DNA of 64,000 nucleotides from Deltaproteobacteria bacterium (GTDB lineage Bacteria; Myxococcota_A; Polyangia; Polyangiales; Houyiibacteriaceae), in assembly GCA_034670305.1 (NCBI GenBank), contig JAXMNT010000003.1, positions 209,764-273,763 on the forward strand, in the 5' to 3' direction. A program made the translations under genes and the position numbers. The stretch's first letter is position 1, and each line of letters begins with the position of its first letter. This document shows, one piece after another, positions 1 to 64,000 of this stretch. The notes under the pieces were generated by a model. It was not told where the DNA came from. It saw only the letters and a list, made by a program, of their open reading frames with translations, and ran no database searches.

Positions 1-145
1 CGACGGGGCGGTCTACGACCGGCGCGGCCGCTCGACGGCCTGATCTCGCTCGCCGCTTGCGATGACAGTGCGGTCGCGATCTCCGGACGCGTCTGCGCCC
101 CGCGCGGCGTTGGCGGCGCGGGGCGCGGACGCGCGGAGCGCTGTC

Positions 146-628
146 TCAGAAGATGGTTTCGCGGGTCCAGTGGGGCTGGAGTAGGACGCGGTTGACGTGC
201 TTGAGGTCGACGGTGCGGGTGCTGCCGCGGACGGCTTCGAGCAGGGTTGCGACGCAGAGGTTGCGTGCGTGTCGGAGGATGCCTTCGCTTGAGCGGACGA
301 CGAGCGCGAGCGCGTCGGGGGTGAAGACGTTGTGCGCGAGGGCGACGCGATCGAGCTCCCGGAGGATGAAGGCTTCCATGTCGTCGGGCGCGAGCTTTCG
401 GACGAGGACGGAGTAGGTGACGCGGCTTCGGATGTCGTCGTTGATGGTCAGCGAGAGCCGGTGCAGGAGCGACGGCTGCGCGACGAGGACGAGGTTGTGG
501 TTCTTGGGGAAGTCCTCGAAGAGGAGACGCAATCGACGGAGCGAGTGCATGTCGAGCAGGTGCGCGTCGTCGATGATCGGGACGAGCATTTTGCCGAGGT
601 GGTTGATGCTCGTAATGGATGCCTTCGA
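146..628 (-). pseudogene. 5'-truncated ExeA/GspA-like AAA ATPase (type often found beside transposases)
   Basis: The translation has a Walker B (IIDDAH), the segment LVLVAQPSL..L and the helical C-terminus SEGILRHARNLC. There is no Walker A. Homology ends at the repeat motif at ~629, where a transposase-end copy begins. Confidence 0.65.
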
Positions 629-1082
629 GATCAGTGCCAGGTGCGGCGATCTCTGTGCTTGAGGGTGTGGCCTTCGTCGGGTGGCGGACCGCCGGCGGTT
701 GGGTGGCGGCCGCCACCCCATCCTCCACATTTTCTCCGACACTGCGGCTCGGCACGACCAGTTGTCCGGGGTGGGTGTTATGCGCTGACCCGCCGGACCA
801 GTTTCCGAAAAGCGTTCCTCGCTCCGTGGCATCCGGGCGTGGACGAGGCCTGGCTGTACGCGCTCGGGCATGCGCAGCAGCAGACGGGCGTCTCACTCCA
901 CTGCGCGGCCAAGGTCATCAACCATCACCACATCGACATCACGGACAACGAGGAGAAGCGGCCCGAGTTTCTCCGCCTGTTTCACGGCGACCTGAGTTGC
1001 GCCCTCAACACGCTCCTCGGGCGAGAGCGGTACGACCAGCCGGGCCAGCTCCTCGACGATCGCCCGACGCACTGCATGCGGA
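629..1082 (+). pseudogene. Partial inverted copy (5' end and N-terminal ~110 codons) of the HUH/Y1 transposase at 1306-2616
   Basis: Encodes ARPVVRGGCYALTRRTSFRKAFLAPWHPGVDEAWLYALG...NHHH...YDQPGQ, nearly identical to the N-terminus of the intact gene. It lacks the start codon and is cut at ~1082. Confidence 0.85.
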
Positions 1083-2766
1083 CGCAGATCCGTCCCAGGT
1101 GCTCGCGCTCAGGTTGGTCTCCTATGGACCATTTCACCCGTGGGCATGTTTCGAAGCAGGGAGAGCTGCTCTGCGCCGGTCACCTGCGGCCCCGAATGTC
1201 GTGAACGAGGACCCAGTTCTGCTCGGCCCGTGCTCGATCTGGGACTGGGGACGCAACGATGCGCCGCGCGGGATTCACGCAGCGTGTTCGCAAACGCGGA
1301 TGTGGTTACTGGGGTGGGTCGGAAGTCCGGGGTGGTCGGCCGGCAGGTTCGGTCGCGTCGCCTGACGCGCGTGGTCGACCGCGGCGGGCGTCTCGCATGA
1401 CGACCACGCGGCGGGCTTCGCTTGGCTGATTCTTGTCGAAGCGATGTCGGACGACCGCTTCGGGTCGGTCGCTTGTCTCGAGCAGCTCCGCCGGGACCCG
1501 CGGGGGCTCCGACACGAACTCCATCGCTTCGGCTCGCACGACAGCCGCGGCCTCGTCCCTGAACGCGGTGCCGACTTCGGCGAGTACGCGGGCGACTTGT
1601 TCGTCGTCGGCTGTGACGGGGTTGAGCCGGAGTTCGGCCTTCACCTCGTCGAGGGTGGGCTCGGGACCAGTGATGAGCAGGGCCGGATCGGCGGGCTCGA
1701 CGTCGATCGGGAAGAGCTTCCGCATCTTGTACGTGCCGTACGGAAACGGGATCGGATCGCCCGCGCGGAGCGCTTTCACGCCAGCGCGGTGGGTGCGCCG
1801 AAACGTGGTGACCTCCGTCTTGGCTTGAATGTGCACGCGGCGTCCGTTGATCCCGGAAGCACCTTGCTTGTAGCTCGGCACGACTTCGCCGCCGGCCGTC
1901 CGCCGGGTGCGGGGCTCGCTGTACGGGTGGATGCGCTTGGTGCGTTGCACACCCATCACCGGCCACTTGCGGGCCGCGTTCAGAGCTCGGATCGCTTCTC
2001 TCTGCAGCCGGCGCATGTAGTAGATCAGCTGGTCGAGATCGCCGTTGAACTTGCGGTACAACCGGGCGGGCGGATTGAACCACACGTTGACGTACTCGTC
2101 GCGCAGCCTCGGATCGAAGTAGAACTCTGGACGCCGCACGCGGATGGGAAGCCCCTTCCACAACGAGAAGTCGAACACGAAGCCCGGCATGTCTTCGGGC
2201 CGCCTCACGAGACCAGCGGCCACGCATTGCACGGACTCGTAGACGAGGTGGGCGGCCTGCGCTTCGGCATCGAGCAGCCGCATGTGGTGCGTCGCGCGGT
2301 CGTCGAAGATCTGACCCGGCTGGTCGTACCGCTCCCGGCCGAGCAGCGTATTGAGCGCGCAACTCAGCTCGCCATGAAACAGCCGAAGGAACTCCGGCCG
2401 CTTCTCTTCGTTGTCGGTGAGATCGAGGTGGTGGTGGTTGATGACCTTGGTCGCGCAGTGGAGGGAGACCCCGGTCTGCTGTTGCGCATGCCCCAGCGCG
2501 TACAGCCACGCCTGGTCCACGCCCGGATGCCAAGGAGCCAGGAACGCCTTCCGAAAGTTCGTACGACGCGTCAGCGCATAGCTCGCACCGCGCACGACTG
2601 GCCGTGCATCAGACATGCTTCGCACAGAGCACACCCCATGCCGTCTCCGTTTCTCGGACGTTTCAACAATGTCGGCTGGCGCCCGCCACCCAACCGCCAG
2701 CGGCCCGCCACCCCGAACGGCTGCGACCAAGGCAACAGACTTTCGAGCACCTGGGACTGATCAGCG
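1083..2766 (-). mobile_element. HUH/Y1 (RAYT-like) element bounded by 23-bp inverted repeats
   Basis: 1083-1105 CGCAGATCCGTCCCAGGTGCTCG and 2744-2766 CGAGCACCTGGGACTGATCAGCG are inverted, 21/23 identical, and enclose the transposase gene. Confidence 0.7.
1306..2616 (-). CDS. HUH/Y1 tyrosine transposase (REP-associated, RAYT-like) with long C-terminal extension
   Basis: N-terminal YALTRRT, HUH motif NHHH, catalytic Tyr region LVYESVQCVAAGLVRRPEDM, and C-terminal FPYGTYKM. Confidence 0.8.
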   Translation of the reverse strand: MSDARPVVRGASYALTRRTNFRKAFLAPWHPGVDQAWLYALGHAQQQTGVSLHCATKVINHHHLDLTDNEEKRPEFLRLFHGELSCALNTLLGRERYDQPGQIFDDRATHHMRLLDAEAQAAHLVYESVQCVAAGLVRRPEDMPGFVFDFSLWKGLPIRVRRPEFYFDPRLRDEYVNVWFNPPARLYRKFNGDLDQLIYYMRRLQREAIRALNAARKWPVMGVQRTKRIHPYSEPRTRRTAGGEVVPSYKQGASGINGRRVHIQAKTEVTTFRRTHRAGVKALRAGDPIPFPYGTYKMRKLFPIDVEPADPALLITGPEPTLDEVKAELRLNPVTADDEQVARVLAEVGTAFRDEAAAVVRAEAMEFVSEPPRVPAELLETSDRPEAVVRHRFDKNQPSEARRVVVMRDARRGRPRASGDATEPAGRPPRTSDPPQ

Positions 2767-2818
2767 CGACTAGATAAGGCAACAGACTTTCGAGCACCTG
2801 GGACTGATCAGCGCGACT
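2729..2818 (+). repeat. 43-bp perfect direct repeat, two copies 4 nt apart, containing the element end motif
   Basis: AAGGCAACAGACTTTCGAGCACCTGGGACTGATCAGCGCGACT at 2729-2771 and 2776-2818. Confidence 0.95.
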
Positions 2819-2819
2819 C

Positions 2820-4454
2820 GCGCGGCACTGCCGCTGCGACCGAGAGCAGCACTACCAGTACCGCTGGGACGAGCTGAACCGGTTGGCAGAGGCCCGCCGC
2901 TACGATCGCGAGGGGACCGGCGTCTGGACCCTAGAGACGAGGCAGCGCTACCGGTACGACGCTGGTAACGTACGTACCGTGAAGCTGACATCGTCAGGCG
3001 GCATCGACCGTGCCTCGCTGTATGTGTTGCCTGGTGACTTCGAGCGTCGCGGCGTCGCGGTGGACATCGACGCGATGAACGGCGATGCGTGGAGGGCGGT
3101 CGCGGGCGTGAACACCGAGACGCAGTACCTCGTCGCTGGGGCCCGCGTGGTCTGGAAGAAGTCTCCAGAGATGGACGCCGGCGGCGGAGAGAACTTCGAG
3201 ACCGACGTCCGGATCACCGTGCCTCTCGCGGACCTATTGCAATCGACCGTTGCAAGCATGGACCTGGTGTCTGGCGAGCTGCTTGAGGTGGGTACGTACT
3301 ACCCGTCGGGCAACCGCGAGATGTTGGTCGCGCGCGACAGCTCGGTGGATGGGCAGACGTTCCAGCTGGAGCCGATCGGGTTCACCGGGAAGGAAGGCGA
3401 CGACGATGTTGGGTTGGTCTACTTCGGGGAGCGGTATTTGATGCCGCATCTTGGGCGGTGGGCCAGTGCGGATCCGCTGCAGGTGCATGCCGGGGGTGGT
3501 GGGGAGTTTGGGAACTCTTACCACTATGTAAGTGGGAACCTGTTGCAGGCGCGGGACCCGTTGGGGCTGAGCGGCCCGGTCAAGAAGAACCCGGGTGTAC
3601 AACTGGAGGCATCCACTGACTACACTGAGCGAGTGCACTCGCAGACCGAACAGTTCCAGGTTGGTGAGTGGGAGGCGTTCCAGCGGCAGGCACGGGAACA
3701 CGTTGGCTGGACAGCCATGCGCGAGCGCGCCGCAGCACTAGTAGAAGGGAGCGCGACACTCCACGAGGCATGGTCGGCTGCCCGTGAGGCTGGCGGGGAT
3801 CACGCGGAGGTATCGATTCGATATGTATGGGAGCGTCGGGCCGAAGGCGCACCAGAAACCATCGCCAGAATAGAGTTCGCTCTGATTGACGCCGCCCCAG
3901 CCCCCCCCCCTCCTCCCCCTCCCCCCGACGATGACCCCGTTAGTTATGTCGAAGAACGCGATCCGTCCGTGACGATCGAGGCACCTCGCGCTATCGATGT
4001 TCCGTACGGTGTGACACTTGGCCTCGGGGGTTTCGCAATGATCGCTGGAGATCGGGAGCGACGGGTTCACGTCGGAGTCTATCTACAAATTGGGTTCGAT
4101 GGCACCGCAAAAGTAAGCGATTTCGGTGCCTATGTGGGCGCTCAGGTCGCGATGACAAACAACCGAGGGATCGAATTTGGAGCCCAGATAGATGCGTCCT
4201 TGCAACCGGTCATAGGTGCGTTGTCCGGCGCAGAGTACACGTTGGAGGCTGGTAACTCTGGATGGGGAGAGCGGAACATCGCCATGCAAGGAGCCCTGAG
4301 CGAAGACGGGATGGAATCACCGGATTCTCTTACGATCGGCCAGACGCACCATGCGAGCTTCAATCTGGCTCCAGTAACGATTGAAACCCACGGCGGGGTT
4401 GGGCAAGAGGCCTATCTATCTCTGCCAGCACTGGTAGAGTCATTGCTCGAGTAG
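2820..4454 (+). pseudogene. Orphan (5'-truncated) Rhs module: end of Rhs core plus C-terminal putative toxin domain
   Basis: In frame: YQYRWDELNRLAEARRYD, YRYDAGNVR, GFTGKEGDDDVGLVYFGERY..LGRWASADP and YHYVSGNLLQARDPLGL (DPxG motif). About 294 divergent aa follow. No real start codon; the frame is cut by the repeat upstream. Confidence 0.85.
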
Positions 4455-4488
4455 CAATGGCAACTAGCCGGACTGAGTTTGGTCATTC

Positions 4489-5049
4489 ATGCGACTGCAT
4501 AGCCTATACCGTCTCCTCACAGAACCAGATGGCGGCGCGTTCCGCGCCGTGTTCGGCGCGACATCCGTGTTTGTAAATATGCCGATCGGATTGCGCGAAC
4601 AGCTCTTGAGTCAAGGTGTACAGATTTCGAACGTTCGCGGTTCTTCCGCAATTGACCTGCGTCGGGTGCCCGCGGATCAACACGATCATCAGGGGCCAGT
4701 CGGAGTGAGAGTTTGTCCGCAGTCAGGAGGAACTGCGCGGCTGTGTCCCGTTTGGGATGAATCCAGCTCGATGCGCGATCTTAGGGACTTGAGTGCCCTG
4801 ATAACGGTGGGAACGGTGCTAATTAGCCCGCCGGCGATAGCGATCATCATTGCGCTACAGGTTGTTGGTGACCAAGCGTCGGTTGGAACAGTTGTCGCGC
4901 TGCCCATCGCTTGCGCCTGTTTGGTGCTTCTCGTCGCACTCATGAAGCGGGTTCGAGCGAAGGCGATCGGTCAATACAAGTGGCTACGAGTGGCCTTGAA
5001 CAGTGCGGGTGTGTCCGAGTTACCGTCCCCCGAAGCGACGCCAAACTGA
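4489..5049 (+). CDS. Hypothetical membrane protein, candidate Rhs immunity protein
   Basis: Directly downstream of the Rhs C-terminus, in the same more A/T-rich segment, with two hydrophobic helices near the C-terminus. Start is uncertain. Confidence 0.45.
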   Translation: MRLHSLYRLLTEPDGGAFRAVFGATSVFVNMPIGLREQLLSQGVQISNVRGSSAIDLRRVPADQHDHQGPVGVRVCPQSGGTARLCPVWDESSSMRDLRDLSALITVGTVLISPPAIAIIIALQVVGDQASVGTVVALPIACACLVLLVALMKRVRAKAIGQYKWLRVALNSAGVSELPSPEATPN

Positions 5050-5183
5050 CGCTGGGCTTGATGTTAGCGGCCGATTTGATGGCTGATTTGACGTCGTAGG
5101 GATTGGGGCGGACGGCCGGGTTGTGGTTTGTGGGCCGGGTCCGTCGTAGCGAGGCGCGCTTCTACGACGATGCGCAGAGCAGG

Positions 5184-5834
5184 TCCGTCCCAGGTGCTCG
5201 CACTCAGGTTGGTCTCAGAAGGACCAGTTCGGCTGGCGGGGGTGTTCTGAAGCAGGGCGAGCTGCGCTGCACGGTCACCGGCGGTCCAAAAATTGGGTGA
5301 ACGAGACCCAGTTCTGCTCGGCCTGCGCTCGATCTGGGACTGCGGACGCAACGATGCGCCGCGCGGGACTCACGCAGCGTGTTCGCAAACGCGGATGTGG
5401 CTACTGGGGTGGGTCGGAAGTCCGAGGTGGTCGCTCGGCAAGTTCGGCCGCGTCGCCTGACGCTCGTGGTCGACCGCGGCGGGCGTCTCGCATGACGACG
5501 ACGCGGCGGGCCTCGCTGGGCTGATTCTTGTCGAAGCTTCCTCTTGGGGGCACGGCCCCCAAACCCCGTCCGGTGACACCGCTGGCTCGCTTCGCGAGGC
5601 TGCGCGCTGTCGAGTGCTCGACCTGCGCTTCGGGTCGGTCGCTCGTCTCGAGCAACTCGGCCGGGACGCGCGGGGGCTCCGATACGAACTCCATCGCTTC
5701 GCCTCGGACGACAGCCGCGGCCTCGTCCTTGAACGCGGTGCCGACTTCGGCGAGCACGCGCGCGACTTGTTCGTCGTCGGCGATGACGGGGTAGCCGGAG
5801 CTCGGCCTTCACCTCGTCGAGGGTGGGCTCGGGA
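5184..5834 (-). repeat. Direct copy of the 3' end of the 1306-2616 transposase plus ~220 nt downstream, including the end motif
   Basis: Aligns with ~1089-1666. Starts with CCGTCCCAGGTGCTCG and carries a ~72-bp insertion at 5542-5613. Confidence 0.9.
5542..5613. repeat. ~72-bp hairpin mini-element, copy 1
   Basis: TCTTGGGGGCACGGCCCCCAAACCCCGTCCGGTGACACC...GCTGTCGA. Absent from the homologous position (~1440) and present again at 25627-25699. Confidence 0.9.
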
Positions 5835-5836
5835 GC

Positions 5837-6709
5837 TCAGGCAGCCGCGGAAGCGGTTGTTGCGACCTCGTCGCCGTGGAGCCAGTCCGCGGCTTTCTGG
5901 GCGGCAGACGCGGTCCTGAGTAGGACTCGTGGGTCGGCGCGAAGGACTCGAACCCAGTGGTCGAGGTAGGCCACATGCTGCAGCTCGCCTGGGAGTCCGA
6001 ACTCCGCACAGAGGAACGCGGCGCCCATCTCGGCGATGAGTTCCTCCCGCGCATACACATCGTCTCCGAAGCGTCCCTGCTTCCGGTCGAGTCGGCTGGG
6101 GTGCGCGGTCGCGTGCACCAGCTCATGCATCAGCGTGGCGTAGTAGTTGCCGTGGTCCGAGAAGGACGTTCGATCTGGCAGCTGGATCGCGTCTTCCGTG
6201 GGGGTGTAGTGCGCTTGGTCCCCTCCGTGCCGGATGTCGATCCCGGTCGCTTCCACCCACTTGTCGACGCGCTCATCGGTGACGACATCGGCATCTTCTT
6301 TGTGAACATCTGGGAGTCCATCGCACTGCTCCAAGTTGAACACGGCAGCGCTTCCCGATACCCAACGCGGGCGGGCGCCGGGCTCCTCATCCGGCGCTGG
6401 GTCCCTCGGGCGCCAGAACACGACGCGGGTCGCGCGCTCTCCCTTTCGGACGTGGCCGCCAAGTGCGATGGCTTGCCGGTAGGTACACCACCAGCGTTCT
6501 TGGAACCCACGACTTCGCATTGCGGACCAGAGGATCAGGATGTTGATGCCCCGATAGACGCGGTTCGTCGTGAGGTTGGCGGGTCTTCCGCCATCGGTTG
6601 ACCAGGGGGCAATCCAGGGAGGAACGCCACCCTCCTCAAGATCTCGAACCAGCTCCATCGCTACGGTCTCGTGCAGCGCGGCGCGCGCTGCATTCTTCTT
6701 CTTTCGCAT
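5837..6709 (-). CDS. ardC: ArdC-family antirestriction protein (ssDNA-binding plus zincin-like domain)
   Basis: PPWIAPW, YRGINILILW, W.TYRQA..LGGHVRKGERAT, HELVH and YAREELIAEMGAAFLC motifs. GGAGGA RBS upstream. Confidence 0.9.
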   Translation of the reverse strand: MRKKKNAARAALHETVAMELVRDLEEGGVPPWIAPWSTDGGRPANLTTNRVYRGINILILWSAMRSRGFQERWWCTYRQAIALGGHVRKGERATRVVFWRPRDPAPDEEPGARPRWVSGSAAVFNLEQCDGLPDVHKEDADVVTDERVDKWVEATGIDIRHGGDQAHYTPTEDAIQLPDRTSFSDHGNYYATLMHELVHATAHPSRLDRKQGRFGDDVYAREELIAEMGAAFLCAEFGLPGELQHVAYLDHWVRVLRADPRVLLRTASAAQKAADWLHGDEVATTASAAA

Positions 6710-6907
6710 CGTGGTCCTCCTGGGAGAACCAACCACTCGGGCTCTTCCCGACTACTTAGAAGGGGTCCCCGAATCTGAGTTTGCAAGATTGGATCGACGC
6801 TTGGACGGATCCCGCCCCCAGCGCTGTCGGCTCCTCACGTCTGCGATGTAGACCGTGGTGGATCGGGAGGCGGCCTGGTCGGTCGCCCGCGTGGTCGAGG
6901 GCTGTGG

Positions 6908-7056
6908 CTGTCGAAGCGATGTTGGACAAGCGGCTCGGGTCGGTCGCTTGTCTCAAAGCAACTCGGCGGGTACGCGCTGGGGCTCCGACACGAACTCGAG
7001 CGCTTCGGCTCGCACGACAGCCGCGGACTCTTCCTTGAACGCTGTGGCGACTTCGG
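6908..7056 (-). repeat. Third, more degenerate fragment of the transposase 3' region
   Basis: Aligns with ~1435-1580 (TGTCGAAGCGATGT...GCTCGCACGACAGCCGCGG...CGACTTCGG). Confidence 0.8.
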
Positions 7057-7079
7057 AGAGGACGCGCATGGTAGGGAGG

Positions 7080-7823
7080 GTGGATGAAGGGAACGATCGA
7101 AGCGCATCTCGCGGTGGTCAGGAATGGGCAGGTGCGATTCGACGGGAACTCGCCGGGGTCCTGAAGGTGCGGGGTGGCCAGGTGCATTTTCGACCCTCGT
7201 CGTCCGGCGTCACGATGGTCGGCCTGCACCCCGAACGACCGCAACGCGGCAAGGGTGGCTACCGCGATCTCGCGAAGCTGGCGTCTGACTTCGACGCCGA
7301 GTTTCGGAAGCACTGCGTGGACATCGACCAAGGCCGACCCACGGAAGAGAAGGAACTCCAAAGTTGGCTCGTCGCCCACGCCCAGACGCACGACGGAGCG
7401 CTCACGCCACTCTTCCCGAATGGCGAAGTCGTCTTCGTCACCGACGAGATCCCGGTCCCCCACGACAGCGGCCGCATCGTGTGCGACTTGCTCGCCGCAA
7501 GGATCATCGGACCAGGTCGCATTCGACCCGTGTTGATCGAGCTCAAGAGCGAGCGCGCCATGAAACGTCTCGTCGAACAAGTCACCTCCTACGCCGCCAT
7601 CATTGACGCACACCCCAAGCTCTTCGAAGACCTCTACGGCGCCCTGCTCGGCAAACCGGTGCTGTCTGATCGAACCGCAGTCCGCTTCGAAGGGGGCGTC
7701 GAGAAACACATCGTCTGGCCAGCCCCACCATCCGGAGGCGAACCCCGCCGAGCGAAGCTCGCCACCCTCGACATCGCAGTCCACACCTACACCCGCACAG
7801 CCAACGGCTTCGCCTTCGGCTGA
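7080..7823 (+). CDS. Putative PD-(D/E)xK nuclease (NucS/RecB-like motif spacing)
   Basis: EKELQSWL...DEIPV...CDLLA...VLIELK......LVEQVTSY fits E...D...ExK...QxxxY. Start is either GTG 7080 or ATG 7068. Confidence 0.55.
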   Translation: MDEGNDRSASRGGQEWAGAIRRELAGVLKVRGGQVHFRPSSSGVTMVGLHPERPQRGKGGYRDLAKLASDFDAEFRKHCVDIDQGRPTEEKELQSWLVAHAQTHDGALTPLFPNGEVVFVTDEIPVPHDSGRIVCDLLAARIIGPGRIRPVLIELKSERAMKRLVEQVTSYAAIIDAHPKLFEDLYGALLGKPVLSDRTAVRFEGGVEKHIVWPAPPSGGEPRRAKLATLDIAVHTYTRTANGFAFG

Positions 7824-7972
7824 CCTCGAGCCGAAACCGAAAGACCCGCGGAGGATCAGGGACATCGAAGTTCTCAACCCAGACAGGTGGTTGACGTTTT
7901 TGACGTTGGTCGACGTTCGGCCACACCGCCAGAGTCGTTGTCAGATCCGCCAGGCTTGGTCGTCTTGGGAAT

Positions 7973-9820
7973 ATGACAACGAGCCACGAACAAGCGGGTG
8001 CGCGGGCCGGAGAGAGTTCCTCCCTCGCCGACCTCCGTCCCGTTTGCGACGCGAGCTTTGTGCAGAAGCTGCGCGCGATTCGCGACACCCTCACGGAAGG
8101 CCTGGTGGAACGCGAGGTGGCGGTGCGGCTGAGTCTTCTCGCTGCGCTGGCCGGTGAGCACTTGTTGATGCTCGGTCCGCCGGGAACGGCCAAGAGTCTG
8201 ATCGCCCGTCGCCTTCATCTCGCCTTCAGCGAGTCCACGTACTTCGAGAGACTGCTGACCCGGTTCACGGTTCCTGAGGAACTCTTCGGGCCGCTGTCGA
8301 TCAAGGGCCTCGAAGAGGACCGCTATGAACGACTGACCGACGCTTACCTGCCCAAGGCCTCGATCGCCTTTCTCGATGAGATATTCAAGGCGAACAGCGC
8401 CATCCTCAACTCCCTGCTGACCCTCCTCAACGAACGGGAGTTCGACAACGGCGTCTCGCGCGACGAGACACCACTCGTCGCTGTCATCGGTGCGAGCAAC
8501 GAACTTCCGGAAGGGGAGGAACTCGACGCGCTCTTCGATCGGTTCTTGCTGCGGCTCCATGTAGGTCCTGTGACCAAGGACGCTTTCCCGACACTTCTGG
8601 CTCTCCGCGATCGGGCTGTGCCCGAGGTCGCGCACGAGCTGAAGCTCGATGCCCAGGAACTGCTGGCGGTGCAGAACGCGGCGGCCGCGGTAGAGGTCCC
8701 CCCGGATGTCACTGCGCTGCTGTGCGACCTACGAGATTGGTGCACGGCCGAGGACGTTCAGGTCTCGGACCGCCGGTGGCGCAAGGTCGTCAAGTTGCTC
8801 CAGGTCTCGGCTGCGACGCATGGACGTACTCAGGTCTCCATCTGGGACTGTTGGCTGCTCCAGCACTGTGTTTGGAACACGCCGGAGGCACGGGAGAAGG
8901 TCTTTGAGTGGTATGCCGCGCGCGTGGGAGCGTCGGCGGTCATGAACCCTGAACGTCTCACGAGAATCGTGGTCTCGTTTGAGGCCCGGCTGAAGGCGAA
9001 CCGTGAGAGTCGGTCGCAGACCCGTGACGACCAGGGACGGCTCGTGTTCAAGGATGCGCACGGTAAACGCACTTTCGAAGTGACGGGCCCGGCACAGAAG
9101 CGGCGCGGAGAGGATGTCTTGTTTCTCGCGCCGGCCAACGGCCTGCTCGGCTGCGATAGACTTCATGACCGGACGAACGGCGGCGCGGGCTACACGCGGG
9201 ACGAGCTGAACAACATTCAGGTCGGTGGGAGTCACTATGATCGGCAACGCTTCGGCAGATGGTCGGGCAGGGACGCGTACTTGGCCGACCCGAACAACTG
9301 GCTCATGGAGGACGTCGCGTTCGCGCCGGTCTTGGAGCCGACCCGATTCAGCGGGTTCTACGTCGAAGGAGTCCGCGGCGAACTCGGGAAGCTGAAGGAA
9401 GAGGTCGGCGGGTACCTCGAAGGGCTCCTGCAGCACCTCGATTCGTTGAAGGCCGACATCTGCGATCACCTCTGGGTCTTGCCTGAGTTCGCGGAGCTCG
9501 CAGCACAGAATCTGGAGCAGACCCGAAGGGACGTCGACGCCCTGCTGATGCGGGTGGATGAGCTGCACGCGGGTTTCGAGGCCCTACCACGCGAAGTGGC
9601 CGTGCGCTCCGTCCGGGGGACTCGCTCCTGGCACGCTTTTGAACGTGGTCTGAGGGTGTCGTTGGGTCGCTCGCGTCCTTGCTCGGCTCGTCGCTCAGTC
9701 CGCTCGGGCCAGCGAAGCGGGTCCCGAACCTCTGTTTCGCTGGTTCTGCGTTCTTGCGTCTTGCTTCGGACGCAGGTGTGCGCGGCTCGGGCTGTTGCCG
9801 GGCCGCGCTTTGGCTCTTGA
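7973..9820 (+). CDS. MoxR-family AAA+ ATPase, RavA-like; last ~73 codons come from an inserted repeat
   Basis: GPPGTAKS, LLTRFTVPEELFGP, FLDEIFKANSAILNSLL, ASNELP, LFDRF and SDRRW motifs. Confidence 0.88.
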   Translation: MTTSHEQAGARAGESSSLADLRPVCDASFVQKLRAIRDTLTEGLVEREVAVRLSLLAALAGEHLLMLGPPGTAKSLIARRLHLAFSESTYFERLLTRFTVPEELFGPLSIKGLEEDRYERLTDAYLPKASIAFLDEIFKANSAILNSLLTLLNEREFDNGVSRDETPLVAVIGASNELPEGEELDALFDRFLLRLHVGPVTKDAFPTLLALRDRAVPEVAHELKLDAQELLAVQNAAAAVEVPPDVTALLCDLRDWCTAEDVQVSDRRWRKVVKLLQVSAATHGRTQVSIWDCWLLQHCVWNTPEAREKVFEWYAARVGASAVMNPERLTRIVVSFEARLKANRESRSQTRDDQGRLVFKDAHGKRTFEVTGPAQKRRGEDVLFLAPANGLLGCDRLHDRTNGGAGYTRDELNNIQVGGSHYDRQRFGRWSGRDAYLADPNNWLMEDVAFAPVLEPTRFSGFYVEGVRGELGKLKEEVGGYLEGLLQHLDSLKADICDHLWVLPEFAELAAQNLEQTRRDVDALLMRVDELHAGFEALPREVAVRSVRGTRSWHAFERGLRVSLGRSRPCSARRSVRSGQRSGSRTSVSLVLRSCVLLRTQVCAARAVAGPRFGS

Positions 9821-10022
9821 AGCCCGCTGAGGTAGTTCAGTCGGGGTCTTTGTCGGCTCGAGGAGTTCCGCCTGGTCTGAGGAGGTCTCGGCGGACGGTG
9901 ACTCGGTCGGTGTCGCTCAGGCCGGGACGGCTTCCGTAGCGGTCGCGGACGGGGTGGGGCGCCATCGGAGGTTGGATGCTCGGTCGCTTGGTGGCGCTCT
10001 TCTGCTCGTTCCGGTCCGTGGT
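9601..10022 (-). repeat. 3' end and ~240-nt downstream segment of the second HUH transposase (repeat copy 1)
   Basis: 9601-9893 aligns with ~11500-11791 and 9967-10022 aligns with ~11793-11848. Confidence 0.9.
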
Positions 10023-11474
10023 GGCCGTGGGTGGTTCGTCGCCAAGGGGTCGTGAGCTCGACTCCTTCGCGCTTCGTTCGCGAAGCTTCTCGTACATGGT
10101 GCCGTAGAAGTCGGACATGTCGTCCGCCGACTCTTCTCGTTCGGCGAGTCGTTCATCATCACCGACGGCGCACCCAGCCACGACGACCACTTGCTTCGGC
10201 ACCTCGCACTCCACGAACCGAGCGGCCCAGCCTGCATCGAAGACACCCGGCGCCAGGAAGTACGCCTCCCCACCCGGCGGCTCCGCTTCGTTGCGCCGCT
10301 CGCGCACCGCCTTGTACGTGCCGTACGGATAGACGATGTCGGGCTGCTCCCTCGGTGACTCGGCGTCGGGTTCGTCACCTTGAGAGTCGTCCGGCGGCCG
10401 TTCTACTGCGCGAGCAGTGGTGTCCGGTGCCGGCTCTTGCTCCTGAGCGCCGCAGTCCGGTTCCCGCGCTTCGGCGAGCTCTCGTTCCCGCGCCTTGGCG
10501 AGTCTCCGCTTCCGTGCCTGCTTCACTCGCCGCCGCGCGATCTGCGCGTTCTCTTCCAGCCGCACCTTTTCGTGCACTGCGCAGAACTGGTCGACCTCGG
10601 CCGTCACGAGCTCCCGCAGCCGCTTGCGCTCCCCGACGTCACCCGCGCCAATCATGACGAGCGGCTTGTTCGGACTCCACCGCTCCACGAGCGTGTTCGG
10701 CTCGTCCCACGGATGCATCTTCTGATCGCCCAGCACCGGAAACGGTCGCATCGCAGCCAGCGCACGCTCCTGTGTGCGCGCATCGCTCCGCAGGTCCGCG
10801 ACCATGCGTTTCGTGTCGCCGCCGTACGCGATGTACGCCGCCGGCGTCGGCCCGAACACGAGAATGACCTCCGCCGGAAACGACGGGTCGAAGAACACGT
10901 CCGGCCGCTTCACCCGCAACCGGTACCCACCGATCCACTCGAGCGGCGTACACACCCCGTCGTAGTCCGCCGCCTTCTCACACAGCCCAGCCGCGACGGG
11001 GTTCAAGTACTGGTAGAGCACCTGCTTCAACTCCGCCGACCAATCCATCGTCCGCATGAACGAGATCTGCCGACCGTCGAAGACCTGACCAAGCCGCTGA
11101 TAGCCACGCTTGGCCAGCAGCACGTTGATCGCCTTTGCGGTCCACGAATGCGCCCTGCAGAAGATCCTCGGCGCCCTCCCTCTCACATCGGTGAAGAACA
11201 CATGCGGATGCGTGCCCATCAAACAGATCTGATGGAACACCGCCTCTGAATCCCGGTCTCCCATGCCATCGTCCGCACCGAGCGCCGCCACCCCAAGCGC
11301 GTACAGATAGATCTGCGAAACCTGAGGGTCCCAGTTGCCGAGCGCGAACTTCCGCAAGTTCGTCCGCCGCGTCATCGCCAGCGTCTCCCCATGCACCCTC
11401 GCCCGCGGCCTCACGAACACCCTCATCGGCACTGCCCACCGGCGGTTGCCATTGGCGGACTCGACGGACCCCAT
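9837..11474 (-). CDS. Second, divergent HUH/Y1 (RAYT-like) transposase
   Basis: LAMTRRT, HUH motif MGTHPH, YQYLNPVAAGLCEKAADY and C-terminal YPYGTYKA. The start may be the internal MRVFVR. Confidence 0.8.
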   Translation of the reverse strand: MGSVESANGNRRWAVPMRVFVRPRARVHGETLAMTRRTNLRKFALGNWDPQVSQIYLYALGVAALGADDGMGDRDSEAVFHQICLMGTHPHVFFTDVRGRAPRIFCRAHSWTAKAINVLLAKRGYQRLGQVFDGRQISFMRTMDWSAELKQVLYQYLNPVAAGLCEKAADYDGVCTPLEWIGGYRLRVKRPDVFFDPSFPAEVILVFGPTPAAYIAYGGDTKRMVADLRSDARTQERALAAMRPFPVLGDQKMHPWDEPNTLVERWSPNKPLVMIGAGDVGERKRLRELVTAEVDQFCAVHEKVRLEENAQIARRRVKQARKRRLAKARERELAEAREPDCGAQEQEPAPDTTARAVERPPDDSQGDEPDAESPREQPDIVYPYGTYKAVRERRNEAEPPGGEAYFLAPGVFDAGWAARFVECEVPKQVVVVAGCAVGDDERLAEREESADDMSDFYGTMYEKLRERSAKESSSRPLGDEPPTATTDRNEQKSATKRPSIQPPMAPHPVRDRYGSRPGLSDTDRVTVRRDLLRPGGTPRADKDPD

Positions 11475-11499
11475 GGACGGGCTCCAACCGGAGCGCTTC

Positions 11500-11848
11500 G
11501 CGCGCTCGGTCCGGGGGACTCGCTCCTGGCACGCTATTGAACGTGACCTGACGGGTGTCGTTGGCTGGCGCGCGCCCTTGCTCGGCTCGTCGCTCAGTCC
11601 GCTCGGGCCCGGGAATCGACTCCCGAACCTCTGTTTCGCTGGTTCTGCGTTCTTGCGTCTTCCTTCGGACGCAGGTGTGCGCGGCTCGGGCTGTTGCCGG
11701 GCCGCGCTTTGGCTCTTGAAGCCCGCTGAGGTGGTTCAGTCGGGGTCTTCGTCGGCTCGAGGAGTTCCGCCTGGTCTGAGGAGGTCTCGGCGCGGAGGTT
11801 GGATCCTCGGTCGCTTGGTGGCGCTCTTCTGCTCGTTGCGGTCCGTGG
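11500..11848 (-). repeat. Direct-repeat copy 2 of the second transposase's 3'/downstream segment, lying upstream of the gene
   Basis: High identity to 9601-10022, with an internal deletion of roughly 70 bp. Confidence 0.9.
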
Positions 11849-11907
11849 CAGTTGTCCCGGCGACACGAGTCCAACGTCTCGACCACCGTCGTTCCCCAGA
11901 CGCAGCG

Positions 11908-11940
11908 ACGCCCGGCTGAGCGGGGGCTCGAACCGGGCGT
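11908..11940 (-). terminator. Hairpin downstream of the tRNA (possible terminator or processing stem)
   Basis: ACGCCCGG...CCGGGCGT inverted repeat with inner GAGC/GCTC. No clear U-tract. Confidence 0.35.
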
Positions 11941-11960
11941 GATCGCTTTCGTTTCTGCGG

Positions 11961-12033
<73 letters not shown>

Positions 12034-12137
12034 AACCTCCGAAGAGACGGTCGATGTAGGTGGCTTTGGGCTGGGCGTCAAGAGGCGCGGCGGACGCTCC
12101 GAACCCAATTGCAGACGGGGCGGGGTTTCAGTCCGTC

Positions 12138-13769
12138 ATGGCGTCGAGACAGCGGGTGGTTGGGGCGGGTGGGACGGGGCGACCAGGCGTGGCGCCTTCG
12201 TGCGAGGCGTGTCTCGACGGACGGCGCGACGCCAAGAAGCGAGACAAGAGGGGAGGCGCCGCCCACCCGCAGCGCAGCTTCGTCGGAGCGCTCGGCACGG
12301 GGTGCGCGCTGCTCGGTCTGCTTGCGTTCGGGCTCTTCGTGGCGCCGGCGGGACGAACCGGTTCGGCGCAGCCGGCAGTCGACTCGGCGGGCGTGGTGGG
12401 GTGGCACGTTCGGCTTGCCCGAGGGTGGTTGCGGACACCGGCTGTGGCGGACGGACGAGTCTTCGTAGGCGGCGGGATCGGGAGCCGGTCGTTCTTTGCA
12501 TTCGATGCGCGCACGGGCGCACGGCTGTGGGAGGCGACCGTCAGCGACGTGGGCCCAACGGCGGCGCTGGTCCACGGCGGGCGCGTGGTGTTCGGCTCGG
12601 AGAGTTGCCACGTGCATGTGCTCGACGCGGAGACGGGAGAGGTGCTGTGGGAGCGGGTGCTCGGGGATCCGATCACCGCTGCGCCGGCGATCGCGGACGG
12701 ACGCATCTTCGAGGTCTATCCCGGCCCGCGAGGCTGGGCGGTGGCGGCGCTGGCGCTCGACGACGGCACGCCGCTCTGGTCGACGACGATCGGGCACAAC
12801 GCGATCGACGCACCGGTCGTGAAGGGCGGCGTGGTCTACCTGACGCTGACGCAGGGCGATGTGGTGGCGCTCGACGCGCGCACGGGCCGGGTGCGGTGGC
12901 GGGCGGCGGCCGACGCGATCGGGGCGCCGTCGATCGGCGACAACGAGGTGCGGGTGGTGCGGTGGAAACGCGAGGGCGGCGTCTTCTACAGCCGCGAGGT
13001 GCAGGTGTTCGGTCAGGAGTTGGGACGCCGGGTGCTTTTCGAGGCACTGAGCGCGCGGTTGGCCGAGCTGACGGGGTGTGGCTGGAACGAACCGGTGCGG
13101 ACCGAAGTGCGCGTCGATCCGGATGGCACGCTGCACGCGGACCTCGAACATTTGAACGATGCGGTGCGCGCCTGTCTGGCGCCGGTGTTCTCGGCAGCGA
13201 AGATCGACCCCATCGGCGCGCACGCGATGTTCCAGGTGGACCTCAGTCGCGGGCACCAGGAGGTGGTGCGACTCGACCGGGCGACCGGCGCGATGCGTGG
13301 TTCGCTCGGCGCGCTGGCGCTCGGCACCGTGCCGACGATCGCGGCGCGGAGCGGAGGCAACTGGTTCTGGCACTACGAGGGGCCGCGGGTGGTGCGCGAT
13401 GGCGCCGCGCAGTTCGAACTGCTCGGCGACACGCTCCGTGTGCGGGAGGACGTCTCGGTGCTGGGCGCCGATCGGGTCCGGTGGGCACACCGAGAACGCG
13501 GTGGCGCGTCGTTGCCGGCGCTGACCGGCGAGCACGTGGTGTTCGGGACGGGAGGCGGCGAGCTCGTGGTGCGGGAGCGCGGCTCCGGGAGAGAGGTGCG
13601 CCGGGTTCGGGTGGGACACGCGATCGGGTCGCAGCCGGTGATCGACAAGGGCTGGGTCTACGCGACCACCCGGGACGGCTTGCTGGTGGCGCGCGCAATG
13701 CGCGACCTGCTCGACCCCTCGGAGCGCTACCCGATGTGGGGCGGTTCGGTCTCCCGCAACGGACGCTGA
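12138..13769 (+). CDS. PQQ-like (BamB-type) beta-propeller repeat protein
   Basis: Repeated AxDxxTGxxxW blades ([33 protein letters not shown]) and an N-terminal hydrophobic stretch. Start is uncertain. Confidence 0.75.
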
Positions 13770-13776
13770 AATGGCG

Positions 13777-14019
13777 TCCGATTCGGGGTCGGCATCGGCA
13801 TCGGCGTCGGCTTCGGATTCGGCTTCGGATTCGGCATCGGCATCGACCTCGGCATCGGCTTCGGATTCGGCATCGGCTTCGGCATCGACATCAGATTCGG
13901 ATTCGGATTCGGCTTCGGGGTCGGCATCGGCTTCGGCATCGGCTTCGGCATCGGCATCGGATTCGGGGTCGGCTTTGGATTCGGCATCGGCTTCGGGGTC
14001 GGCTTCGGCTTCGGCTTCG
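13777..14019. repeat. Degenerate hexamer microsatellite (TCGGCA/TCGGCT/TCGGAT), about 40 units
   Basis: Fills the gap between two convergent stop codons. Confidence 0.95.
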
Positions 14020-14029
14020 TCGCAGTCCG

Positions 14030-15013
14030 CTACCAGGGCACGCCCACGGTGAGCGACCCCCAGTGGTGGCTGCGCGGATGAAACGGCGCGTCGGGCGCGT
14101 CGAACGTGCGGGTCTGGCGGACGTGGCTGTAGCGGACCCACGCACGTCGGCGGTGGAGCACGAACCCGAAGCGGAACGCGGCGACCCAGGCGCGCCGTTC
14201 GAGGTTCGGGACGACTTCGGCACCGTCGGCTTCGACGAACAGGTCGCGCCACACTCCGTCGATCGACCCGCCGACGAAGACCGCGCCGCACAGTCTTGGG
14301 CAACGGTGGCCGGCGACGAAGCGGGCTTCGAGTAGCGCGATGCGCGCGCCCGCATTCACGCCGAACGAGAGGCCGACGCCTGCGCCCGCACGCACGCGTC
14401 CGAACGCGTTGCCGAGGTCGGCACGGGCCGCACCGACGAAGAAGAGATCGAGCCCGCCAATGGTGCGCGTGGGTGCGGCGGCCCAGGCAGGGGCGACGAC
14501 AAACGCTGCCTGGTTCGGCAGCTGGTTCGCCCAGCCCTGCGGCCTGCGCACACCGAGCACGCGGTGCATCGCGTCTTGCACCGGTTCGCCACCGGCCGCG
14601 GGGCCGACCACGCCGGCGCGCAGGCCGAGCGAGACGTGGTGCACCCCCGTCCGCCAGAGCGCTTCGAGGTCGGCGAAGAGCCAGGCGCCGAACGCGTGGT
14701 CGCGGGTCGGCGCGTCGACGAACTGGATGTTGCGCGGGGTGTAGAGCACCTGGCCGAGGCCGAAGCGCAGTTGCAGCTCCGGGACACGCGTCTGCAGGGT
14801 GAGGTGCGCGGCGAGGTGGCTCGAGTACCAGCGGTCGAGGCCGGCGAAGGTGTCGTTGTCGAAGCGGAGGGTGAAGACGTTCGGGGTGGACGCGGCCGAT
14901 CCCGATGCCGATGCCGGAGGCGATGCTGAGGCGGGGGCGGTGGCCGCGCACAGGAACGCGACGCACGCGAGGAAACCGAACGCGTGTCTTCCGGACTCGG
15001 GTCGGTGCCGCAC
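14030..15013 (-). CDS. LpxR-family lipid A deacylase-like outer membrane beta-barrel
   Basis: Signal peptide, FDNDTF..DRWYS, GQVLYTP...D.P.RD.AF.AWL, GVVGPAAGGE.VQ...H, GW.NQL.N and the terminal WGSLTV. Confidence 0.75.
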   Translation of the reverse strand: MRHRPESGRHAFGFLACVAFLCAATAPASASPPASASGSAASTPNVFTLRFDNDTFAGLDRWYSSHLAAHLTLQTRVPELQLRFGLGQVLYTPRNIQFVDAPTRDHAFGAWLFADLEALWRTGVHHVSLGLRAGVVGPAAGGEPVQDAMHRVLGVRRPQGWANQLPNQAAFVVAPAWAAAPTRTIGGLDLFFVGAARADLGNAFGRVRAGAGVGLSFGVNAGARIALLEARFVAGHRCPRLCGAVFVGGSIDGVWRDLFVEADGAEVVPNLERRAWVAAFRFGFVLHRRRAWVRYSHVRQTRTFDAPDAPFHPRSHHWGSLTVGVPW

Positions 15014-15066
15014 GGGGGCGATGGTGACTGGTCCGTGGGGCCGGCGCACCGCCAACCGCGTGGGGG

Positions 15067-16524
15067 TCAGTTCAGTTGGCGGCGGACGAGGCGGCCGAGG
15101 GTGCCGAGGGACTGTTCGACTTCGTCGGTCCAGGCGAGGCCTGCGTTGAGCCGCATGCACCGGCGGTAGCGCTGGCCCACGGCGAACATCGGTCCCGGCG
15201 CGATGCTGATCTTCTCGGCGAGCGCTTCGTCGTGCAGCGCCATGCTGTCGACGCCACGCGGCATCTCCACCCAGAGCAGGCTGCCACCGGCGGGGCGCGA
15301 CACCCGCGTTCCGGAGGGAAAGCGCGAGGCGATCGTTGCGGTCATCCGCGCGATGTTCTCTTGGTAGGTGCGGCGGAGTCGGCGGAGGTGCCGGTCGTAG
15401 CCGCCGTCTCGGAGGAAGCGGGTGACGGCCAGCTGCGCGGCGCCGGGAGACGAGACGCTGGTGACGAGCTTGAGGTGCGCGATGCGGTCGAGCTGTTCGC
15501 CGGGCGCGACCCAGCCGATGCGGAGACCCGCCGAGATGGTCTTGCTGAACGAGCTGCAATGGTAGACGAGGCCCTCCTCGTCGAGCGCTTTGAGCGCGGT
15601 GGGACGCACGTGGTCGTGGGCCAACTCGCCGTACACGTCGTCTTCGATGATCGGCACGTTGTGCTTCGACGCCAACGCCAAGAGCGCGCGCTTCTTCTCG
15701 TCGCCGAGCGACGCACCGAGCGGGTTGCTGAAGTTCGGGACGAGCAACATCGCGCAGACGTCGTGGGCTTCGAGCGCTTCGGCGAGGGCGTCGAGTTCGA
15801 TGCCTTCGCGCGGATCGGTCGCGACGGGGAGCGCCCGGAAGCCGAGGACCTCGAGCGTCTCGAGGTGGCCGTAGTAGGCGGGCGACTCGACGATCACAGT
15901 GGCGGCTTCGCCTGCTTTGCCGTGCGTCAGTGCGCGCAGCGTGAGGTAGACGGCTTCTTGCGCGCCGCTCGTGACGATGATGTCGCGCGGACCGAGCGTG
16001 CAGCCCGCGCCCACCATGCGCCGCGCGATCTCCTTGCGCAGCGGTTCGTGGCCCGAGGCCATGATGTAGCCGTGGCTGATCGACGGACGGCGCCGCATCT
16101 CCTCGCTGAGCAGTCGGGTGATCTGACGCGTCGGCAAGAGATCCGGGTGCGGCACCGCGGCGCCGAGTTTGATGAGATCCGGATCGTTCACCTCGGCCAT
16201 GAGCCGGTAGGCCATCGAGCCGCGTACCTCCCGCGGGCGCGACGCCGGGCTCGCGAGACGGGGCTCGTCGGGTAGGAGCCGGAGCTTCACGTAGTACCCG
16301 GACTTCGGTCGCGCTTCGACGAAGCCGCGGTCCTCGAGCCACCGGTACGCCTCGAGCACCGTCGAGACACTGACCGACCACTCTCGATGCAGCCGCCGCA
16401 CCGAAGGGATCTTGTCGCCCGGCTTGAGGGTGCCCTGTTCGATGAGCGCGACGACGCGCGCGGCCACCTCCTCGTAGAGCGTTTCGTATTCGGTCGCCGT
16501 GGTCTGCATGCCCTTGGATGCCAT
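15067..16524 (-). CDS. MocR/GntR-family regulator (wHTH plus PLP aminotransferase-like domain)
   Basis: LKPGDKIPSVRRL, VEARPKSGYYV, IIEDDVYGEL and SFSKTISAGLRIGW. Confidence 0.93.
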   Translation of the reverse strand: MASKGMQTTATEYETLYEEVAARVVALIEQGTLKPGDKIPSVRRLHREWSVSVSTVLEAYRWLEDRGFVEARPKSGYYVKLRLLPDEPRLASPASRPREVRGSMAYRLMAEVNDPDLIKLGAAVPHPDLLPTRQITRLLSEEMRRRPSISHGYIMASGHEPLRKEIARRMVGAGCTLGPRDIIVTSGAQEAVYLTLRALTHGKAGEAATVIVESPAYYGHLETLEVLGFRALPVATDPREGIELDALAEALEAHDVCAMLLVPNFSNPLGASLGDEKKRALLALASKHNVPIIEDDVYGELAHDHVRPTALKALDEEGLVYHCSSFSKTISAGLRIGWVAPGEQLDRIAHLKLVTSVSSPGAAQLAVTRFLRDGGYDRHLRRLRRTYQENIARMTATIASRFPSGTRVSRPAGGSLLWVEMPRGVDSMALHDEALAEKISIAPGPMFAVGQRYRRCMRLNAGLAWTDEVEQSLGTLGRLVRRQLN

Positions 16525-16542
16525 CTCTGCCGTTCCTCGCCA

Positions 16543-16596
16543 GGTACAGATGCACCCTGTTGTAACCGATACAGATGCAGATACGCAATCTGTACC
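16543..16596. promoter_or_regulatory. Candidate MocR operator: two direct boxes and one inverted box
   Basis: GGTACAGAT (16543), GATACAGAT (16568) and ATCTGTACC (16588). More ATCTGT boxes lie upstream of the divergent EamA gene (~16749, ~16779). Confidence 0.55.
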
Positions 16597-16815
16597 CCCA
16601 ACCAAAGCGAGCACAGGGGGCGTGGAAAACGGACGGGGTTCGATTCTGCAATACTCCCGTTGCATGGTTGAAACATAGCCGAAACCGGGTGCGTCGTCCG
16701 ACCAACACACTTGAGAGAGCCCGACGGGAGCACAGCGGACCAGACTTATCTGTGCTCCTCTGCATACAAGCAACGTGCATCTGTCATGTACGCAGAACCG
16801 CGACACACTCAGGCC

Positions 16816-18030
16816 ATGTCCAAGGGCAACGAACGGTTCGGGGCACGCCACGTGGTGGCGTTTCTCATCATCTACCTGGTCTGGGGATCGACCTTCGGTG
16901 CGATCCACGTCGCGCTCGAGAGTGTGCCGCCGGTCCTGCTGGTGGGTCTGCGTTTTGCGCTGGCCGGCCTGCTCCTGCTCACCGTCTCTCGGCTCAAACG
17001 CCGAGCCGACGGCACCGCACCATCGCAGTCGCTGGGGGCACTCTGGCTCCAAGCGGTGCCGGTCGGTGTGGCGCTCTTCTTTCTGTCGGGCACGTTGCTC
17101 GCCTGGTCGGAGCAGAGCCTGCCTTCGTCGACCGCAGCGCTGCTCGGCTGTGCGTCTCCGTTCTTCGTGGTGCTCTTCGAGTGGGTGCGCACCCGCAAGG
17201 CGCCCGGCCCCTTCGTGCTCGCCGGACTCGGCCTCGGGCTCGCGGGCGTAGCGGTGCTGGTGGGCAGCGGCACGGCGCCCGCGTTGCAGTCGGTCGCCCT
17301 CTTGCTCGGGGCGGGGACGACGGCGTTCGCGATGTTGTGGCTGGCGCGCAGCCCCGAGGGCGGCCTGGCCGCGGTGGGTCGACAGATGGTGGTGGGCGGC
17401 TCGCTCGGGCTCGTCGGATCCGCGCTCTTCGAGACGCGCCAAGCGACGTGGACGACCGACGGCGCGCTCGCGCTCGTGTACTTGGTGTTCGTCGGGTCGG
17501 CGCTGGCCTACTGCGCGTTCGCCTGGCTCCTCGCGCGGGTGCCGGCGTCGCTCGTGTCGACGCATGCGTTCATCAACCCGCTCGTCGCAGTGTTGCTCGG
17601 CGCGTGGCTGCTGAGCGAACCGGTGGGCGCTTCGAGCCTGCTCGCGGGCGGACTCATCGTGGGCGCCGTGTTGCTGCTGACGCTGGGGAACCGACAGCCG
17701 AGAGAACTCGAAGACCCGGCCACCCCATCGGCCACGCTGAAACTGCCGCGGGCGCCGCGGTTCCCGGCGCTGCGCTTCCCGGCGATGGCAGCGCTCCGGC
17801 CAGCACTGCGGTTCAAGCCAGCACTGCCAGCACTGCGGTTCAAGTCGGCACTGCGGTTCAAGCCGGCACTGCGGTTCCCCAAGGCACTGCGCCTGGCCAG
17901 GATCGAACCAGCACCGGCGGCCTCGGACCTCACCCTGTGTACGTGCGCAACCGACTCGATCGGGTGCGGGCGTCCGGTGGGCCCCAGTCGAGGTACCCTG
18001 GAGCCATGGGCAAGCAGAAGAAGAAGCTGA
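16816..18030 (+). CDS. EamA/DMT-family transporter (YedA-like) with repetitive C-terminal tail
   Basis: IYLVWGSTF, LRFALAG, YLVFVGSALAY and HAFINPLVAVLLG; about 10 TM helices. Confidence 0.88.
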   Translation: MSKGNERFGARHVVAFLIIYLVWGSTFGAIHVALESVPPVLLVGLRFALAGLLLLTVSRLKRRADGTAPSQSLGALWLQAVPVGVALFFLSGTLLAWSEQSLPSSTAALLGCASPFFVVLFEWVRTRKAPGPFVLAGLGLGLAGVAVLVGSGTAPALQSVALLLGAGTTAFAMLWLARSPEGGLAAVGRQMVVGGSLGLVGSALFETRQATWTTDGALALVYLVFVGSALAYCAFAWLLARVPASLVSTHAFINPLVAVLLGAWLLSEPVGASSLLAGGLIVGAVLLLTLGNRQPRELEDPATPSATLKLPRAPRFPALRFPAMAALRPALRFKPALPALRFKSALRFKPALRFPKALRLARIEPAPAASDLTLCTCATDSIGCGRPVGPSRGTLEPWASRRRS

Positions 18031-18359
18031 AGCGCGCGAAGAAACGGATCGCCAAACTGGAGAAGCGGGTCGCGAAGCTCCGGCACGCGCTCGAACATCC
18101 AGACCATGGCTTCGAGGAGAAGCGGGTGGTCGATCTGATCGTCGGGCTCACGACCGAACACGTCGGCCGACTCCTGCAGCAACAGTTCGATGAGCGGCGT
18201 CTCGTGGACGCTGTCTCGCGCGCGGTGGTGGGCGACGTGGTGCGGGGCACCGAACGCGCGCTCGAGCGCAGCTTCAGCCCACGCCACGTCGACGCGCTCG
18301 CCGAAGCCATCGCGGAGCGTTTCGTCTACGAGGACGAGGACGAGGACGAGGACGAGTAG
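18006..18359 (+). CDS. Small hypothetical protein with basic coiled-coil N-terminus and acidic tail
   Basis: MGKQKKKLKRAKKRIAKLEKRVAKL...YEDEDEDEDE, with host-like codon usage. Confidence 0.65.
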   Translation: MGKQKKKLKRAKKRIAKLEKRVAKLRHALEHPDHGFEEKRVVDLIVGLTTEHVGRLLQQQFDERRLVDAVSRAVVGDVVRGTERALERSFSPRHVDALAEAIAERFVYEDEDEDEDE

Positions 18360-18398
18360 CCCGACGAGCCCTGGAGACGAGTCGCGCCGGGCGCCGAG

Positions 18399-20876
18399 TT
18401 ACTCGAACGGAGGCGGATCCATCGGCGCGTTCACCGGCGCCGCGGCCGCCTGAGCCGGCGTCGCGCTGGCGGAACGCTCTCGGGTCCGAAGCACGCGGGT
18501 GAGTTCCTCCTCGAGGGAGTCGGCGCGCGCGTCTGCGGCCGCGCGGCGCGCCCGTTCCCCGGCCCGGCCCGCTTCGGCGGCGGCCACCCGATCGGTGAGG
18601 CTGCGGACCTGCGCCTCGAGGCCGGCCCGCCCTTCCCGTTCCCGGTTGAGGGCACGCTGAAGTTCGGCCTGGGCCTCTTCGCCGGTGCGCAGTTGTTGCG
18701 TGAGGTCGTTGCGGCGTTCTTGGAGCTCGGTGGTCTCCGCTTCGAGGCGCGCGATGATCTGCTGGCGGGCGTCCACATCGGCCTCGTGGGCTTGCCGCTC
18801 CGAGGTCAGCTCCCCCCGCACCGTCGTGAGATCCCCGCGCAGTGACGAGAGGGTCGCTTCCGCGCCTGCGAGCCGGCTCTCGAGCTGGGTGCGGCCGAGC
18901 CGTTCGCTCGCGAGCCGTCCCCGGATGGCCTCGGCATCTTGCGCGATGCGGCGGCGTTCGGCGTCCGTGGCGGCGAGGTCTTCGCGCACCGCTTCGGCCT
19001 CTTGTACCGCGAGCGCCACTTGATCCCGGTGCTGCGCGTCGCGGGCCTGGACGACCTCGACCGCCGCCACACCGAGACCGGCGAGCATCATGAGGATCGG
19101 GAAGGCCCGGCGGCGTGCGCGGCGGCGACGGCGGCGTTTGTCTTCGGGGGCCGTGAGCACCGAGAGCTGGTCGGCGAGTTCGAGCGCGGTCGGGCGCTCG
19201 TCGGGATCCAGGCTCATCCAGCGCTGCAGGTGCGGCTTGAGAAACTTGAGGTCCCGGTCTCGCGGCAAGAGCGGCATGTCGCGGGCGCGCGTCTCGATGA
19301 ACGCATCCACCTGGCCGGGACCGACATCTTCTTGGGTGTCGGGTTCGAGCGCGTTGCGCATCGCCAAGACCAGGCTGAACACGTCGGCCTTCTCGGTGAC
19401 GCGGGGGCGGTGCGCGACGGTCGCGAACTGCGCCGCGACCTCGGGTGCGAAGTAGGTGGGTGTGCCGGCGACGAGCATCTCGGCTTGCGTGGCGGCCACG
19501 CCGAGATCGATGAGCACGGGCATCATCGCGTCTTCGGGCGAGCCGTCGCCCCACGCGGGGAGCTCCGCGAGAAAGACGTTCTCGGGTTTGACGTCTTGGT
19601 GTCGCAGCCCCGCGGCGTGCACGGCCGCGAGGGCGCGCGCGAGCGGCTCGAAGATGGTGCGGGCTTCCGCGCGCGTGAGCGGACCGCGGCGGATGCGGGA
19701 CTCGAGGGTCTCGCCGTCGTACCAGGGCATCACGAACCACAGGCGGCTCTCGAACCAGCCGTGGTCCTTGAGGTGCACGACGCTCGGATGAAAGACGCTC
19801 GCGAGGTGGCGGAGTTCGCGCAGGGCGGACTGCCGCTCTTCTTCCCCGTAGGCCGGCTGATGGAGGATTTTCAGCGCGACGACGTGGCCGGGGACCTCGA
19901 CGTCCTCGGCTCGGTAGACGTCGCCGAAGGCGCCCGTGCCGACCTGCAGCTGGATCCGGTAGCGGTCCGCGACGAGCGAACCGACACCGAGCGGGCTCGG
20001 TCCGAGGCGCGGCTCCTCTTCGCGCGTGGTGGGCACGGTGGTGACCACGGTGAACGCCTGCACCAAGAGGTTGCGCAGCTTCTCCCCGGGCACGAGGTGC
20101 ACGATCTCCGCGGCCCGGCAGGTCGCGAAGTGAAGATCCTCGAGCACGTCTTGCACGTCCAGCTCGAGCACGTAGGCGAGATCTTCCGGCGTGAGCTCGC
20201 GGGTGTGGCGGAGTTCCAACAGCTCGGCGTCGCGTGGTTCGAGACCATCGCGCAATGCTTCGACGCGCGCGGTGATGCGCGTCTTGCCGGCTTCGCCCGG
20301 CGCCCACGGCGGGGAGCCGATCGGCCCGTCGCGTTCGTCGAGCGCGAGCTCCGCGACCTCGCGGGCGATGCGGTAGAGACGCGCGCGAATGCCGGGGGCT
20401 TGGACGAGGTCTTCGCTTCGGATGGCGGCGATGACCGCACGGACGCGACGCAGAGCGCGGTCGCCTTCGTCGGCGTCGGCGAGGCGGATCGTGAGGTACG
20501 CGCGCAGTCCCTGCACATACGGTTTGAGGGCGCGTGCGTGCAGCACGTCGACCACGGTGTGCGAACGCGCGACGACCGAAGACGCGGCGCGTAGGGGCGC
20601 GGCCGCGATGGTGCCGAGAGGCTGGTCGGAAGCGTCGACGTCGAGGAGCGGGAGCGCGACGGGGCGCGGCTGGTGTGCGGGTGCTCCCGGTGACTGAGCG
20701 GCGGACCCGCGGGTGCTGGACGACTGGGACACCGGAACGCCGCGGGCCACGACCGACGTGTCGCCCTGCAGATCGGACGCGCTTTGCGACCGCGATGCCG
20801 ATGGCTCGGTCTCGCGCGGCGGGGGCGTGTCGGGCGTGCGCGCTTGGGTGTCGGCGAAGGGTTGAGTTCCGGCCAT
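18399..20876 (-). CDS. Membrane Ser/Thr protein kinase with ECF-sigma-like N-terminus and coiled-coil C-terminus
   Basis: GTGAFGDVY, VALK, HQDVKPEN, DLG, GTPTYFAPE and ADVFS, then a TM helix and a long coiled coil. Confidence 0.9.
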   Translation of the reverse strand: MAGTQPFADTQARTPDTPPPRETEPSASRSQSASDLQGDTSVVARGVPVSQSSSTRGSAAQSPGAPAHQPRPVALPLLDVDASDQPLGTIAAAPLRAASSVVARSHTVVDVLHARALKPYVQGLRAYLTIRLADADEGDRALRRVRAVIAAIRSEDLVQAPGIRARLYRIAREVAELALDERDGPIGSPPWAPGEAGKTRITARVEALRDGLEPRDAELLELRHTRELTPEDLAYVLELDVQDVLEDLHFATCRAAEIVHLVPGEKLRNLLVQAFTVVTTVPTTREEEPRLGPSPLGVGSLVADRYRIQLQVGTGAFGDVYRAEDVEVPGHVVALKILHQPAYGEEERQSALRELRHLASVFHPSVVHLKDHGWFESRLWFVMPWYDGETLESRIRRGPLTRAEARTIFEPLARALAAVHAAGLRHQDVKPENVFLAELPAWGDGSPEDAMMPVLIDLGVAATQAEMLVAGTPTYFAPEVAAQFATVAHRPRVTEKADVFSLVLAMRNALEPDTQEDVGPGQVDAFIETRARDMPLLPRDRDLKFLKPHLQRWMSLDPDERPTALELADQLSVLTAPEDKRRRRRRARRRAFPILMMLAGLGVAAVEVVQARDAQHRDQVALAVQEAEAVREDLAATDAERRRIAQDAEAIRGRLASERLGRTQLESRLAGAEATLSSLRGDLTTVRGELTSERQAHEADVDARQQIIARLEAETTELQERRNDLTQQLRTGEEAQAELQRALNREREGRAGLEAQVRSLTDRVAAAEAGRAGERARRAAADARADSLEEELTRVLRTRERSASATPAQAAAAPVNAPMDPPPFE

Positions 20877-20980
20877 GAAGGCAGGGTGCCGCCATCGGTC
20901 GGTTCCACCCAAAAAGCCGCAAACGCCCCGTACTGAACCTGCGCAGTTGGGCCGAGGGCAGGCTTCGGTATGATGCGCGC

Positions 20981-21484
20981 ATGGTCGGCCGCACCGCTTC
21001 GCCCGGGTCCTTGGTGACAGTGGCCCTGTGCGCGCTGCTCGCGATCGGCGGGTGCAAAGAGGACCCCGACGCTCCGGAAGGCAGCGCCGAGTGGCAGGCG
21101 GCGACCTGGCCCGAGCCGACCGAAGACGGCCTGGTGCTCCTCTTCGAGGTGGACTCAGCCCACGTGGCCGAGCGGCTCGCAGTGGATGCGTCGCGGTCGC
21201 TCGACTACCTGGCGCGCATCTCGGACCGCCACGAGATCCACATCCGGCTCGAACCGGCCCCGAAGGACCTCGAGCGGGTCCGCGACATGCTTCGGCAGGG
21301 CGGGTGCTGCGCGCTGACCTCCAACAGCGAGGACGCGACCGAGAGTGCGACACTGCGGGTGCGGCTGCCCGACCTGTCGTGCGACGTCACTCTCCCTTTG
21401 CACGAGTGGGACGACCTGCCGGGGCCGAGTTCTTGTGAAGCGCACGTGCGCTCCCTGCACGGCCGGCCGCGCTTCCGGAACTGA
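20981..21484 (+). CDS. Hypothetical lipoprotein
   Basis: Lipobox-like LLAIGGC; TATGAT 6 nt before the ATG. Confidence 0.6.
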   Translation: MVGRTASPGSLVTVALCALLAIGGCKEDPDAPEGSAEWQAATWPEPTEDGLVLLFEVDSAHVAERLAVDASRSLDYLARISDRHEIHIRLEPAPKDLERVRDMLRQGGCCALTSNSEDATESATLRVRLPDLSCDVTLPLHEWDDLPGPSSCEAHVRSLHGRPRFRN

Positions 21485-21517
21485 AGCGGGACCGCGTCGG
21501 TTCGTGGCACCACCGGC

Positions 21518-23278
21518 TCAGGTGTCTTCGAGGCGCCGGCCGCCAAAGCGGGTGAGCACCACCGCGCCGAAGCCGACGCATGCCACGACGAGCAGGATCA
21601 TCATGCTGACGAAGCCCGGCAAGAGCGAGACGGCGAACAGCACCAAGGTGCCCGCGGTCAACTGGGCGACCGGGCGGTTGGCGAGCACTTCGAGCGGCAG
21701 CACCGCCCCGAGCACGGAAGCGACGACCGCAGCGCCGACGTAGATGCCGAGCACCGCCGCGAGTCCGACCATGAGCGCGGCCGGCAGCCCGATGATCGTG
21801 ATGGCCAACACCACGATGAGTAGGAGCGCGGTCGTGAGCCCGAGGGCGCCGAAGAAGCCAGCCCGGACCGGCTGTTTCACGACCGCGGCCGCGAGCGCGG
21901 CATGGCGCTCCCGCATGCCGCCGAGCAGGACGAGGCCCAGCAAGAAGAGCAGTGCGTACTTCGCGCCGACACCGGCGACGCGCTCGCCGAACCGCGACGG
22001 AGCTTCGGTGGACTCGGCGGGCTCCGAGGCCGCGCCCTCCCGCTTCACTTCGCCGCCCATCGTGACCAGTCGGCCGTCCACGGTGCCGCCCGGCGCGATC
22101 TCCACATCGCCGCCCATGGTCACCACATCGCCTCGGACCGTGGCGCTCGGTCCGACGTGCACATCGCCGCCCATCGTGACGACGTTCGCGAGGACTTCGC
22201 CGAGGATCGTCGCGTCGCCGCCGGCGGTGGTCACGGCGCGCACGCGCTCGGTCAGACCGACGACGATGTCCTCGCCCCACGAGGTGCGCTCACCCACGAT
22301 CGCGCCCACGGTGGACGTGGTCGGAGTCGCGGGAACGGCCGGAACGGCAGGGACTGCGGCAGTCACCGGGACATCGGGGACCGCCGGGACCGCCGCCGGG
22401 GCACTGGGAACGGCGGGGACTGGAGCAGCCGGCGTGGGCACGGCAGTGGTGGGTGCGCGCTGCACGATCAAGAGTTCCGCGGTGCGCTCGACGATGTAGC
22501 CGTCGGGGAGCACCGCGCGAACGACGTCTGCGAGGGACGCATTGTCCAGGTGCACGCCGACGCGCTCGTCGCCTTCCAGCTGGCCGACGAGCCCGAGGCC
22601 CACCGAAGTCGTCGCGGCCCGCAGCACGGTGGCCGCGCGCGCTTGGTCCACGTGTACCGTCACGCTCGACTCCTGCGCTGGCCACACCCCGCGCAGTTCC
22701 TGGGCGTGGACCGAGCCGGCGCTGAGTCCGATCCCCATCGCGAACAACGCGACCGCCACGCTGCTGCGGCGCGCGATGGCCCGGGCCGGCAACGCCAGCA
22801 GCAACACGCCGATGCCGAGCAAGAACGCGAGCCCGGTCCAGCCGCCCGGAAGAAGCGCCACGAGACGATCGAGGCCGCCGACGAGCCCCAGCATTCCGCG
22901 TCCCGCGTCGAGCAGTTCGGCGCGGGTGGGCATGCCGAAGGAGATGGCACCGAGCACCGCCGCACCGACCGCAGCCAACATGCCGGACAACGCCAGGCTG
23001 CGGCGCGAAGGCGCGGGCGGAACGGCCGCGAGCGCAGCGGAGACCATCGCGCTCACATCGGGGATCGGTGGAGGGGCGGCGTCGAACGCGAGACCGATGT
23101 CGATGGAGAGCGCACGCGCGACGGCGACGTCTTGTTTGTGGGCCGGGTCCTCTCGCCAGGCGGGATCCTCGGCATCCAGAGCCTCGAGCACCGCCTCCGG
23201 GACCAGCTCCTCGCGGCCATGCGCCAGCGCCTCGAGCAGTTGCTCCGCAGAGCGCTCGTCGCGATCGTCGGTGGTCAT
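21518..23278 (-). CDS. Putative anti-sigma / multi-domain membrane protein (STN-like domain, GGDV beta-helix repeats, C-terminal TMs)
   Basis: ATGA overlap with the sigma gene. It has two N-terminal TMs, a Pro/Ala linker, VVTMGGDV repeats and 4-5 C-terminal TMs. Confidence 0.7.
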   Translation of the reverse strand: MTTDDRDERSAEQLLEALAHGREELVPEAVLEALDAEDPAWREDPAHKQDVAVARALSIDIGLAFDAAPPPIPDVSAMVSAALAAVPPAPSRRSLALSGMLAAVGAAVLGAISFGMPTRAELLDAGRGMLGLVGGLDRLVALLPGGWTGLAFLLGIGVLLLALPARAIARRSSVAVALFAMGIGLSAGSVHAQELRGVWPAQESSVTVHVDQARAATVLRAATTSVGLGLVGQLEGDERVGVHLDNASLADVVRAVLPDGYIVERTAELLIVQRAPTTAVPTPAAPVPAVPSAPAAVPAVPDVPVTAAVPAVPAVPATPTTSTVGAIVGERTSWGEDIVVGLTERVRAVTTAGGDATILGEVLANVVTMGGDVHVGPSATVRGDVVTMGGDVEIAPGGTVDGRLVTMGGEVKREGAASEPAESTEAPSRFGERVAGVGAKYALLFLLGLVLLGGMRERHAALAAAVVKQPVRAGFFGALGLTTALLLIVVLAITIIGLPAALMVGLAAVLGIYVGAAVVASVLGAVLPLEVLANRPVAQLTAGTLVLFAVSLLPGFVSMMILLVVACVGFGAVVLTRFGGRRLEDT

Positions 23279-23868
23279 GCCGCCGACCCGCGCTCGAGGG
23301 ATTCCAGCGCCGCGCGCAGCTTCTTCCGGCCGCGGTGCAGCCACGTCATGACGGTGCCGATCGGCACGTCGAGCGTCTTCGCGATGTCTTCGTACGTTTC
23401 GCCGTGCACGTGAAAGAGCACGATCGCCGAGCGCATCTGTTCGGGCAAGGACTCCATGGCGGTGGCGAGGTCTTCGACGCCGATGCGCGCGAGCGCGAGC
23501 CGCTCGGGCGAAGGCGCCGGGCCGGAGGCTGCGGCGGTGCGTTCGTCTCCATCGGAGGCAAACGTGTTGCGCTCGAGACCGCGGCGACGAAGTCGATCGC
23601 GGCAGACGTTCCGGGCGACGGTGAGGGCCCAACTCCGGAAGCTCCCCTTCGCAGGATCGAACTGGTCGATCCGGGTCACGATCTTCTCGAGCGCGAGCTG
23701 GGCGGCGTCCGGTCCGTCGTTCTTGCCCGCGACGTGGAAACAGAGCCGGTGGATGTCGGCCGCGTGGCGCGTCAGCAGTTGGGCCAGTGCGTCTCGATCG
23801 CCGCCGCGGGCACCGCGCGCGAGATCGGCGTCGGCGACCTCCACGGTGGGGGCGGCGCTGGGGCTCAT
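23275..23868 (-). CDS. ECF sigma-70 factor
   Basis: FDPAKGSFRSWALTVARNVCRDRLRR (region 2) and TYEDIAKTLDVPIGTVMTWLHRGRKKL (region 4). Confidence 0.93.
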   Translation of the reverse strand: MSPSAAPTVEVADADLARGARGGDRDALAQLLTRHAADIHRLCFHVAGKNDGPDAAQLALEKIVTRIDQFDPAKGSFRSWALTVARNVCRDRLRRRGLERNTFASDGDERTAAASGPAPSPERLALARIGVEDLATAMESLPEQMRSAIVLFHVHGETYEDIAKTLDVPIGTVMTWLHRGRKKLRAALESLERGSAA

Positions 23869-24127
23869 GAGGGAGAGGATGCCGGAAAGCATGGGTCTCT
23901 CTGGATACGAAGGGCTCGAGGCCAGTATTTCGAGAATCCGTGGATCGGAGTCTCCGGCACGAGAAGGGGGTGTGGTGTGCCACGATTGGCACTTTTCGTG
24001 CGGGGTCCGCAAATGGCGTCGGTACGTCCGGGAACCGCCGGACGAAGGCTGCTTCCCTTGAACAATCGGTGGCGTGGGCCGTCGACGGTGATAAGCGCAG
24101 CGCCGTGGGGATCACCGGAGAGAACGC

Positions 24128-25468
24128 ATGAACAGGCAATTCCTTAGAGCAGCTTCCGTCCTGAGCGCCATCCTGGCCCTCGGCGCCACCCAGTCGGTCG
24201 CCCACGCGGAGAGCGGCAAGCTCAACCTGCATCTGGACGTTGGATTCGCGACCCCGTTCCTCGGCGAGCTCGGCCCGACCGAGACCACTGTGACGCTCGG
24301 CGGCGCGGGCTGGCTCTCGCTCGACTACCAGCTCAAGGCGCCCTTCTCGCTCGAGATCATTGGCGGCTTCGGCGGGTTCAACAACCCGCAGCCGCAGCAC
24401 GCGATGGACCGCTCCTGGGCGGCCTACGGCACGGCCGCGGTGGGCGCGCGCTTCCGGTTCCTCGACAACCAAGAAGGCTACTTGAACGAGACCGAGGGAG
24501 ACTTCCTGGGCAACGTCTGGATCAGCGCGCACCTTGGCTACCACTACTTCGACGACCACCAGTTCGGCATCGACGCCGCCATTGGGTACGAGTGGTCGCT
24601 GGTGCGTCCGATGCAGGTCGGCATCTTCTTGCGCGGGGCGGTGATGTTCGCGGGCGCGAACGAGGGCGCGGACGGAATCGTCGCGCTCGGCGTGAACTTC
24701 TCGTTCGAGCTCTTCGGCAACGTCGAAGGCGTCGACACGGACGGCGACGGCCTGAGCGACGAACGCGAGGTCCAGCGCTTCGGCACCCAGCTGAACAACC
24801 CGGACACCGACGGCGACGGACTCAACGACGGCCTGGAAGTGCGCACGGGCACCGACCCGCTGTCGGCGGACACCGATGGAGACGGACTGAGCGACGGGGA
24901 CGAAGACGCGAACGCGGACGGCAACGTCGCGGACGGCGAGAGCGATCCCCGCATGGAAGACACCGACGGTGGCGGCACGCCGGATGGGTTCGAAGTGCCC
25001 GATGGAACCGACCCGCGCGACGCGTCGGACGACGACAAGGACGGCGACGGAGTGCTCAACCACCTCGACCAATGCCGCGGCACCGCCGAAGGCACCGAAG
25101 TCGATGAGCGCGGGTGCGCGATCATCCGGGAGCGCATGGTGCTGCCCGGCATCACCTTCGAGTTCGACAGCGCGGACATTCGACCCGAATCGGAGCGCAC
25201 CTTGAGAATCGCCCTACAGATTCTCAGCGACAACCCGGACGCCCGCGTCGAAGTCGGCGGACACACGGACAACTCCGGCGCCCGCGGCCACAACCGGGAT
25301 CTCTCGCGCCGGCGGGCGGATTCGGTCAAAGCGTGGCTCGTCGAGCACGGCGTGCAGGCGAGCCGCCTGCGGACCCGCGGCTACGGTCCCGACCAACCGG
25401 CGGCGTCGAACGACACCCCCGAAGGCCAAGCGCAGAACCGCCGCATCGAGTTCACCCAGATCGACTAG
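24128..25468 (+). CDS. OmpA-family protein with Asp-rich Ca-binding (TSP3-like) repeats
   Basis: Signal peptide, beta-barrel-like N-domain, DTDGDGL repeats, and OmpA C-domain (GHTD...[16 protein letters not shown]). Confidence 0.92.
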
Positions 25469-25800
25469 CAGGCTGCTGAAGAACGCCCGCAGGGCGTTCT
25501 CGCAGCCTGCCCCTTGCCCCTGCCCTTGCCTTTGCCCTTGCCCGCGGATCAGCGGTCAGATCGCTTGATCAGCGCGACGAGCATCGCGACGACCTGCTCG
25601 AGGTGGGCGAGAGCCCGTTCGATATTTCTTGGGGGCACAGCCCCCAAACCCCGTCCCGGTGACACCGCTGGCTCGCTTCGCGAGGCTGCACGCTGTCGAA
25701 TATCGGGCCTCGATGCCTCGGCCCGACGGTCCGTGATTTCGAGCCAGGAGACGACCTCGATCGCGGAGCGCCGGGCCATCCGATAGAAGCGGGCCTTCTT
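25465..25800. mobile_element. CTAG-hairpin-(CCTTGC)n repeat element, left part, with four-helix-bundle gene remnant
   Basis: 25465-25745 is nearly identical to 47465-47665 apart from a 78-bp insertion. The minus strand encodes FYRMARRSAIEVVSWLEI...LEQVVAMLVALIKR*. Confidence 0.75.
25627..25699. repeat. ~73-bp hairpin mini-element, copy 2, flanked by ATAT duplication
   Basis: Three differences from 5542-5613. The empty site GTTCGATATCGGGC is seen at ~47617-47630. Confidence 0.9.
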
Positions 25801-26158
25801 TGGGACCCCTGCTCCACCGCGCACACCTTCGACGGGTGGAAGTCGACGCCCAAGCGTTCTTCCGACGATTCCGCCCCGAGGATGCCAAGCGCCGGCACAT
25901 GGTTGCTCCGCGTTGGGTGGAGAAAACGCGGGAGGATCCCCATCGACGACATTGGCTACACCAAGACGTCAGGGGATCGACCCCGCAACGGGTGCCGGTT
26001 GCCCGTCAACGGTGCTCGCCCAGTGTTGTGAACCGATGGCTGCGCGCGCCAGCACTCCCTCGGCAACAGTGCCCGTCCTGAGGCTGTTCGAAACGGCTGC
26101 TGGCCGGCGCAGCCCCTGGAGCCGGGCGCCGCCGCGCTCGCCCTGGCTAGCCCCCGCG

Positions 26159-28624
26159 TCAGAGGCCGCCGACGTCTACTTGGTAGCTGCCGAAGGAGCT
26201 GCTGAAGTAGCCGTCGACGTGCAGGACGTAGAGGCCGACCGAGTTGACGGCCGCGCTCACGCTGGACTGCACGCTGCAGCTGTCGTCGTCGCAGGCGATC
26301 TGGCCTGAGGCGCCGTGGACGTGCAGCACCGTGTCGAAGCTCGTGCCGGTGCAGGTGGTTGCGGTGACGTTGCCGGTCACGCCCGAGCAGCGCCCGAAGT
26401 AGTAGCCGTTCTCTGGCCCGCTGCCGTTGCACGTGCTCGACAGCGTGCCGGTGCCGCTGGTGGTGCCGGTGTAGCTGCCGTTCGTCGAGATCATCGTGTA
26501 CGTGCCGTTGCCGATCGGGACCGACTGCCAGCGGAGCTGGATGGCCCCGTTGGTCGTGGCCGACGAGAAGGCGTGCACGGCGATGTAGTAGGTCCCCGGC
26601 GCGAGCACCCGCATCAACCGCTCCTGGGTCACGCCGCAGTCGTCGTCCTCGCACTGGGCCGCCGCGCCGCCACAGGAGGTGCGAAGCGAGATCGAGGTGT
26701 CGAACGTGGATCCAAAGGTGTCGACATAGAGCACCGAGCGGGTCGACAGCGTGATCCGGTACCAGAGCTCCCCGCCGTTGCGGCAGTCCGTGACCGAACG
26801 GGACGCGTTCGCGTAGGTGTCGCTCATCGTGCCGCTCGTCCCAGACAGAACGGTCGCGCCGGTGCACTGGTCGTTCGGGGCGCCACAGCCTTCGTCGACC
26901 ATGCCGTTGCCGTTGTCGTCGCAGCCGTTGCCGCACGTCTCGGTGGCCGCCGCACAGCTGTTGAACGAATCACAGCCGGCCTGGCATGTCTGGCTCCCAC
27001 TCGTGCCGCACGAGGTCGTGCAGCTCCGGATCGCGCCGAGCCGACAGGTGAACCCATCGTCCGCGGTTCCGTCGCCGTCGTCGTCGCAGCCGTTGCAGAC
27101 CTCGGTCGCGATGCACGCGCCGTAGCCGCCGCAGTCGAGTCCGCAGGTCTGCGTGCCCGAGGTGCCGCACGCGGTGGTGCACGACCGGGTGGTGCCGCGT
27201 TCACAGGCGAACCCTTCGTCTCGGAGTCCGTCGCCGTCGTCGTCGCAGCCGTTGCAGGTCTCGGTCGCGGCCACACACGCGCCAAAGCCGCTGCAGTCCG
27301 CCGCACAGCTCTGGTTGCCGCTCGTGCCGCACATCGTGGTGCAGCTGGCCGAGGTTCCGAACACACAGCCGAGGCCATCGTCGGCCACTCCGTCGCCGTC
27401 GTCGTCGCAGCCGTTGCAGGTCTCGGTCGCGGCCACACAAGGCGTGCGCGTACAGCCCGCGGTGCAGCCCTGCATGCCGCCGGTGCCGCAGCCGGTCGTA
27501 CACGCGACCGGCGCGGAGCCCACGGCGCAGACCATGCCCGGGCCGTCGTCGCTCGTGCCGCTGCAGTCGTTGTCGAGCCCGTCGCACAGCTCGGTGCCGG
27601 CCGGGTTCACGCTCGGGTTCAGGTCGTCGCAGTCGTTGCCGCCGTCGCAGCCGACCGCGGTGTAGCCGTCGCCGTCGGCGTCGCTCCCGAGGTGCTCACA
27701 CATCGCGGAGGGCTCGAGGCACCGGTCGGTGGTGCAGGAGATGCCATCGCCGCAGTCCACCGGCGTACCGGCCACACAGCCGGCGATCGCGTCGCAGGTC
27801 TCGTCGCCATCGCACACGGTCGCGTCTCGGCAGAGCGAGTCGTCGGGTCCGTGCGCGCACGCGTCCGCGCCGGCGTCGCACGAGTCCACGGTGCAGGCCA
27901 CCCCGTCGTCGCAGTCGGGCGCCGCGCCCGCGATGCAGTCCATCGTGGGGTCGCAGACTTCGTCGCCGTTGCAGAACGTGCCGTCGGCGCAGACGCTCGC
28001 ATCCGGGGTGTGTTCGCAACCGCCCGCACCCTCGGAGCACGTGTCGATCGTGCACGACACTCCGTCGTCGCAGTCGGGCGGGTCGCTCGCGGCGCAACCG
28101 TTCGCGTCCGCGGCCGGGTCGTCCGGCGCGCACACCTCGGCGCCGTTGCAAAGGATGCCGTCGTCGCAGGGTGCGTCTTCGGGTTCGTGGGTGCACTCGC
28201 CGAGTTCGGTCGAACACGCGTCCAGCGTGCAGCCGAGTCCGTCGTCGCAGGCGGGCGCTTCGCCGCGTTGGCAGCCGGTCGATGGGTCGCAGGTCTCGAC
28301 GCCGTTGCAGAAATCGCCGTCGTCGCAGGACTCGTCGGAATCACACGGCGGCCGCAGCACGCACCCCATCGCGGCGTCGCACAGCTCGGTCTCCGCACAG
28401 AGGCGGTCGTCGATGGCGTTGCTGCAACGTCCCGTGACCAGGTCGCACACGTCTTCGGTGCAATCGATGGCGTCCGCGCACTCGATGTCGGTGGTGCATC
28501 CCATGGGAGGCGCATCCACGACGGCGCCGTCCCCGCCGGTCCCGCCGTCCGCCTCCTCCATCTTGCCGGAGGCACACGCCACGAGGACACAACAAGCCAA
28601 CCCAACCCCACGAATACGCAACAT
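26159..28624 (-). CDS. Large Cys-rich lipoprotein (CDDGxxCNGxExC repeats, MopE-like CDGLDNDC motifs)
   Basis: Lipobox-like VLVAC, many Cys repeats, and two C-terminal FDTxL-type beta domains. Confidence 0.85.
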   Translation of the reverse strand: MLRIRGVGLACCVLVACASGKMEEADGGTGGDGAVVDAPPMGCTTDIECADAIDCTEDVCDLVTGRCSNAIDDRLCAETELCDAAMGCVLRPPCDSDESCDDGDFCNGVETCDPSTGCQRGEAPACDDGLGCTLDACSTELGECTHEPEDAPCDDGILCNGAEVCAPDDPAADANGCAASDPPDCDDGVSCTIDTCSEGAGGCEHTPDASVCADGTFCNGDEVCDPTMDCIAGAAPDCDDGVACTVDSCDAGADACAHGPDDSLCRDATVCDGDETCDAIAGCVAGTPVDCGDGISCTTDRCLEPSAMCEHLGSDADGDGYTAVGCDGGNDCDDLNPSVNPAGTELCDGLDNDCSGTSDDGPGMVCAVGSAPVACTTGCGTGGMQGCTAGCTRTPCVAATETCNGCDDDGDGVADDGLGCVFGTSASCTTMCGTSGNQSCAADCSGFGACVAATETCNGCDDDGDGLRDEGFACERGTTRSCTTACGTSGTQTCGLDCGGYGACIATEVCNGCDDDGDGTADDGFTCRLGAIRSCTTSCGTSGSQTCQAGCDSFNSCAAATETCGNGCDDNGNGMVDEGCGAPNDQCTGATVLSGTSGTMSDTYANASRSVTDCRNGGELWYRITLSTRSVLYVDTFGSTFDTSISLRTSCGGAAAQCEDDDCGVTQERLMRVLAPGTYYIAVHAFSSATTNGAIQLRWQSVPIGNGTYTMISTNGSYTGTTSGTGTLSSTCNGSGPENGYYFGRCSGVTGNVTATTCTGTSFDTVLHVHGASGQIACDDDSCSVQSSVSAAVNSVGLYVLHVDGYFSSSFGSYQVDVGGL

Positions 28625-28722
28625 ATCCGGCCAGGATACAATTTCCCGCGGGTTCGCGCCCCCTCCCGGCCGGTCTTTCCTTGGCCATCGGATGAGTGAG
28701 CGGCAATCGCCCGAACGCCCGT

Positions 28723-30447
28723 TCAGTCGGCGGGGCGCGGAACCGGCTGCATGGCGTCGAACCCAAAGGCCCGGATGTGGTTCACGTGCTGTCCCCGACA
28801 GGTGGTCTCGTAGCGGCAGTCCGAACAGCGCAGGCTCTTCACGAAGTAGTGCTCGTCGACGTAGCGGCGGATGTAGCGGAACGGCTCGAGGGTGCCGTCG
28901 GGCGTGGTCATCGCGGTGTCGTGGGTGGAGGGCTTCGGGCGTGGCTCCCGCCCGAGCACACAGGCAGGCACCCCTTCCACCGGCGTGTCCGCGAACGGGT
29001 GCTCGGTGAAGAACGCGACCAGATCGAGGTCGTTGCTGCGCGCTTCGGTGAGCCGCTCCCAGGTGGGCTGAAAGAGCGCCAGCCGCGCTGGCACCGTCTC
29101 GAGCCGGCGGAGCCAGTCCTCGTTGTCTCTCGAGAGCTGCAGACAGACCTCGAAGGTGCCGAACCCGAGTAGCGTCTCGGCGTCTTCGAAGCCGCGCACC
29201 CGGCAGGCGGTCAGCGTCTCGAGCGAACCCGCCTCGAGCGCCGCTTCGACCCCGCTCCAATCGTCGAGTTCGAGCACCAGCTCGGGAAGATCGAAGGGCT
29301 CGACGGCGGCGAGCGCAGCGGACAAATCGGGCGCGACCACGTGAAGCACTCGGCTGCCGCGTGCGGCGACCCCCGTGGGCGGTGCGTACTGGAGCGCGAC
29401 CATCGGCAGGCGCTTCTTGCGGCGCCCGTCACTCGCCGGGTCGCCACCGAACTGCGGCCCCATCGCGGCTTCGGCGCGCGTGTCGATGCGGATGACCTCC
29501 GGCGTGTCTTCGAGCATCGCGCGCTGGCTCTCTTCGAACGTGTCGCAGACGTTCTTCAAGTAGCAGTAGCCGCAACGGCGCGGCTCGCGGCAGTCCAGCG
29601 GCTCGCCGGTCTTGACCCAGTGCTCGAACTCCTGGCGGCGTCCGCGCACTTCGTCGTGAAGCTTGTAGGGATCCTGGATGAGCTCGTGAAACCCCTCGCA
29701 GTGCGCGACGGGGAACCGGTTGAGCCAGATGTGCATGTTGGGCTTCTTGGCCCAGCGGAACGCAGCGACCAGGTGCTCGCGGTTCTTCTCGAGGTCGTAG
29801 AAGAGGACCTCCTTGCCGTCCTTCCACGCGTTGCCGAATGGAATCACGTGGAGGAGATCGAACTCGCGCACGCCGAGGCCGACGAACTTCTCGATCATCG
29901 CGTCGAGGTGCTTCACGTTGCCGCGGTTCACGCACACATCGATGTTGATGATCGGGCGCCCGTCTTCGAGCGCGTTCATCAGGCCGGTCATCTCTTCGTC
30001 GAACGCGCCTTTCACGCCGACGAGCGCGTCGTGCACTTTCGCGTTCGGCCCGTGGATCGAGAACGTGATCTCTTGCAGACCCGCGTCGAGACACGCCTTC
30101 AGGAACTCCGGGTACTTGAACATGCGACCGTTGGTGACGGTCTGGACCTTTTCGTAGCCGGCCAGCCGGCCGAGCTTGATGAAGTCCACGTAGCGCGGAT
30201 GAATGGTGGGTTCGCCGCCCGACAGGATCAGGCGCTGGGCGCCCTTGCGCCGGCCATCGAGGATCTGCTGCTTGACCTCTTCGGGCTCGCGCATGCGTCC
30301 GTCGTGCGCGTCGGTGTCGAGGCAGAAGATGCAGTGATCGTTGCAATCAAACGTGAGGCGGACCCAGTTCCGTTTCTGGTGGGCCGCCTCTTCATGCTGT
30401 TCGACGAAGCTTCCTCCGTCCGTCAGCGCACGCTGCTCTTCGAGCAC
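28723..30447 (-). CDS. Radical SAM protein, HxsC-like, with extended C-terminus
   Basis: CNDHCIFC, SGGEPTIHP, TVTNGRMF, SIHG...HD and two Cys-rich CxxC-x5-C segments. GTG start preceded by TACAGT-N6. Confidence 0.9.
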   Translation of the reverse strand: MLEEQRALTDGGSFVEQHEEAAHQKRNWVRLTFDCNDHCIFCLDTDAHDGRMREPEEVKQQILDGRRKGAQRLILSGGEPTIHPRYVDFIKLGRLAGYEKVQTVTNGRMFKYPEFLKACLDAGLQEITFSIHGPNAKVHDALVGVKGAFDEEMTGLMNALEDGRPIINIDVCVNRGNVKHLDAMIEKFVGLGVREFDLLHVIPFGNAWKDGKEVLFYDLEKNREHLVAAFRWAKKPNMHIWLNRFPVAHCEGFHELIQDPYKLHDEVRGRRQEFEHWVKTGEPLDCREPRRCGYCYLKNVCDTFEESQRAMLEDTPEVIRIDTRAEAAMGPQFGGDPASDGRRKKRLPMVALQYAPPTGVAARGSRVLHVVAPDLSAALAAVEPFDLPELVLELDDWSGVEAALEAGSLETLTACRVRGFEDAETLLGFGTFEVCLQLSRDNEDWLRRLETVPARLALFQPTWERLTEARSNDLDLVAFFTEHPFADTPVEGVPACVLGREPRPKPSTHDTAMTTPDGTLEPFRYIRRYVDEHYFVKSLRCSDCRYETTCRGQHVNHIRAFGFDAMQPVPRPAD

Positions 30448-30524
30448 GGGCGCACTGTACTCGATCCCCGCCCAGACACCCGAGAGTTGTTGACGGCCGG
30501 TTCTGTGGATGGCCCGATCCCGCC

Positions 30525-31361
30525 ATGGGAATCGTCCCCAACCCGGATGGCCACCCGGCCCGTCCAGCGCTCTTCGCGCTCGCATTGTGCGTGTTCGGCG
30601 GCTTGGGGACGGCCCACGCCCACGCACAGCCCCAGACCCCAGGCCGGTACACCCTCCGGCCCATCACGGTGGGAGAGGGCGCGGTTCGGTTCAACGGCCA
30701 GTTCTCCGTGACCCGATTCGAAACACTCCCCGGCGAGTACGACATCCGCGTGCACAGCGCGTTGGGGGTGGCCTACGGCATCGACGACGACTTCGAGGTC
30801 GGCGCGAGTTCTCAGCCGATCATGGCCTTCGGCGGTGGCGACCTGGTGGGGGTCGAGCTCTCGCCCGATCCAGACATCTCCAACACTTACCTCTATGGCC
30901 GGTATCGGTTTCTCCACCAAGAAGCGATCGAGATGGCGGGAGAGGTCGGGATCTCGGTTCCTTGGCGCGGGGTGTTCGGGTTCGTCCTGGGTCTGCCAAT
31001 TCGGCTCCGGGGCGGCCAGTGGTTCGCCCTGGACACGGGCGCGGCATTCACAGTGCGGTTCGGGGATCCCACCACACCAGGCGCCATCTTTCCCTTCCGC
31101 CCGAGGGTGAGTGCCGGGAACTTCTACTTTGGCCTCGACACCGGCGTGTACATGGACGAACTCCGAGTCGACCACATGATCATCCCGTTGGAAGCGGAGC
31201 TCGGCGTCGCGTTCCCAAACCGCACCATCGTCTGGGACCTGTACGTTCATGGCGGATTGCCGCTGTTTCTCAGACCCAGCCGGCCCACGCCGATCGAGGA
31301 GCAAGTCTTCCTCATCTACTTCGGCTTTCGCCTCTACGTAGACACGCGAAGCACGCGCTGA
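30525..31361 (+). CDS. Exported protein, probable outer-membrane beta-barrel
   Basis: Signal peptide ending AHAHA-Q, alternating amphipathic strands, and terminal YFGFRLYV. Confidence 0.65.
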   Translation: MGIVPNPDGHPARPALFALALCVFGGLGTAHAHAQPQTPGRYTLRPITVGEGAVRFNGQFSVTRFETLPGEYDIRVHSALGVAYGIDDDFEVGASSQPIMAFGGGDLVGVELSPDPDISNTYLYGRYRFLHQEAIEMAGEVGISVPWRGVFGFVLGLPIRLRGGQWFALDTGAAFTVRFGDPTTPGAIFPFRPRVSAGNFYFGLDTGVYMDELRVDHMIIPLEAELGVAFPNRTIVWDLYVHGGLPLFLRPSRPTPIEEQVFLIYFGFRLYVDTRSTR

Positions 31362-31408
31362 CCAAGACGGGGCAGCGGCGAACCGCCTGGGGCGGTATGC
31401 TGCGCGCG

Positions 31409-33736
31409 ATGCCTACGACCCCGCCCCAACCGACGACCCGCGTGCTCGTCGTTCATCCGCCGATGTCGGTGGCGCGGGACTTCATCGACTACCCGTACGT
31501 GAGCAACCTCGGCGCCGCGCAAGTCGCCGCGGCGTTGGCTTCGAAACCCACCCTCGATGTCCAGTACGTCGATTCGTTTGCCCTGCCGGGTTCCACCTTC
31601 GCCTGGTTCGACGACACGAGTCCTGCGTTGGCCGGGCGCGCCTTCGCCGGCGCCACCAACGACGAGGTGCTCGCTCGGTGCCGGCCCGCGGACGTCGCGG
31701 TCGTGGCGCTCACGCCCTTCCATCGGCCCGGCGTGGTCGACGCCAACCTGCGCGACCTGATCGAGGGTCTCCCAGCCGACCGCGTGATCCTCGTCGACGC
31801 CTACCAGTCCGGTCAGCACCACGTCGACGCCGATACGGTCCTCACCGACTACCCGGCGGCGCACGCCTGGCTCCGGTACGAAGCCGAGCGCGATCTCGAA
31901 GCGTTGATCGTCGGCGGAGAAGCCGGCGTGCACTTCGGCGGCCGCCCGGACATCGACGCCCTGCCCTTTCCGGCGTGGGATCAGATCGACCTCGAGGCCT
32001 ACTGGCGCTTTCAGTCGCGCTTCGTGCATGGGCTCGGCCGTGGCAGCTGGGCGTTCCCCATCGGCCGCAGGACGTTGCCGATGGTCACCTCGCGTGGCTG
32101 TCCGTTCACCTGCACCCACTGCAGCAGCAACCCGGACGTCGCCTCGGGCGGCGGACCAAAGATCCAGCGCCGCCTCTCGGAAGCGCGGCTGCGTGCGCAC
32201 CTGCAGTACCTGGCGGGGCTCGGCGCCGACACCGTCTATGTGCTCGACGAACTCATCAACGTTCGGCGCGATCACTTCGACGTGTTCCTCGATGAGATCG
32301 AGAAGCTCGACCTGAAGTTCGAGGTCCCGAACGGGTTCCGCGCGGACTACCTCGAGCCGCGTCACTTCGCGCGCATGCGCGGCCGCGTGACCACCGTCAG
32401 CGTGAGCGCCGAGAGCGGCAGCCAGCGGGTGCTCGACGAGGTCGTGAAGAAGAAACTCGAGCTCTCGGCCATCACCCGCGCCGCCGCCAACGCCGAGAAG
32501 GCCGGGCTGCCGCTCCTCATCCACTACATGATCGGGCTGCCCGGCGAGACCGCGGCCGAGGTCAACGAGACCTTGGCGTTCGCGCTTCATCTCTGGGACG
32601 AACACCGCGCGTGGCCGGCCGTGCAGTTCGCGACGCCCCTGCCGGGCACCGAGATCGCGCGGCAGCTGACCGCGAGCGCCGGTTCGCTTCCAGTCGTCGA
32701 CGACTGGGGCCCGCGCTTTCAGGGCGGCCCATCGGCGAGCCCGGACACCGTGGACGCGGCCACCCTCGAGCAGTTCATGGCGACCTTCCGGCACCGGCTG
32801 CGCGAGAGCCAGGGCCCGAAGAAGCTGATCATGAACGTGACGTACGTGTGCAACAACCACTGCACGTTCTGTGCGGTCGGCACCCGCACCCAGGTCGATG
32901 GACACCCGACGCGGCAACGCGAGATCCTCGACACCTACCGCAAACACGGCATCACCCTGGTCGACTTCGACGGGGGGGAACCCACCCTCAACCCGGAGCT
33001 CATCCCGCTGATCCGCTACGCGCGCCGGATCGGATTCGAGCGCATCAACGTGACCACGAACGGCCGACTGTGCGCGTACGAGGACTTCGCGAAGAAACTC
33101 GTCGAGAGCGGCCTGACGACCTTGCTCTTCAGCGTGCACGGTCCGGACCTTCGGTCGCACGCCCGCGAGGTCGGAGTGGCGGAAGCGTTCGGCCAGACCA
33201 TGAGCGGGATCGATCACTGCGTCGCGCACAGGCCGGACAACGTCGAGCTCGGCATGAACGTCACGCTGACCAAGACCAACTACATGCGGCTCGAGGACCT
33301 GGCGCAGCTGGCGTTCGACCGCGGGCTGCCATGGCTCAACATCCAGTTCCTCACGCCGTTCGGTCGCGCAACGACCGAGGTCGCGCCGGACACCGAACAT
33401 GCGGCGGAGATCACCCGCGGCGTCATCGACCGCTGGAAAGACCGCATCAAGATCCAGGTCATCAACCTCCCCTGGTGTTTCATGCCCGGCTACGAGTCCT
33501 ACCTCGCCGGCGACGCGGCCAAACTCGCGCGGCACATGGTCTTCGTGAACAACGAGCGGGTGAACCTCGCCGAGTACCTGGCGGCGCGCCGCGTGCGGAA
33601 ACCCGTGTGCGAGACCTGTCCGCACGCGTGTTTCTGCGGAGGCTTCTACGAGCTCGAGGACGTGCCGGAGCCGGAGTGGCTCGTGTCGGCCGAGTCGCTT
33701 CTCAAACGCACCGATCCCGACGTACGTCTCCGCTGA
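31409..33736 (+). CDS. Double radical SAM fusion: cobalamin-binding (class B-like) rSAM plus HxsC-like rSAM
   Basis: Domain 1: VLVVHPP..NLGAAQVAA, TSRGCPFTCTHC, ESGSQRVL, YMIGLPGET, TPLPGT. Domain 2: CNNHCTFC, GGEPTL, TTNG, SVHG, CETC.....CGG. Confidence 0.9.
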   Translation: MPTTPPQPTTRVLVVHPPMSVARDFIDYPYVSNLGAAQVAAALASKPTLDVQYVDSFALPGSTFAWFDDTSPALAGRAFAGATNDEVLARCRPADVAVVALTPFHRPGVVDANLRDLIEGLPADRVILVDAYQSGQHHVDADTVLTDYPAAHAWLRYEAERDLEALIVGGEAGVHFGGRPDIDALPFPAWDQIDLEAYWRFQSRFVHGLGRGSWAFPIGRRTLPMVTSRGCPFTCTHCSSNPDVASGGGPKIQRRLSEARLRAHLQYLAGLGADTVYVLDELINVRRDHFDVFLDEIEKLDLKFEVPNGFRADYLEPRHFARMRGRVTTVSVSAESGSQRVLDEVVKKKLELSAITRAAANAEKAGLPLLIHYMIGLPGETAAEVNETLAFALHLWDEHRAWPAVQFATPLPGTEIARQLTASAGSLPVVDDWGPRFQGGPSASPDTVDAATLEQFMATFRHRLRESQGPKKLIMNVTYVCNNHCTFCAVGTRTQVDGHPTRQREILDTYRKHGITLVDFDGGEPTLNPELIPLIRYARRIGFERINVTTNGRLCAYEDFAKKLVESGLTTLLFSVHGPDLRSHAREVGVAEAFGQTMSGIDHCVAHRPDNVELGMNVTLTKTNYMRLEDLAQLAFDRGLPWLNIQFLTPFGRATTEVAPDTEHAAEITRGVIDRWKDRIKIQVINLPWCFMPGYESYLAGDAAKLARHMVFVNNERVNLAEYLAARRVRKPVCETCPHACFCGGFYELEDVPEPEWLVSAESLLKRTDPDVRLR

Positions 33737-33745
33737 GATGCTGAG

Positions 33746-34708
33746 ATGACCGCGTCGACACGGCCCGGAGCCGACGCCTCCGACCTCGCGTTGCTCGACG
33801 TCGTGCTCGACTACGACTGCAACCTCGGGTGCCGCTACTGCACGTTGACCGCCGAGATGCGTCGGCGCGGGCTCCGGACCGACACGGTGCGGCGGGCGAT
33901 GCGGGCCGCCCGGCGCGATGGGTTTCAGGCCATCTCCTTCACCGGGGGCGAGCCCACCATCCGCCCCGATCTGCTGCCCCTGATCCGCGAAGCGCGCGCG
34001 CTCGGATACACATCGATCAAAGTGCAGACGAACGGACTGGTGTTCGCGGAACGGAAGAACCTCGAGCGGCTGCTCGCCGCGGGCACCACCGAGATCCACC
34101 TCTCGATCCACACCCACCTCGCCGAGGCCTACGACGATCTGGTCCGGCGCGAGGGTGCCTACGAGCGGATGAAGCAGGCCGCGGCCAACCTCGCGGGCGT
34201 GTCGGATCGGGCGACGGTGTTCTCGGATCTGGTCGTGCTCCGCAGCACGCTGCCAGTGCTCGCCGACGCGGTGGACTGGTGCGCGGACCTCGGCTTCACC
34301 GCCGGACACCTCTGGTACTACTCGGCGACCGACGAACAGGCCGGGCGGACCGACCAGATGCCGAGCTTCGAAGAGGCGATGCCGTCGATCCTCGCAGCGC
34401 TGGAACGGGCGGAGGACCGCGGCTTCGATCTTCGGTCGCTGCACATCCCCCATTGCCTGCTGGGTCGCTTCGCCGACCAGGGCACGGACCCCACCGCGCG
34501 CACGGTTCGGGTCGCCACACCGGACGCGGTGTTCGACCTCGCCGACAGTCCGCTCACCCCCAACGCGCGCATCCCCGCGTGCGTCGACTGTCCCCGCGCG
34601 ACACGCTGCCGCGGCGTGCGGCGCGACTACCTCGCACAGTACGGCGACGCGGAGATGGCCCACGCGCGCGGCCAAGCGCGTACCCTCTTGCCGGTGGTGC
34701 CCGGCTGA
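33746..34708 (+). CDS. Radical SAM protein, HxsC-like
   Basis: CNLGCRYC, FTGGEPT, QTNG, SIH, IPHC and CVDC.....CRG...YL..YG..E. Confidence 0.9.
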   Translation: MTASTRPGADASDLALLDVVLDYDCNLGCRYCTLTAEMRRRGLRTDTVRRAMRAARRDGFQAISFTGGEPTIRPDLLPLIREARALGYTSIKVQTNGLVFAERKNLERLLAAGTTEIHLSIHTHLAEAYDDLVRREGAYERMKQAAANLAGVSDRATVFSDLVVLRSTLPVLADAVDWCADLGFTAGHLWYYSATDEQAGRTDQMPSFEEAMPSILAALERAEDRGFDLRSLHIPHCLLGRFADQGTDPTARTVRVATPDAVFDLADSPLTPNARIPACVDCPRATRCRGVRRDYLAQYGDAEMAHARGQARTLLPVVPG

Positions 34709-34756
34709 GCCGCCTCGTCCGCCACCAGGACCCCAACCCCAGAGGAGATCTGATCC

Positions 34757-34933
34757 ATGCCCAAGTGTCAGGGATGCGGCGAAGACGTCGAGGAGCTCGA
34801 AGCCCGCAAAGTGGCCGGCAAACGCAAGAAGCTGTGTGAAGACTGCGTGGAGCTGGCCGAAGAACAGGCGGAGATCGCCGAGATGAGCGAAAACGCGATG
34901 CGGGACATGATGGAGTACAAGGGCAAGTACTGA
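34757..34933 (+). CDS. 58-aa Zn-ribbon-like small protein (absent from the ORF track)
   Basis: MPKCQGCGEDVEELEARKVAGKRKKLCEDCVELAEEQAEIAEMSENAMRDMMEYKGKY; AGGAG RBS upstream; host-like codon usage. Confidence 0.8.
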   Translation: MPKCQGCGEDVEELEARKVAGKRKKLCEDCVELAEEQAEIAEMSENAMRDMMEYKGKY

Positions 34934-34993
34934 CGCGGGCGCATCTCCGCGTCCCCTCTTGGGGGGTGTGTCCGGGTAGGTTATCCTGTGCGC

Positions 34994-36580
34994 GTGAGCG
35001 ACCCATTCCTCAGCACGCGGTCGCCCCTCGGTCCAGCCTGGACCCTCTGCGCGGTGATGCTGGCCGTGCTGGTGCCCACCACTGGATGCGCCAAGGGATC
35101 CGGGACCGGGTTCGACGTGAGCGTCGACCTCCGGACCGATCTGGTGCCGGGCGTCGAGTTCACCGCGGTGCAGGTCCGGCTGGAAGGCGAGACCACCACC
35201 CTCGAACCGGCGCACCCCGAACGCGACTACCTCGAAGGGGTCCGCGTCGCCGAGTTCGAGGGCGTCTCCGGCGGCGCGATCGAGCTGATCGTCGACGTCT
35301 CGAACGGATCCGGCGTGGTGGTGTCGCGGCGCGTCGCGGTGACCGTGCAGAACGACACCGCCGTGACCGTCGTCATCACCCGGGACTGCCGGGGCGTCGA
35401 GTGCCCGGGCGACGGCAGCACGAGCAACACCGCGTGCCTGGGCGGCGAGTGTGTGGATCCCTCGTGCACGCCCGAGACGCCCGAGTTGTGCCCGACCGCG
35501 GATTGCACCGTCGCCGCCGACTGCGACGCGCCGATGCAGGCGTGTTTGGAAGCGAACTGCATCGTCGGCCGATGTCTCTACGCGGACCGCGGCAGCTGCG
35601 GCGACGGCCGGTACTGCGACGAGCGCTCCGGCTGCGTGGACGTCGGCGTCGACGCCGGACCGATCGACGGCGGCGGCATGGATGCTGGAACCGACGCGGG
35701 TCCGTGCGGTTCGATCATGTGCGAGGGGTTCTCCATCTGCGATCCCTTCATCGGCGGGTGCGTGAGTCTGCGCGGCTGCATCGGGCCCGACGAGTGCGAC
35801 AGCGGCGACATCTGCCGGAACTCGTACTGCGTGCCGGAGGACTACGACGTCGATGGCGACGGAGTGCCCGCCTCCGAAGACTGCGACGAACGAGACGCCG
35901 CCATTTCGCCCGACGCGACCGAGGTGTGCAACCTCGTCGACGACGACTGCGACATGATGGCGGACGAAGGCAACATCGGCGATCTGTGCGCGAGCGCGCC
36001 GGGCGGCGGCGAGTGCATGGACGGTGTGTGCGGCTGTCCTCCAGACCGGTTCGACGTCGATGGCGTGTCGAGCACCGGTTGCGAGTGCATGGCGTCGCCC
36101 GTCTCGACCGCCGGTCTGACGTGCGCGGAAGCGATCGACCTCGGCTCGGTCTCCGACGTCGGCGAAATGACCATGGCGATGGCGAACGTCTTACCGGCCG
36201 ACCGCGAAGTGTGGTTCCGCATCCTCGCGACCGACGCCGCGGACACCGCCTGCGACAACTTCCACGCCCGCATCCAGTTCCTCGAGAACCCGGACGACCG
36301 CTTCGAGTTCACGGTCTTCCGCGGCGGGTGCGGCGCCGCGACCTGTGCGGACATGGGCTACACGGACTTCAGCTGGGCCACCGACTTCCGCGCGACCATC
36401 GACGCGACTGAGACGGGGCAGTGTCCGTGCCTGTCGACCGCACGCGCACCCGACGGGGTGGCGACGTGTTCGGACGACTCGTCGGTGCTGCTGGTGCGGG
36501 TGCGCCGCCGGGCGGCGGGTCCGATGCCAAGCTGCGACGGTTTCGTCCTGGAGCTGAGCAACGGGGTCTACGACACCTGA
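34994..36580 (+). CDS. Cys-rich lipoprotein with MopE-like motif
   Basis: Hydrophobic signal ending TTGC, DVDGDG...DCDE......P.A.EVCN.VDDDCD, and many Cys. GTG preceded by TATCCT-N6. Confidence 0.8.
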   Translation: MSDPFLSTRSPLGPAWTLCAVMLAVLVPTTGCAKGSGTGFDVSVDLRTDLVPGVEFTAVQVRLEGETTTLEPAHPERDYLEGVRVAEFEGVSGGAIELIVDVSNGSGVVVSRRVAVTVQNDTAVTVVITRDCRGVECPGDGSTSNTACLGGECVDPSCTPETPELCPTADCTVAADCDAPMQACLEANCIVGRCLYADRGSCGDGRYCDERSGCVDVGVDAGPIDGGGMDAGTDAGPCGSIMCEGFSICDPFIGGCVSLRGCIGPDECDSGDICRNSYCVPEDYDVDGDGVPASEDCDERDAAISPDATEVCNLVDDDCDMMADEGNIGDLCASAPGGGECMDGVCGCPPDRFDVDGVSSTGCECMASPVSTAGLTCAEAIDLGSVSDVGEMTMAMANVLPADREVWFRILATDAADTACDNFHARIQFLENPDDRFEFTVFRGGCGAATCADMGYTDFSWATDFRATIDATETGQCPCLSTARAPDGVATCSDDSSVLLVRVRRRAAGPMPSCDGFVLELSNGVYDT

Positions 36581-36594
36581 CCTTGGTGCGCGCC

Positions 36595-37200
36595 ATGATC
36601 GTCACTCTGCATGCCAGCCGAGCCGCGCCCCACAACTGGGTCGCCGGAGCGGACACCTTCGACGCCGCCTGGGCCGAGATCCACGCAGCGAAGCGGTGCA
36701 CCGCGTCCGTGCGGGGTTCGGCGGACGTTGCCCCGGCGACACGCGTCCTCACCCTGGTCGAACGTTCGAACATGCGGGAGTTGCTCGCCCTCGCCGAACA
36801 GCTTCCGGCCGGCGCCGAGTGGTGCCTGCAGCTTCGGAGGGACGGCACCCGCAGCCCGCGGCTCGCGATGGCCGCGCCTCGGATCTTGCGGGCGGCCACC
36901 GCGGCTCAGAAGCGCGGTCTGCGGGTCGCCGTGCGCGCCGTGCCGCTCTGCCTGCTCGGGCCCTACACCGACCTGGCGCTGCCGGCGGTCCCCGTCGAAG
37001 CCGGGGGTCCCTGTGCCGAATGCCGCGCGCGTCTGCAGTGTGCCGCGCCCCATCCCGCGTATCTGACCCGGTTCGGGCCGTCCGAAGTCAGGGCCCGCGG
37101 GCCGGTCGAACTCGACGTCGCGCAACTCGAGCGCTTCGCTTGGGTGTTCGAGGACATGAACCCAGGGCCGGACAGTGCTATCTTGGGTCGCGATGGGTGA
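36595..37200 (+). CDS. Radical-SAM-like paralogue lacking the N-terminal CxxxCxxC region
   Basis: TLHASRAAPHN..AG..TFD resembles SIHG...HD. It also has SNMREL, VPLCLL and CAEC.....C......YL.RFG.SE, as in the neighbouring rSAM C-termini. Confidence 0.6.
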   Translation: MIVTLHASRAAPHNWVAGADTFDAAWAEIHAAKRCTASVRGSADVAPATRVLTLVERSNMRELLALAEQLPAGAEWCLQLRRDGTRSPRLAMAAPRILRAATAAQKRGLRVAVRAVPLCLLGPYTDLALPAVPVEAGGPCAECRARLQCAAPHPAYLTRFGPSEVRARGPVELDVAQLERFAWVFEDMNPGPDSAILGRDG

Positions 37201-37477
37201 CCACGACGATTGGGGCGACGACTTCGAAGAGGAGCTGCCTGCGTTCGCCAAGGACGCAGAAGGCGCACTCAACGGAGAACAACGCGATGTCTCGCGGCGC
37301 GCACTCGAGACCGCGGACGACGCGGTCGCCGGCGCGGACCAGCACGGCGCACAGCACTGCAGCCACGGCAGCCACGGCTCCCATGGCTCTCACGGCAGCC
37401 ATGGTTCTCACGGAAGTCATGGAAGCCACGGCTCGCACGGAAGCCACGGCAGCCACGGCAGCCACGGTTCCTGGTAG
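37193..37477 (+). CDS. His-Xaa-Ser repeat peptide, putative RiPP precursor (94 aa, acidic leader plus HC(SHG)12SW)
   Basis: 12 SHG units at 37361-37468 encoded by mixed synonymous codons. Lies 3 nt upstream of an rSAM gene, with TGcTATCTT 8 nt before the ATG. Confidence 0.88.
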   Translation: MGDHDDWGDDFEEELPAFAKDAEGALNGEQRDVSRRALETADDAVAGADQHGAQHCSHGSHGSHGSHGSHGSHGSHGSHGSHGSHGSHGSHGSW

Positions 37478-37480
37478 CGC

Positions 37481-38554
37481 TTGGACCCCCGCGTACGATT
37501 GCCGTTGCTCGATGGCCCAGAGCTCGATGCTGGGGTGCTGGACGTCGTCGGCCGGATCTCCGAGAAGCGCGAACGGGTCCACATCCTCACCGGCGCGGTC
37601 TGCAACAACAACTGCATCTTCTGCATGGAAGAGGATCGGGACGGACGAAAGGTCCTGAACTCGCAGACGGACGACGCGATGGTCGCCCGCATCCTGAAAG
37701 AGAACACCGAGGCTGGGTCGATCTGCGAAGAGATCTGTTTCACCTCCGGCGAACCGACCACGAACCGGCGGCTCATCGCCTGGGTGAAGATGGCCAAAGC
37801 GGCGGGCGTCGAGCGCATCAGCGTGATGACCAACGGCCGGGCGCTGTCGTACGACAAGTTCACGCGCGGACTCGTCGCCGCGGGCATGAACCGCTTCTAC
37901 GTGAGCATTCACGGCCACACCCAGAAACTTCACGAGTCCCTCGTGCGCACGCCGGGCGCCTTCGATCAAACGGTCGCGGGCATTCGCGAGGTGGCCAAGC
38001 TGCGACGCTACGGGGTCGAGTTGCACACCAGCACCGTGCTGACGAAGCGCAACCTTCCGCACCTGCAGGACATCTACGACTTTCTCCGTGGGCTCGGCGT
38101 GGGTCAGGTGGTCTTCAACGTGATGCAGGCCAACGGCCGCGCGGACACCCACTTCGAGCGCATCTTCCCGCGGTACTCGGACATCGCCGCGCAGGCGGCC
38201 GAGTTCGTGACGGCTGCCCAGGCCGCGTCCGGCGACGCCGAGGTGCCCGCGTTCTTCATCGACATCCCACTGTGCACCACCACCGAGCTGCCGGACTTCA
38301 ACCGCGGCTACGTCGAGTCCTACAAACACTACGAACCCGACGACGGCGGCGACGGCGGCCACGACCAGCGGCTCTCGGTCCTCGACCGAGTGCAGGGCGA
38401 TCTGGTCGAAGTGCGCCGGAGCGATCTGGACGACGACCTCAGAGAGAAGCGCGACGCGTGCAGCCGCTGCAAGTACGACAAGGCCTGTGAAGGCGTCTGG
38501 GTGAACTACCTGCGCCGCTTCGGCTGGGACGAGATGGTCCCGGTCATCGACTGA
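37481..38554 (+). CDS. Radical SAM protein, HxsC-like, probable peptide maturase
   Basis: CNNNCIFC, FTSGEPT, MTNG, SIHG....HE, IPLC and CSRC.....CEG...YL.RFG.DE. TTG start. Confidence 0.9.
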   Translation: MDPRVRLPLLDGPELDAGVLDVVGRISEKRERVHILTGAVCNNNCIFCMEEDRDGRKVLNSQTDDAMVARILKENTEAGSICEEICFTSGEPTTNRRLIAWVKMAKAAGVERISVMTNGRALSYDKFTRGLVAAGMNRFYVSIHGHTQKLHESLVRTPGAFDQTVAGIREVAKLRRYGVELHTSTVLTKRNLPHLQDIYDFLRGLGVGQVVFNVMQANGRADTHFERIFPRYSDIAAQAAEFVTAAQAASGDAEVPAFFIDIPLCTTTELPDFNRGYVESYKHYEPDDGGDGGHDQRLSVLDRVQGDLVEVRRSDLDDDLREKRDACSRCKYDKACEGVWVNYLRRFGWDEMVPVID

Positions 38555-38679
38555 ACCACGGCAGGTGCAGCACAGGCCTGCACGACCGCCCTGGCTCGAT
38601 CCGAGAGCCTGAACCCACAACTTTCACTGCTCAGCACGGTTGCGATGGAATCGTCGCTCGTGGTGCACTTCGGGGACAG

Positions 38680-39789
38680 ATGGCGCGGATCATCGAGATG
38701 CTCTGGGACTGTTCGTCCTGCGGCACCCGCAACCGCGGGCGGGACATGCGTTGCACGATGTGCGGCTCTCCGAAGGAGGACGACGAGCGCTACGTGATGC
38801 CGGGCGACACGTCGGCGGCCCCGAGCGTGACGGACCCGAAACGACTCGCCGAAGCGCGGGCCGGACGCAACTGGCAATGCCCGTACTGCGACGGTTCGGT
38901 CCGCAACCTCCACGGCGAGTGTTCCGTGTGCGGCGGACCGAGGACCGACCGCGCGGCGGCCGGGGAGCCGACCATCGACCTGAAGGGTGCCGCGGGCCGG
39001 CGCGCGGACAACCCGGACTTCGACAGCGAGGGCAAGGTCGTTTACCCGAGCGAACTCGACCAAGCGATCCGCCGGTTTCGGAGGGGGCGTTGGTTCGGCG
39101 TGAGCATCGTGCTGAGCATCCTGGCGGTTGTGGGCCTGTTCCTGCTCTGGTGGTTCCTGCCCCACGAGGTCGAGGTCGAGGTCGCGAGCATCGGCTGGGA
39201 ACGCACGGTCGAACTCCAGCGGCGCCAGACCAACTCGGGGAGCGACTGGCGCGACCAGATGGCGGGCGGCGCATTCAACGTGTCGTGCTCGACTCGGCAG
39301 CGCGGTACCGAGAACTGCCACCCCTACACCTGCAACTGCCATCAGGTGACCGACTACTGCTCCGAGTCCTGCAACTGCCATGAGGTGTGCACGGACAACG
39401 GCAATGGCTACGCGAGCTGCAGCACCGAGTGTTCGAGCTGTCAGCACGAGTGCGGCAGCCACGAAGAGTGCGACACCTGCTACGAACAGTGCCCTGTGTA
39501 CGCGGACTGGTGTTCCTACCAGTACTACACCTGGCCCACGCTCGACCGCGAGACGACGCGGGGCAACGACCACGCGCCCTACTACAGCGACCGCCTCTTG
39601 GCCGACCCGGCCGTGAACGAGCGGCTCGTGTACGCGCAGCAGTTCGACGTGCAGTTCGAGGAGGACGACGACGTGTGGAACCACCGCCCCGATACCCTCG
39701 AGGAGTTCCTGCGTTACGACCTACACGAGACATGGCTCATCGAGGTGAACCACGCGGGCCAGGTCTGGCCACAGCACGCGGTGGAGTGA
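38680..39789 (+). CDS. Membrane protein with two N-terminal Zn fingers and a Cys-rich external domain
   Basis: WDCSSC...CTMCG and WQCPYC...CSVCG, one TM helix, then a Cys-dense segment. Confidence 0.8.
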   Translation: MARIIEMLWDCSSCGTRNRGRDMRCTMCGSPKEDDERYVMPGDTSAAPSVTDPKRLAEARAGRNWQCPYCDGSVRNLHGECSVCGGPRTDRAAAGEPTIDLKGAAGRRADNPDFDSEGKVVYPSELDQAIRRFRRGRWFGVSIVLSILAVVGLFLLWWFLPHEVEVEVASIGWERTVELQRRQTNSGSDWRDQMAGGAFNVSCSTRQRGTENCHPYTCNCHQVTDYCSESCNCHEVCTDNGNGYASCSTECSSCQHECGSHEECDTCYEQCPVYADWCSYQYYTWPTLDRETTRGNDHAPYYSDRLLADPAVNERLVYAQQFDVQFEEDDDVWNHRPDTLEEFLRYDLHETWLIEVNHAGQVWPQHAVE

Positions 39790-39823
39790 CCCAGCGCGCA
39801 CGCGGTCCAGCGCCGCCGACGCA

Positions 39824-42061
39824 TCAGGTCACGAGCAGGCGGGTGAGGCGCTCGCTGAACGTCAGCATCGCCTCGACCTCCGGTCGCGTGGCCAGTCGCA
39901 TGAACTTGAAGACGACCAGATCGGAACCGTTGCACTCCAAGTGGTAGACCTCTTCCTCCTCCAGGAAGGCCAGTACGTCGTCGGTCAGAAACTCGCGCAC
40001 CTTCTCGCTGCTCTCGCCCTTCACGACGAACCGGCGGGAGAAGTCCGTGTAGTGTTCGAAGTCCGCGTCGCGAAACCCCGCCACTTGGAGCACGCGGTCG
40101 AGCAACTCTTCCTTCTCGACGATGAGCTCTGGAAGCTCCATCGGCAGATGCAAGACCTGCGCGGTCGTGTGGTAGACCTCGGGGGTCCCCACCCCTTCGT
40201 CGAAGGTCACGTCGCAGAGCGAGAACTCCACCCGCGGGTGCTCTGCGCCACCGAGTTCGTACACCCCGCGAACGACCGTGTCGCGGTACTCGACCGGGTG
40301 AAGCCGGAAGAACCGGAAGTCGCCGAGGTCGTCGGGATCCCACACGCGCCGCGCGTCGAACTCCCACTTCCGTTCGGCCGCGAGCTTCTCGATCTTCTTC
40401 TGCCGCGGGGTCAGGCGACGGGTGCGCAGCGGCCCTTCGATGACGTGCAGCGCGTCCGGGTGATCTGAGATCGCACGGTGGGCTTCGAGACCCAGCACGT
40501 CGAAGCGGCCACCCTCGTTCTCGCGTTCGTAGCGGCGCCCGAACTCGTGCGTGAACTCGAGGAGCGTGTGGTCCACCAGAAGCGACTGCGTGAAGTCGAC
40601 GATGACGTTCTGCACGCCGCTCACCGGTTGAAGCGCTTTCTGGAGCCGGGGGATCATCAGGTAGTTCGCGACGCCTCGAACCCGCAGCAGATACGGCTTG
40701 CCCTCTTCGTGCACGGTCTCGACGGAGGTCTGCCAAAGGCGCATCAGGGACTCGCGCGCGGGCAGGTTGAGAATGATCAGGTGGCTGACCAGTTCCGAGA
40801 CGAGCCCGATGAAGATGCCCCACAGCAGGCCCCAGACCAGCGTGGCCGCCAGGGTCACGCCGAAGATCAAGAAGTGGTCCGGCCCCTTGTTGAGCGTCTC
40901 GCGCACCACGTGCGGGCCGGCGAGTTTGTAGCCGGTGTAGATCAGGATCGCGGCCAACGCCGAGAGCGGGATCAGCTGCATCACCGGCGAGATCAGAAGC
41001 ACGCAGAGGCTGAGCAACAGACCCTGAAAAAAGTTCGACCAGCCGGTCTTGGCGCCGTGGTTCAGGTTGACCGAGCTGCGCGCGATGACGGTGAGCACCG
41101 GCAACCCGCCGAGCATGCCGGACGCGATGGTGGAGACGCCCATGCCGACCAGGTCGCGGTTCATCGAAGACTCGCGCCGGTACGGGTCGAGTCGGTCGAC
41201 GGCCTTCACGCTGACGATGTTCTCGATCGAGTTCACCAAGGTGAACGTCATGACCACCATCCAGAAGCCGGCCTCTCCGATCCGCGAGAAGTCCGGCCGC
41301 ACCAAGCTGCCGATCAAGTCCGCCGGGATGCTCACGCGCAGATTCTCCGCAACGCTGAGCCCCTCGAAGAACTCGACCCGTGGGCCCAGCTGCTGCACGC
41401 CGACGATCACCCCGATCGCCAGGGACACCACCCAAAGCGGTGCCGGGATGAACCGGACGAACTTCTTCTTGGTCTTGGGGTGCAGGATCAGGATCGCGAG
41501 ACTGAGCACGCCGAGGATGCTCACGAACGGATCGAGCGTGGCGATCGTCGCAGGCAGCTCCTGGAACACGCCGATGGGGTTGCTGGCGGTCGCCTTCTGT
41601 CCGAGCAGCACGTGGAGTTGCTTGCCCACGATGATGAGCCCGATCGCCGCGAGCATGCCCTGGATGACAGCGCTCGGAATCACGTCGCCGACGCGGCCGA
41701 GACGGAGCACCCCGAAGAGCACCTGGACCGCGCCCGCCACCACGATGGCACCGAGCACATGCGGGAACGCTTCGGCCCCCCCGCCAAACGCCAGGAAGGC
41801 GGAGGCGACGATGACGATCAGGCTGTTGCCGGGTCCGTTGATCGCGACGTGGGTTCCGCGGACGAAGGTCCCGATGAAACCCGCGACGGCCACCGATACG
41901 AGGCCGGAGATCGGGGGCGCACCGGCCGCCATCGCGATGCCGAGCGCCAGCGGCAGCGCCACGAGCGCCACGCTCAGACCGGCGATCGCATCGTTGCGCC
42001 AGTGGTCTCGGAGCCCGCGCAGATTGGTTCGCGGAACCTCCGACGCGTCGATGCTCATCAT
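39824..42061 (-). CDS. SulP/SLC26-family anion transporter with STAS-like and extra C-terminal domains
   Basis: DAIAGLSVALVALPLALGIAMAAGAP, GGLPVLTVIARSSVN and IPLSALAAILIYTGYKL. Confidence 0.92.
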   Translation of the reverse strand: MMSIDASEVPRTNLRGLRDHWRNDAIAGLSVALVALPLALGIAMAAGAPPISGLVSVAVAGFIGTFVRGTHVAINGPGNSLIVIVASAFLAFGGGAEAFPHVLGAIVVAGAVQVLFGVLRLGRVGDVIPSAVIQGMLAAIGLIIVGKQLHVLLGQKATASNPIGVFQELPATIATLDPFVSILGVLSLAILILHPKTKKKFVRFIPAPLWVVSLAIGVIVGVQQLGPRVEFFEGLSVAENLRVSIPADLIGSLVRPDFSRIGEAGFWMVVMTFTLVNSIENIVSVKAVDRLDPYRRESSMNRDLVGMGVSTIASGMLGGLPVLTVIARSSVNLNHGAKTGWSNFFQGLLLSLCVLLISPVMQLIPLSALAAILIYTGYKLAGPHVVRETLNKGPDHFLIFGVTLAATLVWGLLWGIFIGLVSELVSHLIILNLPARESLMRLWQTSVETVHEEGKPYLLRVRGVANYLMIPRLQKALQPVSGVQNVIVDFTQSLLVDHTLLEFTHEFGRRYERENEGGRFDVLGLEAHRAISDHPDALHVIEGPLRTRRLTPRQKKIEKLAAERKWEFDARRVWDPDDLGDFRFFRLHPVEYRDTVVRGVYELGGAEHPRVEFSLCDVTFDEGVGTPEVYHTTAQVLHLPMELPELIVEKEELLDRVLQVAGFRDADFEHYTDFSRRFVVKGESSEKVREFLTDDVLAFLEEEEVYHLECNGSDLVVFKFMRLATRPEVEAMLTFSERLTRLLVT

Positions 42062-42301
42062 GTTGTACGCCCCACGCGGCGGGACCCTAGCAGGCTCGGG
42101 CGAAAGTCCCACCGAGGGTGCCTGGAGGTTTGCTCGGAGAAACCGCCGATCGACGGAGATGCTGTCCTCAGGGCGGAGCGGAGGGCAGCCACGACCAACT
42201 CGAAGCCGGTTGGACCATGCGGTACTGGGATCCGCTCCGCGCGTTCCTGGCCTGACCGAACGTTGCTCGCGCGGGCATGGGGGCCGTGATACCGAAGACG
42301 G

Positions 42302-43024
42302 ATGCGCACCTTGGTCCTCGCGTCCAGCCTCTTCACGTTGGCTTGCGGCCCGTCCGATGGGACGCCCGTCGAAGCCGAGCCGGCCGAACGGGAACCGCTG
42401 ACGGAAGTGGAGGCGGCCGAGACGCCAGCGGCCAACGAAGCCGAAGCCGAAGCCGACGAAGTCATGGCTCGGCCGCGCGAGGACATGCTCGCCACGCGAC
42501 TGACGCTCGCCGCCGGACCGATCGAGGCGGTGGCGGAGCTCCGGTTCACGTTCGTGGTGACCGTCGGTGGCGAAGAGAGGGTCCGGCGCGCACACGCGTG
42601 GTGCCCCGAGCGCGCTTCCGCCCGAGTGACCGCAGGGGAGACAACCACGCTTGTCGCGACGAACGCCGAGCCGGACGACGAACGACGCGAAGCGTACGAG
42701 CAGTTCATCAACGACTCGTACTGGCTCCTTGTCCCCACGAAGCTCTTCGATCCAGGCGTGCATCGCGCGATGGAGGGCGGCGACCTTCGACTCACGTTCG
42801 TGGACGTCGGCGTCACACCGGGCGACACCTACTGGCTCGAGACGGAGGGTGACCACATTTCGGGCTGGCGCTTCCGGCTCGAGAGCGGCCGCGAGGGGTC
42901 GTTCGCCTTCGAGGACCGCACGACCGTGGGCCCACTCACGCTCGCGCTCACCAAACGGTCCCGCGACGGCGACGCCGTGATCGCGTTCGAAGAGGTCGCC
43001 GTGGCCGACACCTGTTCGCTCTAG
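42302..43024 (+). CDS. Hypothetical lipoprotein
   Basis: Lipobox FTLAC; F.NDSYWLL.P.KL.D.GV segment. Confidence 0.7.
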   Translation: MRTLVLASSLFTLACGPSDGTPVEAEPAEREPLTEVEAAETPAANEAEAEADEVMARPREDMLATRLTLAAGPIEAVAELRFTFVVTVGGEERVRRAHAWCPERASARVTAGETTTLVATNAEPDDERREAYEQFINDSYWLLVPTKLFDPGVHRAMEGGDLRLTFVDVGVTPGDTYWLETEGDHISGWRFRLESGREGSFAFEDRTTVGPLTLALTKRSRDGDAVIAFEEVAVADTCSL

Positions 43025-43200
43025 CCACCTGCGAACCTCTCACCCGAGCCGAGCTCGGACCTTGATGGTCGAACTATCCACCCCTACCGAAACCGATGGG
43101 GTCCGCCCACCGCGGGTGGGCGATCGGCCACACGCAAAGGTGCGAAGATCCAGCCGTTTTGGGCGGCGGGGGTGTGCATGGATCTTGCGTTGTCAGCAGT

Positions 43201-44685
43201 GTGGCGGACACCCTCGACTACCAAGAATCGCACAAGATCCTACTGGACAGCGCAGACCATCTGCTCGACTCCGGGCATCAGGACGAAGCGCTCAAGCTGT
43301 ACGCCAAAGTGCTCGATCGGAACCCCTCCGACATCGAAGCGCTCGATGGATTCGCTGCGGCCGCTTCTCAGGCAGAGCCCTTCGCGTGGGTCGCCGACGA
43401 CGATGGGGACGCGTCCCAAGTGCAGTCGCTGGGGAGGGCGCTGGATCTCCCCACGCTCCACGCCCGCGTGCTGACCCTGATCGAGCGCAAGGACTACGAA
43501 GCCGCATTGATCATGCTTTCGCAGGGCCGCCAGCGCTTCCCCGACGACCGCGCGATCTCGCGGAGCATTCGCGCGATCAAAGCCCACCTCGAGCGGCGCT
43601 ACCTGCGCCGCCTCGGATCCCTCGATCGCGTGCCTGCCCTGGTCGACCGTCCGAGCGAGAAGGCGTCGCGGGATCACGAAGACGTGGCTCGATGGGTCGA
43701 CGGCGTGGCGACGCTGGGCGATGTGCTCGAGGTCACCAACCTCGGTCGATTCCGAACCCTCCGCGCACTGGACCAGATGCGGAGCGCGGGGAGGATCCAG
43801 CTCGCACCCCACGTGCGCGACACGATCGTGGAGTCGCGGCAGGCCGAGCCCGCCAGTGGTGAGGAGGCGCAAGCGCCGTGGTCGGAGTCTCGACTCTTGA
43901 GCGGCGACACCCTTACCCGCACCGCGCTGCTGCTGGTTCGGGCCGAGCTCCGGGCGTCCGCGCCCGCCACGCCTCCGGCCGCACCGACGGCCCAAGCGAG
44001 CCAGCCCCCGCGGTTCACGCCCCAAGCGATCCGCGCGCCCGTTGCTGCCAAGCCGGAGGCTCAGCGCGCACCCCGTGCCGCCGAGCCGGCAGCCCAACCC
44101 CTTCCGGCCCGCACCCGGCCGCCCCTGCCGCCCCTGCCCGAATCCACGGGCCCAACGCTGGCCGTCGAGCCATCGACGCCAAAGCCGAGGCGGACGCTCT
44201 TGTGGGGGGCGGCGCTTGGCGTGCTCGGGGCGGCGGCGGTCGTGTTCTTCTTGCGCGCGGACACAGCGACGGCACCGGCGCACCCACCGGCCGCACCCAT
44301 GTTCGACACCGAGGCGCAGCCCACACAGGGGCCTGCCGCGGGACCCGTAGAAGAAGTGGCTGGTGCGCCGACGGTCTCCGACACGGCCGTGACGCCGACG
44401 CTGGTGATCGAGCTCCGTTCCGAACCGAGCGGCGCCATGGTCGAGATCGACGGACGCACCTATGGACCGACGCCGGCCAGCATCGAGTTGACTGGCGACA
44501 ACGTCGACGGTCGCCAGATCGACATCCGGTTCCACCGGGACGGCTTCGAGGATCGCAGCGTCGCGCAACGCCTGCGGCCGGGCACCGCGACGGTGTTCAC
44601 GACGCTCGAGCCGACACCGGTTCGGCGGGTGCGCCGCCGCCGCGCGCCGACCCCACCGTCTGGCTTCAAGAACCAGCCCTACTGA
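43201..44685 (+). CDS. TPR-like / Pro-rich / TM / PEGA-domain protein
   Basis: N-terminal helical repeats, Pro-rich linker, TM helix, and SEPSGAMVEIDG...G.TP (PEGA). Start is uncertain. Confidence 0.7.
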   Translation: MADTLDYQESHKILLDSADHLLDSGHQDEALKLYAKVLDRNPSDIEALDGFAAAASQAEPFAWVADDDGDASQVQSLGRALDLPTLHARVLTLIERKDYEAALIMLSQGRQRFPDDRAISRSIRAIKAHLERRYLRRLGSLDRVPALVDRPSEKASRDHEDVARWVDGVATLGDVLEVTNLGRFRTLRALDQMRSAGRIQLAPHVRDTIVESRQAEPASGEEAQAPWSESRLLSGDTLTRTALLLVRAELRASAPATPPAAPTAQASQPPRFTPQAIRAPVAAKPEAQRAPRAAEPAAQPLPARTRPPLPPLPESTGPTLAVEPSTPKPRRTLLWGAALGVLGAAAVVFFLRADTATAPAHPPAAPMFDTEAQPTQGPAAGPVEEVAGAPTVSDTAVTPTLVIELRSEPSGAMVEIDGRTYGPTPASIELTGDNVDGRQIDIRFHRDGFEDRSVAQRLRPGTATVFTTLEPTPVRRVRRRRAPTPPSGFKNQPY

Positions 44686-44737
44686 GCGCCATCGGTCGCG
44701 CGGGAATGCGGCCGCCCGCGCGGACGTATTCCGACCC

Positions 44738-45418
44738 GTGCCGCCCGCGCCTCCACGCTTCGCTCTCCCGTTCCCCGGAGCCCTCCTCGGAGTGGTGGCG
44801 GCGGGCATGTGCGCGGGGTTCCTGTACACCGCGGTCCACACGTTCTTCGAGATGTGGCGGGCCACCGATCCTCCCCCCGCGCCGACCCACGCCGAGATGA
44901 CCGAGCGGTTCCACGCGGAGCGGATCTCGTTCGAGAGACTTCGGGACATGTTCGAGCAGGATCACCCGCACCAGAGTCGGCCGAGTTGGGACATCCGCAC
45001 CGATTGCCATTCGTGGATCGAGCCCTGCACCGACTGCGGCTCTTCGGGGGGCTTCGCGGTGGTCGGAGGCCAGAGCGGCGACGCGTGCACGCACCCGGGC
45101 GGGTGCATGCGCTGGGTCGACGAACCGCCCACCCCAGCGCGACTCTCGGAGATTCGGCCATTCGGCCCCGCCCGGGCGGCGGAGTACCTGCGCACGCTGA
45201 ACCGGCTCGGGGTGATCCAACTGCACGCGCTCGACATCGCGCACCGCAACCAGATCCAGTCCACCAACCGGACGATCGAGTTCGTGGTCGACATGCGCGG
45301 CATGATGCTCTCCGGCACCACGACGGCCATCGTCTGGGCACCCCACGAAGACCAACGCCACTCGAGCGACCGCCCCATCGACCACGCCCCCGGCTGGTTC
45401 ACCCGAGTCCACAACTGA
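44738..45418 (+). CDS. Hypothetical protein with N-terminal TM helix
   Basis: Fills the gap between genes with host-like codon usage; no motif recognised. Confidence 0.55.
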   Translation: MPPAPPRFALPFPGALLGVVAAGMCAGFLYTAVHTFFEMWRATDPPPAPTHAEMTERFHAERISFERLRDMFEQDHPHQSRPSWDIRTDCHSWIEPCTDCGSSGGFAVVGGQSGDACTHPGGCMRWVDEPPTPARLSEIRPFGPARAAEYLRTLNRLGVIQLHALDIAHRNQIQSTNRTIEFVVDMRGMMLSGTTTAIVWAPHEDQRHSSDRPIDHAPGWFTRVHN

Positions 45419-45429
45419 CGCCGCTCGAG

Positions 45430-45513
45430 TCGGCATCGGCATCGGCTTCGGCTTCGGCTTCGGCTTCGGCTTCGGCTTCGGATTCGGCTTCAGCTTCGGC
45501 TTCGGCCTCGGCT
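45430..45513. repeat. TCGGCN hexamer microsatellite, 14 units
   Basis: Same unit as 13777-14019; intergenic. Confidence 0.95.
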
Positions 45514-45525
45514 ACCGTTCCAACC

Positions 45526-45909
45526 GTGCGAGCCATCCTCTCCCTCCTCCTCCTGCTCCCAACCGCGTGCAGCACACCCAGCGCCACGGCCAACTCGATC
45601 TGTGCCGACCTCGTCGAAGCCGGGGTCGCCTCGAACTGCGAACCGGAGGTCGAACGCGGCGCGGGCACCACCGCGGTCCGGTTCACCCTCACCGGAAGCG
45701 GCTCCCACGGGTTCGTGACCGCATGCGCCGACGACGAGGCCTACGAGCGGACTCAGGAGACCTACCGCCGGTCCGACGCGTTCATGGGCCAACACGACAT
45801 GCGTCCGCACCGCTACACCCACGCGGGCCGTCGAGTCGACATCATGCTCGTGGTGTCGGCCGATGCCGAAGCGCAGCGTGCGGCGCAAACCGTGATCGAC
45901 CAGCTCTAG
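45526..45909 (+). CDS. Small hypothetical lipoprotein
   Basis: (M)RAILSLLLLLPTAC signal; TACCGT-N7 before the GTG. Confidence 0.65.
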   Translation: MRAILSLLLLLPTACSTPSATANSICADLVEAGVASNCEPEVERGAGTTAVRFTLTGSGSHGFVTACADDEAYERTQETYRRSDAFMGQHDMRPHRYTHAGRRVDIMLVVSADAEAQRAAQTVIDQL

Positions 45910-45948
45910 CCTGCCGTGCAGCGACCGGTTGGGTCGCGGCCCTCTGGC

Positions 45949-47409
45949 TCAGCGACGGCGACGGCCCACGAACATCAACACCAGCAACCACGCCGCCGCC
46001 GAGCCGCCCGACGTACCCGCGGCACAGCCGTCCGCGGGAACCTCGACCATCGGTGCGCACGCATCGCCTACCCCATCGGCGTCGCCATCCTCCTGCAAGC
46101 GGTTCGGGACGCGCGGACAGTTGTCGTCCTCGTCCGGCACGGTGTCGCCGTCGAGATCGGACTCGCACACATCGCCTTCCCCGTCCGCGTCGAGATCGAG
46201 CTGCAGCCGGTTGGGCACGAGCATGCAGTTGTCGACGTCGTCCCGGATCCCGTCGCCGTCCGAGTCGGGGTCGCGGTAGTTCGGCAGCCCGTCTGAGTCG
46301 CTCGAGATCGCAGGCGTGTCGAGGTCGTCGTCTCCCGCTTCGTCGCGATCGAACACGCCATCGTTGTCGGAGTCGACGTCCTGGAAGTCGAAGATGCGAT
46401 CTCGGTCAGTGTCGAGCGGCGCGCGCGGATCCCCGAGCTCTTCCGAGTCGAGGATGCGATCGTCGTCGGAGTCGCGCTCGATGTAGTCCGGTTTGCCGTC
46501 GAGATCCGTGTCGGTCGGAGACGCGGGGTCGCCGACTTCGAACGCGTCGAAGAGACCGTCGTCGTCGGAGTCCGGGTCCCGAAAGTCCGCGAGTCCATCC
46601 TCGTCGGTGTCGCGCGCCAGCGTCTCGAGGTCCGCGTCGCCCGCTTCGGCCACATCGGAGATCCCATCGTTGTCGGAATCCAGGTCGAGGTGGTCCGGCG
46701 TGCCGTCGAGGTCGGAGTCGACCGGCGCAGTGGCCGCATCCCCGTCGCCCTCCTCTTCTCGATCCGTGATCGTGTCCGCGTCCGAGTCGAGGTCGAGGAA
46801 GTCCGGGATGCCGTCGCCGTCGCGGTCGCCCAGCCCCTCGAGTAGATCCGGCAATCCATCGCCGTCGGAGTCCGCGTCGAGGTCGTCGTCGTCTCGGTCG
46901 AGCGGATCGCCTTCGCCGTCGTCCACGCGACCGTCCGCGTTCGCGTCCTCGAAGCCATCGGCCAAACCACCGCCGTCGGTGTCCGGGTTGTTGGGATCGG
47001 TCTGGGTCGAAGGATCGGCGTCGGCGCGAAACCGCTCGGCCCGGGTCCCACGCGCCGGCTCGGTGCGCCCGTCTTCGACCCCATCCATCACGCCGTCCCC
47101 GTCCGCGTCCGGATCGAGCGCGCCGATGAGCCCGTCGCCGTCGTCGTCGGTGTCCCAGCGCAACTCTTCGCCATCCGGGATTCCGTCGTCGTCGCTGTCG
47201 GGGTCGTGCACATCGAGGCCATGCGCGTACTCACCGATGTCGCAGATCCCATCGGAGTCCGCGTCCGCGCCGTCGCGCATCGGATCGCGGAGGGGCGGAC
47301 ACTCCTCGCAGCCATCGCGGTCGACGTCGGTGCATTGCGCGCGCGCGGTGGACGGCGTGGCCCAGGAGAGGATCGGAAGCAGGACAGCCAGCGCGGGCAG
47401 AAACCTCAT
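45949..47409 (-). CDS. Asp-rich TSP3-repeat surface protein with MYXO-CTERM-like tail
   Basis: Signal peptide, DSDxDG repeats, DNCP.VPN..Q.D.D.DGVGDAC, and the tail GCAAG...WLLVLMFVGRRRR. Confidence 0.88.
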   Translation of the reverse strand: MRFLPALAVLLPILSWATPSTARAQCTDVDRDGCEECPPLRDPMRDGADADSDGICDIGEYAHGLDVHDPDSDDDGIPDGEELRWDTDDDGDGLIGALDPDADGDGVMDGVEDGRTEPARGTRAERFRADADPSTQTDPNNPDTDGGGLADGFEDANADGRVDDGEGDPLDRDDDDLDADSDGDGLPDLLEGLGDRDGDGIPDFLDLDSDADTITDREEEGDGDAATAPVDSDLDGTPDHLDLDSDNDGISDVAEAGDADLETLARDTDEDGLADFRDPDSDDDGLFDAFEVGDPASPTDTDLDGKPDYIERDSDDDRILDSEELGDPRAPLDTDRDRIFDFQDVDSDNDGVFDRDEAGDDDLDTPAISSDSDGLPNYRDPDSDGDGIRDDVDNCMLVPNRLQLDLDADGEGDVCESDLDGDTVPDEDDNCPRVPNRLQEDGDADGVGDACAPMVEVPADGCAAGTSGGSAAAWLLVLMFVGRRRR

Positions 47410-47464
47410 CGTGCGCGGACCATACTACGACCGAGCGCCGAACCGCCAAGCGGACGGCGGTTCG

Positions 47465-47829
47465 CTGGCAGGTTGCTGAAGAACGCCCGCAGGGCGTTCT
47501 CGCAGCCTGCCCCTTGCCCCTGCCCTTGCCCCTGCCCTTGCCCGCGGATCAGCGGTCAGATCGCTTGATCAGCGCGACGAGCATCGCGACGACCTGCTCG
47601 AGGTGGGCGAGAGCCCGTTCGATATCGGGCCTCGATGCCTGGGCCCGACGGTCCGTGATTTCGAGCTGCGCCGCGTAGCACCGACCGATGTCCGGCGGCT
47701 TCGTCCGCTGGGCATCGGGTTCCGATTCGCGGCCTCGCCGTCGCGAGACACACGGCGTCCACGACGCGGGCAAGGGCACGGGCAAGGGCAACGGCAAGGG
47801 AGCAAGGTCGCTTTTCAGCGACCTGCTAG
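47465..47829. mobile_element. Complete ~365-bp CT(A/G)G-hairpin bounded repeat element with four-helix-bundle remnant
   Basis: The left half matches 25465-25745 and the right half matches 63877-64000 (inverted). Both ends are hairpins followed inward by (CCTTGC)n. Confidence 0.78.
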
Positions 47830-48254
47830 GTGTCGATCCCGAGGAAGCGACCGCCCCGCCCGCCGGTGTCGCGGTCGAGGAACCGTTTCGCGAGCGCGTA
47901 GACCCGGAAGAAGGCTTCGATGCGGCGGTGCGTCCAGCGGTCCAGCGGGCGGCCATCGCAGCGCACGACGAGTTTGGGATCCTCGAGTCCACCGTCCACG
48001 AACCGCACCACTGCGACCACGCGGCCTTCGAGGAGGCTGCCGCTGCGTTGGCGGGGCCCGAGCACCAGCGCGTCGAGGGGATCGCCATCGGGAGACAGGG
48101 TGTCCGGCACGCTGCCGTAGTTGAATGGCGTGGGGAGCGGGGAGACGAAATGCACCCGACCGTCCGGCCGCCGTTTGATGAACGACAGCCGCGGCACCTC
48201 GATGCGCACCTGCACCAACGCGCCGATCCGATGGGCTTCCGAAGACCTCGTCAC
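47826..48254 (-). CDS. ppa: Inorganic pyrophosphatase family protein (short)
   Basis: IEVPR.S..K, PFNYG.VP.TL..DGDPLDALVL and D...D.KLV. GTGA overlap with hrpB. Confidence 0.8.
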   Translation of the reverse strand: MTRSSEAHRIGALVQVRIEVPRLSFIKRRPDGRVHFVSPLPTPFNYGSVPDTLSPDGDPLDALVLGPRQRSGSLLEGRVVAVVRFVDGGLEDPKLVVRCDGRPLDRWTHRRIEAFFRVYALAKRFLDRDTGGRGGRFLGIDT

Positions 48255-50695
48255 GTGGGCACCTCCGGCCACGCATGGCGCGGATAACGGCGGCTCAGCT
48301 GCTTTCGAAGCGCGGGGTAGTGCTCGGTCCAGAAACGTTTCAAGTCGGTGGTCACCTGCACCGCCCGCCGGTTCGGCGCCAGCAGGTGCAGCACGAGCGG
48401 CACCTGCCCGCGGGCGATGCGGGGTCCTTCTTCCAGCCCGAAGAAGTCCTGCAGCCGCGACTGGATCCACGGAGCCCGATCGACTTCGTACTGCACTGGG
48501 ATCTTCTTCCGTCCCGGCAACGAGACGAACTCCGGCGCGATCCGATCGAGCAGTCCCCGCTCGGACCCGACCGCCTGCAACATCGTCAGAGCGAGGGACT
48601 CGGACCGGAGATCCGCGAACGACCGGCGGCCCTCGCACAGCTGCCGGAGCGCGCTCGAACGATCCACCGCCACCCCGAGCCCATGCGCGTTCGCGAACTG
48701 GATGCGCCGCTCGATCGCGACGAGCGCATCGACGTCGAACAGCGCCTCGAGCCCGCGCGCTTCGGCCGCGGTCGCCAGCACGTCGGCCACTTCGGAGCCA
48801 GCCACATCGCGGGAGACCGACTCATCGAGCACCAAACCTCCGAACCGCAGCGACGACGCCCGCTCCACCTGTTCGGTCTGGGCGTCGAACCTGAGCTGGT
48901 CGACCGACTCGACGTCGGCTTCGAAGAGTTCGAGGATCCACTCGGGTTCGATCGCCGTGGCGGACCACACGATCGCGCGGCCTCGGCCACCCCGCTCCCG
49001 GCTGTCCCGCACATCGGTGGCGACGAGGAACGGCGCCTCCCGCACCACGCTCTCCTCCGCGAGGTCCGCGTCGCCCCCACCCGCGAAGACGACCCGCGTG
49101 CCGTGTTGGGTGCGCCGCTTCGCGACCCGGTCCGGGAACCCAGCGAGGACCGCGATGGCAAGATCCGCGTCGTCGTCCGACGTCTCCTCGGACCCTCCGA
49201 TTCGAAGTCGCTTCGCGACGCGACGCACCGTGCGAACCGCGTGCGGGTCGAAACCGCGCCCCTCGAGCTCGCGGTCGCGGAGCCCTTCTGCTTCCGCGGC
49301 CTCGAGTTCGAACAATCGGTCCAGCACATCCGAGTTCGAGACCCGATCCCGACGCCCACCGCGGCGCCGCACATCGCGCTCGGAGAGCAGCGCCGCCAAC
49401 CAGGCGGACCGCGCACCGCATCCCCGCGCATGCGCTTCGTCGAGCACCCTCGCGATGCGGGGATGCACCGGCCGCTTGGCCATCGCGCGTCCACGTGCGG
49501 TCAACGAACCGTCGTGCAGCGCGCCGAGCTGATGCAGCAGCCGGTCCGCACTCTCCACGGCGCGCTCGGGCGGCGGGTCGAGCAGAGGCAGCGAAGTGTC
49601 CGCCACCACCCGCAGCTGGAGCCGGTGTTCGCACAGATCGAGTCGAGCGATGTCCGGCGCGTCCAGCGGCGGGCGCGCGTCGTGGTCCGCCTTCGAGTAG
49701 AGACGCACGCAGTGGCCCGGACGGACCCGACCCGCGCGGCCGGCCCGCTGCGTCGCCGACGACTGACTGATCCGTTCCACCACCAGCGCCGGCAAGCCGG
49801 ACGCCGCCGTGCGCGCGATCCGAGCGAGACCGGAGTCCACCACCGTGGTCACGCCCGGCACCGTGACCGAGCTCTCCGCGACGTTGGTGCTGAGCACCAC
49901 CCGTCGACGGCTTCCACCCCGGACTGCGGCGTCCTGTTCGGCCGCGCTCAGGTCGCCGTGGAGCCGGACCAGATCCGCCTTCGCGGCGGCGCATGGTTTC
50001 TCGAGTTCGCTGCGGCAGCGCCGGATCTCCGCGGAGCCGGGCAGAAACACGAGGATGTCTCCGTCGCCCGACTTCAGGGACCGCACCACCGCGGCCCGCA
50101 CTTGGCGCTCGAGCGGCCGCTCGTCGTGGCCCGCGTACTCGACAGAGACCGGATGGGTGCGGCCCGGCACCGACAGGACCTCCGCGCCGCCCAGAAACGC
50201 AGCCACCGGCGCCGGGTCAAGCGTCGCGCTCATAGCGACGATCGGGAGCGGGCGTTGTTCTCGGATCCGCCGCACGCAGGCGAAGGCCAAGTCGAGCGCG
50301 AGGTGGCGTTCGTGCAGCTCGTCGAAGACCACCGCACCGACCCCGCGCAGCTCCGGGTCCGCGAGCAGCCGCCGGAGCAGCACACCGTGGGTGACGAAAC
50401 GCAGCTGGGTGTTCCGCCCGCCGACGGACTCGAACCGAACGGAGTAGCCGACGCGCCCGCCCACGTTCTCACCGAGTTCTTCGGAGACCCGCAGCGCCGC
50501 GAGTCGCGCCGCCACCCGGCGGGGCTCGAGCACCAAGATCTCCCCCTCGATCGAAGACTCGAGCAGCGCGCGTGGCAGGCGCGTCGTCTTGCCGGCGCCC
50601 GGCTCTGCGACGAGCACCAGCCCTTGCCCGCGCGCTGCGTCGACGGCGTCGGGCAAGAACGGATCGATGGGCAGGGGTGCGGGCGGCGTGCTCAC
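48251..50695 (-). CDS. hrpB: ATP-dependent helicase HrpB
   Basis: GAGKTTRLP, DELHER, MSAT, STNVAESSVT, QRAGRAGR, and C-terminal LLAPNRR.VQVT.DL..FW...Y..LRK.L.RRYPRH.WP. Confidence 0.93.
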   Translation of the reverse strand: MSTPPAPLPIDPFLPDAVDAARGQGLVLVAEPGAGKTTRLPRALLESSIEGEILVLEPRRVAARLAALRVSEELGENVGGRVGYSVRFESVGGRNTQLRFVTHGVLLRRLLADPELRGVGAVVFDELHERHLALDLAFACVRRIREQRPLPIVAMSATLDPAPVAAFLGGAEVLSVPGRTHPVSVEYAGHDERPLERQVRAAVVRSLKSGDGDILVFLPGSAEIRRCRSELEKPCAAAKADLVRLHGDLSAAEQDAAVRGGSRRRVVLSTNVAESSVTVPGVTTVVDSGLARIARTAASGLPALVVERISQSSATQRAGRAGRVRPGHCVRLYSKADHDARPPLDAPDIARLDLCEHRLQLRVVADTSLPLLDPPPERAVESADRLLHQLGALHDGSLTARGRAMAKRPVHPRIARVLDEAHARGCGARSAWLAALLSERDVRRRGGRRDRVSNSDVLDRLFELEAAEAEGLRDRELEGRGFDPHAVRTVRRVAKRLRIGGSEETSDDDADLAIAVLAGFPDRVAKRRTQHGTRVVFAGGGDADLAEESVVREAPFLVATDVRDSRERGGRGRAIVWSATAIEPEWILELFEADVESVDQLRFDAQTEQVERASSLRFGGLVLDESVSRDVAGSEVADVLATAAEARGLEALFDVDALVAIERRIQFANAHGLGVAVDRSSALRQLCEGRRSFADLRSESLALTMLQAVGSERGLLDRIAPEFVSLPGRKKIPVQYEVDRAPWIQSRLQDFFGLEEGPRIARGQVPLVLHLLAPNRRAVQVTTDLKRFWTEHYPALRKQLSRRYPRHAWPEVPT

Positions 50696-52086
50696 GCGAG
50701 CATCAAACGATGGGCCATCTCGCGGGTGTACTTCAGGTACGAGACGATGCAGGTGATCCCGAGCCCGAGCAGCGCGAGCCCGATGAACAGCAGCCCGATG
50801 CCAAGCGAGGATCCACCGATGCGCGCGACGGGCAGGAGCACCGCGAGCACCACGAAGGAGGGTTTGAGAAATCCGCGACTCGGCATCGCTTTGGCGCCTT
50901 GGAGTTGTTTGGCGACCTGGGCGTACGAGCTGAGCATGGAGAGCACCGCGATCAGCCCGACCACACCGGAGACGGCTTCCATGACCGGCAGCACATCTTG
51001 CAAGTCGGAGAGGTGTCGGTAACGCCCGGAGCTCACCGCGCGCGCCACGCACGCGAGCGCGACGAGCCCGATCATGAACCCGATCCCGTGGAACATCACC
51101 GCCGTGCGGGCGGCCGAGCGCCCGTAGGTCAGCCGCGGCAACCCTCCGGCGTAGCGGGAGACCCCGTTCAAGACCGCGCTCTGCGCGATGAGACTCGCCA
51201 GCGGCACGAGCACCATCATCGCTTGCGCCGCTTCGATGTTTCGGGCGCGGGCGAGACCCACCATCACGACCACCCCGATCACGTTCACGAAGAACTGCGC
51301 CACGAGCCCGTTGGCGTATCGGTTCAACCCAAGACCGGCAGGCCGGAACCGGCCCTCGCCTTCCGCGGCTGGGGCGGTTTCGTTTCGAACGCTGAGGTTC
51401 TCAGGAACCGTGGAGAGTTCGGCGGCGTGCCGGATCATCAAGACGGCGGGGGGCACCGTGGCAAGCGAGAAGACGAGGCTGTACACGAGCCAAGCACCCT
51501 CCCCCGCGAACTGGAGGAGACTCGTGAAGAACTGGACCAACCCCATCGCGGCGACGAGGAGCTGTGCGCCGATGGTGCCCCAGACCAGTCCGGGGCTGGG
51601 CGGACGCGCGTAGGCCGACCCGATCCGCGCCACCTCGAGTGCCAGCAGCACGAGGGCGAACATCCACGCCACCAGGCGCACAAAACTCAGCCCCCCGAAG
51701 AACGCGTGGGTCCAGCCGTCCGGATCGTAGGCCGGGGTGAGGTCGAACCAGCCGGCGACGCTGTACAGCAGGAACGACACACCCACCACGACCAGCACGA
51801 TGGCACTCCCAAGGGCCCAGCGGACGGGCCCGGCCACGCTGCCGAGCGCGTTCCGGTACCGACGAATCCCGAGGGCGAGCCAGATGGTGAGCCCGAGCGA
51901 GGCGACCGACAACAGAGGCAAGGCGAAGTAGAACAAGTCGCCCCGGTCGTACCCGAAGGCGTCGGTGGACCGGAGCGCGTGAAGCCCAATCCGGATCAGG
52001 TCGACGACGAAGTGAGCGGCGAGCGCGAGGCCCACCGAGCGGGAGGCGGACTTGGCGTCGTCGCCGTGAATGCGTTCGATCAACAT
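50692..52086 (-). CDS. Polytopic membrane protein of unknown function
   Basis: About 11-12 hydrophobic helices; AGGAGG RBS; GTGA coupling to hrpB. Confidence 0.75.
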   Translation of the reverse strand: MLIERIHGDDAKSASRSVGLALAAHFVVDLIRIGLHALRSTDAFGYDRGDLFYFALPLLSVASLGLTIWLALGIRRYRNALGSVAGPVRWALGSAIVLVVVGVSFLLYSVAGWFDLTPAYDPDGWTHAFFGGLSFVRLVAWMFALVLLALEVARIGSAYARPPSPGLVWGTIGAQLLVAAMGLVQFFTSLLQFAGEGAWLVYSLVFSLATVPPAVLMIRHAAELSTVPENLSVRNETAPAAEGEGRFRPAGLGLNRYANGLVAQFFVNVIGVVVMVGLARARNIEAAQAMMVLVPLASLIAQSAVLNGVSRYAGGLPRLTYGRSAARTAVMFHGIGFMIGLVALACVARAVSSGRYRHLSDLQDVLPVMEAVSGVVGLIAVLSMLSSYAQVAKQLQGAKAMPSRGFLKPSFVVLAVLLPVARIGGSSLGIGLLFIGLALLGLGITCIVSYLKYTREMAHRLMLA

Positions 52087-52159
52087 GCTGCCCCCTCCTA
52101 CGCCATCCCGGCCGCCCGACTCCCTTGCGCGCGACGCCTCGTCACTTCGCGCCCGAAGC

Positions 52160-53833
52160 TCAGCCCTTGGTGAGCTTGCGGTACTTGATGCGCTTCGGCA
52201 CGTCGTCTTCGCCGAGTCGCTTGCGCTTGTCGGCCGCGTAGTCCGAGTAGCCACCGGTGTAGTAGGTGACCTGGCTGTCGCCTTCGAAGCCGAGGATGTG
52301 GGTACAGATGCGGTCCAGGTACCAGCGGTCATGGCTGATGATGAGCACGCAGCCCGGGAACTCGAGCAGTGCCGACTCCAGCGAGCGCAGGGTCTCGACG
52401 TCGAGGTCGTTGGTCGGTTCATCGAGCAGCAATACGTTGCCACCGGCGCGCATGAGCTTGGCCAGGTGCACGCGGTTGCGCTCGCCACCGGAGAGGTTCT
52501 TCACCAGCTTCTGCTGGTCGGATCCCTTGAAGTTGAACCAGCCGCAGTACGCGCGGCTCGACACGAACTTGTCGCCCATGTCGATCTCGTCGGCGCCGCC
52601 GCTGATCTCCTGAAACACGGTGCTGTCGTCGCCGAGGTGATCGCGGTGCTGGTCGACGTACGAGAGCTGGACCGTCTCGCCGATCTCGACGGTGCCTTCG
52701 TCGGGCGTCTCTTTGCCGATGATGGTCTTGAAGAGCGTGGTCTTGCCTGCGCCGTTCGGACCGACGATGCCGATGATCGCGCCTGGCGGCACCCGGAGCG
52801 AGAGGTTCTCGAAGAGCAGCTTGTCGCCGTACGCTTTGGTGAGCCCTTCGATCTCGATGACCTTGTCGCCAAGGCGCGGGCCCGGGGGAATGCGGACCTC
52901 GTTCGGGTCGCGGCGCTTCTCGGCTCGGTCGCGCACGAGCTGGTCGAACGCTTCGAGGCGGGCCTTGCTCTTGGCTTGTCGGGCCTTCGGGCTGCTGCGG
53001 ACCCACTCGATCTCTTCTTTGATCTTCTTCTGTCGCGAGCTGGCGGACTTCTCTTCTTTGGCGAGCCGCTCCTGCTTGGCGACCAGCCACTCGGAGTAGT
53101 TGCCCTCGAAGGGGATCGCTTTGCCGTGGTCGAGCTCGAGGATCCACTCCACGACCTCGTCCAGAAAGTAGCGGTCGTGGGTGACGAGCACGACGCACCC
53201 GCGGTAGCTCTGCAAATGACCCTGAAGCCACGCGACCGACTCCGCGTCCAGATGGTTCGTCGGTTCGTCGAGCAGGAGCACGTCCGGCTTCTCGAGCAAG
53301 AGCCGACACAACGCGACGCGCCGTTTCTCGCCACCAGAGAGGTGCGCACATTCGGCATCGGCCGGCGGAAGACGAAGCGCGTCCATCGCGATCTCGAGCG
53401 TGTGGTCGAGCGTCCACGCGTCCACCGCGTCGATCTGGTCCTGAAGCGCGGCCTGCTTGTCGAGCAGCTTCGTCATCTCGTCGTCGCTCATCGGCTCGCC
53501 GAGCTTCATGCTCATCTCTTCGAAGTCCGTGAGCAGCTTGCGGATCGGTGCCACAGCCGCTTCGACGGCCTCGATGACCGTCTTGGCGTCGCCGAGGTCC
53601 GGCTCCTGGGGCAAGTAGCCCACCTTCGCGCCCGGACGGAGCCAGCACTCGCCGGTGAAGTCCGTGTCGACGCCCGCCATCAGACGAAGGATCGTGGACT
53701 TGCCGGTGCCGTTGACACCGATCACGCCGATCTTCGCGTTGGGCAAGAACGAGAGGTAGAGATCTTTGACGATCTTCTTGTCGGGGGGATGGACCTTGGT
53801 CAGCCCCTTCATCGCAAACACGAACTCAGCCAT
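52160..53833 (-). CDS. ettA: Energy-dependent translational throttle protein EttA (ABC-F)
   Basis: MAEFVFAM..L.K, two ABC domains, the linker EW.R.SPKARQAKSKARL, and terminal RIKYRKL. Confidence 0.95.
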   Translation of the reverse strand: MAEFVFAMKGLTKVHPPDKKIVKDLYLSFLPNAKIGVIGVNGTGKSTILRLMAGVDTDFTGECWLRPGAKVGYLPQEPDLGDAKTVIEAVEAAVAPIRKLLTDFEEMSMKLGEPMSDDEMTKLLDKQAALQDQIDAVDAWTLDHTLEIAMDALRLPPADAECAHLSGGEKRRVALCRLLLEKPDVLLLDEPTNHLDAESVAWLQGHLQSYRGCVVLVTHDRYFLDEVVEWILELDHGKAIPFEGNYSEWLVAKQERLAKEEKSASSRQKKIKEEIEWVRSSPKARQAKSKARLEAFDQLVRDRAEKRRDPNEVRIPPGPRLGDKVIEIEGLTKAYGDKLLFENLSLRVPPGAIIGIVGPNGAGKTTLFKTIIGKETPDEGTVEIGETVQLSYVDQHRDHLGDDSTVFQEISGGADEIDMGDKFVSSRAYCGWFNFKGSDQQKLVKNLSGGERNRVHLAKLMRAGGNVLLLDEPTNDLDVETLRSLESALLEFPGCVLIISHDRWYLDRICTHILGFEGDSQVTYYTGGYSDYAADKRKRLGEDDVPKRIKYRKLTKG

Positions 53834-53906
53834 GCGCGGCACGTAGCACCGCTCTGTGGGAATCGCGAGCCTTTCCCAACCGACCAGAGGTTGGTATGCC
53901 GCCGCC

Positions 53907-56642
53907 ATGACCCGTTCGAGCTGGCTCCTCTTGTCCCTGGCGTTTTCACTCTTGGCGTGTGGGCCGAGCCCGAGCGGGCAACGGCCGACGACCATCGCCA
54001 CCGCGGACCCGGTCGTGGAGGTGCCCGAGACGGTCGACCCGGGCGCGCCACCGCTTGGGCAGTTGCCGGACACGGTGACCCCCACCCACTACGCGCTCGA
54101 GTTGTCCATTGCGCCCTCCCGCCACGGGTTCCACGGCAAGGCCGAGATCCGGATCCAGATCTCGGAGCCGACCCAGTTCATCTGGCTGCACGGCAACCGC
54201 CTTCAGGTGCGAAGCGCGACCGTCACGCCCGAAGGCGGCGAAGCGATCGTCGGGACCTACGAACAGGTGCACGACGAAGGCGTCGCGCTGCTTCGACTGG
54301 CGTCGGAACTGCCCGCCGGCGAAGCGGTGCTCACCGTCGACTACGACGCGCCCTTTAACCGCGCGCTCCGCGGCCTCTACCGAGTCGACCACGCCGGTGA
54401 CAGCTACGCATTCACCCAGTTCGAAGCCACGAGCGCGCGCCTCTGTTTCCCCTCCTTCGACGAGCCGCGTTTCAAGACCCCGTTCGCGATGACGATGATC
54501 GTCCCCAAGGACGAGGTCGCGGTGTTCAACACGCCGGTCACCGAAGAGACCGTCGACGGAGACAACCGCCGCGTCGTGTTCGCGCCCACCCGTCCGCTGC
54601 CCACCTACCTGGTCGCGATGGCGGTCGGACCGCTCGACGTGGTCGAGTCCGAAGCCATTCCGCCGAGTGAGATCCGACAGCGCCCCATCCCGCTGCGCGG
54701 ACTCGCGGCCCGCGGCAAAGGTCCGCAGCTGCGCTACGCGCTCGCAGAAACCGGCCGCATCCTCGCGGACCTCGAAGCGTACTTCGGACAGCCCTACCCG
54801 TACGCGAAGCTCGACATCGCCGCGGTCCCCGACTTCGCCGCCGGCGCGATGGAGAACGCTGGGCTCGTCACCTTTCGAGAAGAACTGCTGCTCTCGGTCG
54901 ACACCGGCCCCGAGTGGCAGAAGCGCGCGTACGCCTACGTCATGGCGCACGAGCTGGCCCACCAGTGGTTCGGCAACCTCGTGACCATGGAGTGGTGGGA
55001 CGACCTGTGGCTGAACGAAGCGTTCGCCACCTGGATGGGTCAAAAGGTCGTGCAGAACCTCTACCCCACCTACCGAGAAGAACTCGCCGCGCTCGAGAGC
55101 GTGCAGAGCGCGATGGGCTCCGACTCCCTCGTCACCGCCCGGCAGATCCGGCAGCCGATCGAGAGCAACGACGACATCCGGAACGCGTTCGATTCGATCA
55201 CCTACCGCAAGGGCGGGGGCGTGCTCTCGATGTTCGAGCGCTGGATGGGTGCGGAGACGTTCCAGCGCGGCATCCGCCAGTACATGGAGACCCACGCGTG
55301 GGGGAACGCGACCTACACCGATCTGTTGGGCGCCCTGAGCGAGAGCAGCGGCCGCGACGTCGCCACCCCGTTCCGCACCTTCCTCTTTCAGCCGGGGCTG
55401 CCGTTTCTGAACGCGCAGGTCTCTTGCGGCGACGACGCCGCCACCGTCGCCCTCACCCAGTCCCGCTACCTGCCGATCGGCTCCACCGGAGACGCCGCGC
55501 AAGAGTGGAAGCTGCCGGTCTGCGTGCGCTACGGACTCGGGCGCGAAGTGAAGACCCAGTGTGAACTCGTCGAGAGCCGCGCCCACACCATGACGCTCGA
55601 GGGGTGCCCGAGCTGGGTCATGCCCAACGCGGACGGTGCCGGTTACCTCCGGTTCAACCTCGACGACGAATGGCTCGGCAAACTGATGGGCGCCGGCTGG
55701 TCGAAGCTCACCGAACGCGAACAGCTCGCGGTGGCCGACAGCCTGGAGGCCGCGTTCAACGCGGGCACGATGAGTGCCGAAGCCATGTACTCGAGCCTGG
55801 ACCGGTTCTCCCGCTCCACGGTGCGCCCCCTCGTGCAGATGCCGATGGGACAACTCGGTTTCGCCCTCGATCGATTGGTCACCGAAGACGACGAACGCGC
55901 CGCGGTGCGGGCGATGTCCCGGCGGCTCTACGCGCCGGTGTACCGCCGCCTCCGATTCGCGCCCCGCCGCAACGAAGACGGCGAGACCGCGATTCTCCGC
56001 GGCTCGGTGATCTCCCACCTGGCCTTCACTGGCGAAGATCCCGCCGTGCGCCGCGAAGCGGTCCGGCGCGCCCACGCCTACCTCGGCTACGGCCGGCGTG
56101 GCGACGGAGAGTTCCACCCCGATGCGGTGGACCCCAACCTGCTCGCCACGGTCTTGTCGGTGGCGGTGCAAGACGGCGACGCGGCGTTCTTCGAACACGT
56201 GAAGGAGCGGTTCTTCGCCAGCCAGGAAGCGCTGCTCCGAGGACATCTCCTGCGGGCGCTCGCGTCCACCAAGGACGCAGAGCGGTCGGCCGAGGTGCTG
56301 GCGCTGGCGCTCGACGAACGGCTGCAGGTCAACGAGATCTGGAACACGTTGCGGGGTCCGCTCACCCAGCGAGAGACCCGCGACGGTGCCTGGGCCTGGT
56401 TCCAGGCCAACTTCGAAGCCCTGGCCGCGCGCCTCGAGACCGGTGCTGGCCGCCTGCCGGCGGTGGGCAACGCGTTCTGCAGCGAAGCGCGCGCCACCGA
56501 GGTGGAAGCGTTCTTCACCCCGCGCCTGTCGCTGATGCCCGGCGGGCCCCGCAACCTCGCCAACGCCCTCGAGAGCATCCGGCTCTGCGCCCAGAAGGTC
56601 GCCGCCCACCGTCAGAGCGCCCGGGCCGTCTTCGGCGGGTAG
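53907..56642 (+). CDS. M1-family aminopeptidase, lipoprotein
   Basis: Lipobox LLAC, TQFE...AR..FP.FDEP, GAMEN, HELAHQWFGNLVT..WW.DLWLNEAF and an ERAP1-like C-domain. Confidence 0.95.
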   Translation: MTRSSWLLLSLAFSLLACGPSPSGQRPTTIATADPVVEVPETVDPGAPPLGQLPDTVTPTHYALELSIAPSRHGFHGKAEIRIQISEPTQFIWLHGNRLQVRSATVTPEGGEAIVGTYEQVHDEGVALLRLASELPAGEAVLTVDYDAPFNRALRGLYRVDHAGDSYAFTQFEATSARLCFPSFDEPRFKTPFAMTMIVPKDEVAVFNTPVTEETVDGDNRRVVFAPTRPLPTYLVAMAVGPLDVVESEAIPPSEIRQRPIPLRGLAARGKGPQLRYALAETGRILADLEAYFGQPYPYAKLDIAAVPDFAAGAMENAGLVTFREELLLSVDTGPEWQKRAYAYVMAHELAHQWFGNLVTMEWWDDLWLNEAFATWMGQKVVQNLYPTYREELAALESVQSAMGSDSLVTARQIRQPIESNDDIRNAFDSITYRKGGGVLSMFERWMGAETFQRGIRQYMETHAWGNATYTDLLGALSESSGRDVATPFRTFLFQPGLPFLNAQVSCGDDAATVALTQSRYLPIGSTGDAAQEWKLPVCVRYGLGREVKTQCELVESRAHTMTLEGCPSWVMPNADGAGYLRFNLDDEWLGKLMGAGWSKLTEREQLAVADSLEAAFNAGTMSAEAMYSSLDRFSRSTVRPLVQMPMGQLGFALDRLVTEDDERAAVRAMSRRLYAPVYRRLRFAPRRNEDGETAILRGSVISHLAFTGEDPAVRREAVRRAHAYLGYGRRGDGEFHPDAVDPNLLATVLSVAVQDGDAAFFEHVKERFFASQEALLRGHLLRALASTKDAERSAEVLALALDERLQVNEIWNTLRGPLTQRETRDGAWAWFQANFEALAARLETGAGRLPAVGNAFCSEARATEVEAFFTPRLSLMPGGPRNLANALESIRLCAQKVAAHRQSARAVFGG

Positions 56643-56700
56643 CGGCGCTCCAAGGGCGCGCTGGGTTGCCCTGCTGAGCGAGGGCGGGTAGGACGCTTTC

Positions 56701-57633
56701 ATGCGAACATTTTCCCGACGCGCGCTGCCGATCCTGGCTCTGATCCTCGCGGGATGCGGCAACCAGCAGGCCGCTTCCTCGACTGAAGAAGCCCCGGCCG
56801 AAACCCCCGACAACGCCGGCACGACGATGGGCGCAACCAGCCGCTCGAAGACGGTCACCGTGAACGACCGGGCGGCACCTCCTGGAGGCGGCGACCTCCC
56901 GGCGCCGTCCGATGTGGCCGCGCCACCTTCGGATGCGGTGCGGACCGACAGCGGACTCGCCAGCAAGGTCCTCGAGCCCGGCTCGGGTTCGAACCGGCCG
57001 ACCGCGAACGATCGCGTCACCGTGCACTACACGGGCTGGACCACCGACGGCCGCATGTTCGACAGCTCCCTGCAGCGCGGCCGGCCCGCCACCTTCCCAC
57101 TCAGCGGTGTCATCGCCGGCTGGACCGAAGGCCTGCAGCTGATGGCCGAGGGCGAGAAGCGCCGCTTCTGGATCCCCGAGTCGCTCGCGTACGGCGGCCG
57201 CCCCGGGCGACCCCAAGGCATGCTCGTGTTCGACGTCGAGTTGATCTCCATTCAGAGCATGCCCGAGCCGCCGACGGTGCCCGAAGACGTGGCCGCCGCG
57301 CCGGAGTCGGCGGACACCACCGCGAGTGGGCTCGCCAGTCGTGTGCTCGAAGCCGGCAGCGGCACCCGCCACCCGGAGCCGACCAGCACGGTCGAAGTCA
57401 ACTACACCGGCTGGACGACGGACGGCAGCATGTTCGACAGCTCCATCACCCGTGGCCGGCCGGCGACCTTTCCGCTCAACCGAGTCATCGGCGGATGGAC
57501 CGAAGGGCTTCAGCTGATGGTCGAAGGCGAGAAGCGACGCTTCTGGATCCCGGCCAACCTGGCGTACGAAGGTCGACCTGGCCCGCAGGGTACGCTGGTC
57601 TTCGACGTCGAGTTGATTCGGATCGTCGAGTAG
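56701..57633 (+). CDS. Tandem FKBP-type peptidyl-prolyl isomerase, lipoprotein
   Basis: LAGC lipobox; two copies of YTGWTTDG.MFDSS...VI.GWTEGLQLM..GEKRRFWIP..LAY. Confidence 0.95.
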   Translation: MRTFSRRALPILALILAGCGNQQAASSTEEAPAETPDNAGTTMGATSRSKTVTVNDRAAPPGGGDLPAPSDVAAPPSDAVRTDSGLASKVLEPGSGSNRPTANDRVTVHYTGWTTDGRMFDSSLQRGRPATFPLSGVIAGWTEGLQLMAEGEKRRFWIPESLAYGGRPGRPQGMLVFDVELISIQSMPEPPTVPEDVAAAPESADTTASGLASRVLEAGSGTRHPEPTSTVEVNYTGWTTDGSMFDSSITRGRPATFPLNRVIGGWTEGLQLMVEGEKRRFWIPANLAYEGRPGPQGTLVFDVELIRIVE

Positions 57634-57721
57634 CCCGCTTGGCGCGCCCCGCGCACTGAAGACAACTCGGCTCGGGTCCTGCCGAAGAAGCCACACTTTG
57701 GAACCGAGTTTGCCCCACGCC

Positions 57722-59641
57722 GTGACTGCCCCCGACCCCACCGCCGAAGTCGACCCGCTCGACCGGATACTGCGTGAGCAGTTCGGGCTGACCGCGTTTC
57801 GCCCTTGGCAGCGCGAGGTCATCGAAGCGCTCCTCGCGCCGAGTCGCGGAACACTCAACAGCGTGCTCGCCGTCGCCCCAACCGGCGGGGGCAAGTCGCT
57901 GACCTACCAGCTGCCCGCCGCACTTCTCGAAGGCACCTCGGTCGTGATCAGTCCCCTGATCGCGTTGATGGAGGACCAAGTCCGTTCGCTCAACGATCGG
58001 GGCATCGAAGCGACCTACCTCGCGTCCACGTTGCCACTCGAGGAGCGGCGCGATCGGATGGAGAAGCTCGAGGCGGGCGCCTACAAGATGATCTACGTCG
58101 CCCCAGAACGACTCGCGTCCGGCGACATGGTGCGCAGGCTCCGTCGGTTGAAGCCACCGCTGGTGGCGATCGACGAAGCCCACTGCATCTCGCAGTGGGG
58201 CCACGACTTCCGCCCGGACTACCTGCGCATCGGGCGGGTGTTGCGGGAGCTGAACCCGCCCCGGGTCCTCGCGTGCACCGCGACCGCGACCCCCACGGTG
58301 CGCGCCGAGATCTTGGAGAAGCTCGCGCTGCACGACGCGCACGTGGTGCTCCGCGGTTTTGCACGGCCGAACCTCCACTTGGAAGCGGTGCCCGTCGACT
58401 CCGCGAAGGATCGACGCGCCCGGCTGCGGGTGGCGCTGCGCCAAGCGCTGGGTTCACCGCAGAAGATCGAAGGCGCTGCGATCGTCTACGCCGCCACCCG
58501 CAAGCAGACCGAGAAGGTGGCGACCATGCTCGCGGGCGAAGGCTGGACCTGCGCGCCCTACCACGCGGGACTCGGAGCGACCGAACGGCACGAGACCAAC
58601 CGCAAGTTCGCGACCGGAGAGCTCGACATCGTCGTCGCCACCAACGCGTTCGGCATGGGGATCGATCGTTCGGACATTCGCATCGTCGTGCACGTCCAGG
58701 CGCCCGGTTCGATCGAGGCGTACTACCAGGAGGTCGGCCGCGCCGGACGAGACGGCGAACCCGCCCACGGCCTGCTGCTCTCCGCCTCCAGCGACCTCGG
58801 ACTCTGGAAACGCATGATCGAGCAGCCCTACGCGGCGGTGCCACCGCCGGAGGCGATGACCCAGCGGCGGTGGGAGCTGTTCCTCGATCTGATGCGGTAC
58901 ATCGAGGCGGGCAGCTGCCGGCACGACTTCATCCTGCGGTACTTCGGCGACGACGAAGAAGTGCTCGGTGGGTGTGGCCACTGCGACGTCTGTGAGCTCA
59001 TCGAACGCGAGGGGGAGCGGGTCGTCAGCGACGAGGACCGCCTCATCGTGCGCAAAGCGCTCGCGGGTGTGGCGCGTGCGCGCGGACGGTGCGGCATGCG
59101 CGCGGTGGCGGGCATGCTGGCTGGCAAAGCCAACGCCACCGCCAAACGGCAAGGGCTCGACCGACTGAGCACCTTCGGGGTGCTGGACGCCCATCCGGAG
59201 GATTGGGTCGTGGCGCTCTTGCGTCGGCTCTTGAGCGCTGGGCTCGTGTGGCTGACGCCCGGCGAGTACCCGTGTGTCCGCCTGACCGCCCGTGGCGCGG
59301 CGGCGATGAAAGAAGAAGAACCGATTCAGGTCGTTCTGCCGCCGCCGATCAAGAAGTCGCGTGGCCTCGGCTCGTCTCGAAGCCGGAGTGGGCGCAGTGG
59401 AGGCGGGCTCCGGCCCACGGGCGCCGACGGCGACCTCTTCGAGAAGTTGCGGGACGTGCGCTTGTCGCTGGCGAAGGAACGCAGCATCCCGGCGTACGTC
59501 GTCTGCAGCGATCGCACCCTGGCCGAGATCGCGAAAGCGCGCCCTGGATCGAGCGGCGCCTTGAAGTCGATCCACGGCATGGGCGAAGCCCGCATCCGCG
59601 AGTACGGCGCCGCCCTGCTCCAGTGCGTTGCGGGCGGCTGA
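57722..59641 (+). CDS. recQ: RecQ-family DNA helicase with RQC and HRDC domains
   Basis: PTGGGKSL.YQLP, DEAHCISQWGHDFRP, QEVGRAGRDG, Zn-binding CR...YFG...CGHCDVC and an HRDC domain. Confidence 0.95.
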   Translation: MTAPDPTAEVDPLDRILREQFGLTAFRPWQREVIEALLAPSRGTLNSVLAVAPTGGGKSLTYQLPAALLEGTSVVISPLIALMEDQVRSLNDRGIEATYLASTLPLEERRDRMEKLEAGAYKMIYVAPERLASGDMVRRLRRLKPPLVAIDEAHCISQWGHDFRPDYLRIGRVLRELNPPRVLACTATATPTVRAEILEKLALHDAHVVLRGFARPNLHLEAVPVDSAKDRRARLRVALRQALGSPQKIEGAAIVYAATRKQTEKVATMLAGEGWTCAPYHAGLGATERHETNRKFATGELDIVVATNAFGMGIDRSDIRIVVHVQAPGSIEAYYQEVGRAGRDGEPAHGLLLSASSDLGLWKRMIEQPYAAVPPPEAMTQRRWELFLDLMRYIEAGSCRHDFILRYFGDDEEVLGGCGHCDVCELIEREGERVVSDEDRLIVRKALAGVARARGRCGMRAVAGMLAGKANATAKRQGLDRLSTFGVLDAHPEDWVVALLRRLLSAGLVWLTPGEYPCVRLTARGAAAMKEEEPIQVVLPPPIKKSRGLGSSRSRSGRSGGGLRPTGADGDLFEKLRDVRLSLAKERSIPAYVVCSDRTLAEIAKARPGSSGALKSIHGMGEARIREYGAALLQCVAGG

Positions 59642-59710
59642 CTTCAGGCGCGCCCCCGACCGAACCGAGCTTCGGATCACTGGTAAGCGGACACCGGAAA
59701 GCGCGCGCTG

Positions 59711-60238
59711 CTACTCGTCGGACTTCGGGTCTGTGGGCGCCGGAGCCGCGAGCGCACGCACGGGAAGGTCGTCGCCGTCCACATCGATGACATGGGCGTC
59801 CGCCGAACTCTTCCAGCTCGACTGCCACATCATGCCGCCGCCCATGCCGCCCACGGACACCTGCATGCTGCCCTCGGCGACGCGGCGCTCCGCCCACGCC
59901 TTGAGCTTGGTGGCGAGCCAGCGGCGCACCGGCGGGACCAAGAGCAGGAACCCAAAGACGTCGGTGATGACACCAGGCGTGACGAGGAAGAGTCCCCCGA
60001 CGAACACCAGGACGCCTCCGAGCACGCCTTCGCTCGGCGCCTGACCGCCCGCGAGTGCGGCTTGCCAATCGCCGAGCACGCGCCCGCCTTCGCGACGCGC
60101 CATCCACGCGCCGACGAATCCGGTCAGGAGGACCAGCCCGACGGTCGACCAGAACCCGAGGAGTCCACCGATCCGGAAAATGAGCCAGACATCGAGCACC
60201 GGCAGCACGACGAACAGGAGAAAGAGGAAGCGACCCAC
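59711..60238 (-). CDS. fxsA: FxsA-family membrane protein
   Basis: LF.V.P..D....IG..LG...T, and GG.FL.TPG.ITD..G.LLLVPP.R. Confidence 0.88.
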   Translation of the reverse strand: MGRFLFLLFVVLPVLDVWLIFRIGGLLGFWSTVGLVLLTGFVGAWMARREGGRVLGDWQAALAGGQAPSEGVLGGVLVFVGGLFLVTPGVITDVFGFLLLVPPVRRWLATKLKAWAERRVAEGSMQVSVGGMGGGMMWQSSWKSSADAHVIDVDGDDLPVRALAAPAPTDPKSDE

Positions 60239-60347
60239 CGCCGCACCCTGGGTTCAGGCGCCGGTTGGCGCAAGTCCGTGTGCGCCGCACGGCGATTCGC
60301 CCAAGACAGCACGGGCGGGACGACGGGTTGGGCCCTATACTCGACCG

Positions 60348-61298
60348 GTGCGAGCCCTCCCGCTGGTGACTTCGTGGGTGCTGCTCCTCGCCGGCTGCCG
60401 AACCGCGCCTGGCCCCCACGGGCTGCTGGATCAGCGCCTCGACACCCAGATCCGAGGGCTCAGCGGCCTCACCTCCGATGGCGAAGGCAACCTCTGGGCG
60501 GTGGCCGAGGAGGTTCGGGTGCTCGTCCGCATCGACCCCGGATCTCGACGGGGCGGCGACGAACACTTGGAGGTCTTTCCGCTCGTCGGGGTCCCCGAAG
60601 GCATGGAGACCGAAGCGATCGCGTGGATGGGGACAGACGAGACCGGCGTCTCCACCTTCATGCTCGGAACGGAGACGACCGAGGAACGACGGGCCCAAGA
60701 CACACTTCTGGTGACCGCCTTCGATGGCGCGCGCGCACATGTCGTCGAAGACCTCCAGTGCGAGTACGAGCTGTGGGGGCTGGAGGGCATTCGCAACCAC
60801 GGCATCGAGGGCATCTGCCATGTGGACGGACACCTGTTCGTGGCGGCTGAACTCGCGCCGGTGGTGCAGGGCCGGCGTTACGCCCCAGTCGGACACCGGA
60901 CGCCCGACGGTCGCTGGCTCGGGCATCGAATGTGGCTGACGAGCGACGAAGGCAAGGTCTCCGGCCTCACCTGCCGCCGGGTGGGGCGCGACATCGAGCT
61001 GGTCGCGATCGAACGACACTTCGGTACCACTCGACTTCTGCGGGCCACGCTGGCAGACCAGGTCGACGTGAATCAGGACCTCGAACCTGCCGTGCTGGTC
61101 GACCTGGATGGATGGTTGAGTGGGCGCGATCCGTCTCCGAACTTCGAAGGCGTCGCCTGGGTGGGAGACGACCTCGCGCTCGTGGTGGACAACGTCTTCG
61201 GCGACATGCCGCAAGCGCGCGCGGATCTCTGGTGGCTGCGTCCACCGACCGACACACCGTCCCCGCGGTCCCGGCCGACGCCCGTGGGGCAGCCGTGA
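60348..61298 (+). CDS. Hypothetical lipoprotein (repeated SGL/EGI motifs, probable beta-propeller)
   Basis: LLAGC lipobox; GLSGL, EAIA, GIEGI, NFEGVA and LVVDN. TATACT-N6-GTG. Confidence 0.7.
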   Translation: MRALPLVTSWVLLLAGCRTAPGPHGLLDQRLDTQIRGLSGLTSDGEGNLWAVAEEVRVLVRIDPGSRRGGDEHLEVFPLVGVPEGMETEAIAWMGTDETGVSTFMLGTETTEERRAQDTLLVTAFDGARAHVVEDLQCEYELWGLEGIRNHGIEGICHVDGHLFVAAELAPVVQGRRYAPVGHRTPDGRWLGHRMWLTSDEGKVSGLTCRRVGRDIELVAIERHFGTTRLLRATLADQVDVNQDLEPAVLVDLDGWLSGRDPSPNFEGVAWVGDDLALVVDNVFGDMPQARADLWWLRPPTDTPSPRSRPTPVGQP

Positions 61299-63388
61299 AA
61301 CGGGAGTTCGTTTGCACCGCCGCAGCCGGCACCGAAGAGGTGCTCGCCCAAGAGCTGCGCGAGCTCGGCATCGACCCGACGGAGGAGCCGGGGGCGCTTC
61401 GGTTTCTGGGGACGCTCGAGGACGCGTACCGGGTGGGCATCTGGTCGCGCGTAGCCAGCCGCGTGCTCTTGCCGATTGCGAGCTTTCGCGCCGGTGGCCC
61501 AGACGGCCTCTACCGCGCGGCCAACGACATCCCGTGGGAGGATCATTTCACGGTGCGCGACACCTTCATGGTCTCGTGCGCCGCGGCCAAAGATCGCAAG
61601 CGGGACAACTCGCGCTTTCTCGCGCTGCGCACCAAAGACGCCATCGTGGACCGGTTCCGTGAGCGTGGTGGCACCCGTCCCGACGTCGACCGCGACGACC
61701 CCGGTGTGCGCATCCACCTTCGATGGGCCGACCCCGCGGTGATCTCGCTCGACCTCTTCGGCGGCATGCACCGTCGCGGGTACCGGGGCGACGCGCGGGC
61801 CCCCGTGCGCGAGACACTCGCCGCCGCCGCGCTTCGGCTCGCCGGATACGAAGGCGGTCCGTTCATGGATCTGATGTGCGGCAGCGGGACGTTCCTGGTC
61901 GAGGCGGGTTTCATCGCACGGGACATCGCGCCGGGCCTCGAGCGGCTGCTCGGCGCGTGGTCGAACCACGACCACGTCGCGTGGAACCGGCTCGAAGAAG
62001 AAGCCCGCGGCCGAAAAGAGGCGGCGAAGGATCGTCCGCTCGCCATCGTCGGATTCGACGACGACGCCGCGACGGTTCGCGAAGCGAAAGAAACGGTCGA
62101 ACGAGCGGGCTTGCCGATCCGCATCGAACAACGCTCGCTCCGCGACGCCACGCCGATGAAGGGCGACCCAGGCCACGTCTTCTTGAACCCGCCCTGGGGA
62201 CAGCGGCTGGGTTCGCGTGGGGAGCTCGCCCTCTTGCACAGCGAGATCGGCGACGTGCTCAAACAAAGGTTCGGCGGCTGGACCGCGCACTTGCTCAGCG
62301 GCGAGCCCCAGTTGCTCCGGCAGGTCGGTCTGAAGACGAGCCGGCGCCACGTGCTGTTCGCCGGGCCGATCGAGTGTCGGCTCGCCCGGTACGAGCTGCG
62401 GGCGCCCAAGAAGCGGACCGACAACCAAGACGAAGCACAGAAGCCCGGCTGGAGAAAGGCACGTCCCGAGAGCGACGACTTCGCCAACCGGCTGCGCAAG
62501 AACCACAAGAAGCTCCACAAGTGGGCGACCCGCGAGGGATGGACCTGCTACCGGGTCTACGACGGCGACATCCCGGAGTACGCGGTCTCGATCGATCGGT
62601 ACGAGGACGTGGCGGTCGTCTACGAACACGCGCGCAGTTCGCGCATCGAAGAGACGGTCCTCGACGACCGGCTGCGCGACGTGAGTCTGCTCGTGCCGGA
62701 GATCCTCGGAGTGGAGAAGGTCCACGTGCGGGCCAAAGCGCGCGCCACGGGCGGCGCCCAGTACGAGAAACGCGCGTCGACCGGGGCACGTTTTCCAGTG
62801 ACCGAGAGCGGCGCGACGTTCCTCGTGAACCTCGACGACTACCTCGACACCGGACTCTTCCTCGACCACCGCCTCCTGCGCGCGGCGATGGCGGAGACGT
62901 GTACCGAGGGCACCCGGTTTCTGAACCTCTTCGCGTATACCTGCACCGCAAGTGTCCTGGCCGCCAAGCAGGGCGCGCTCACGACGAGCGTCGACCTCTC
63001 CTCCACCTACCTCTCGTGGGGCGAGGAGAACTTCCGCGCGAACCGGCTGAACATGACCGGCCAGCAGTTCGTGCGGACCGACGTCGAACGTTTTCTCGAA
63101 CGCGGCGAAGGCCGCTACGACCGCATCTTCATGGCGCCGCCGAGTTACAGCCGCTCGAAGGCGATGGACGGAGACCTGGATCTGCAGCGCGACCATCCCG
63201 ACTTGATCGCGCGCGCGATGAAGCGGCTCGAGAAGAACGGCACGCTCTGGTTCTCGACCCACGCGCGCTACTTCGAGCTGGACGCCCGGCTGTCGAACCG
63301 CTTCGAAGTCGAGGACATCAGCAGCAGCACTGTGCCGCTCGATTTCGAACGCAGCCCGCACCGCACGTGGCGCTTCACGCAGAAGTGA
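61295..63388 (+). CDS. rlmKL: Bifunctional 23S rRNA methyltransferase RlmKL
   Basis: THUMP region, MHRRGYR..APVRETLAAA, MCGSGT, NPPWG.RL, F.NRL.KN, DYLDTGLFLDHR and FLNLFAYT. Confidence 0.93.
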   Translation: MKREFVCTAAAGTEEVLAQELRELGIDPTEEPGALRFLGTLEDAYRVGIWSRVASRVLLPIASFRAGGPDGLYRAANDIPWEDHFTVRDTFMVSCAAAKDRKRDNSRFLALRTKDAIVDRFRERGGTRPDVDRDDPGVRIHLRWADPAVISLDLFGGMHRRGYRGDARAPVRETLAAAALRLAGYEGGPFMDLMCGSGTFLVEAGFIARDIAPGLERLLGAWSNHDHVAWNRLEEEARGRKEAAKDRPLAIVGFDDDAATVREAKETVERAGLPIRIEQRSLRDATPMKGDPGHVFLNPPWGQRLGSRGELALLHSEIGDVLKQRFGGWTAHLLSGEPQLLRQVGLKTSRRHVLFAGPIECRLARYELRAPKKRTDNQDEAQKPGWRKARPESDDFANRLRKNHKKLHKWATREGWTCYRVYDGDIPEYAVSIDRYEDVAVVYEHARSSRIEETVLDDRLRDVSLLVPEILGVEKVHVRAKARATGGAQYEKRASTGARFPVTESGATFLVNLDDYLDTGLFLDHRLLRAAMAETCTEGTRFLNLFAYTCTASVLAAKQGALTTSVDLSSTYLSWGEENFRANRLNMTGQQFVRTDVERFLERGEGRYDRIFMAPPSYSRSKAMDGDLDLQRDHPDLIARAMKRLEKNGTLWFSTHARYFELDARLSNRFEVEDISSSTVPLDFERSPHRTWRFTQK

Positions 63389-63395
63389 GCGGGCG

Positions 63396-63857
63396 ATGAA
63401 GACCTCCGTTGGCCTCGTGATGGTCCAGGCGGGCCACGTGCTGCTCGTGCATCCGGGCGGACCCTTCTTTGCGAAGAAAGATGCCGGCGCTTGGTCCATT
63501 CCGAAGGGGCTGCCCGATCCAGGCGAAGATCTCTTCGCGGCGGCATGCCGCGAGTTTCACGAAGAGACGGGTTTTCATCCGCCGTCGGAGCCGACCGCAT
63601 ACCACGCGCTCGGCAGCGCCAAGCAGACCAAGAAGATCGTGCACGCTTGGGCGTTCGAGTTGCCTGAGGACGCGGAGTGGTCGCCGGAAGATCTCGTCTC
63701 GAATACGTTCGAGCTCGAATGGCCGCCCAAGAGTGGGAAGCAGACGTCGTTCCCCGAAGTCGACCGTGGCGCGTTCTTCGACTTGGAGACCGCCCGAGTC
63801 CGCGCGGTGCAAGGCCAGGTGCCGCTCCTCGAGCGCGCACTCGCCGCGTTCCCCTGA
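63396..63857 (+). CDS. NUDIX hydrolase
   Basis: LLVHPGGPF..KKD.GAWSIPKG...GE....AA.REF.EETG, and FPEVDR. Confidence 0.92.
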   Translation: MKTSVGLVMVQAGHVLLVHPGGPFFAKKDAGAWSIPKGLPDPGEDLFAAACREFHEETGFHPPSEPTAYHALGSAKQTKKIVHAWAFELPEDAEWSPEDLVSNTFELEWPPKSGKQTSFPEVDRGAFFDLETARVRAVQGQVPLLERALAAFP

Positions 63858-63876
63858 ACTCTTTGGCGGGCGAGCG

Positions 63877-64000
63877 CTAGCAGGTCGCTGAAAAGCGACC
63901 TGCTCCCTTGCCGTTGCCCTTGCCCGTGCCCTTGCCCGCGTCGTGGACGCCGTGTGTTTCGCGACGGCGAGGCGCGAATCGGAGCGCGATGCCCAGCGGA
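63877..64000. mobile_element. Third copy (end) of the CTAG-hairpin element, running off the window
   Basis: CTAGCAGGTCGCTGAAAAGCGACCTGC-TCCCTTGCC... is the reverse complement of ~47704-47829. Confidence 0.85.

Follow-up and report, generated by a model that had tools for sequence, protein, structure and literature searches.

A 94-amino acid peptide carrying twelve tandem Ser-His-Gly units and the radical SAM (rSAM) enzyme encoded directly downstream of it appear, on balance, to make up the A–C portion of a His-Xaa-Ser (Hxs) maturation system of Myxococcota type. We lean, with slightly more confidence than doubt, towards one multi-enzyme system working on strictly conserved (SHG)n-SW peptides. 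The genes lie in a 64,000-nucleotide stretch of DNA, analysed whole and referred to here as the window. To judge from profile matches, the pair is no new family but falls in two families already catalogued by NCBIfam, HxsA4 and HxsC4; no paper naming either was found in the literature library searched. What is added here is the linkage of HxsD and HxsB upstream of the pair in relatives and the nesting of the rSAM families across 301 genomes.

Layout of the locus

Five CxxxCxxC motifs are spread over four ORFs, first called as 28723–30627 (minus strand), 30509–33736, 33746–34708 and 37481–38554, in agreement with the original prediction of four rSAM genes with five such motifs. For the long HxsC-like gene GTG 30447 is the most likely start: GC3 falls to 0.63 upstream, and relatives align from about residue 54. 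For the fused gene the start is ATG 31397 or 31409 instead of 30509. Eight or nine genes of the locus are given as a one-strand run with gaps of 3–125 nt, the long enzyme itself being listed on the minus strand; from the fusion to HxsC4 the gaps in the window are 9, 48, 54, 11, −8 and 3 nt. The 278-aa ORF (GC3 0.82) belongs to no Pfam family, and tblastn against 102 loci found no match to it. Family searches found no protease or peptide exporter among the ORFs of ~15–51 kb of the window, as had been observed for the locus from the outset. The neighbours of the locus are ordinary chromosomal genes (a kinase, a GntR-aminotransferase, SulP and HrpB), and proteins with MopE-type metal motifs are found on the flanks of the cluster.

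Table 1. Features of the locus, in window coordinates
Feature	Coordinates	Strand	Hallmarks and basis
Long HxsC-like radical SAM enzyme (rSAM634), ~574 aa	28723..30447	−	CNDHCIFC; NCBIfam, BLASTP
278-aa ORF, signal-peptide-like start	30525..31361	+	First gene of plus-strand run; membership doubtful
Fused double rSAM protein	31397..33736	+	N-terminal class-B-like (CPFTCTHC) and C-terminal HxsC-like (CNNHCTFC) domains
HxsC-like radical SAM enzyme (rSAM320), 320 aa	33746..34708	+	CNLGCRYC, GGEPT, CxxC-x5-CxG
58-aa protein, CxxC...CxxC and acidic helix	34757..34933	+	Found in 8/80 loci
Cys-rich putative lipoprotein, 530 aa, MopE-type metal-binding motif	34988..36580	+	PF11617
Cluster-less rSAM remnant, ~202 aa	36592..37200	+	Alignment, AF2 model, tblastn
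HxsA4-family precursor, 94 aa	37193..37477	+	Acidic leader of 55 aa followed by C(SHG)12SW; NF038313 match
HxsC4 radical SAM enzyme, 357 aa	37481..38554	+	CNNNCIFC; NF038332 match

The precursor and its adjacent enzyme

The precursor ORF runs from an ATG to a TAG at 37475–37477 and encodes MGDHDD...DQHGAQHC(SHG)12SW, with 12 SHG units and 13 His-Xaa-Ser motifs; a TTG 3 nt beyond its stop opens the rSAM gene. Its leader has 16 Asp/Glu against 4 Lys/Arg, and the repeat uses five Ser, two His and three Gly codons, with 8 of the 12 nine-base units distinct. Repeat, codon mixture, acidic leader and 3-nt spacing had all been read correctly in the original prediction. The leader never runs for more than five residues without a D, E, K, R, H, N or Q, and so holds no signal-peptide-like segment. 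The core contains neither Lys nor Arg, and HxsA4 has no peptidoglycan-binding domain.

Among 80 related loci, all 60 clean homologous ORFs keep an uninterrupted (SHG)n array (n = 4–20), so the ORF is not a chance one; interruptions are absent (0/60) though on average just 44% of an array's nine-base units are distinct. The C-terminus is SW in 59/60 and RW in the other, the HC...SW frame bracketing the repeats is invariant, and the leader motif LPxF...QRxxSxRA..NAD is conserved. Strict conservation of (SHG)n-SW thus extends throughout the phylum. In one locus (L068) precursor and HxsC4 read as a single open frame. By these sequence features the ORF is a genuine gene for an HxsA4-family precursor. 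HMM searches, which place both proteins in curated families, bear out the prediction of an Hxs-type precursor beside an HxsC-like rSAM: the precursor scores 91.8 bits (cut-off 55) and the enzyme 567.9 bits (cut-off 500).

Seven cysteines of HxsC4 are invariant in 44 sequences (C41/C45/C48 and C-terminal C265/C327/C330/C336). Of the signatures said to be common to the HxsC-like domains, the C-terminal CxxC-x5-CxG occurs in all four and the translations show TNG and S(I/V)H, but GGEPT is limited to three, HxsC4 having SGEPT. The solved folds nearest the AF2 model of HxsC4 (pLDDT 85.1) are BlsE, MoaA, DesII, GDGT-MAS, viperin and SkfB. Most of these relatives (BlsE, MoaA, DesII, viperin) act on small molecules and no leader-recognition domain was seen in HxsC4, both of which count against the reading favoured here. 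Nor is the enzyme obligatory for the peptide: HxsA4-type peptides occur in all five genomes of one family (f18) tested that lack an HxsC4-model match at E ≤ 1e-60, and no rSAM gene lies within 1.5 kb of them.

Linkage to HxsB and HxsD

Across the 80 related myxobacterial loci, HxsB is found in 43 and HxsD in 39. In 33, HxsD and HxsB stand directly upstream of HxsA4–HxsC4; the number of loci in which HxsB shares the strand of HxsC4 and has its end under 1 kb upstream of that gene is likewise 33. In the window genome HxsB (519 bits, cut-off 370) and HxsD (51.5–52.8 bits, cut-off 50) are on a separate contig, away from HxsA4–HxsC4. The usual two are thus not replaced. In three loci (L075, L086, L092) the precursor remains with HxsD–HxsB, 5–7 kb from HxsC4. 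Locus L126 has, in a single minus-strand run, a remnant-like gene, the long enzyme, a small rSAM, HxsD, HxsB and an (SHG)n precursor, and in L125 and L127 an (SHG)n precursor with a signal- or TM-like N-terminus lies just downstream of HxsB.

The additional rSAM genes and their neighbours

The long HxsC-like enzyme scores 103.3 bits with the HxsC4 model and 86.5 with HxsC, both under the cut-offs. BLASTP aligns its residues 95–253 and 486–629 with HxsC4, its cluster-less C-terminal half repeating the C-terminal region of that enzyme, and its orthologues form a clade with 100% support. In the fused protein Pfam finds Radical_SAM twice; its NCBIfam matches (Sden_1168, AprD4 and PhpK to the first half, HxsC4 to the second) are all under cut-off, and its PDB matches are AprD4 (6fd2) and viperin-like enzymes. 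Pfam detected in it no B12-binding domain, on which the methylation suggested originally would rest; this also counts against the favoured reading. rSAM320, best matched by HxsC4 (71.1 bits, under cut-off), falls in an orthologue clade and is paired with the fusion within 1 kb in 20/29 genomes, counted by eye.

The remnant corresponds to the last two thirds of an HxsC-like enzyme; it lacks both CxxxCxxC and GGEPT, and there is an 8-nt overlap between its stop and the HxsA4 start. Its residues H14, R58, W77, P118, C120, C141, C144 and C150 are invariant in an 18-sequence alignment (AF2 pLDDT 83.5, GC3 0.83), and its tblastn matches include C-terminal parts of full-length GGEPT-bearing paralogues. 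Orthologues of the Cys-rich gene (PF11617 at 3.7e-8), found in 11/80 loci, always adjoin the remnant and the 58-aa gene. The 58-aa proteins (8/80 loci, at 60–74% identity) end in DMMGYKGxW in relatives and DMMEYKGKY in the window, and give weak zinc-ribbon matches and nothing stronger.

In 34/80 loci HxsC4 has orthologues of the three extra rSAM genes as neighbours no more than 10 kb away, in shuffled orders; all three are that close in 11/80, their orders differing. Of the 44 HxsC4 loci flanked on either side by 8 kb or more, 21 have none of the three within 10 kb; every cultured Nannocystis locus among the 80 (L079, L080, L082, L083, L090) belongs to these 21. In 12 loci from genomes without an HxsC4-model match at E ≤ 1e-60, no HxS ORF lies within ~9 kb of the fusion, and in ten of them no other window-like rSAM gene is beside it. 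An HxS-repeat ORF is present in 67/80 HxsC4 loci, in favour of the reading preferred here; against it, ten loci from four other families have runs of 4–5 adjacent HxsC-like rSAM genes without a His-repeat ORF.

Distribution in the Myxococcota

In one sample of 301 Myxococcota genomes, with family overlaps computed from hand-transcribed lists, HxsB is present in 112 (over cut-off in 110) and near-universal in some families (f18 23/23, f26 13/14). The long enzyme occurs in 104 genomes, 102 of which have HxsB. The fusion occurs in 60; HxsB accompanies it in every one and the long enzyme in 58. HxsC4-like proteins (41 genomes) and rSAM320 (29, checked by eye) are always accompanied by HxsB, and the 18 genomes with HxsC4 over cut-off all have HxsB, the long enzyme and the fusion. 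As related genomes do not count as independent cases, this nesting may in part reflect shared descent. HxsB and the long enzyme are within 10 kb in 31, and within 20 kb in 41, of the 101 genomes holding both. A search of a species-genome collection gave 225 relatives, though the NCBIfam model is labelled 'rare'.

The extra rSAM families are 3–6 times as frequent as HxsC4 and in many cases not linked with it, which counts against a single system and means that dedicated action on HxsA4 is not supported. The claim of more maturases than usual is strengthened by the tight gene run, the linkage in 34/80 loci and the nesting in HxsB genomes.

Interpretation

In the pathway that we propose, the acidic leader would dock the HxsA4 peptide and HxsB/HxsC-type enzymes would modify each H-G-S unit in turn via a 5'-deoxyadenosyl radical, with chemistry modelled on that of E. 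coli HxsA. The remnant, the long enzyme and the pair formed by fusion and rSAM320 would be accessory parts of the same pathway, the paralogous rSAM enzymes adding further steps, and the product would be a His-rich peptide carrying multiple modifications. Candidate roles for the mature product are envelope defence, on the pattern of E. coli, and metal binding.

A less probable reading, but one with a real claim to attention, is that two or more separate systems adjoin. Only HxsC4 would then modify HxsA4, with HxsB/HxsD in trans; the long enzyme, the fusion and rSAM320 would serve another substrate (another peptide, for example the 58-aa protein, or the Cys-rich lipoprotein, a small molecule or a lipid), and proximity would merely come from clustering of paralogous rSAM genes. 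The HxsA4–HxsC4 pairs without extra rSAM genes (21/44 full-flank loci) fit this well, as do the fusion standing by itself in f18 loci, its tight pairing with rSAM320, the 58-aa, Cys-rich and remnant genes travelling as one block, and the small-molecule enzymes nearest the modelled HxsC4 structure. It accounts less readily for the nesting in HxsB-bearing genomes (60/60, 102/104, 41/41), for the L126 run, which joins the long enzyme and a remnant-like gene to HxsD, HxsB and an (SHG)n precursor, or for the overlap of remnant stop and HxsA4 start in the window.

With regard to function, E. coli HXS defence requires HxsB, HxsC, HxsD and intact HxS repeats (PMC13128918). The curated models that the E. 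coli proteins pass are also passed by the myxobacterial HxsB and HxsD, and the L125 and L127 precursors have signal- or TM-like N-termini, so that an exported, matured (SHG)n peptide hindering phage DNA entry can be envisaged. We consider such an antiphage barrier rather unlikely here: the window leader is acidic and has no hydrophobic segment, the core lacks Lys and Arg, the precursor has no peptidoglycan-binding domain, HxsB is near-universal in f18 and f26 in a pattern that looks more like inheritance than like an island, the genes around the locus are ordinary chromosomal ones, and PADLOC yields just generic viperin cross-hits. That HxsA4 is a plain His-rich metal-binding or storage peptide, no enzyme's substrate and beside Fe–S enzymes by chance, seems very improbable in view of the conserved leader motif and invariant HC...SW frame, the constant adjacency to HxsB and/or HxsC4, the L068 fused frame and the modification of its HxS protein by the homologous E. 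coli system (PMC13128918); the twelve core histidines at fixed spacing and the flanking MopE-type proteins speak for it.

Comparison with known systems

The closest relatives are the NCBIfam HxsA4 (NF038313) and HxsC4 (NF038332) families, whose curated cut-offs both window proteins exceed. In the window the precursor immediately precedes its enzyme, an arrangement shared by most of the related loci (80 in all). The two families are database entries only, and the window locus is without the adjacent HxsD–HxsB found in 33/80 relatives.

E. coli HXS (HxsA/B/C/D) shares with the myxobacterial system a small gene set around at least two rSAM enzymes, HxsB/HxsD homologues passing the same models, an HxsC-like rSAM and a tandem H-x-S protein. 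In its published description, HxsA gains +8 Da on an SHRSS motif and 99.7% of HXS systems, judged by HxsA, are in Pseudomonadota (PMC13128918), to be set against HxsB over cut-off in 110/301 Myxococcota genomes. Relative to E. coli HxsA as described there, the window precursor is 94 aa long with 13 HxS motifs rather than five, has an acidic leader and lacks a TIGR03979 match, a peptidoglycan-binding domain and basic residues in its repeats. The HxsC model gives HxsC4 97.5 and the long enzyme 86.5 bits (cut-off 267.9), the gene order in myxobacterial relatives is D-B-A-C rather than the D-B-C-A reported for E. coli (PMC13128918), and the myxobacterial set includes as many as three additional rSAM proteins.

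Triceptide rSAM/SPASM maturases (XyeB, GrrM/OscB, AmcB, HaaB, HtkB) likewise bring together a leader, an rSAM and a short repeated motif that includes an aromatic residue, in this case His; HtkB is reported to form a His-C2 to Lys-Cβ link (PMC11499958). HxsC4, however, reaches 45.7 bits with the AmcB model (cut-off 425) and 40.5 with that of GrrM/OscB (cut-off 310), far below both thresholds, so that triceptide-type maturation is not supported; it has no SPASM or leader-recognition domain and carries a shorter four-Cys C-terminal motif. In structure the model is nearest to the twitch-type BlsE, MoaA and SkfB (7vob at E 7.6e-12, also 1tv7 and 6efn), with which it shares a predicted partial TIM barrel and, behind it, a short C-terminal part that contains Cys, but sequence identity is just 14–21%, and BlsE and MoaA are small-molecule enzymes.

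The HxsA4/HxsC4 pair

The short repeat-bearing ORF and the radical SAM (rSAM) gene that begins 3 nt after its stop codon belong to a family that is catalogued, though experimentally untouched: both proteins score over curated cut-offs. The peptide reaches 91.8 bits (E 3.7e-26, profile positions 1–93) with NCBIfam model NF038313, 'His-Xaa-Ser repeat protein HxsA4' (curated cut-off 55 bits, whole-protein score), and 91 bits in a search of the whole genome with the same model. The adjacent enzyme reaches 567.9 bits (profile positions 4–335) with NF038332, 'radical SAM protein HxsC4' (curated cut-off 500 bits). Our literature search found no paper naming HxsA4 or HxsC4 and none tying His-Xaa-Ser (H-x-S) repeats to myxobacteria. 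The features discussed here are listed in the table below.

Locations of features in the window and at other loci (L numbers)
Feature	Location	Strand	Description
Cys-rich putative lipoprotein	26159–28591	−	MopE-type metal-binding motif (PF11617)
Long enzyme (rSAM634)	28723–30447	−	HxsC-like rSAM
Fusion	31397–33736	+	double-rSAM protein
rSAM320	33746–34708	+	rSAM
58-aa protein	34757–34933	+	CxxC...CxxC
Cys-rich putative lipoprotein	34988–36580	+	MopE-type metal-binding motif (PF11617)
Antisense ORF	36568–37272		spurious
Remnant	36592–37200	+	rSAM C-terminal piece, cluster-less
Antisense ORF	37178–38620		spurious
HxsA4 precursor	37193–37477	+	94 aa; 55-aa leader then core C(SHG)12SW; 13 H-x-S motifs
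HxsC4	37481–38554	+	rSAM
Zinc-finger ORF	38680–39789		369 aa
Merged precursor and HxsC4	L026:9695–11044		frame change
(SHG)n at N run or contig end	L027:7643–8449
(SHG)n at N run or contig end	L049:9410–9934
Merged precursor and HxsC4	L068:9569–10993		474-aa open frame
HxsD–HxsB site, same genome	L117:2612–6327		contig C55
Second peptide, same genome	L118:3292–4392		contig C2
HxS protein, HxsB locus	L129:5500–5787		signal peptide
HxS protein, HxsB locus	L130:7788–8528		start of larger protein

The original prediction had described a 94-aa ORF with an acidic leader, a (SHG)12SW terminus, 13 motifs and a 3-nt gap to an rSAM gene, and translation and codon counts bear this description out. The leader has 16 acidic and four basic residues and no hydrophobic stretch, and the array, in a window of 67.8% G+C, is written with five different codons for Ser, two for His and three for Gly, with eight of its 12 nine-base units differing. 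Pfam yielded nothing for the peptide beyond a sub-threshold collagen-like low-complexity match.

Searching one genome per species, we found 225 relatives of HxsC4 and studied the best 80 (59–74% identity), all of which are named as myxobacteria or, in older usage, as deltaproteobacteria. At 67 of these loci there is an ORF with four or more H-x-S units in succession, nearly always just upstream of HxsC4; it is missing from the other 13, one of which has just 142 nt of upstream sequence. The 60 clean precursor ORFs we extracted all carry an uninterrupted (SHG)n array (n = 4–20), preceded by (Q/T/G)H(C/A/G) and ending in SW in 59 and RW in one. They also keep a leader motif, LPxF...QRxxSxRA..NAD, and the distinct nine-base units in an array average only 44%. 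The combination of a leader and an uninterrupted C-terminal H-x-S array is a feature drawn from these homologues and not from the text of NF038313. On the evidence of these homologues, the repeat is maintained at the protein level whilst its length drifts.

At one locus (L068) HxsA4 and HxsC4 form a single frame with no stop after SW, and at another (L026) a frame change merges them; these are either natural fusions or assembly errors in the repeat. In several metagenome assemblies (L027, L049 and L135) the (SHG)n array coincides with N runs or contig ends, so that repeat numbers in such genomes may be unreliable.

HxsC4 has the cluster motif CNNNCIFC and matches PF04055 at 69.2 bits. In an alignment of 44 sequences C41, C45 and C48 are invariant, as are C265, C327, C330 and C336 towards the C-terminus; with nearest folds of the twitch type, these last four residues fit a putative twitch-like second cluster. 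Among solved folds, those nearest to the predicted model (pLDDT 85.1) are BlsE (7vob, E 7.6e-12), MoaA, DesII, GDGT-MAS, viperins and SkfB, and BlsE is also the best solved relative by sequence. Compared with the rSAM-SPASM maturases that build triceptides and cyclophanes, HxsC4 stays under the family cut-offs, scoring 45.7 bits with AmcB (cut-off 425) and 40.5 with GrrM/OscB (cut-off 310); the XyeB and YhhB models are absent from its best 25 NCBIfam matches.

Additional radical SAM genes in the window

Four ORFs with five CxxxCxxC motifs lie inside 10 kb, as originally predicted, and all four HxsC-like domains end CxxC-x5-CxG. For the three rSAM proteins other than HxsC4 the best NCBIfam match is likewise HxsC4, but at 71–103 bits they are not members of that family. 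Fusion, rSAM320, 58-aa protein, Cys-rich lipoprotein, remnant, HxsA4 and HxsC4 form a run on one strand, with successive gaps of 9, 48, 54, 11, −8 and 3 nt, from which the long enzyme is divergent. On the basis of GC3 and alignments of relatives, we moved the start of the long enzyme to GTG 30447 and that of the fusion to ATG 31397 or 31409. In the long enzyme, the C-terminal half of HxsC4 is repeated after the protein's own core. A scan for promoters and terminators (28000–40500) found nothing exceeding shuffled controls, and the neighbours in the window are ordinary chromosomal genes.

The remnant (~202 aa) is without CxxxCxxC and GGEPT, keeps the TRS, PRL, PxCxLGP and CxxC-x5-C motifs and matches the C-terminal parts of full-length paralogues. 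The 11 nt between it and the end of the gene upstream leave no space for an absent N-terminus. It is by sequence that the remnant is homologous to the C-terminal parts of rSAM proteins; Foldseek with the predicted model (pLDDT 83.5) gave no match at E ≤ 0.001. A BLASTP comparison with the long enzyme aligned the CxxC...FG motif alone (E 0.011). Complex prediction with remnant residues 1–175 and HxsA4 residues 1–66 scored 0.00, which gives no answer either way.

The first half of the fusion shows similarity to enzymes of the AprD4, Sden_1168 and PhpK types, in each case below the cut-off (NCBIfam: Sden_1168 79.6 bits, cut-off 575; AprD4 58.2 bits; PhpK 55.0 bits). Its best PDB match is AprD4, which is not known to be a methylase. 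Residues 1–234 match no Pfam family at E ≤ 5 and PF02310 (B12-binding) is not among the Pfam matches of the whole protein. Set against class B cobalamin-dependent rSAM methyltransferases, then, this half has no detectable B12-binding domain and no methylase-family membership, and methylation of the peptide, raised in the original prediction, is unsupported.

Other genes accompany these enzymes. All eight orthologues of the 58-aa protein have DMMGYKG(R/S/K) at the end, with W after it in seven and R in one, and the gene always adjoins that for the Cys-rich lipoprotein. Possible roles for the protein are those of a second small substrate or of a zinc-ribbon partner; we dropped the idea of an HxsD equivalent, as it has no TIGR03976 match and is found in the closest relatives only. 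The two lipoprotein genes flank and lie within the rSAM cluster. The zinc-finger ORF, 125 nt downstream of HxsC4, encodes a protein that has a RanBP-type zinc finger at its N-terminus and a hydrophobic segment, and is Cys-rich in its C-terminal part; with no tblastn matches in 80 related loci it was not counted as part of the system, and nor was the 278-aa first ORF (none in 102 loci). The two antisense ORFs were set aside as spurious: it is the sense frames that have homologues, and their GC3 is higher.

Linkage to HxsC4, HxsB and HxsD

Counting those no more than 10 kb from HxsC4, orthologues of rSAM320 are found at 24 of the 80 loci, of the fusion at 20 and of the long enzyme at 16, with any of the three at 34 and all three at 11; their order and orientation vary. 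Forty-four loci have flanks of 8 kb or more in both directions; 23 of these have at least one of the three and 21 have none. In a quick tree of 111 rSAM domains, HxsC4 (19 rows, support 99), the long enzyme (13, 100), the fusion C-domain (10, 99), rSAM320 (9, 93) and HxsB (14, 99) form separate clades, alongside several further paralogue clades.

HxsB and HxsD are absent from the window. The source genome (7.93 Mb, 105 contigs, 96% complete) encodes HxsB (TIGR03978, 519 bits, cut-off 370) on contig C55, adjoined by a marginal HxsD (TIGR03976, 51.5–52.8 bits, cut-off 50). Beyond HxsB is a same-strand phospholipase-D/cardiolipin-synthase-like gene (TIGR04265, 245 bits, under the cut-off of 290). 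This site has neither precursor nor HxsC, and the contig ends 2.5 kb past HxsD. On contig C2 is a second peptide of 99 aa, (SHG)15-SW with a different leader (IPSF...), which scores 75.9 bits on the HxsA4 model and adjoins an HxsD-like protein (NF038315, 48.1 bits, cut-off 41), with no adjacent rSAM gene. HxsA (TIGR03979) has no match in the whole genome at E ≤ 0.01, and the genome's best scores for HxsC (TIGR03977, cut-off 267.9 bits) are 93.6 bits for HxsC4 and 89.2 bits for the long enzyme.

With this genome's HxsB and HxsD as tblastn queries, HxsB was found at 43 and HxsD at 39 of the 80 loci. At 33 loci HxsB and HxsC4 share a strand, with the end of HxsB under 1 kb upstream of HxsC4, giving the order HxsD-HxsB-HxsA4-HxsC4. 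Of the 69 loci that extend 3 kb or more upstream, 30 lack HxsB, as does the window. At three of the 80 loci (L075, L086 and L092) the precursor remains with HxsD-HxsB, several kb away from HxsC4.

One pathway or several?

To gauge distribution, a single sample of 301 Myxococcota genomes, drawn evenly, was searched once for each of five families. HxsB was found in 112 genomes (110 over cut-off, including all 23 sampled genomes of one family), the long enzyme in 104, the fusion in 60, an HxsC4-like protein in 41 (18 over cut-off) and rSAM320 in 29. According to overlaps computed from hand-transcribed lists (that for rSAM320 checked by eye), 102 genomes have both the long enzyme and HxsB, two the long enzyme only and ten HxsB only; HxsB is present in 60/60 fusion, 41/41 HxsC4-like and 29/29 rSAM320 genomes, the long enzyme in 58/60 fusion genomes, and all 18 genomes with HxsC4 over cut-off have HxsB, long enzyme and fusion. 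HxsB and the long enzyme are within 10 kb of each other in 31 of 101 genomes with both, and within 20 kb in 41. This nesting is suggestive, though it is not a statistical test because related genomes are not independent.

Individual loci bring some of these genes together. Three HxsB loci (L125, L126 and L127) have an (SHG)n peptide ending SW or QW just downstream of HxsB, and in L126 a single run comprises a remnant-like gene, long enzyme, small rSAM, HxsD, HxsB and precursor, so that the long enzyme and the remnant-like gene appear to share an operon with an (SHG)n precursor. Six loci from family f18 show the order long enzyme, small rSAM, HxsD, HxsB, the small rSAM being missing from one (L121). 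Two further HxsB loci encode different HxS proteins, HVSHASHASHASHVSHQS with a signal peptide (L129) and HRSHSSHRSHSSHYS, with which a larger protein starts (L130); several precursor types therefore coexist within Myxococcota.

Other observations speak against a single pathway. The extra rSAM enzymes also occur beyond HxsC4 loci. Twelve fusion loci, all in genomes where the HxsC4 model found nothing at E ≤ 1e-60, have no HxS ORF nearby, and ten of them no other window-like rSAM. Ten loci (L107–L116, families f26, f33, f50 and f51) have runs of four or five adjacent HxsC-like rSAM genes: one HxsC4-like (38–43% identity), a second (30–34%), a long-enzyme-like gene (two matches in some) and, in most, one more. 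These ten loci hold no His-repeat ORF, and a search upstream of the runs found no precursor and no conserved small ORF. Of the f18 genomes in which the HxsC4 model gave no match at E ≤ 1e-60, all five that were searched encode HxsA4-type peptides at positions unlinked to it; three of these exceed the cut-off, and the other two are truncated by contig ends or runs of N. The peptide therefore follows the HxsB set and not HxsC4.

On balance, maturation of the H-x-S peptide by several enzymes is a plausible, if unproven, reading, to which we lean slightly. More tentatively, and with somewhat less than even confidence, Myxococcota may possess a largely inherited, multi-locus His-x-Ser pathway, with up to six rSAM domains plus the remnant, that modifies (SHG)n-SW repeat by repeat. 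HxsB, the long enzyme, the class-B-like::HxsC-like fusion, rSAM320 and HxsC4 would take part, joined by the cluster-less remnant, and between them would make the (SHG)n-Ser-Trp peptide, which is strictly conserved, into a polymer modified at one repeat after another. If this is true, the pathway would yield a peptide product of a new kind and might be the older relative, not concerned with defence, of the antiphage HXS system of E. coli. The chemistry is directly testable: any mass shift would be multiplied twelve-fold by the 12 identical H-G-S units, the peptide is small, acidic and probably soluble, and close relatives are found in cultured Nannocystis strains (L079, L080, L082, L083 and L090). 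The nested partner enzymes provide a ready list of candidates and an order for testing them.

Comparison with the E. coli HXS system

The sole experimental study known of His-x-Ser modification is that of E. coli HXS. PADLOC (2023) returned generic viperin cross-hits only for our locus. According to the HXS report, the E. coli system is an antiphage barrier in which HxsB, HxsC and HxsD mature HxsA, a His/Ser-rich protein (TIGR03979) with a peptidoglycan-binding domain; HxsA is N-terminally processed, gains +8 Da on SHRSS and then acts in the periplasm (PMC13128918). The shift was seen on a single motif, and reconstitution in vitro failed (PMC13128918). The same report gives a canonical order of HxsD-HxsB-HxsC-HxsA in one locus and assigns 99.7% of HXS systems, judged by HxsA, to Pseudomonadota (PMC13128918). 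With HxsB over cut-off in 110 of the 301 Myxococcota genomes, the spread of Hxs-type systems beyond Pseudomonadota is far greater than that HxsA-based survey, as described there, implied.

The E. coli system and the genome studied here have HxsB, HxsD and an HxsC-like enzyme in common, but differ in precursor family, leader, repeat number and composition, gene order and extra enzymes; the order D-B-C-A contrasts with D-B-A-C in relatives of our locus, and in the genome itself the set is split over contigs. Given these differences and its ordinary chromosomal neighbours, the locus is not a canonical HXS system and is instead an HxsA4/HxsC4 member, a variant of the Hxs kind.
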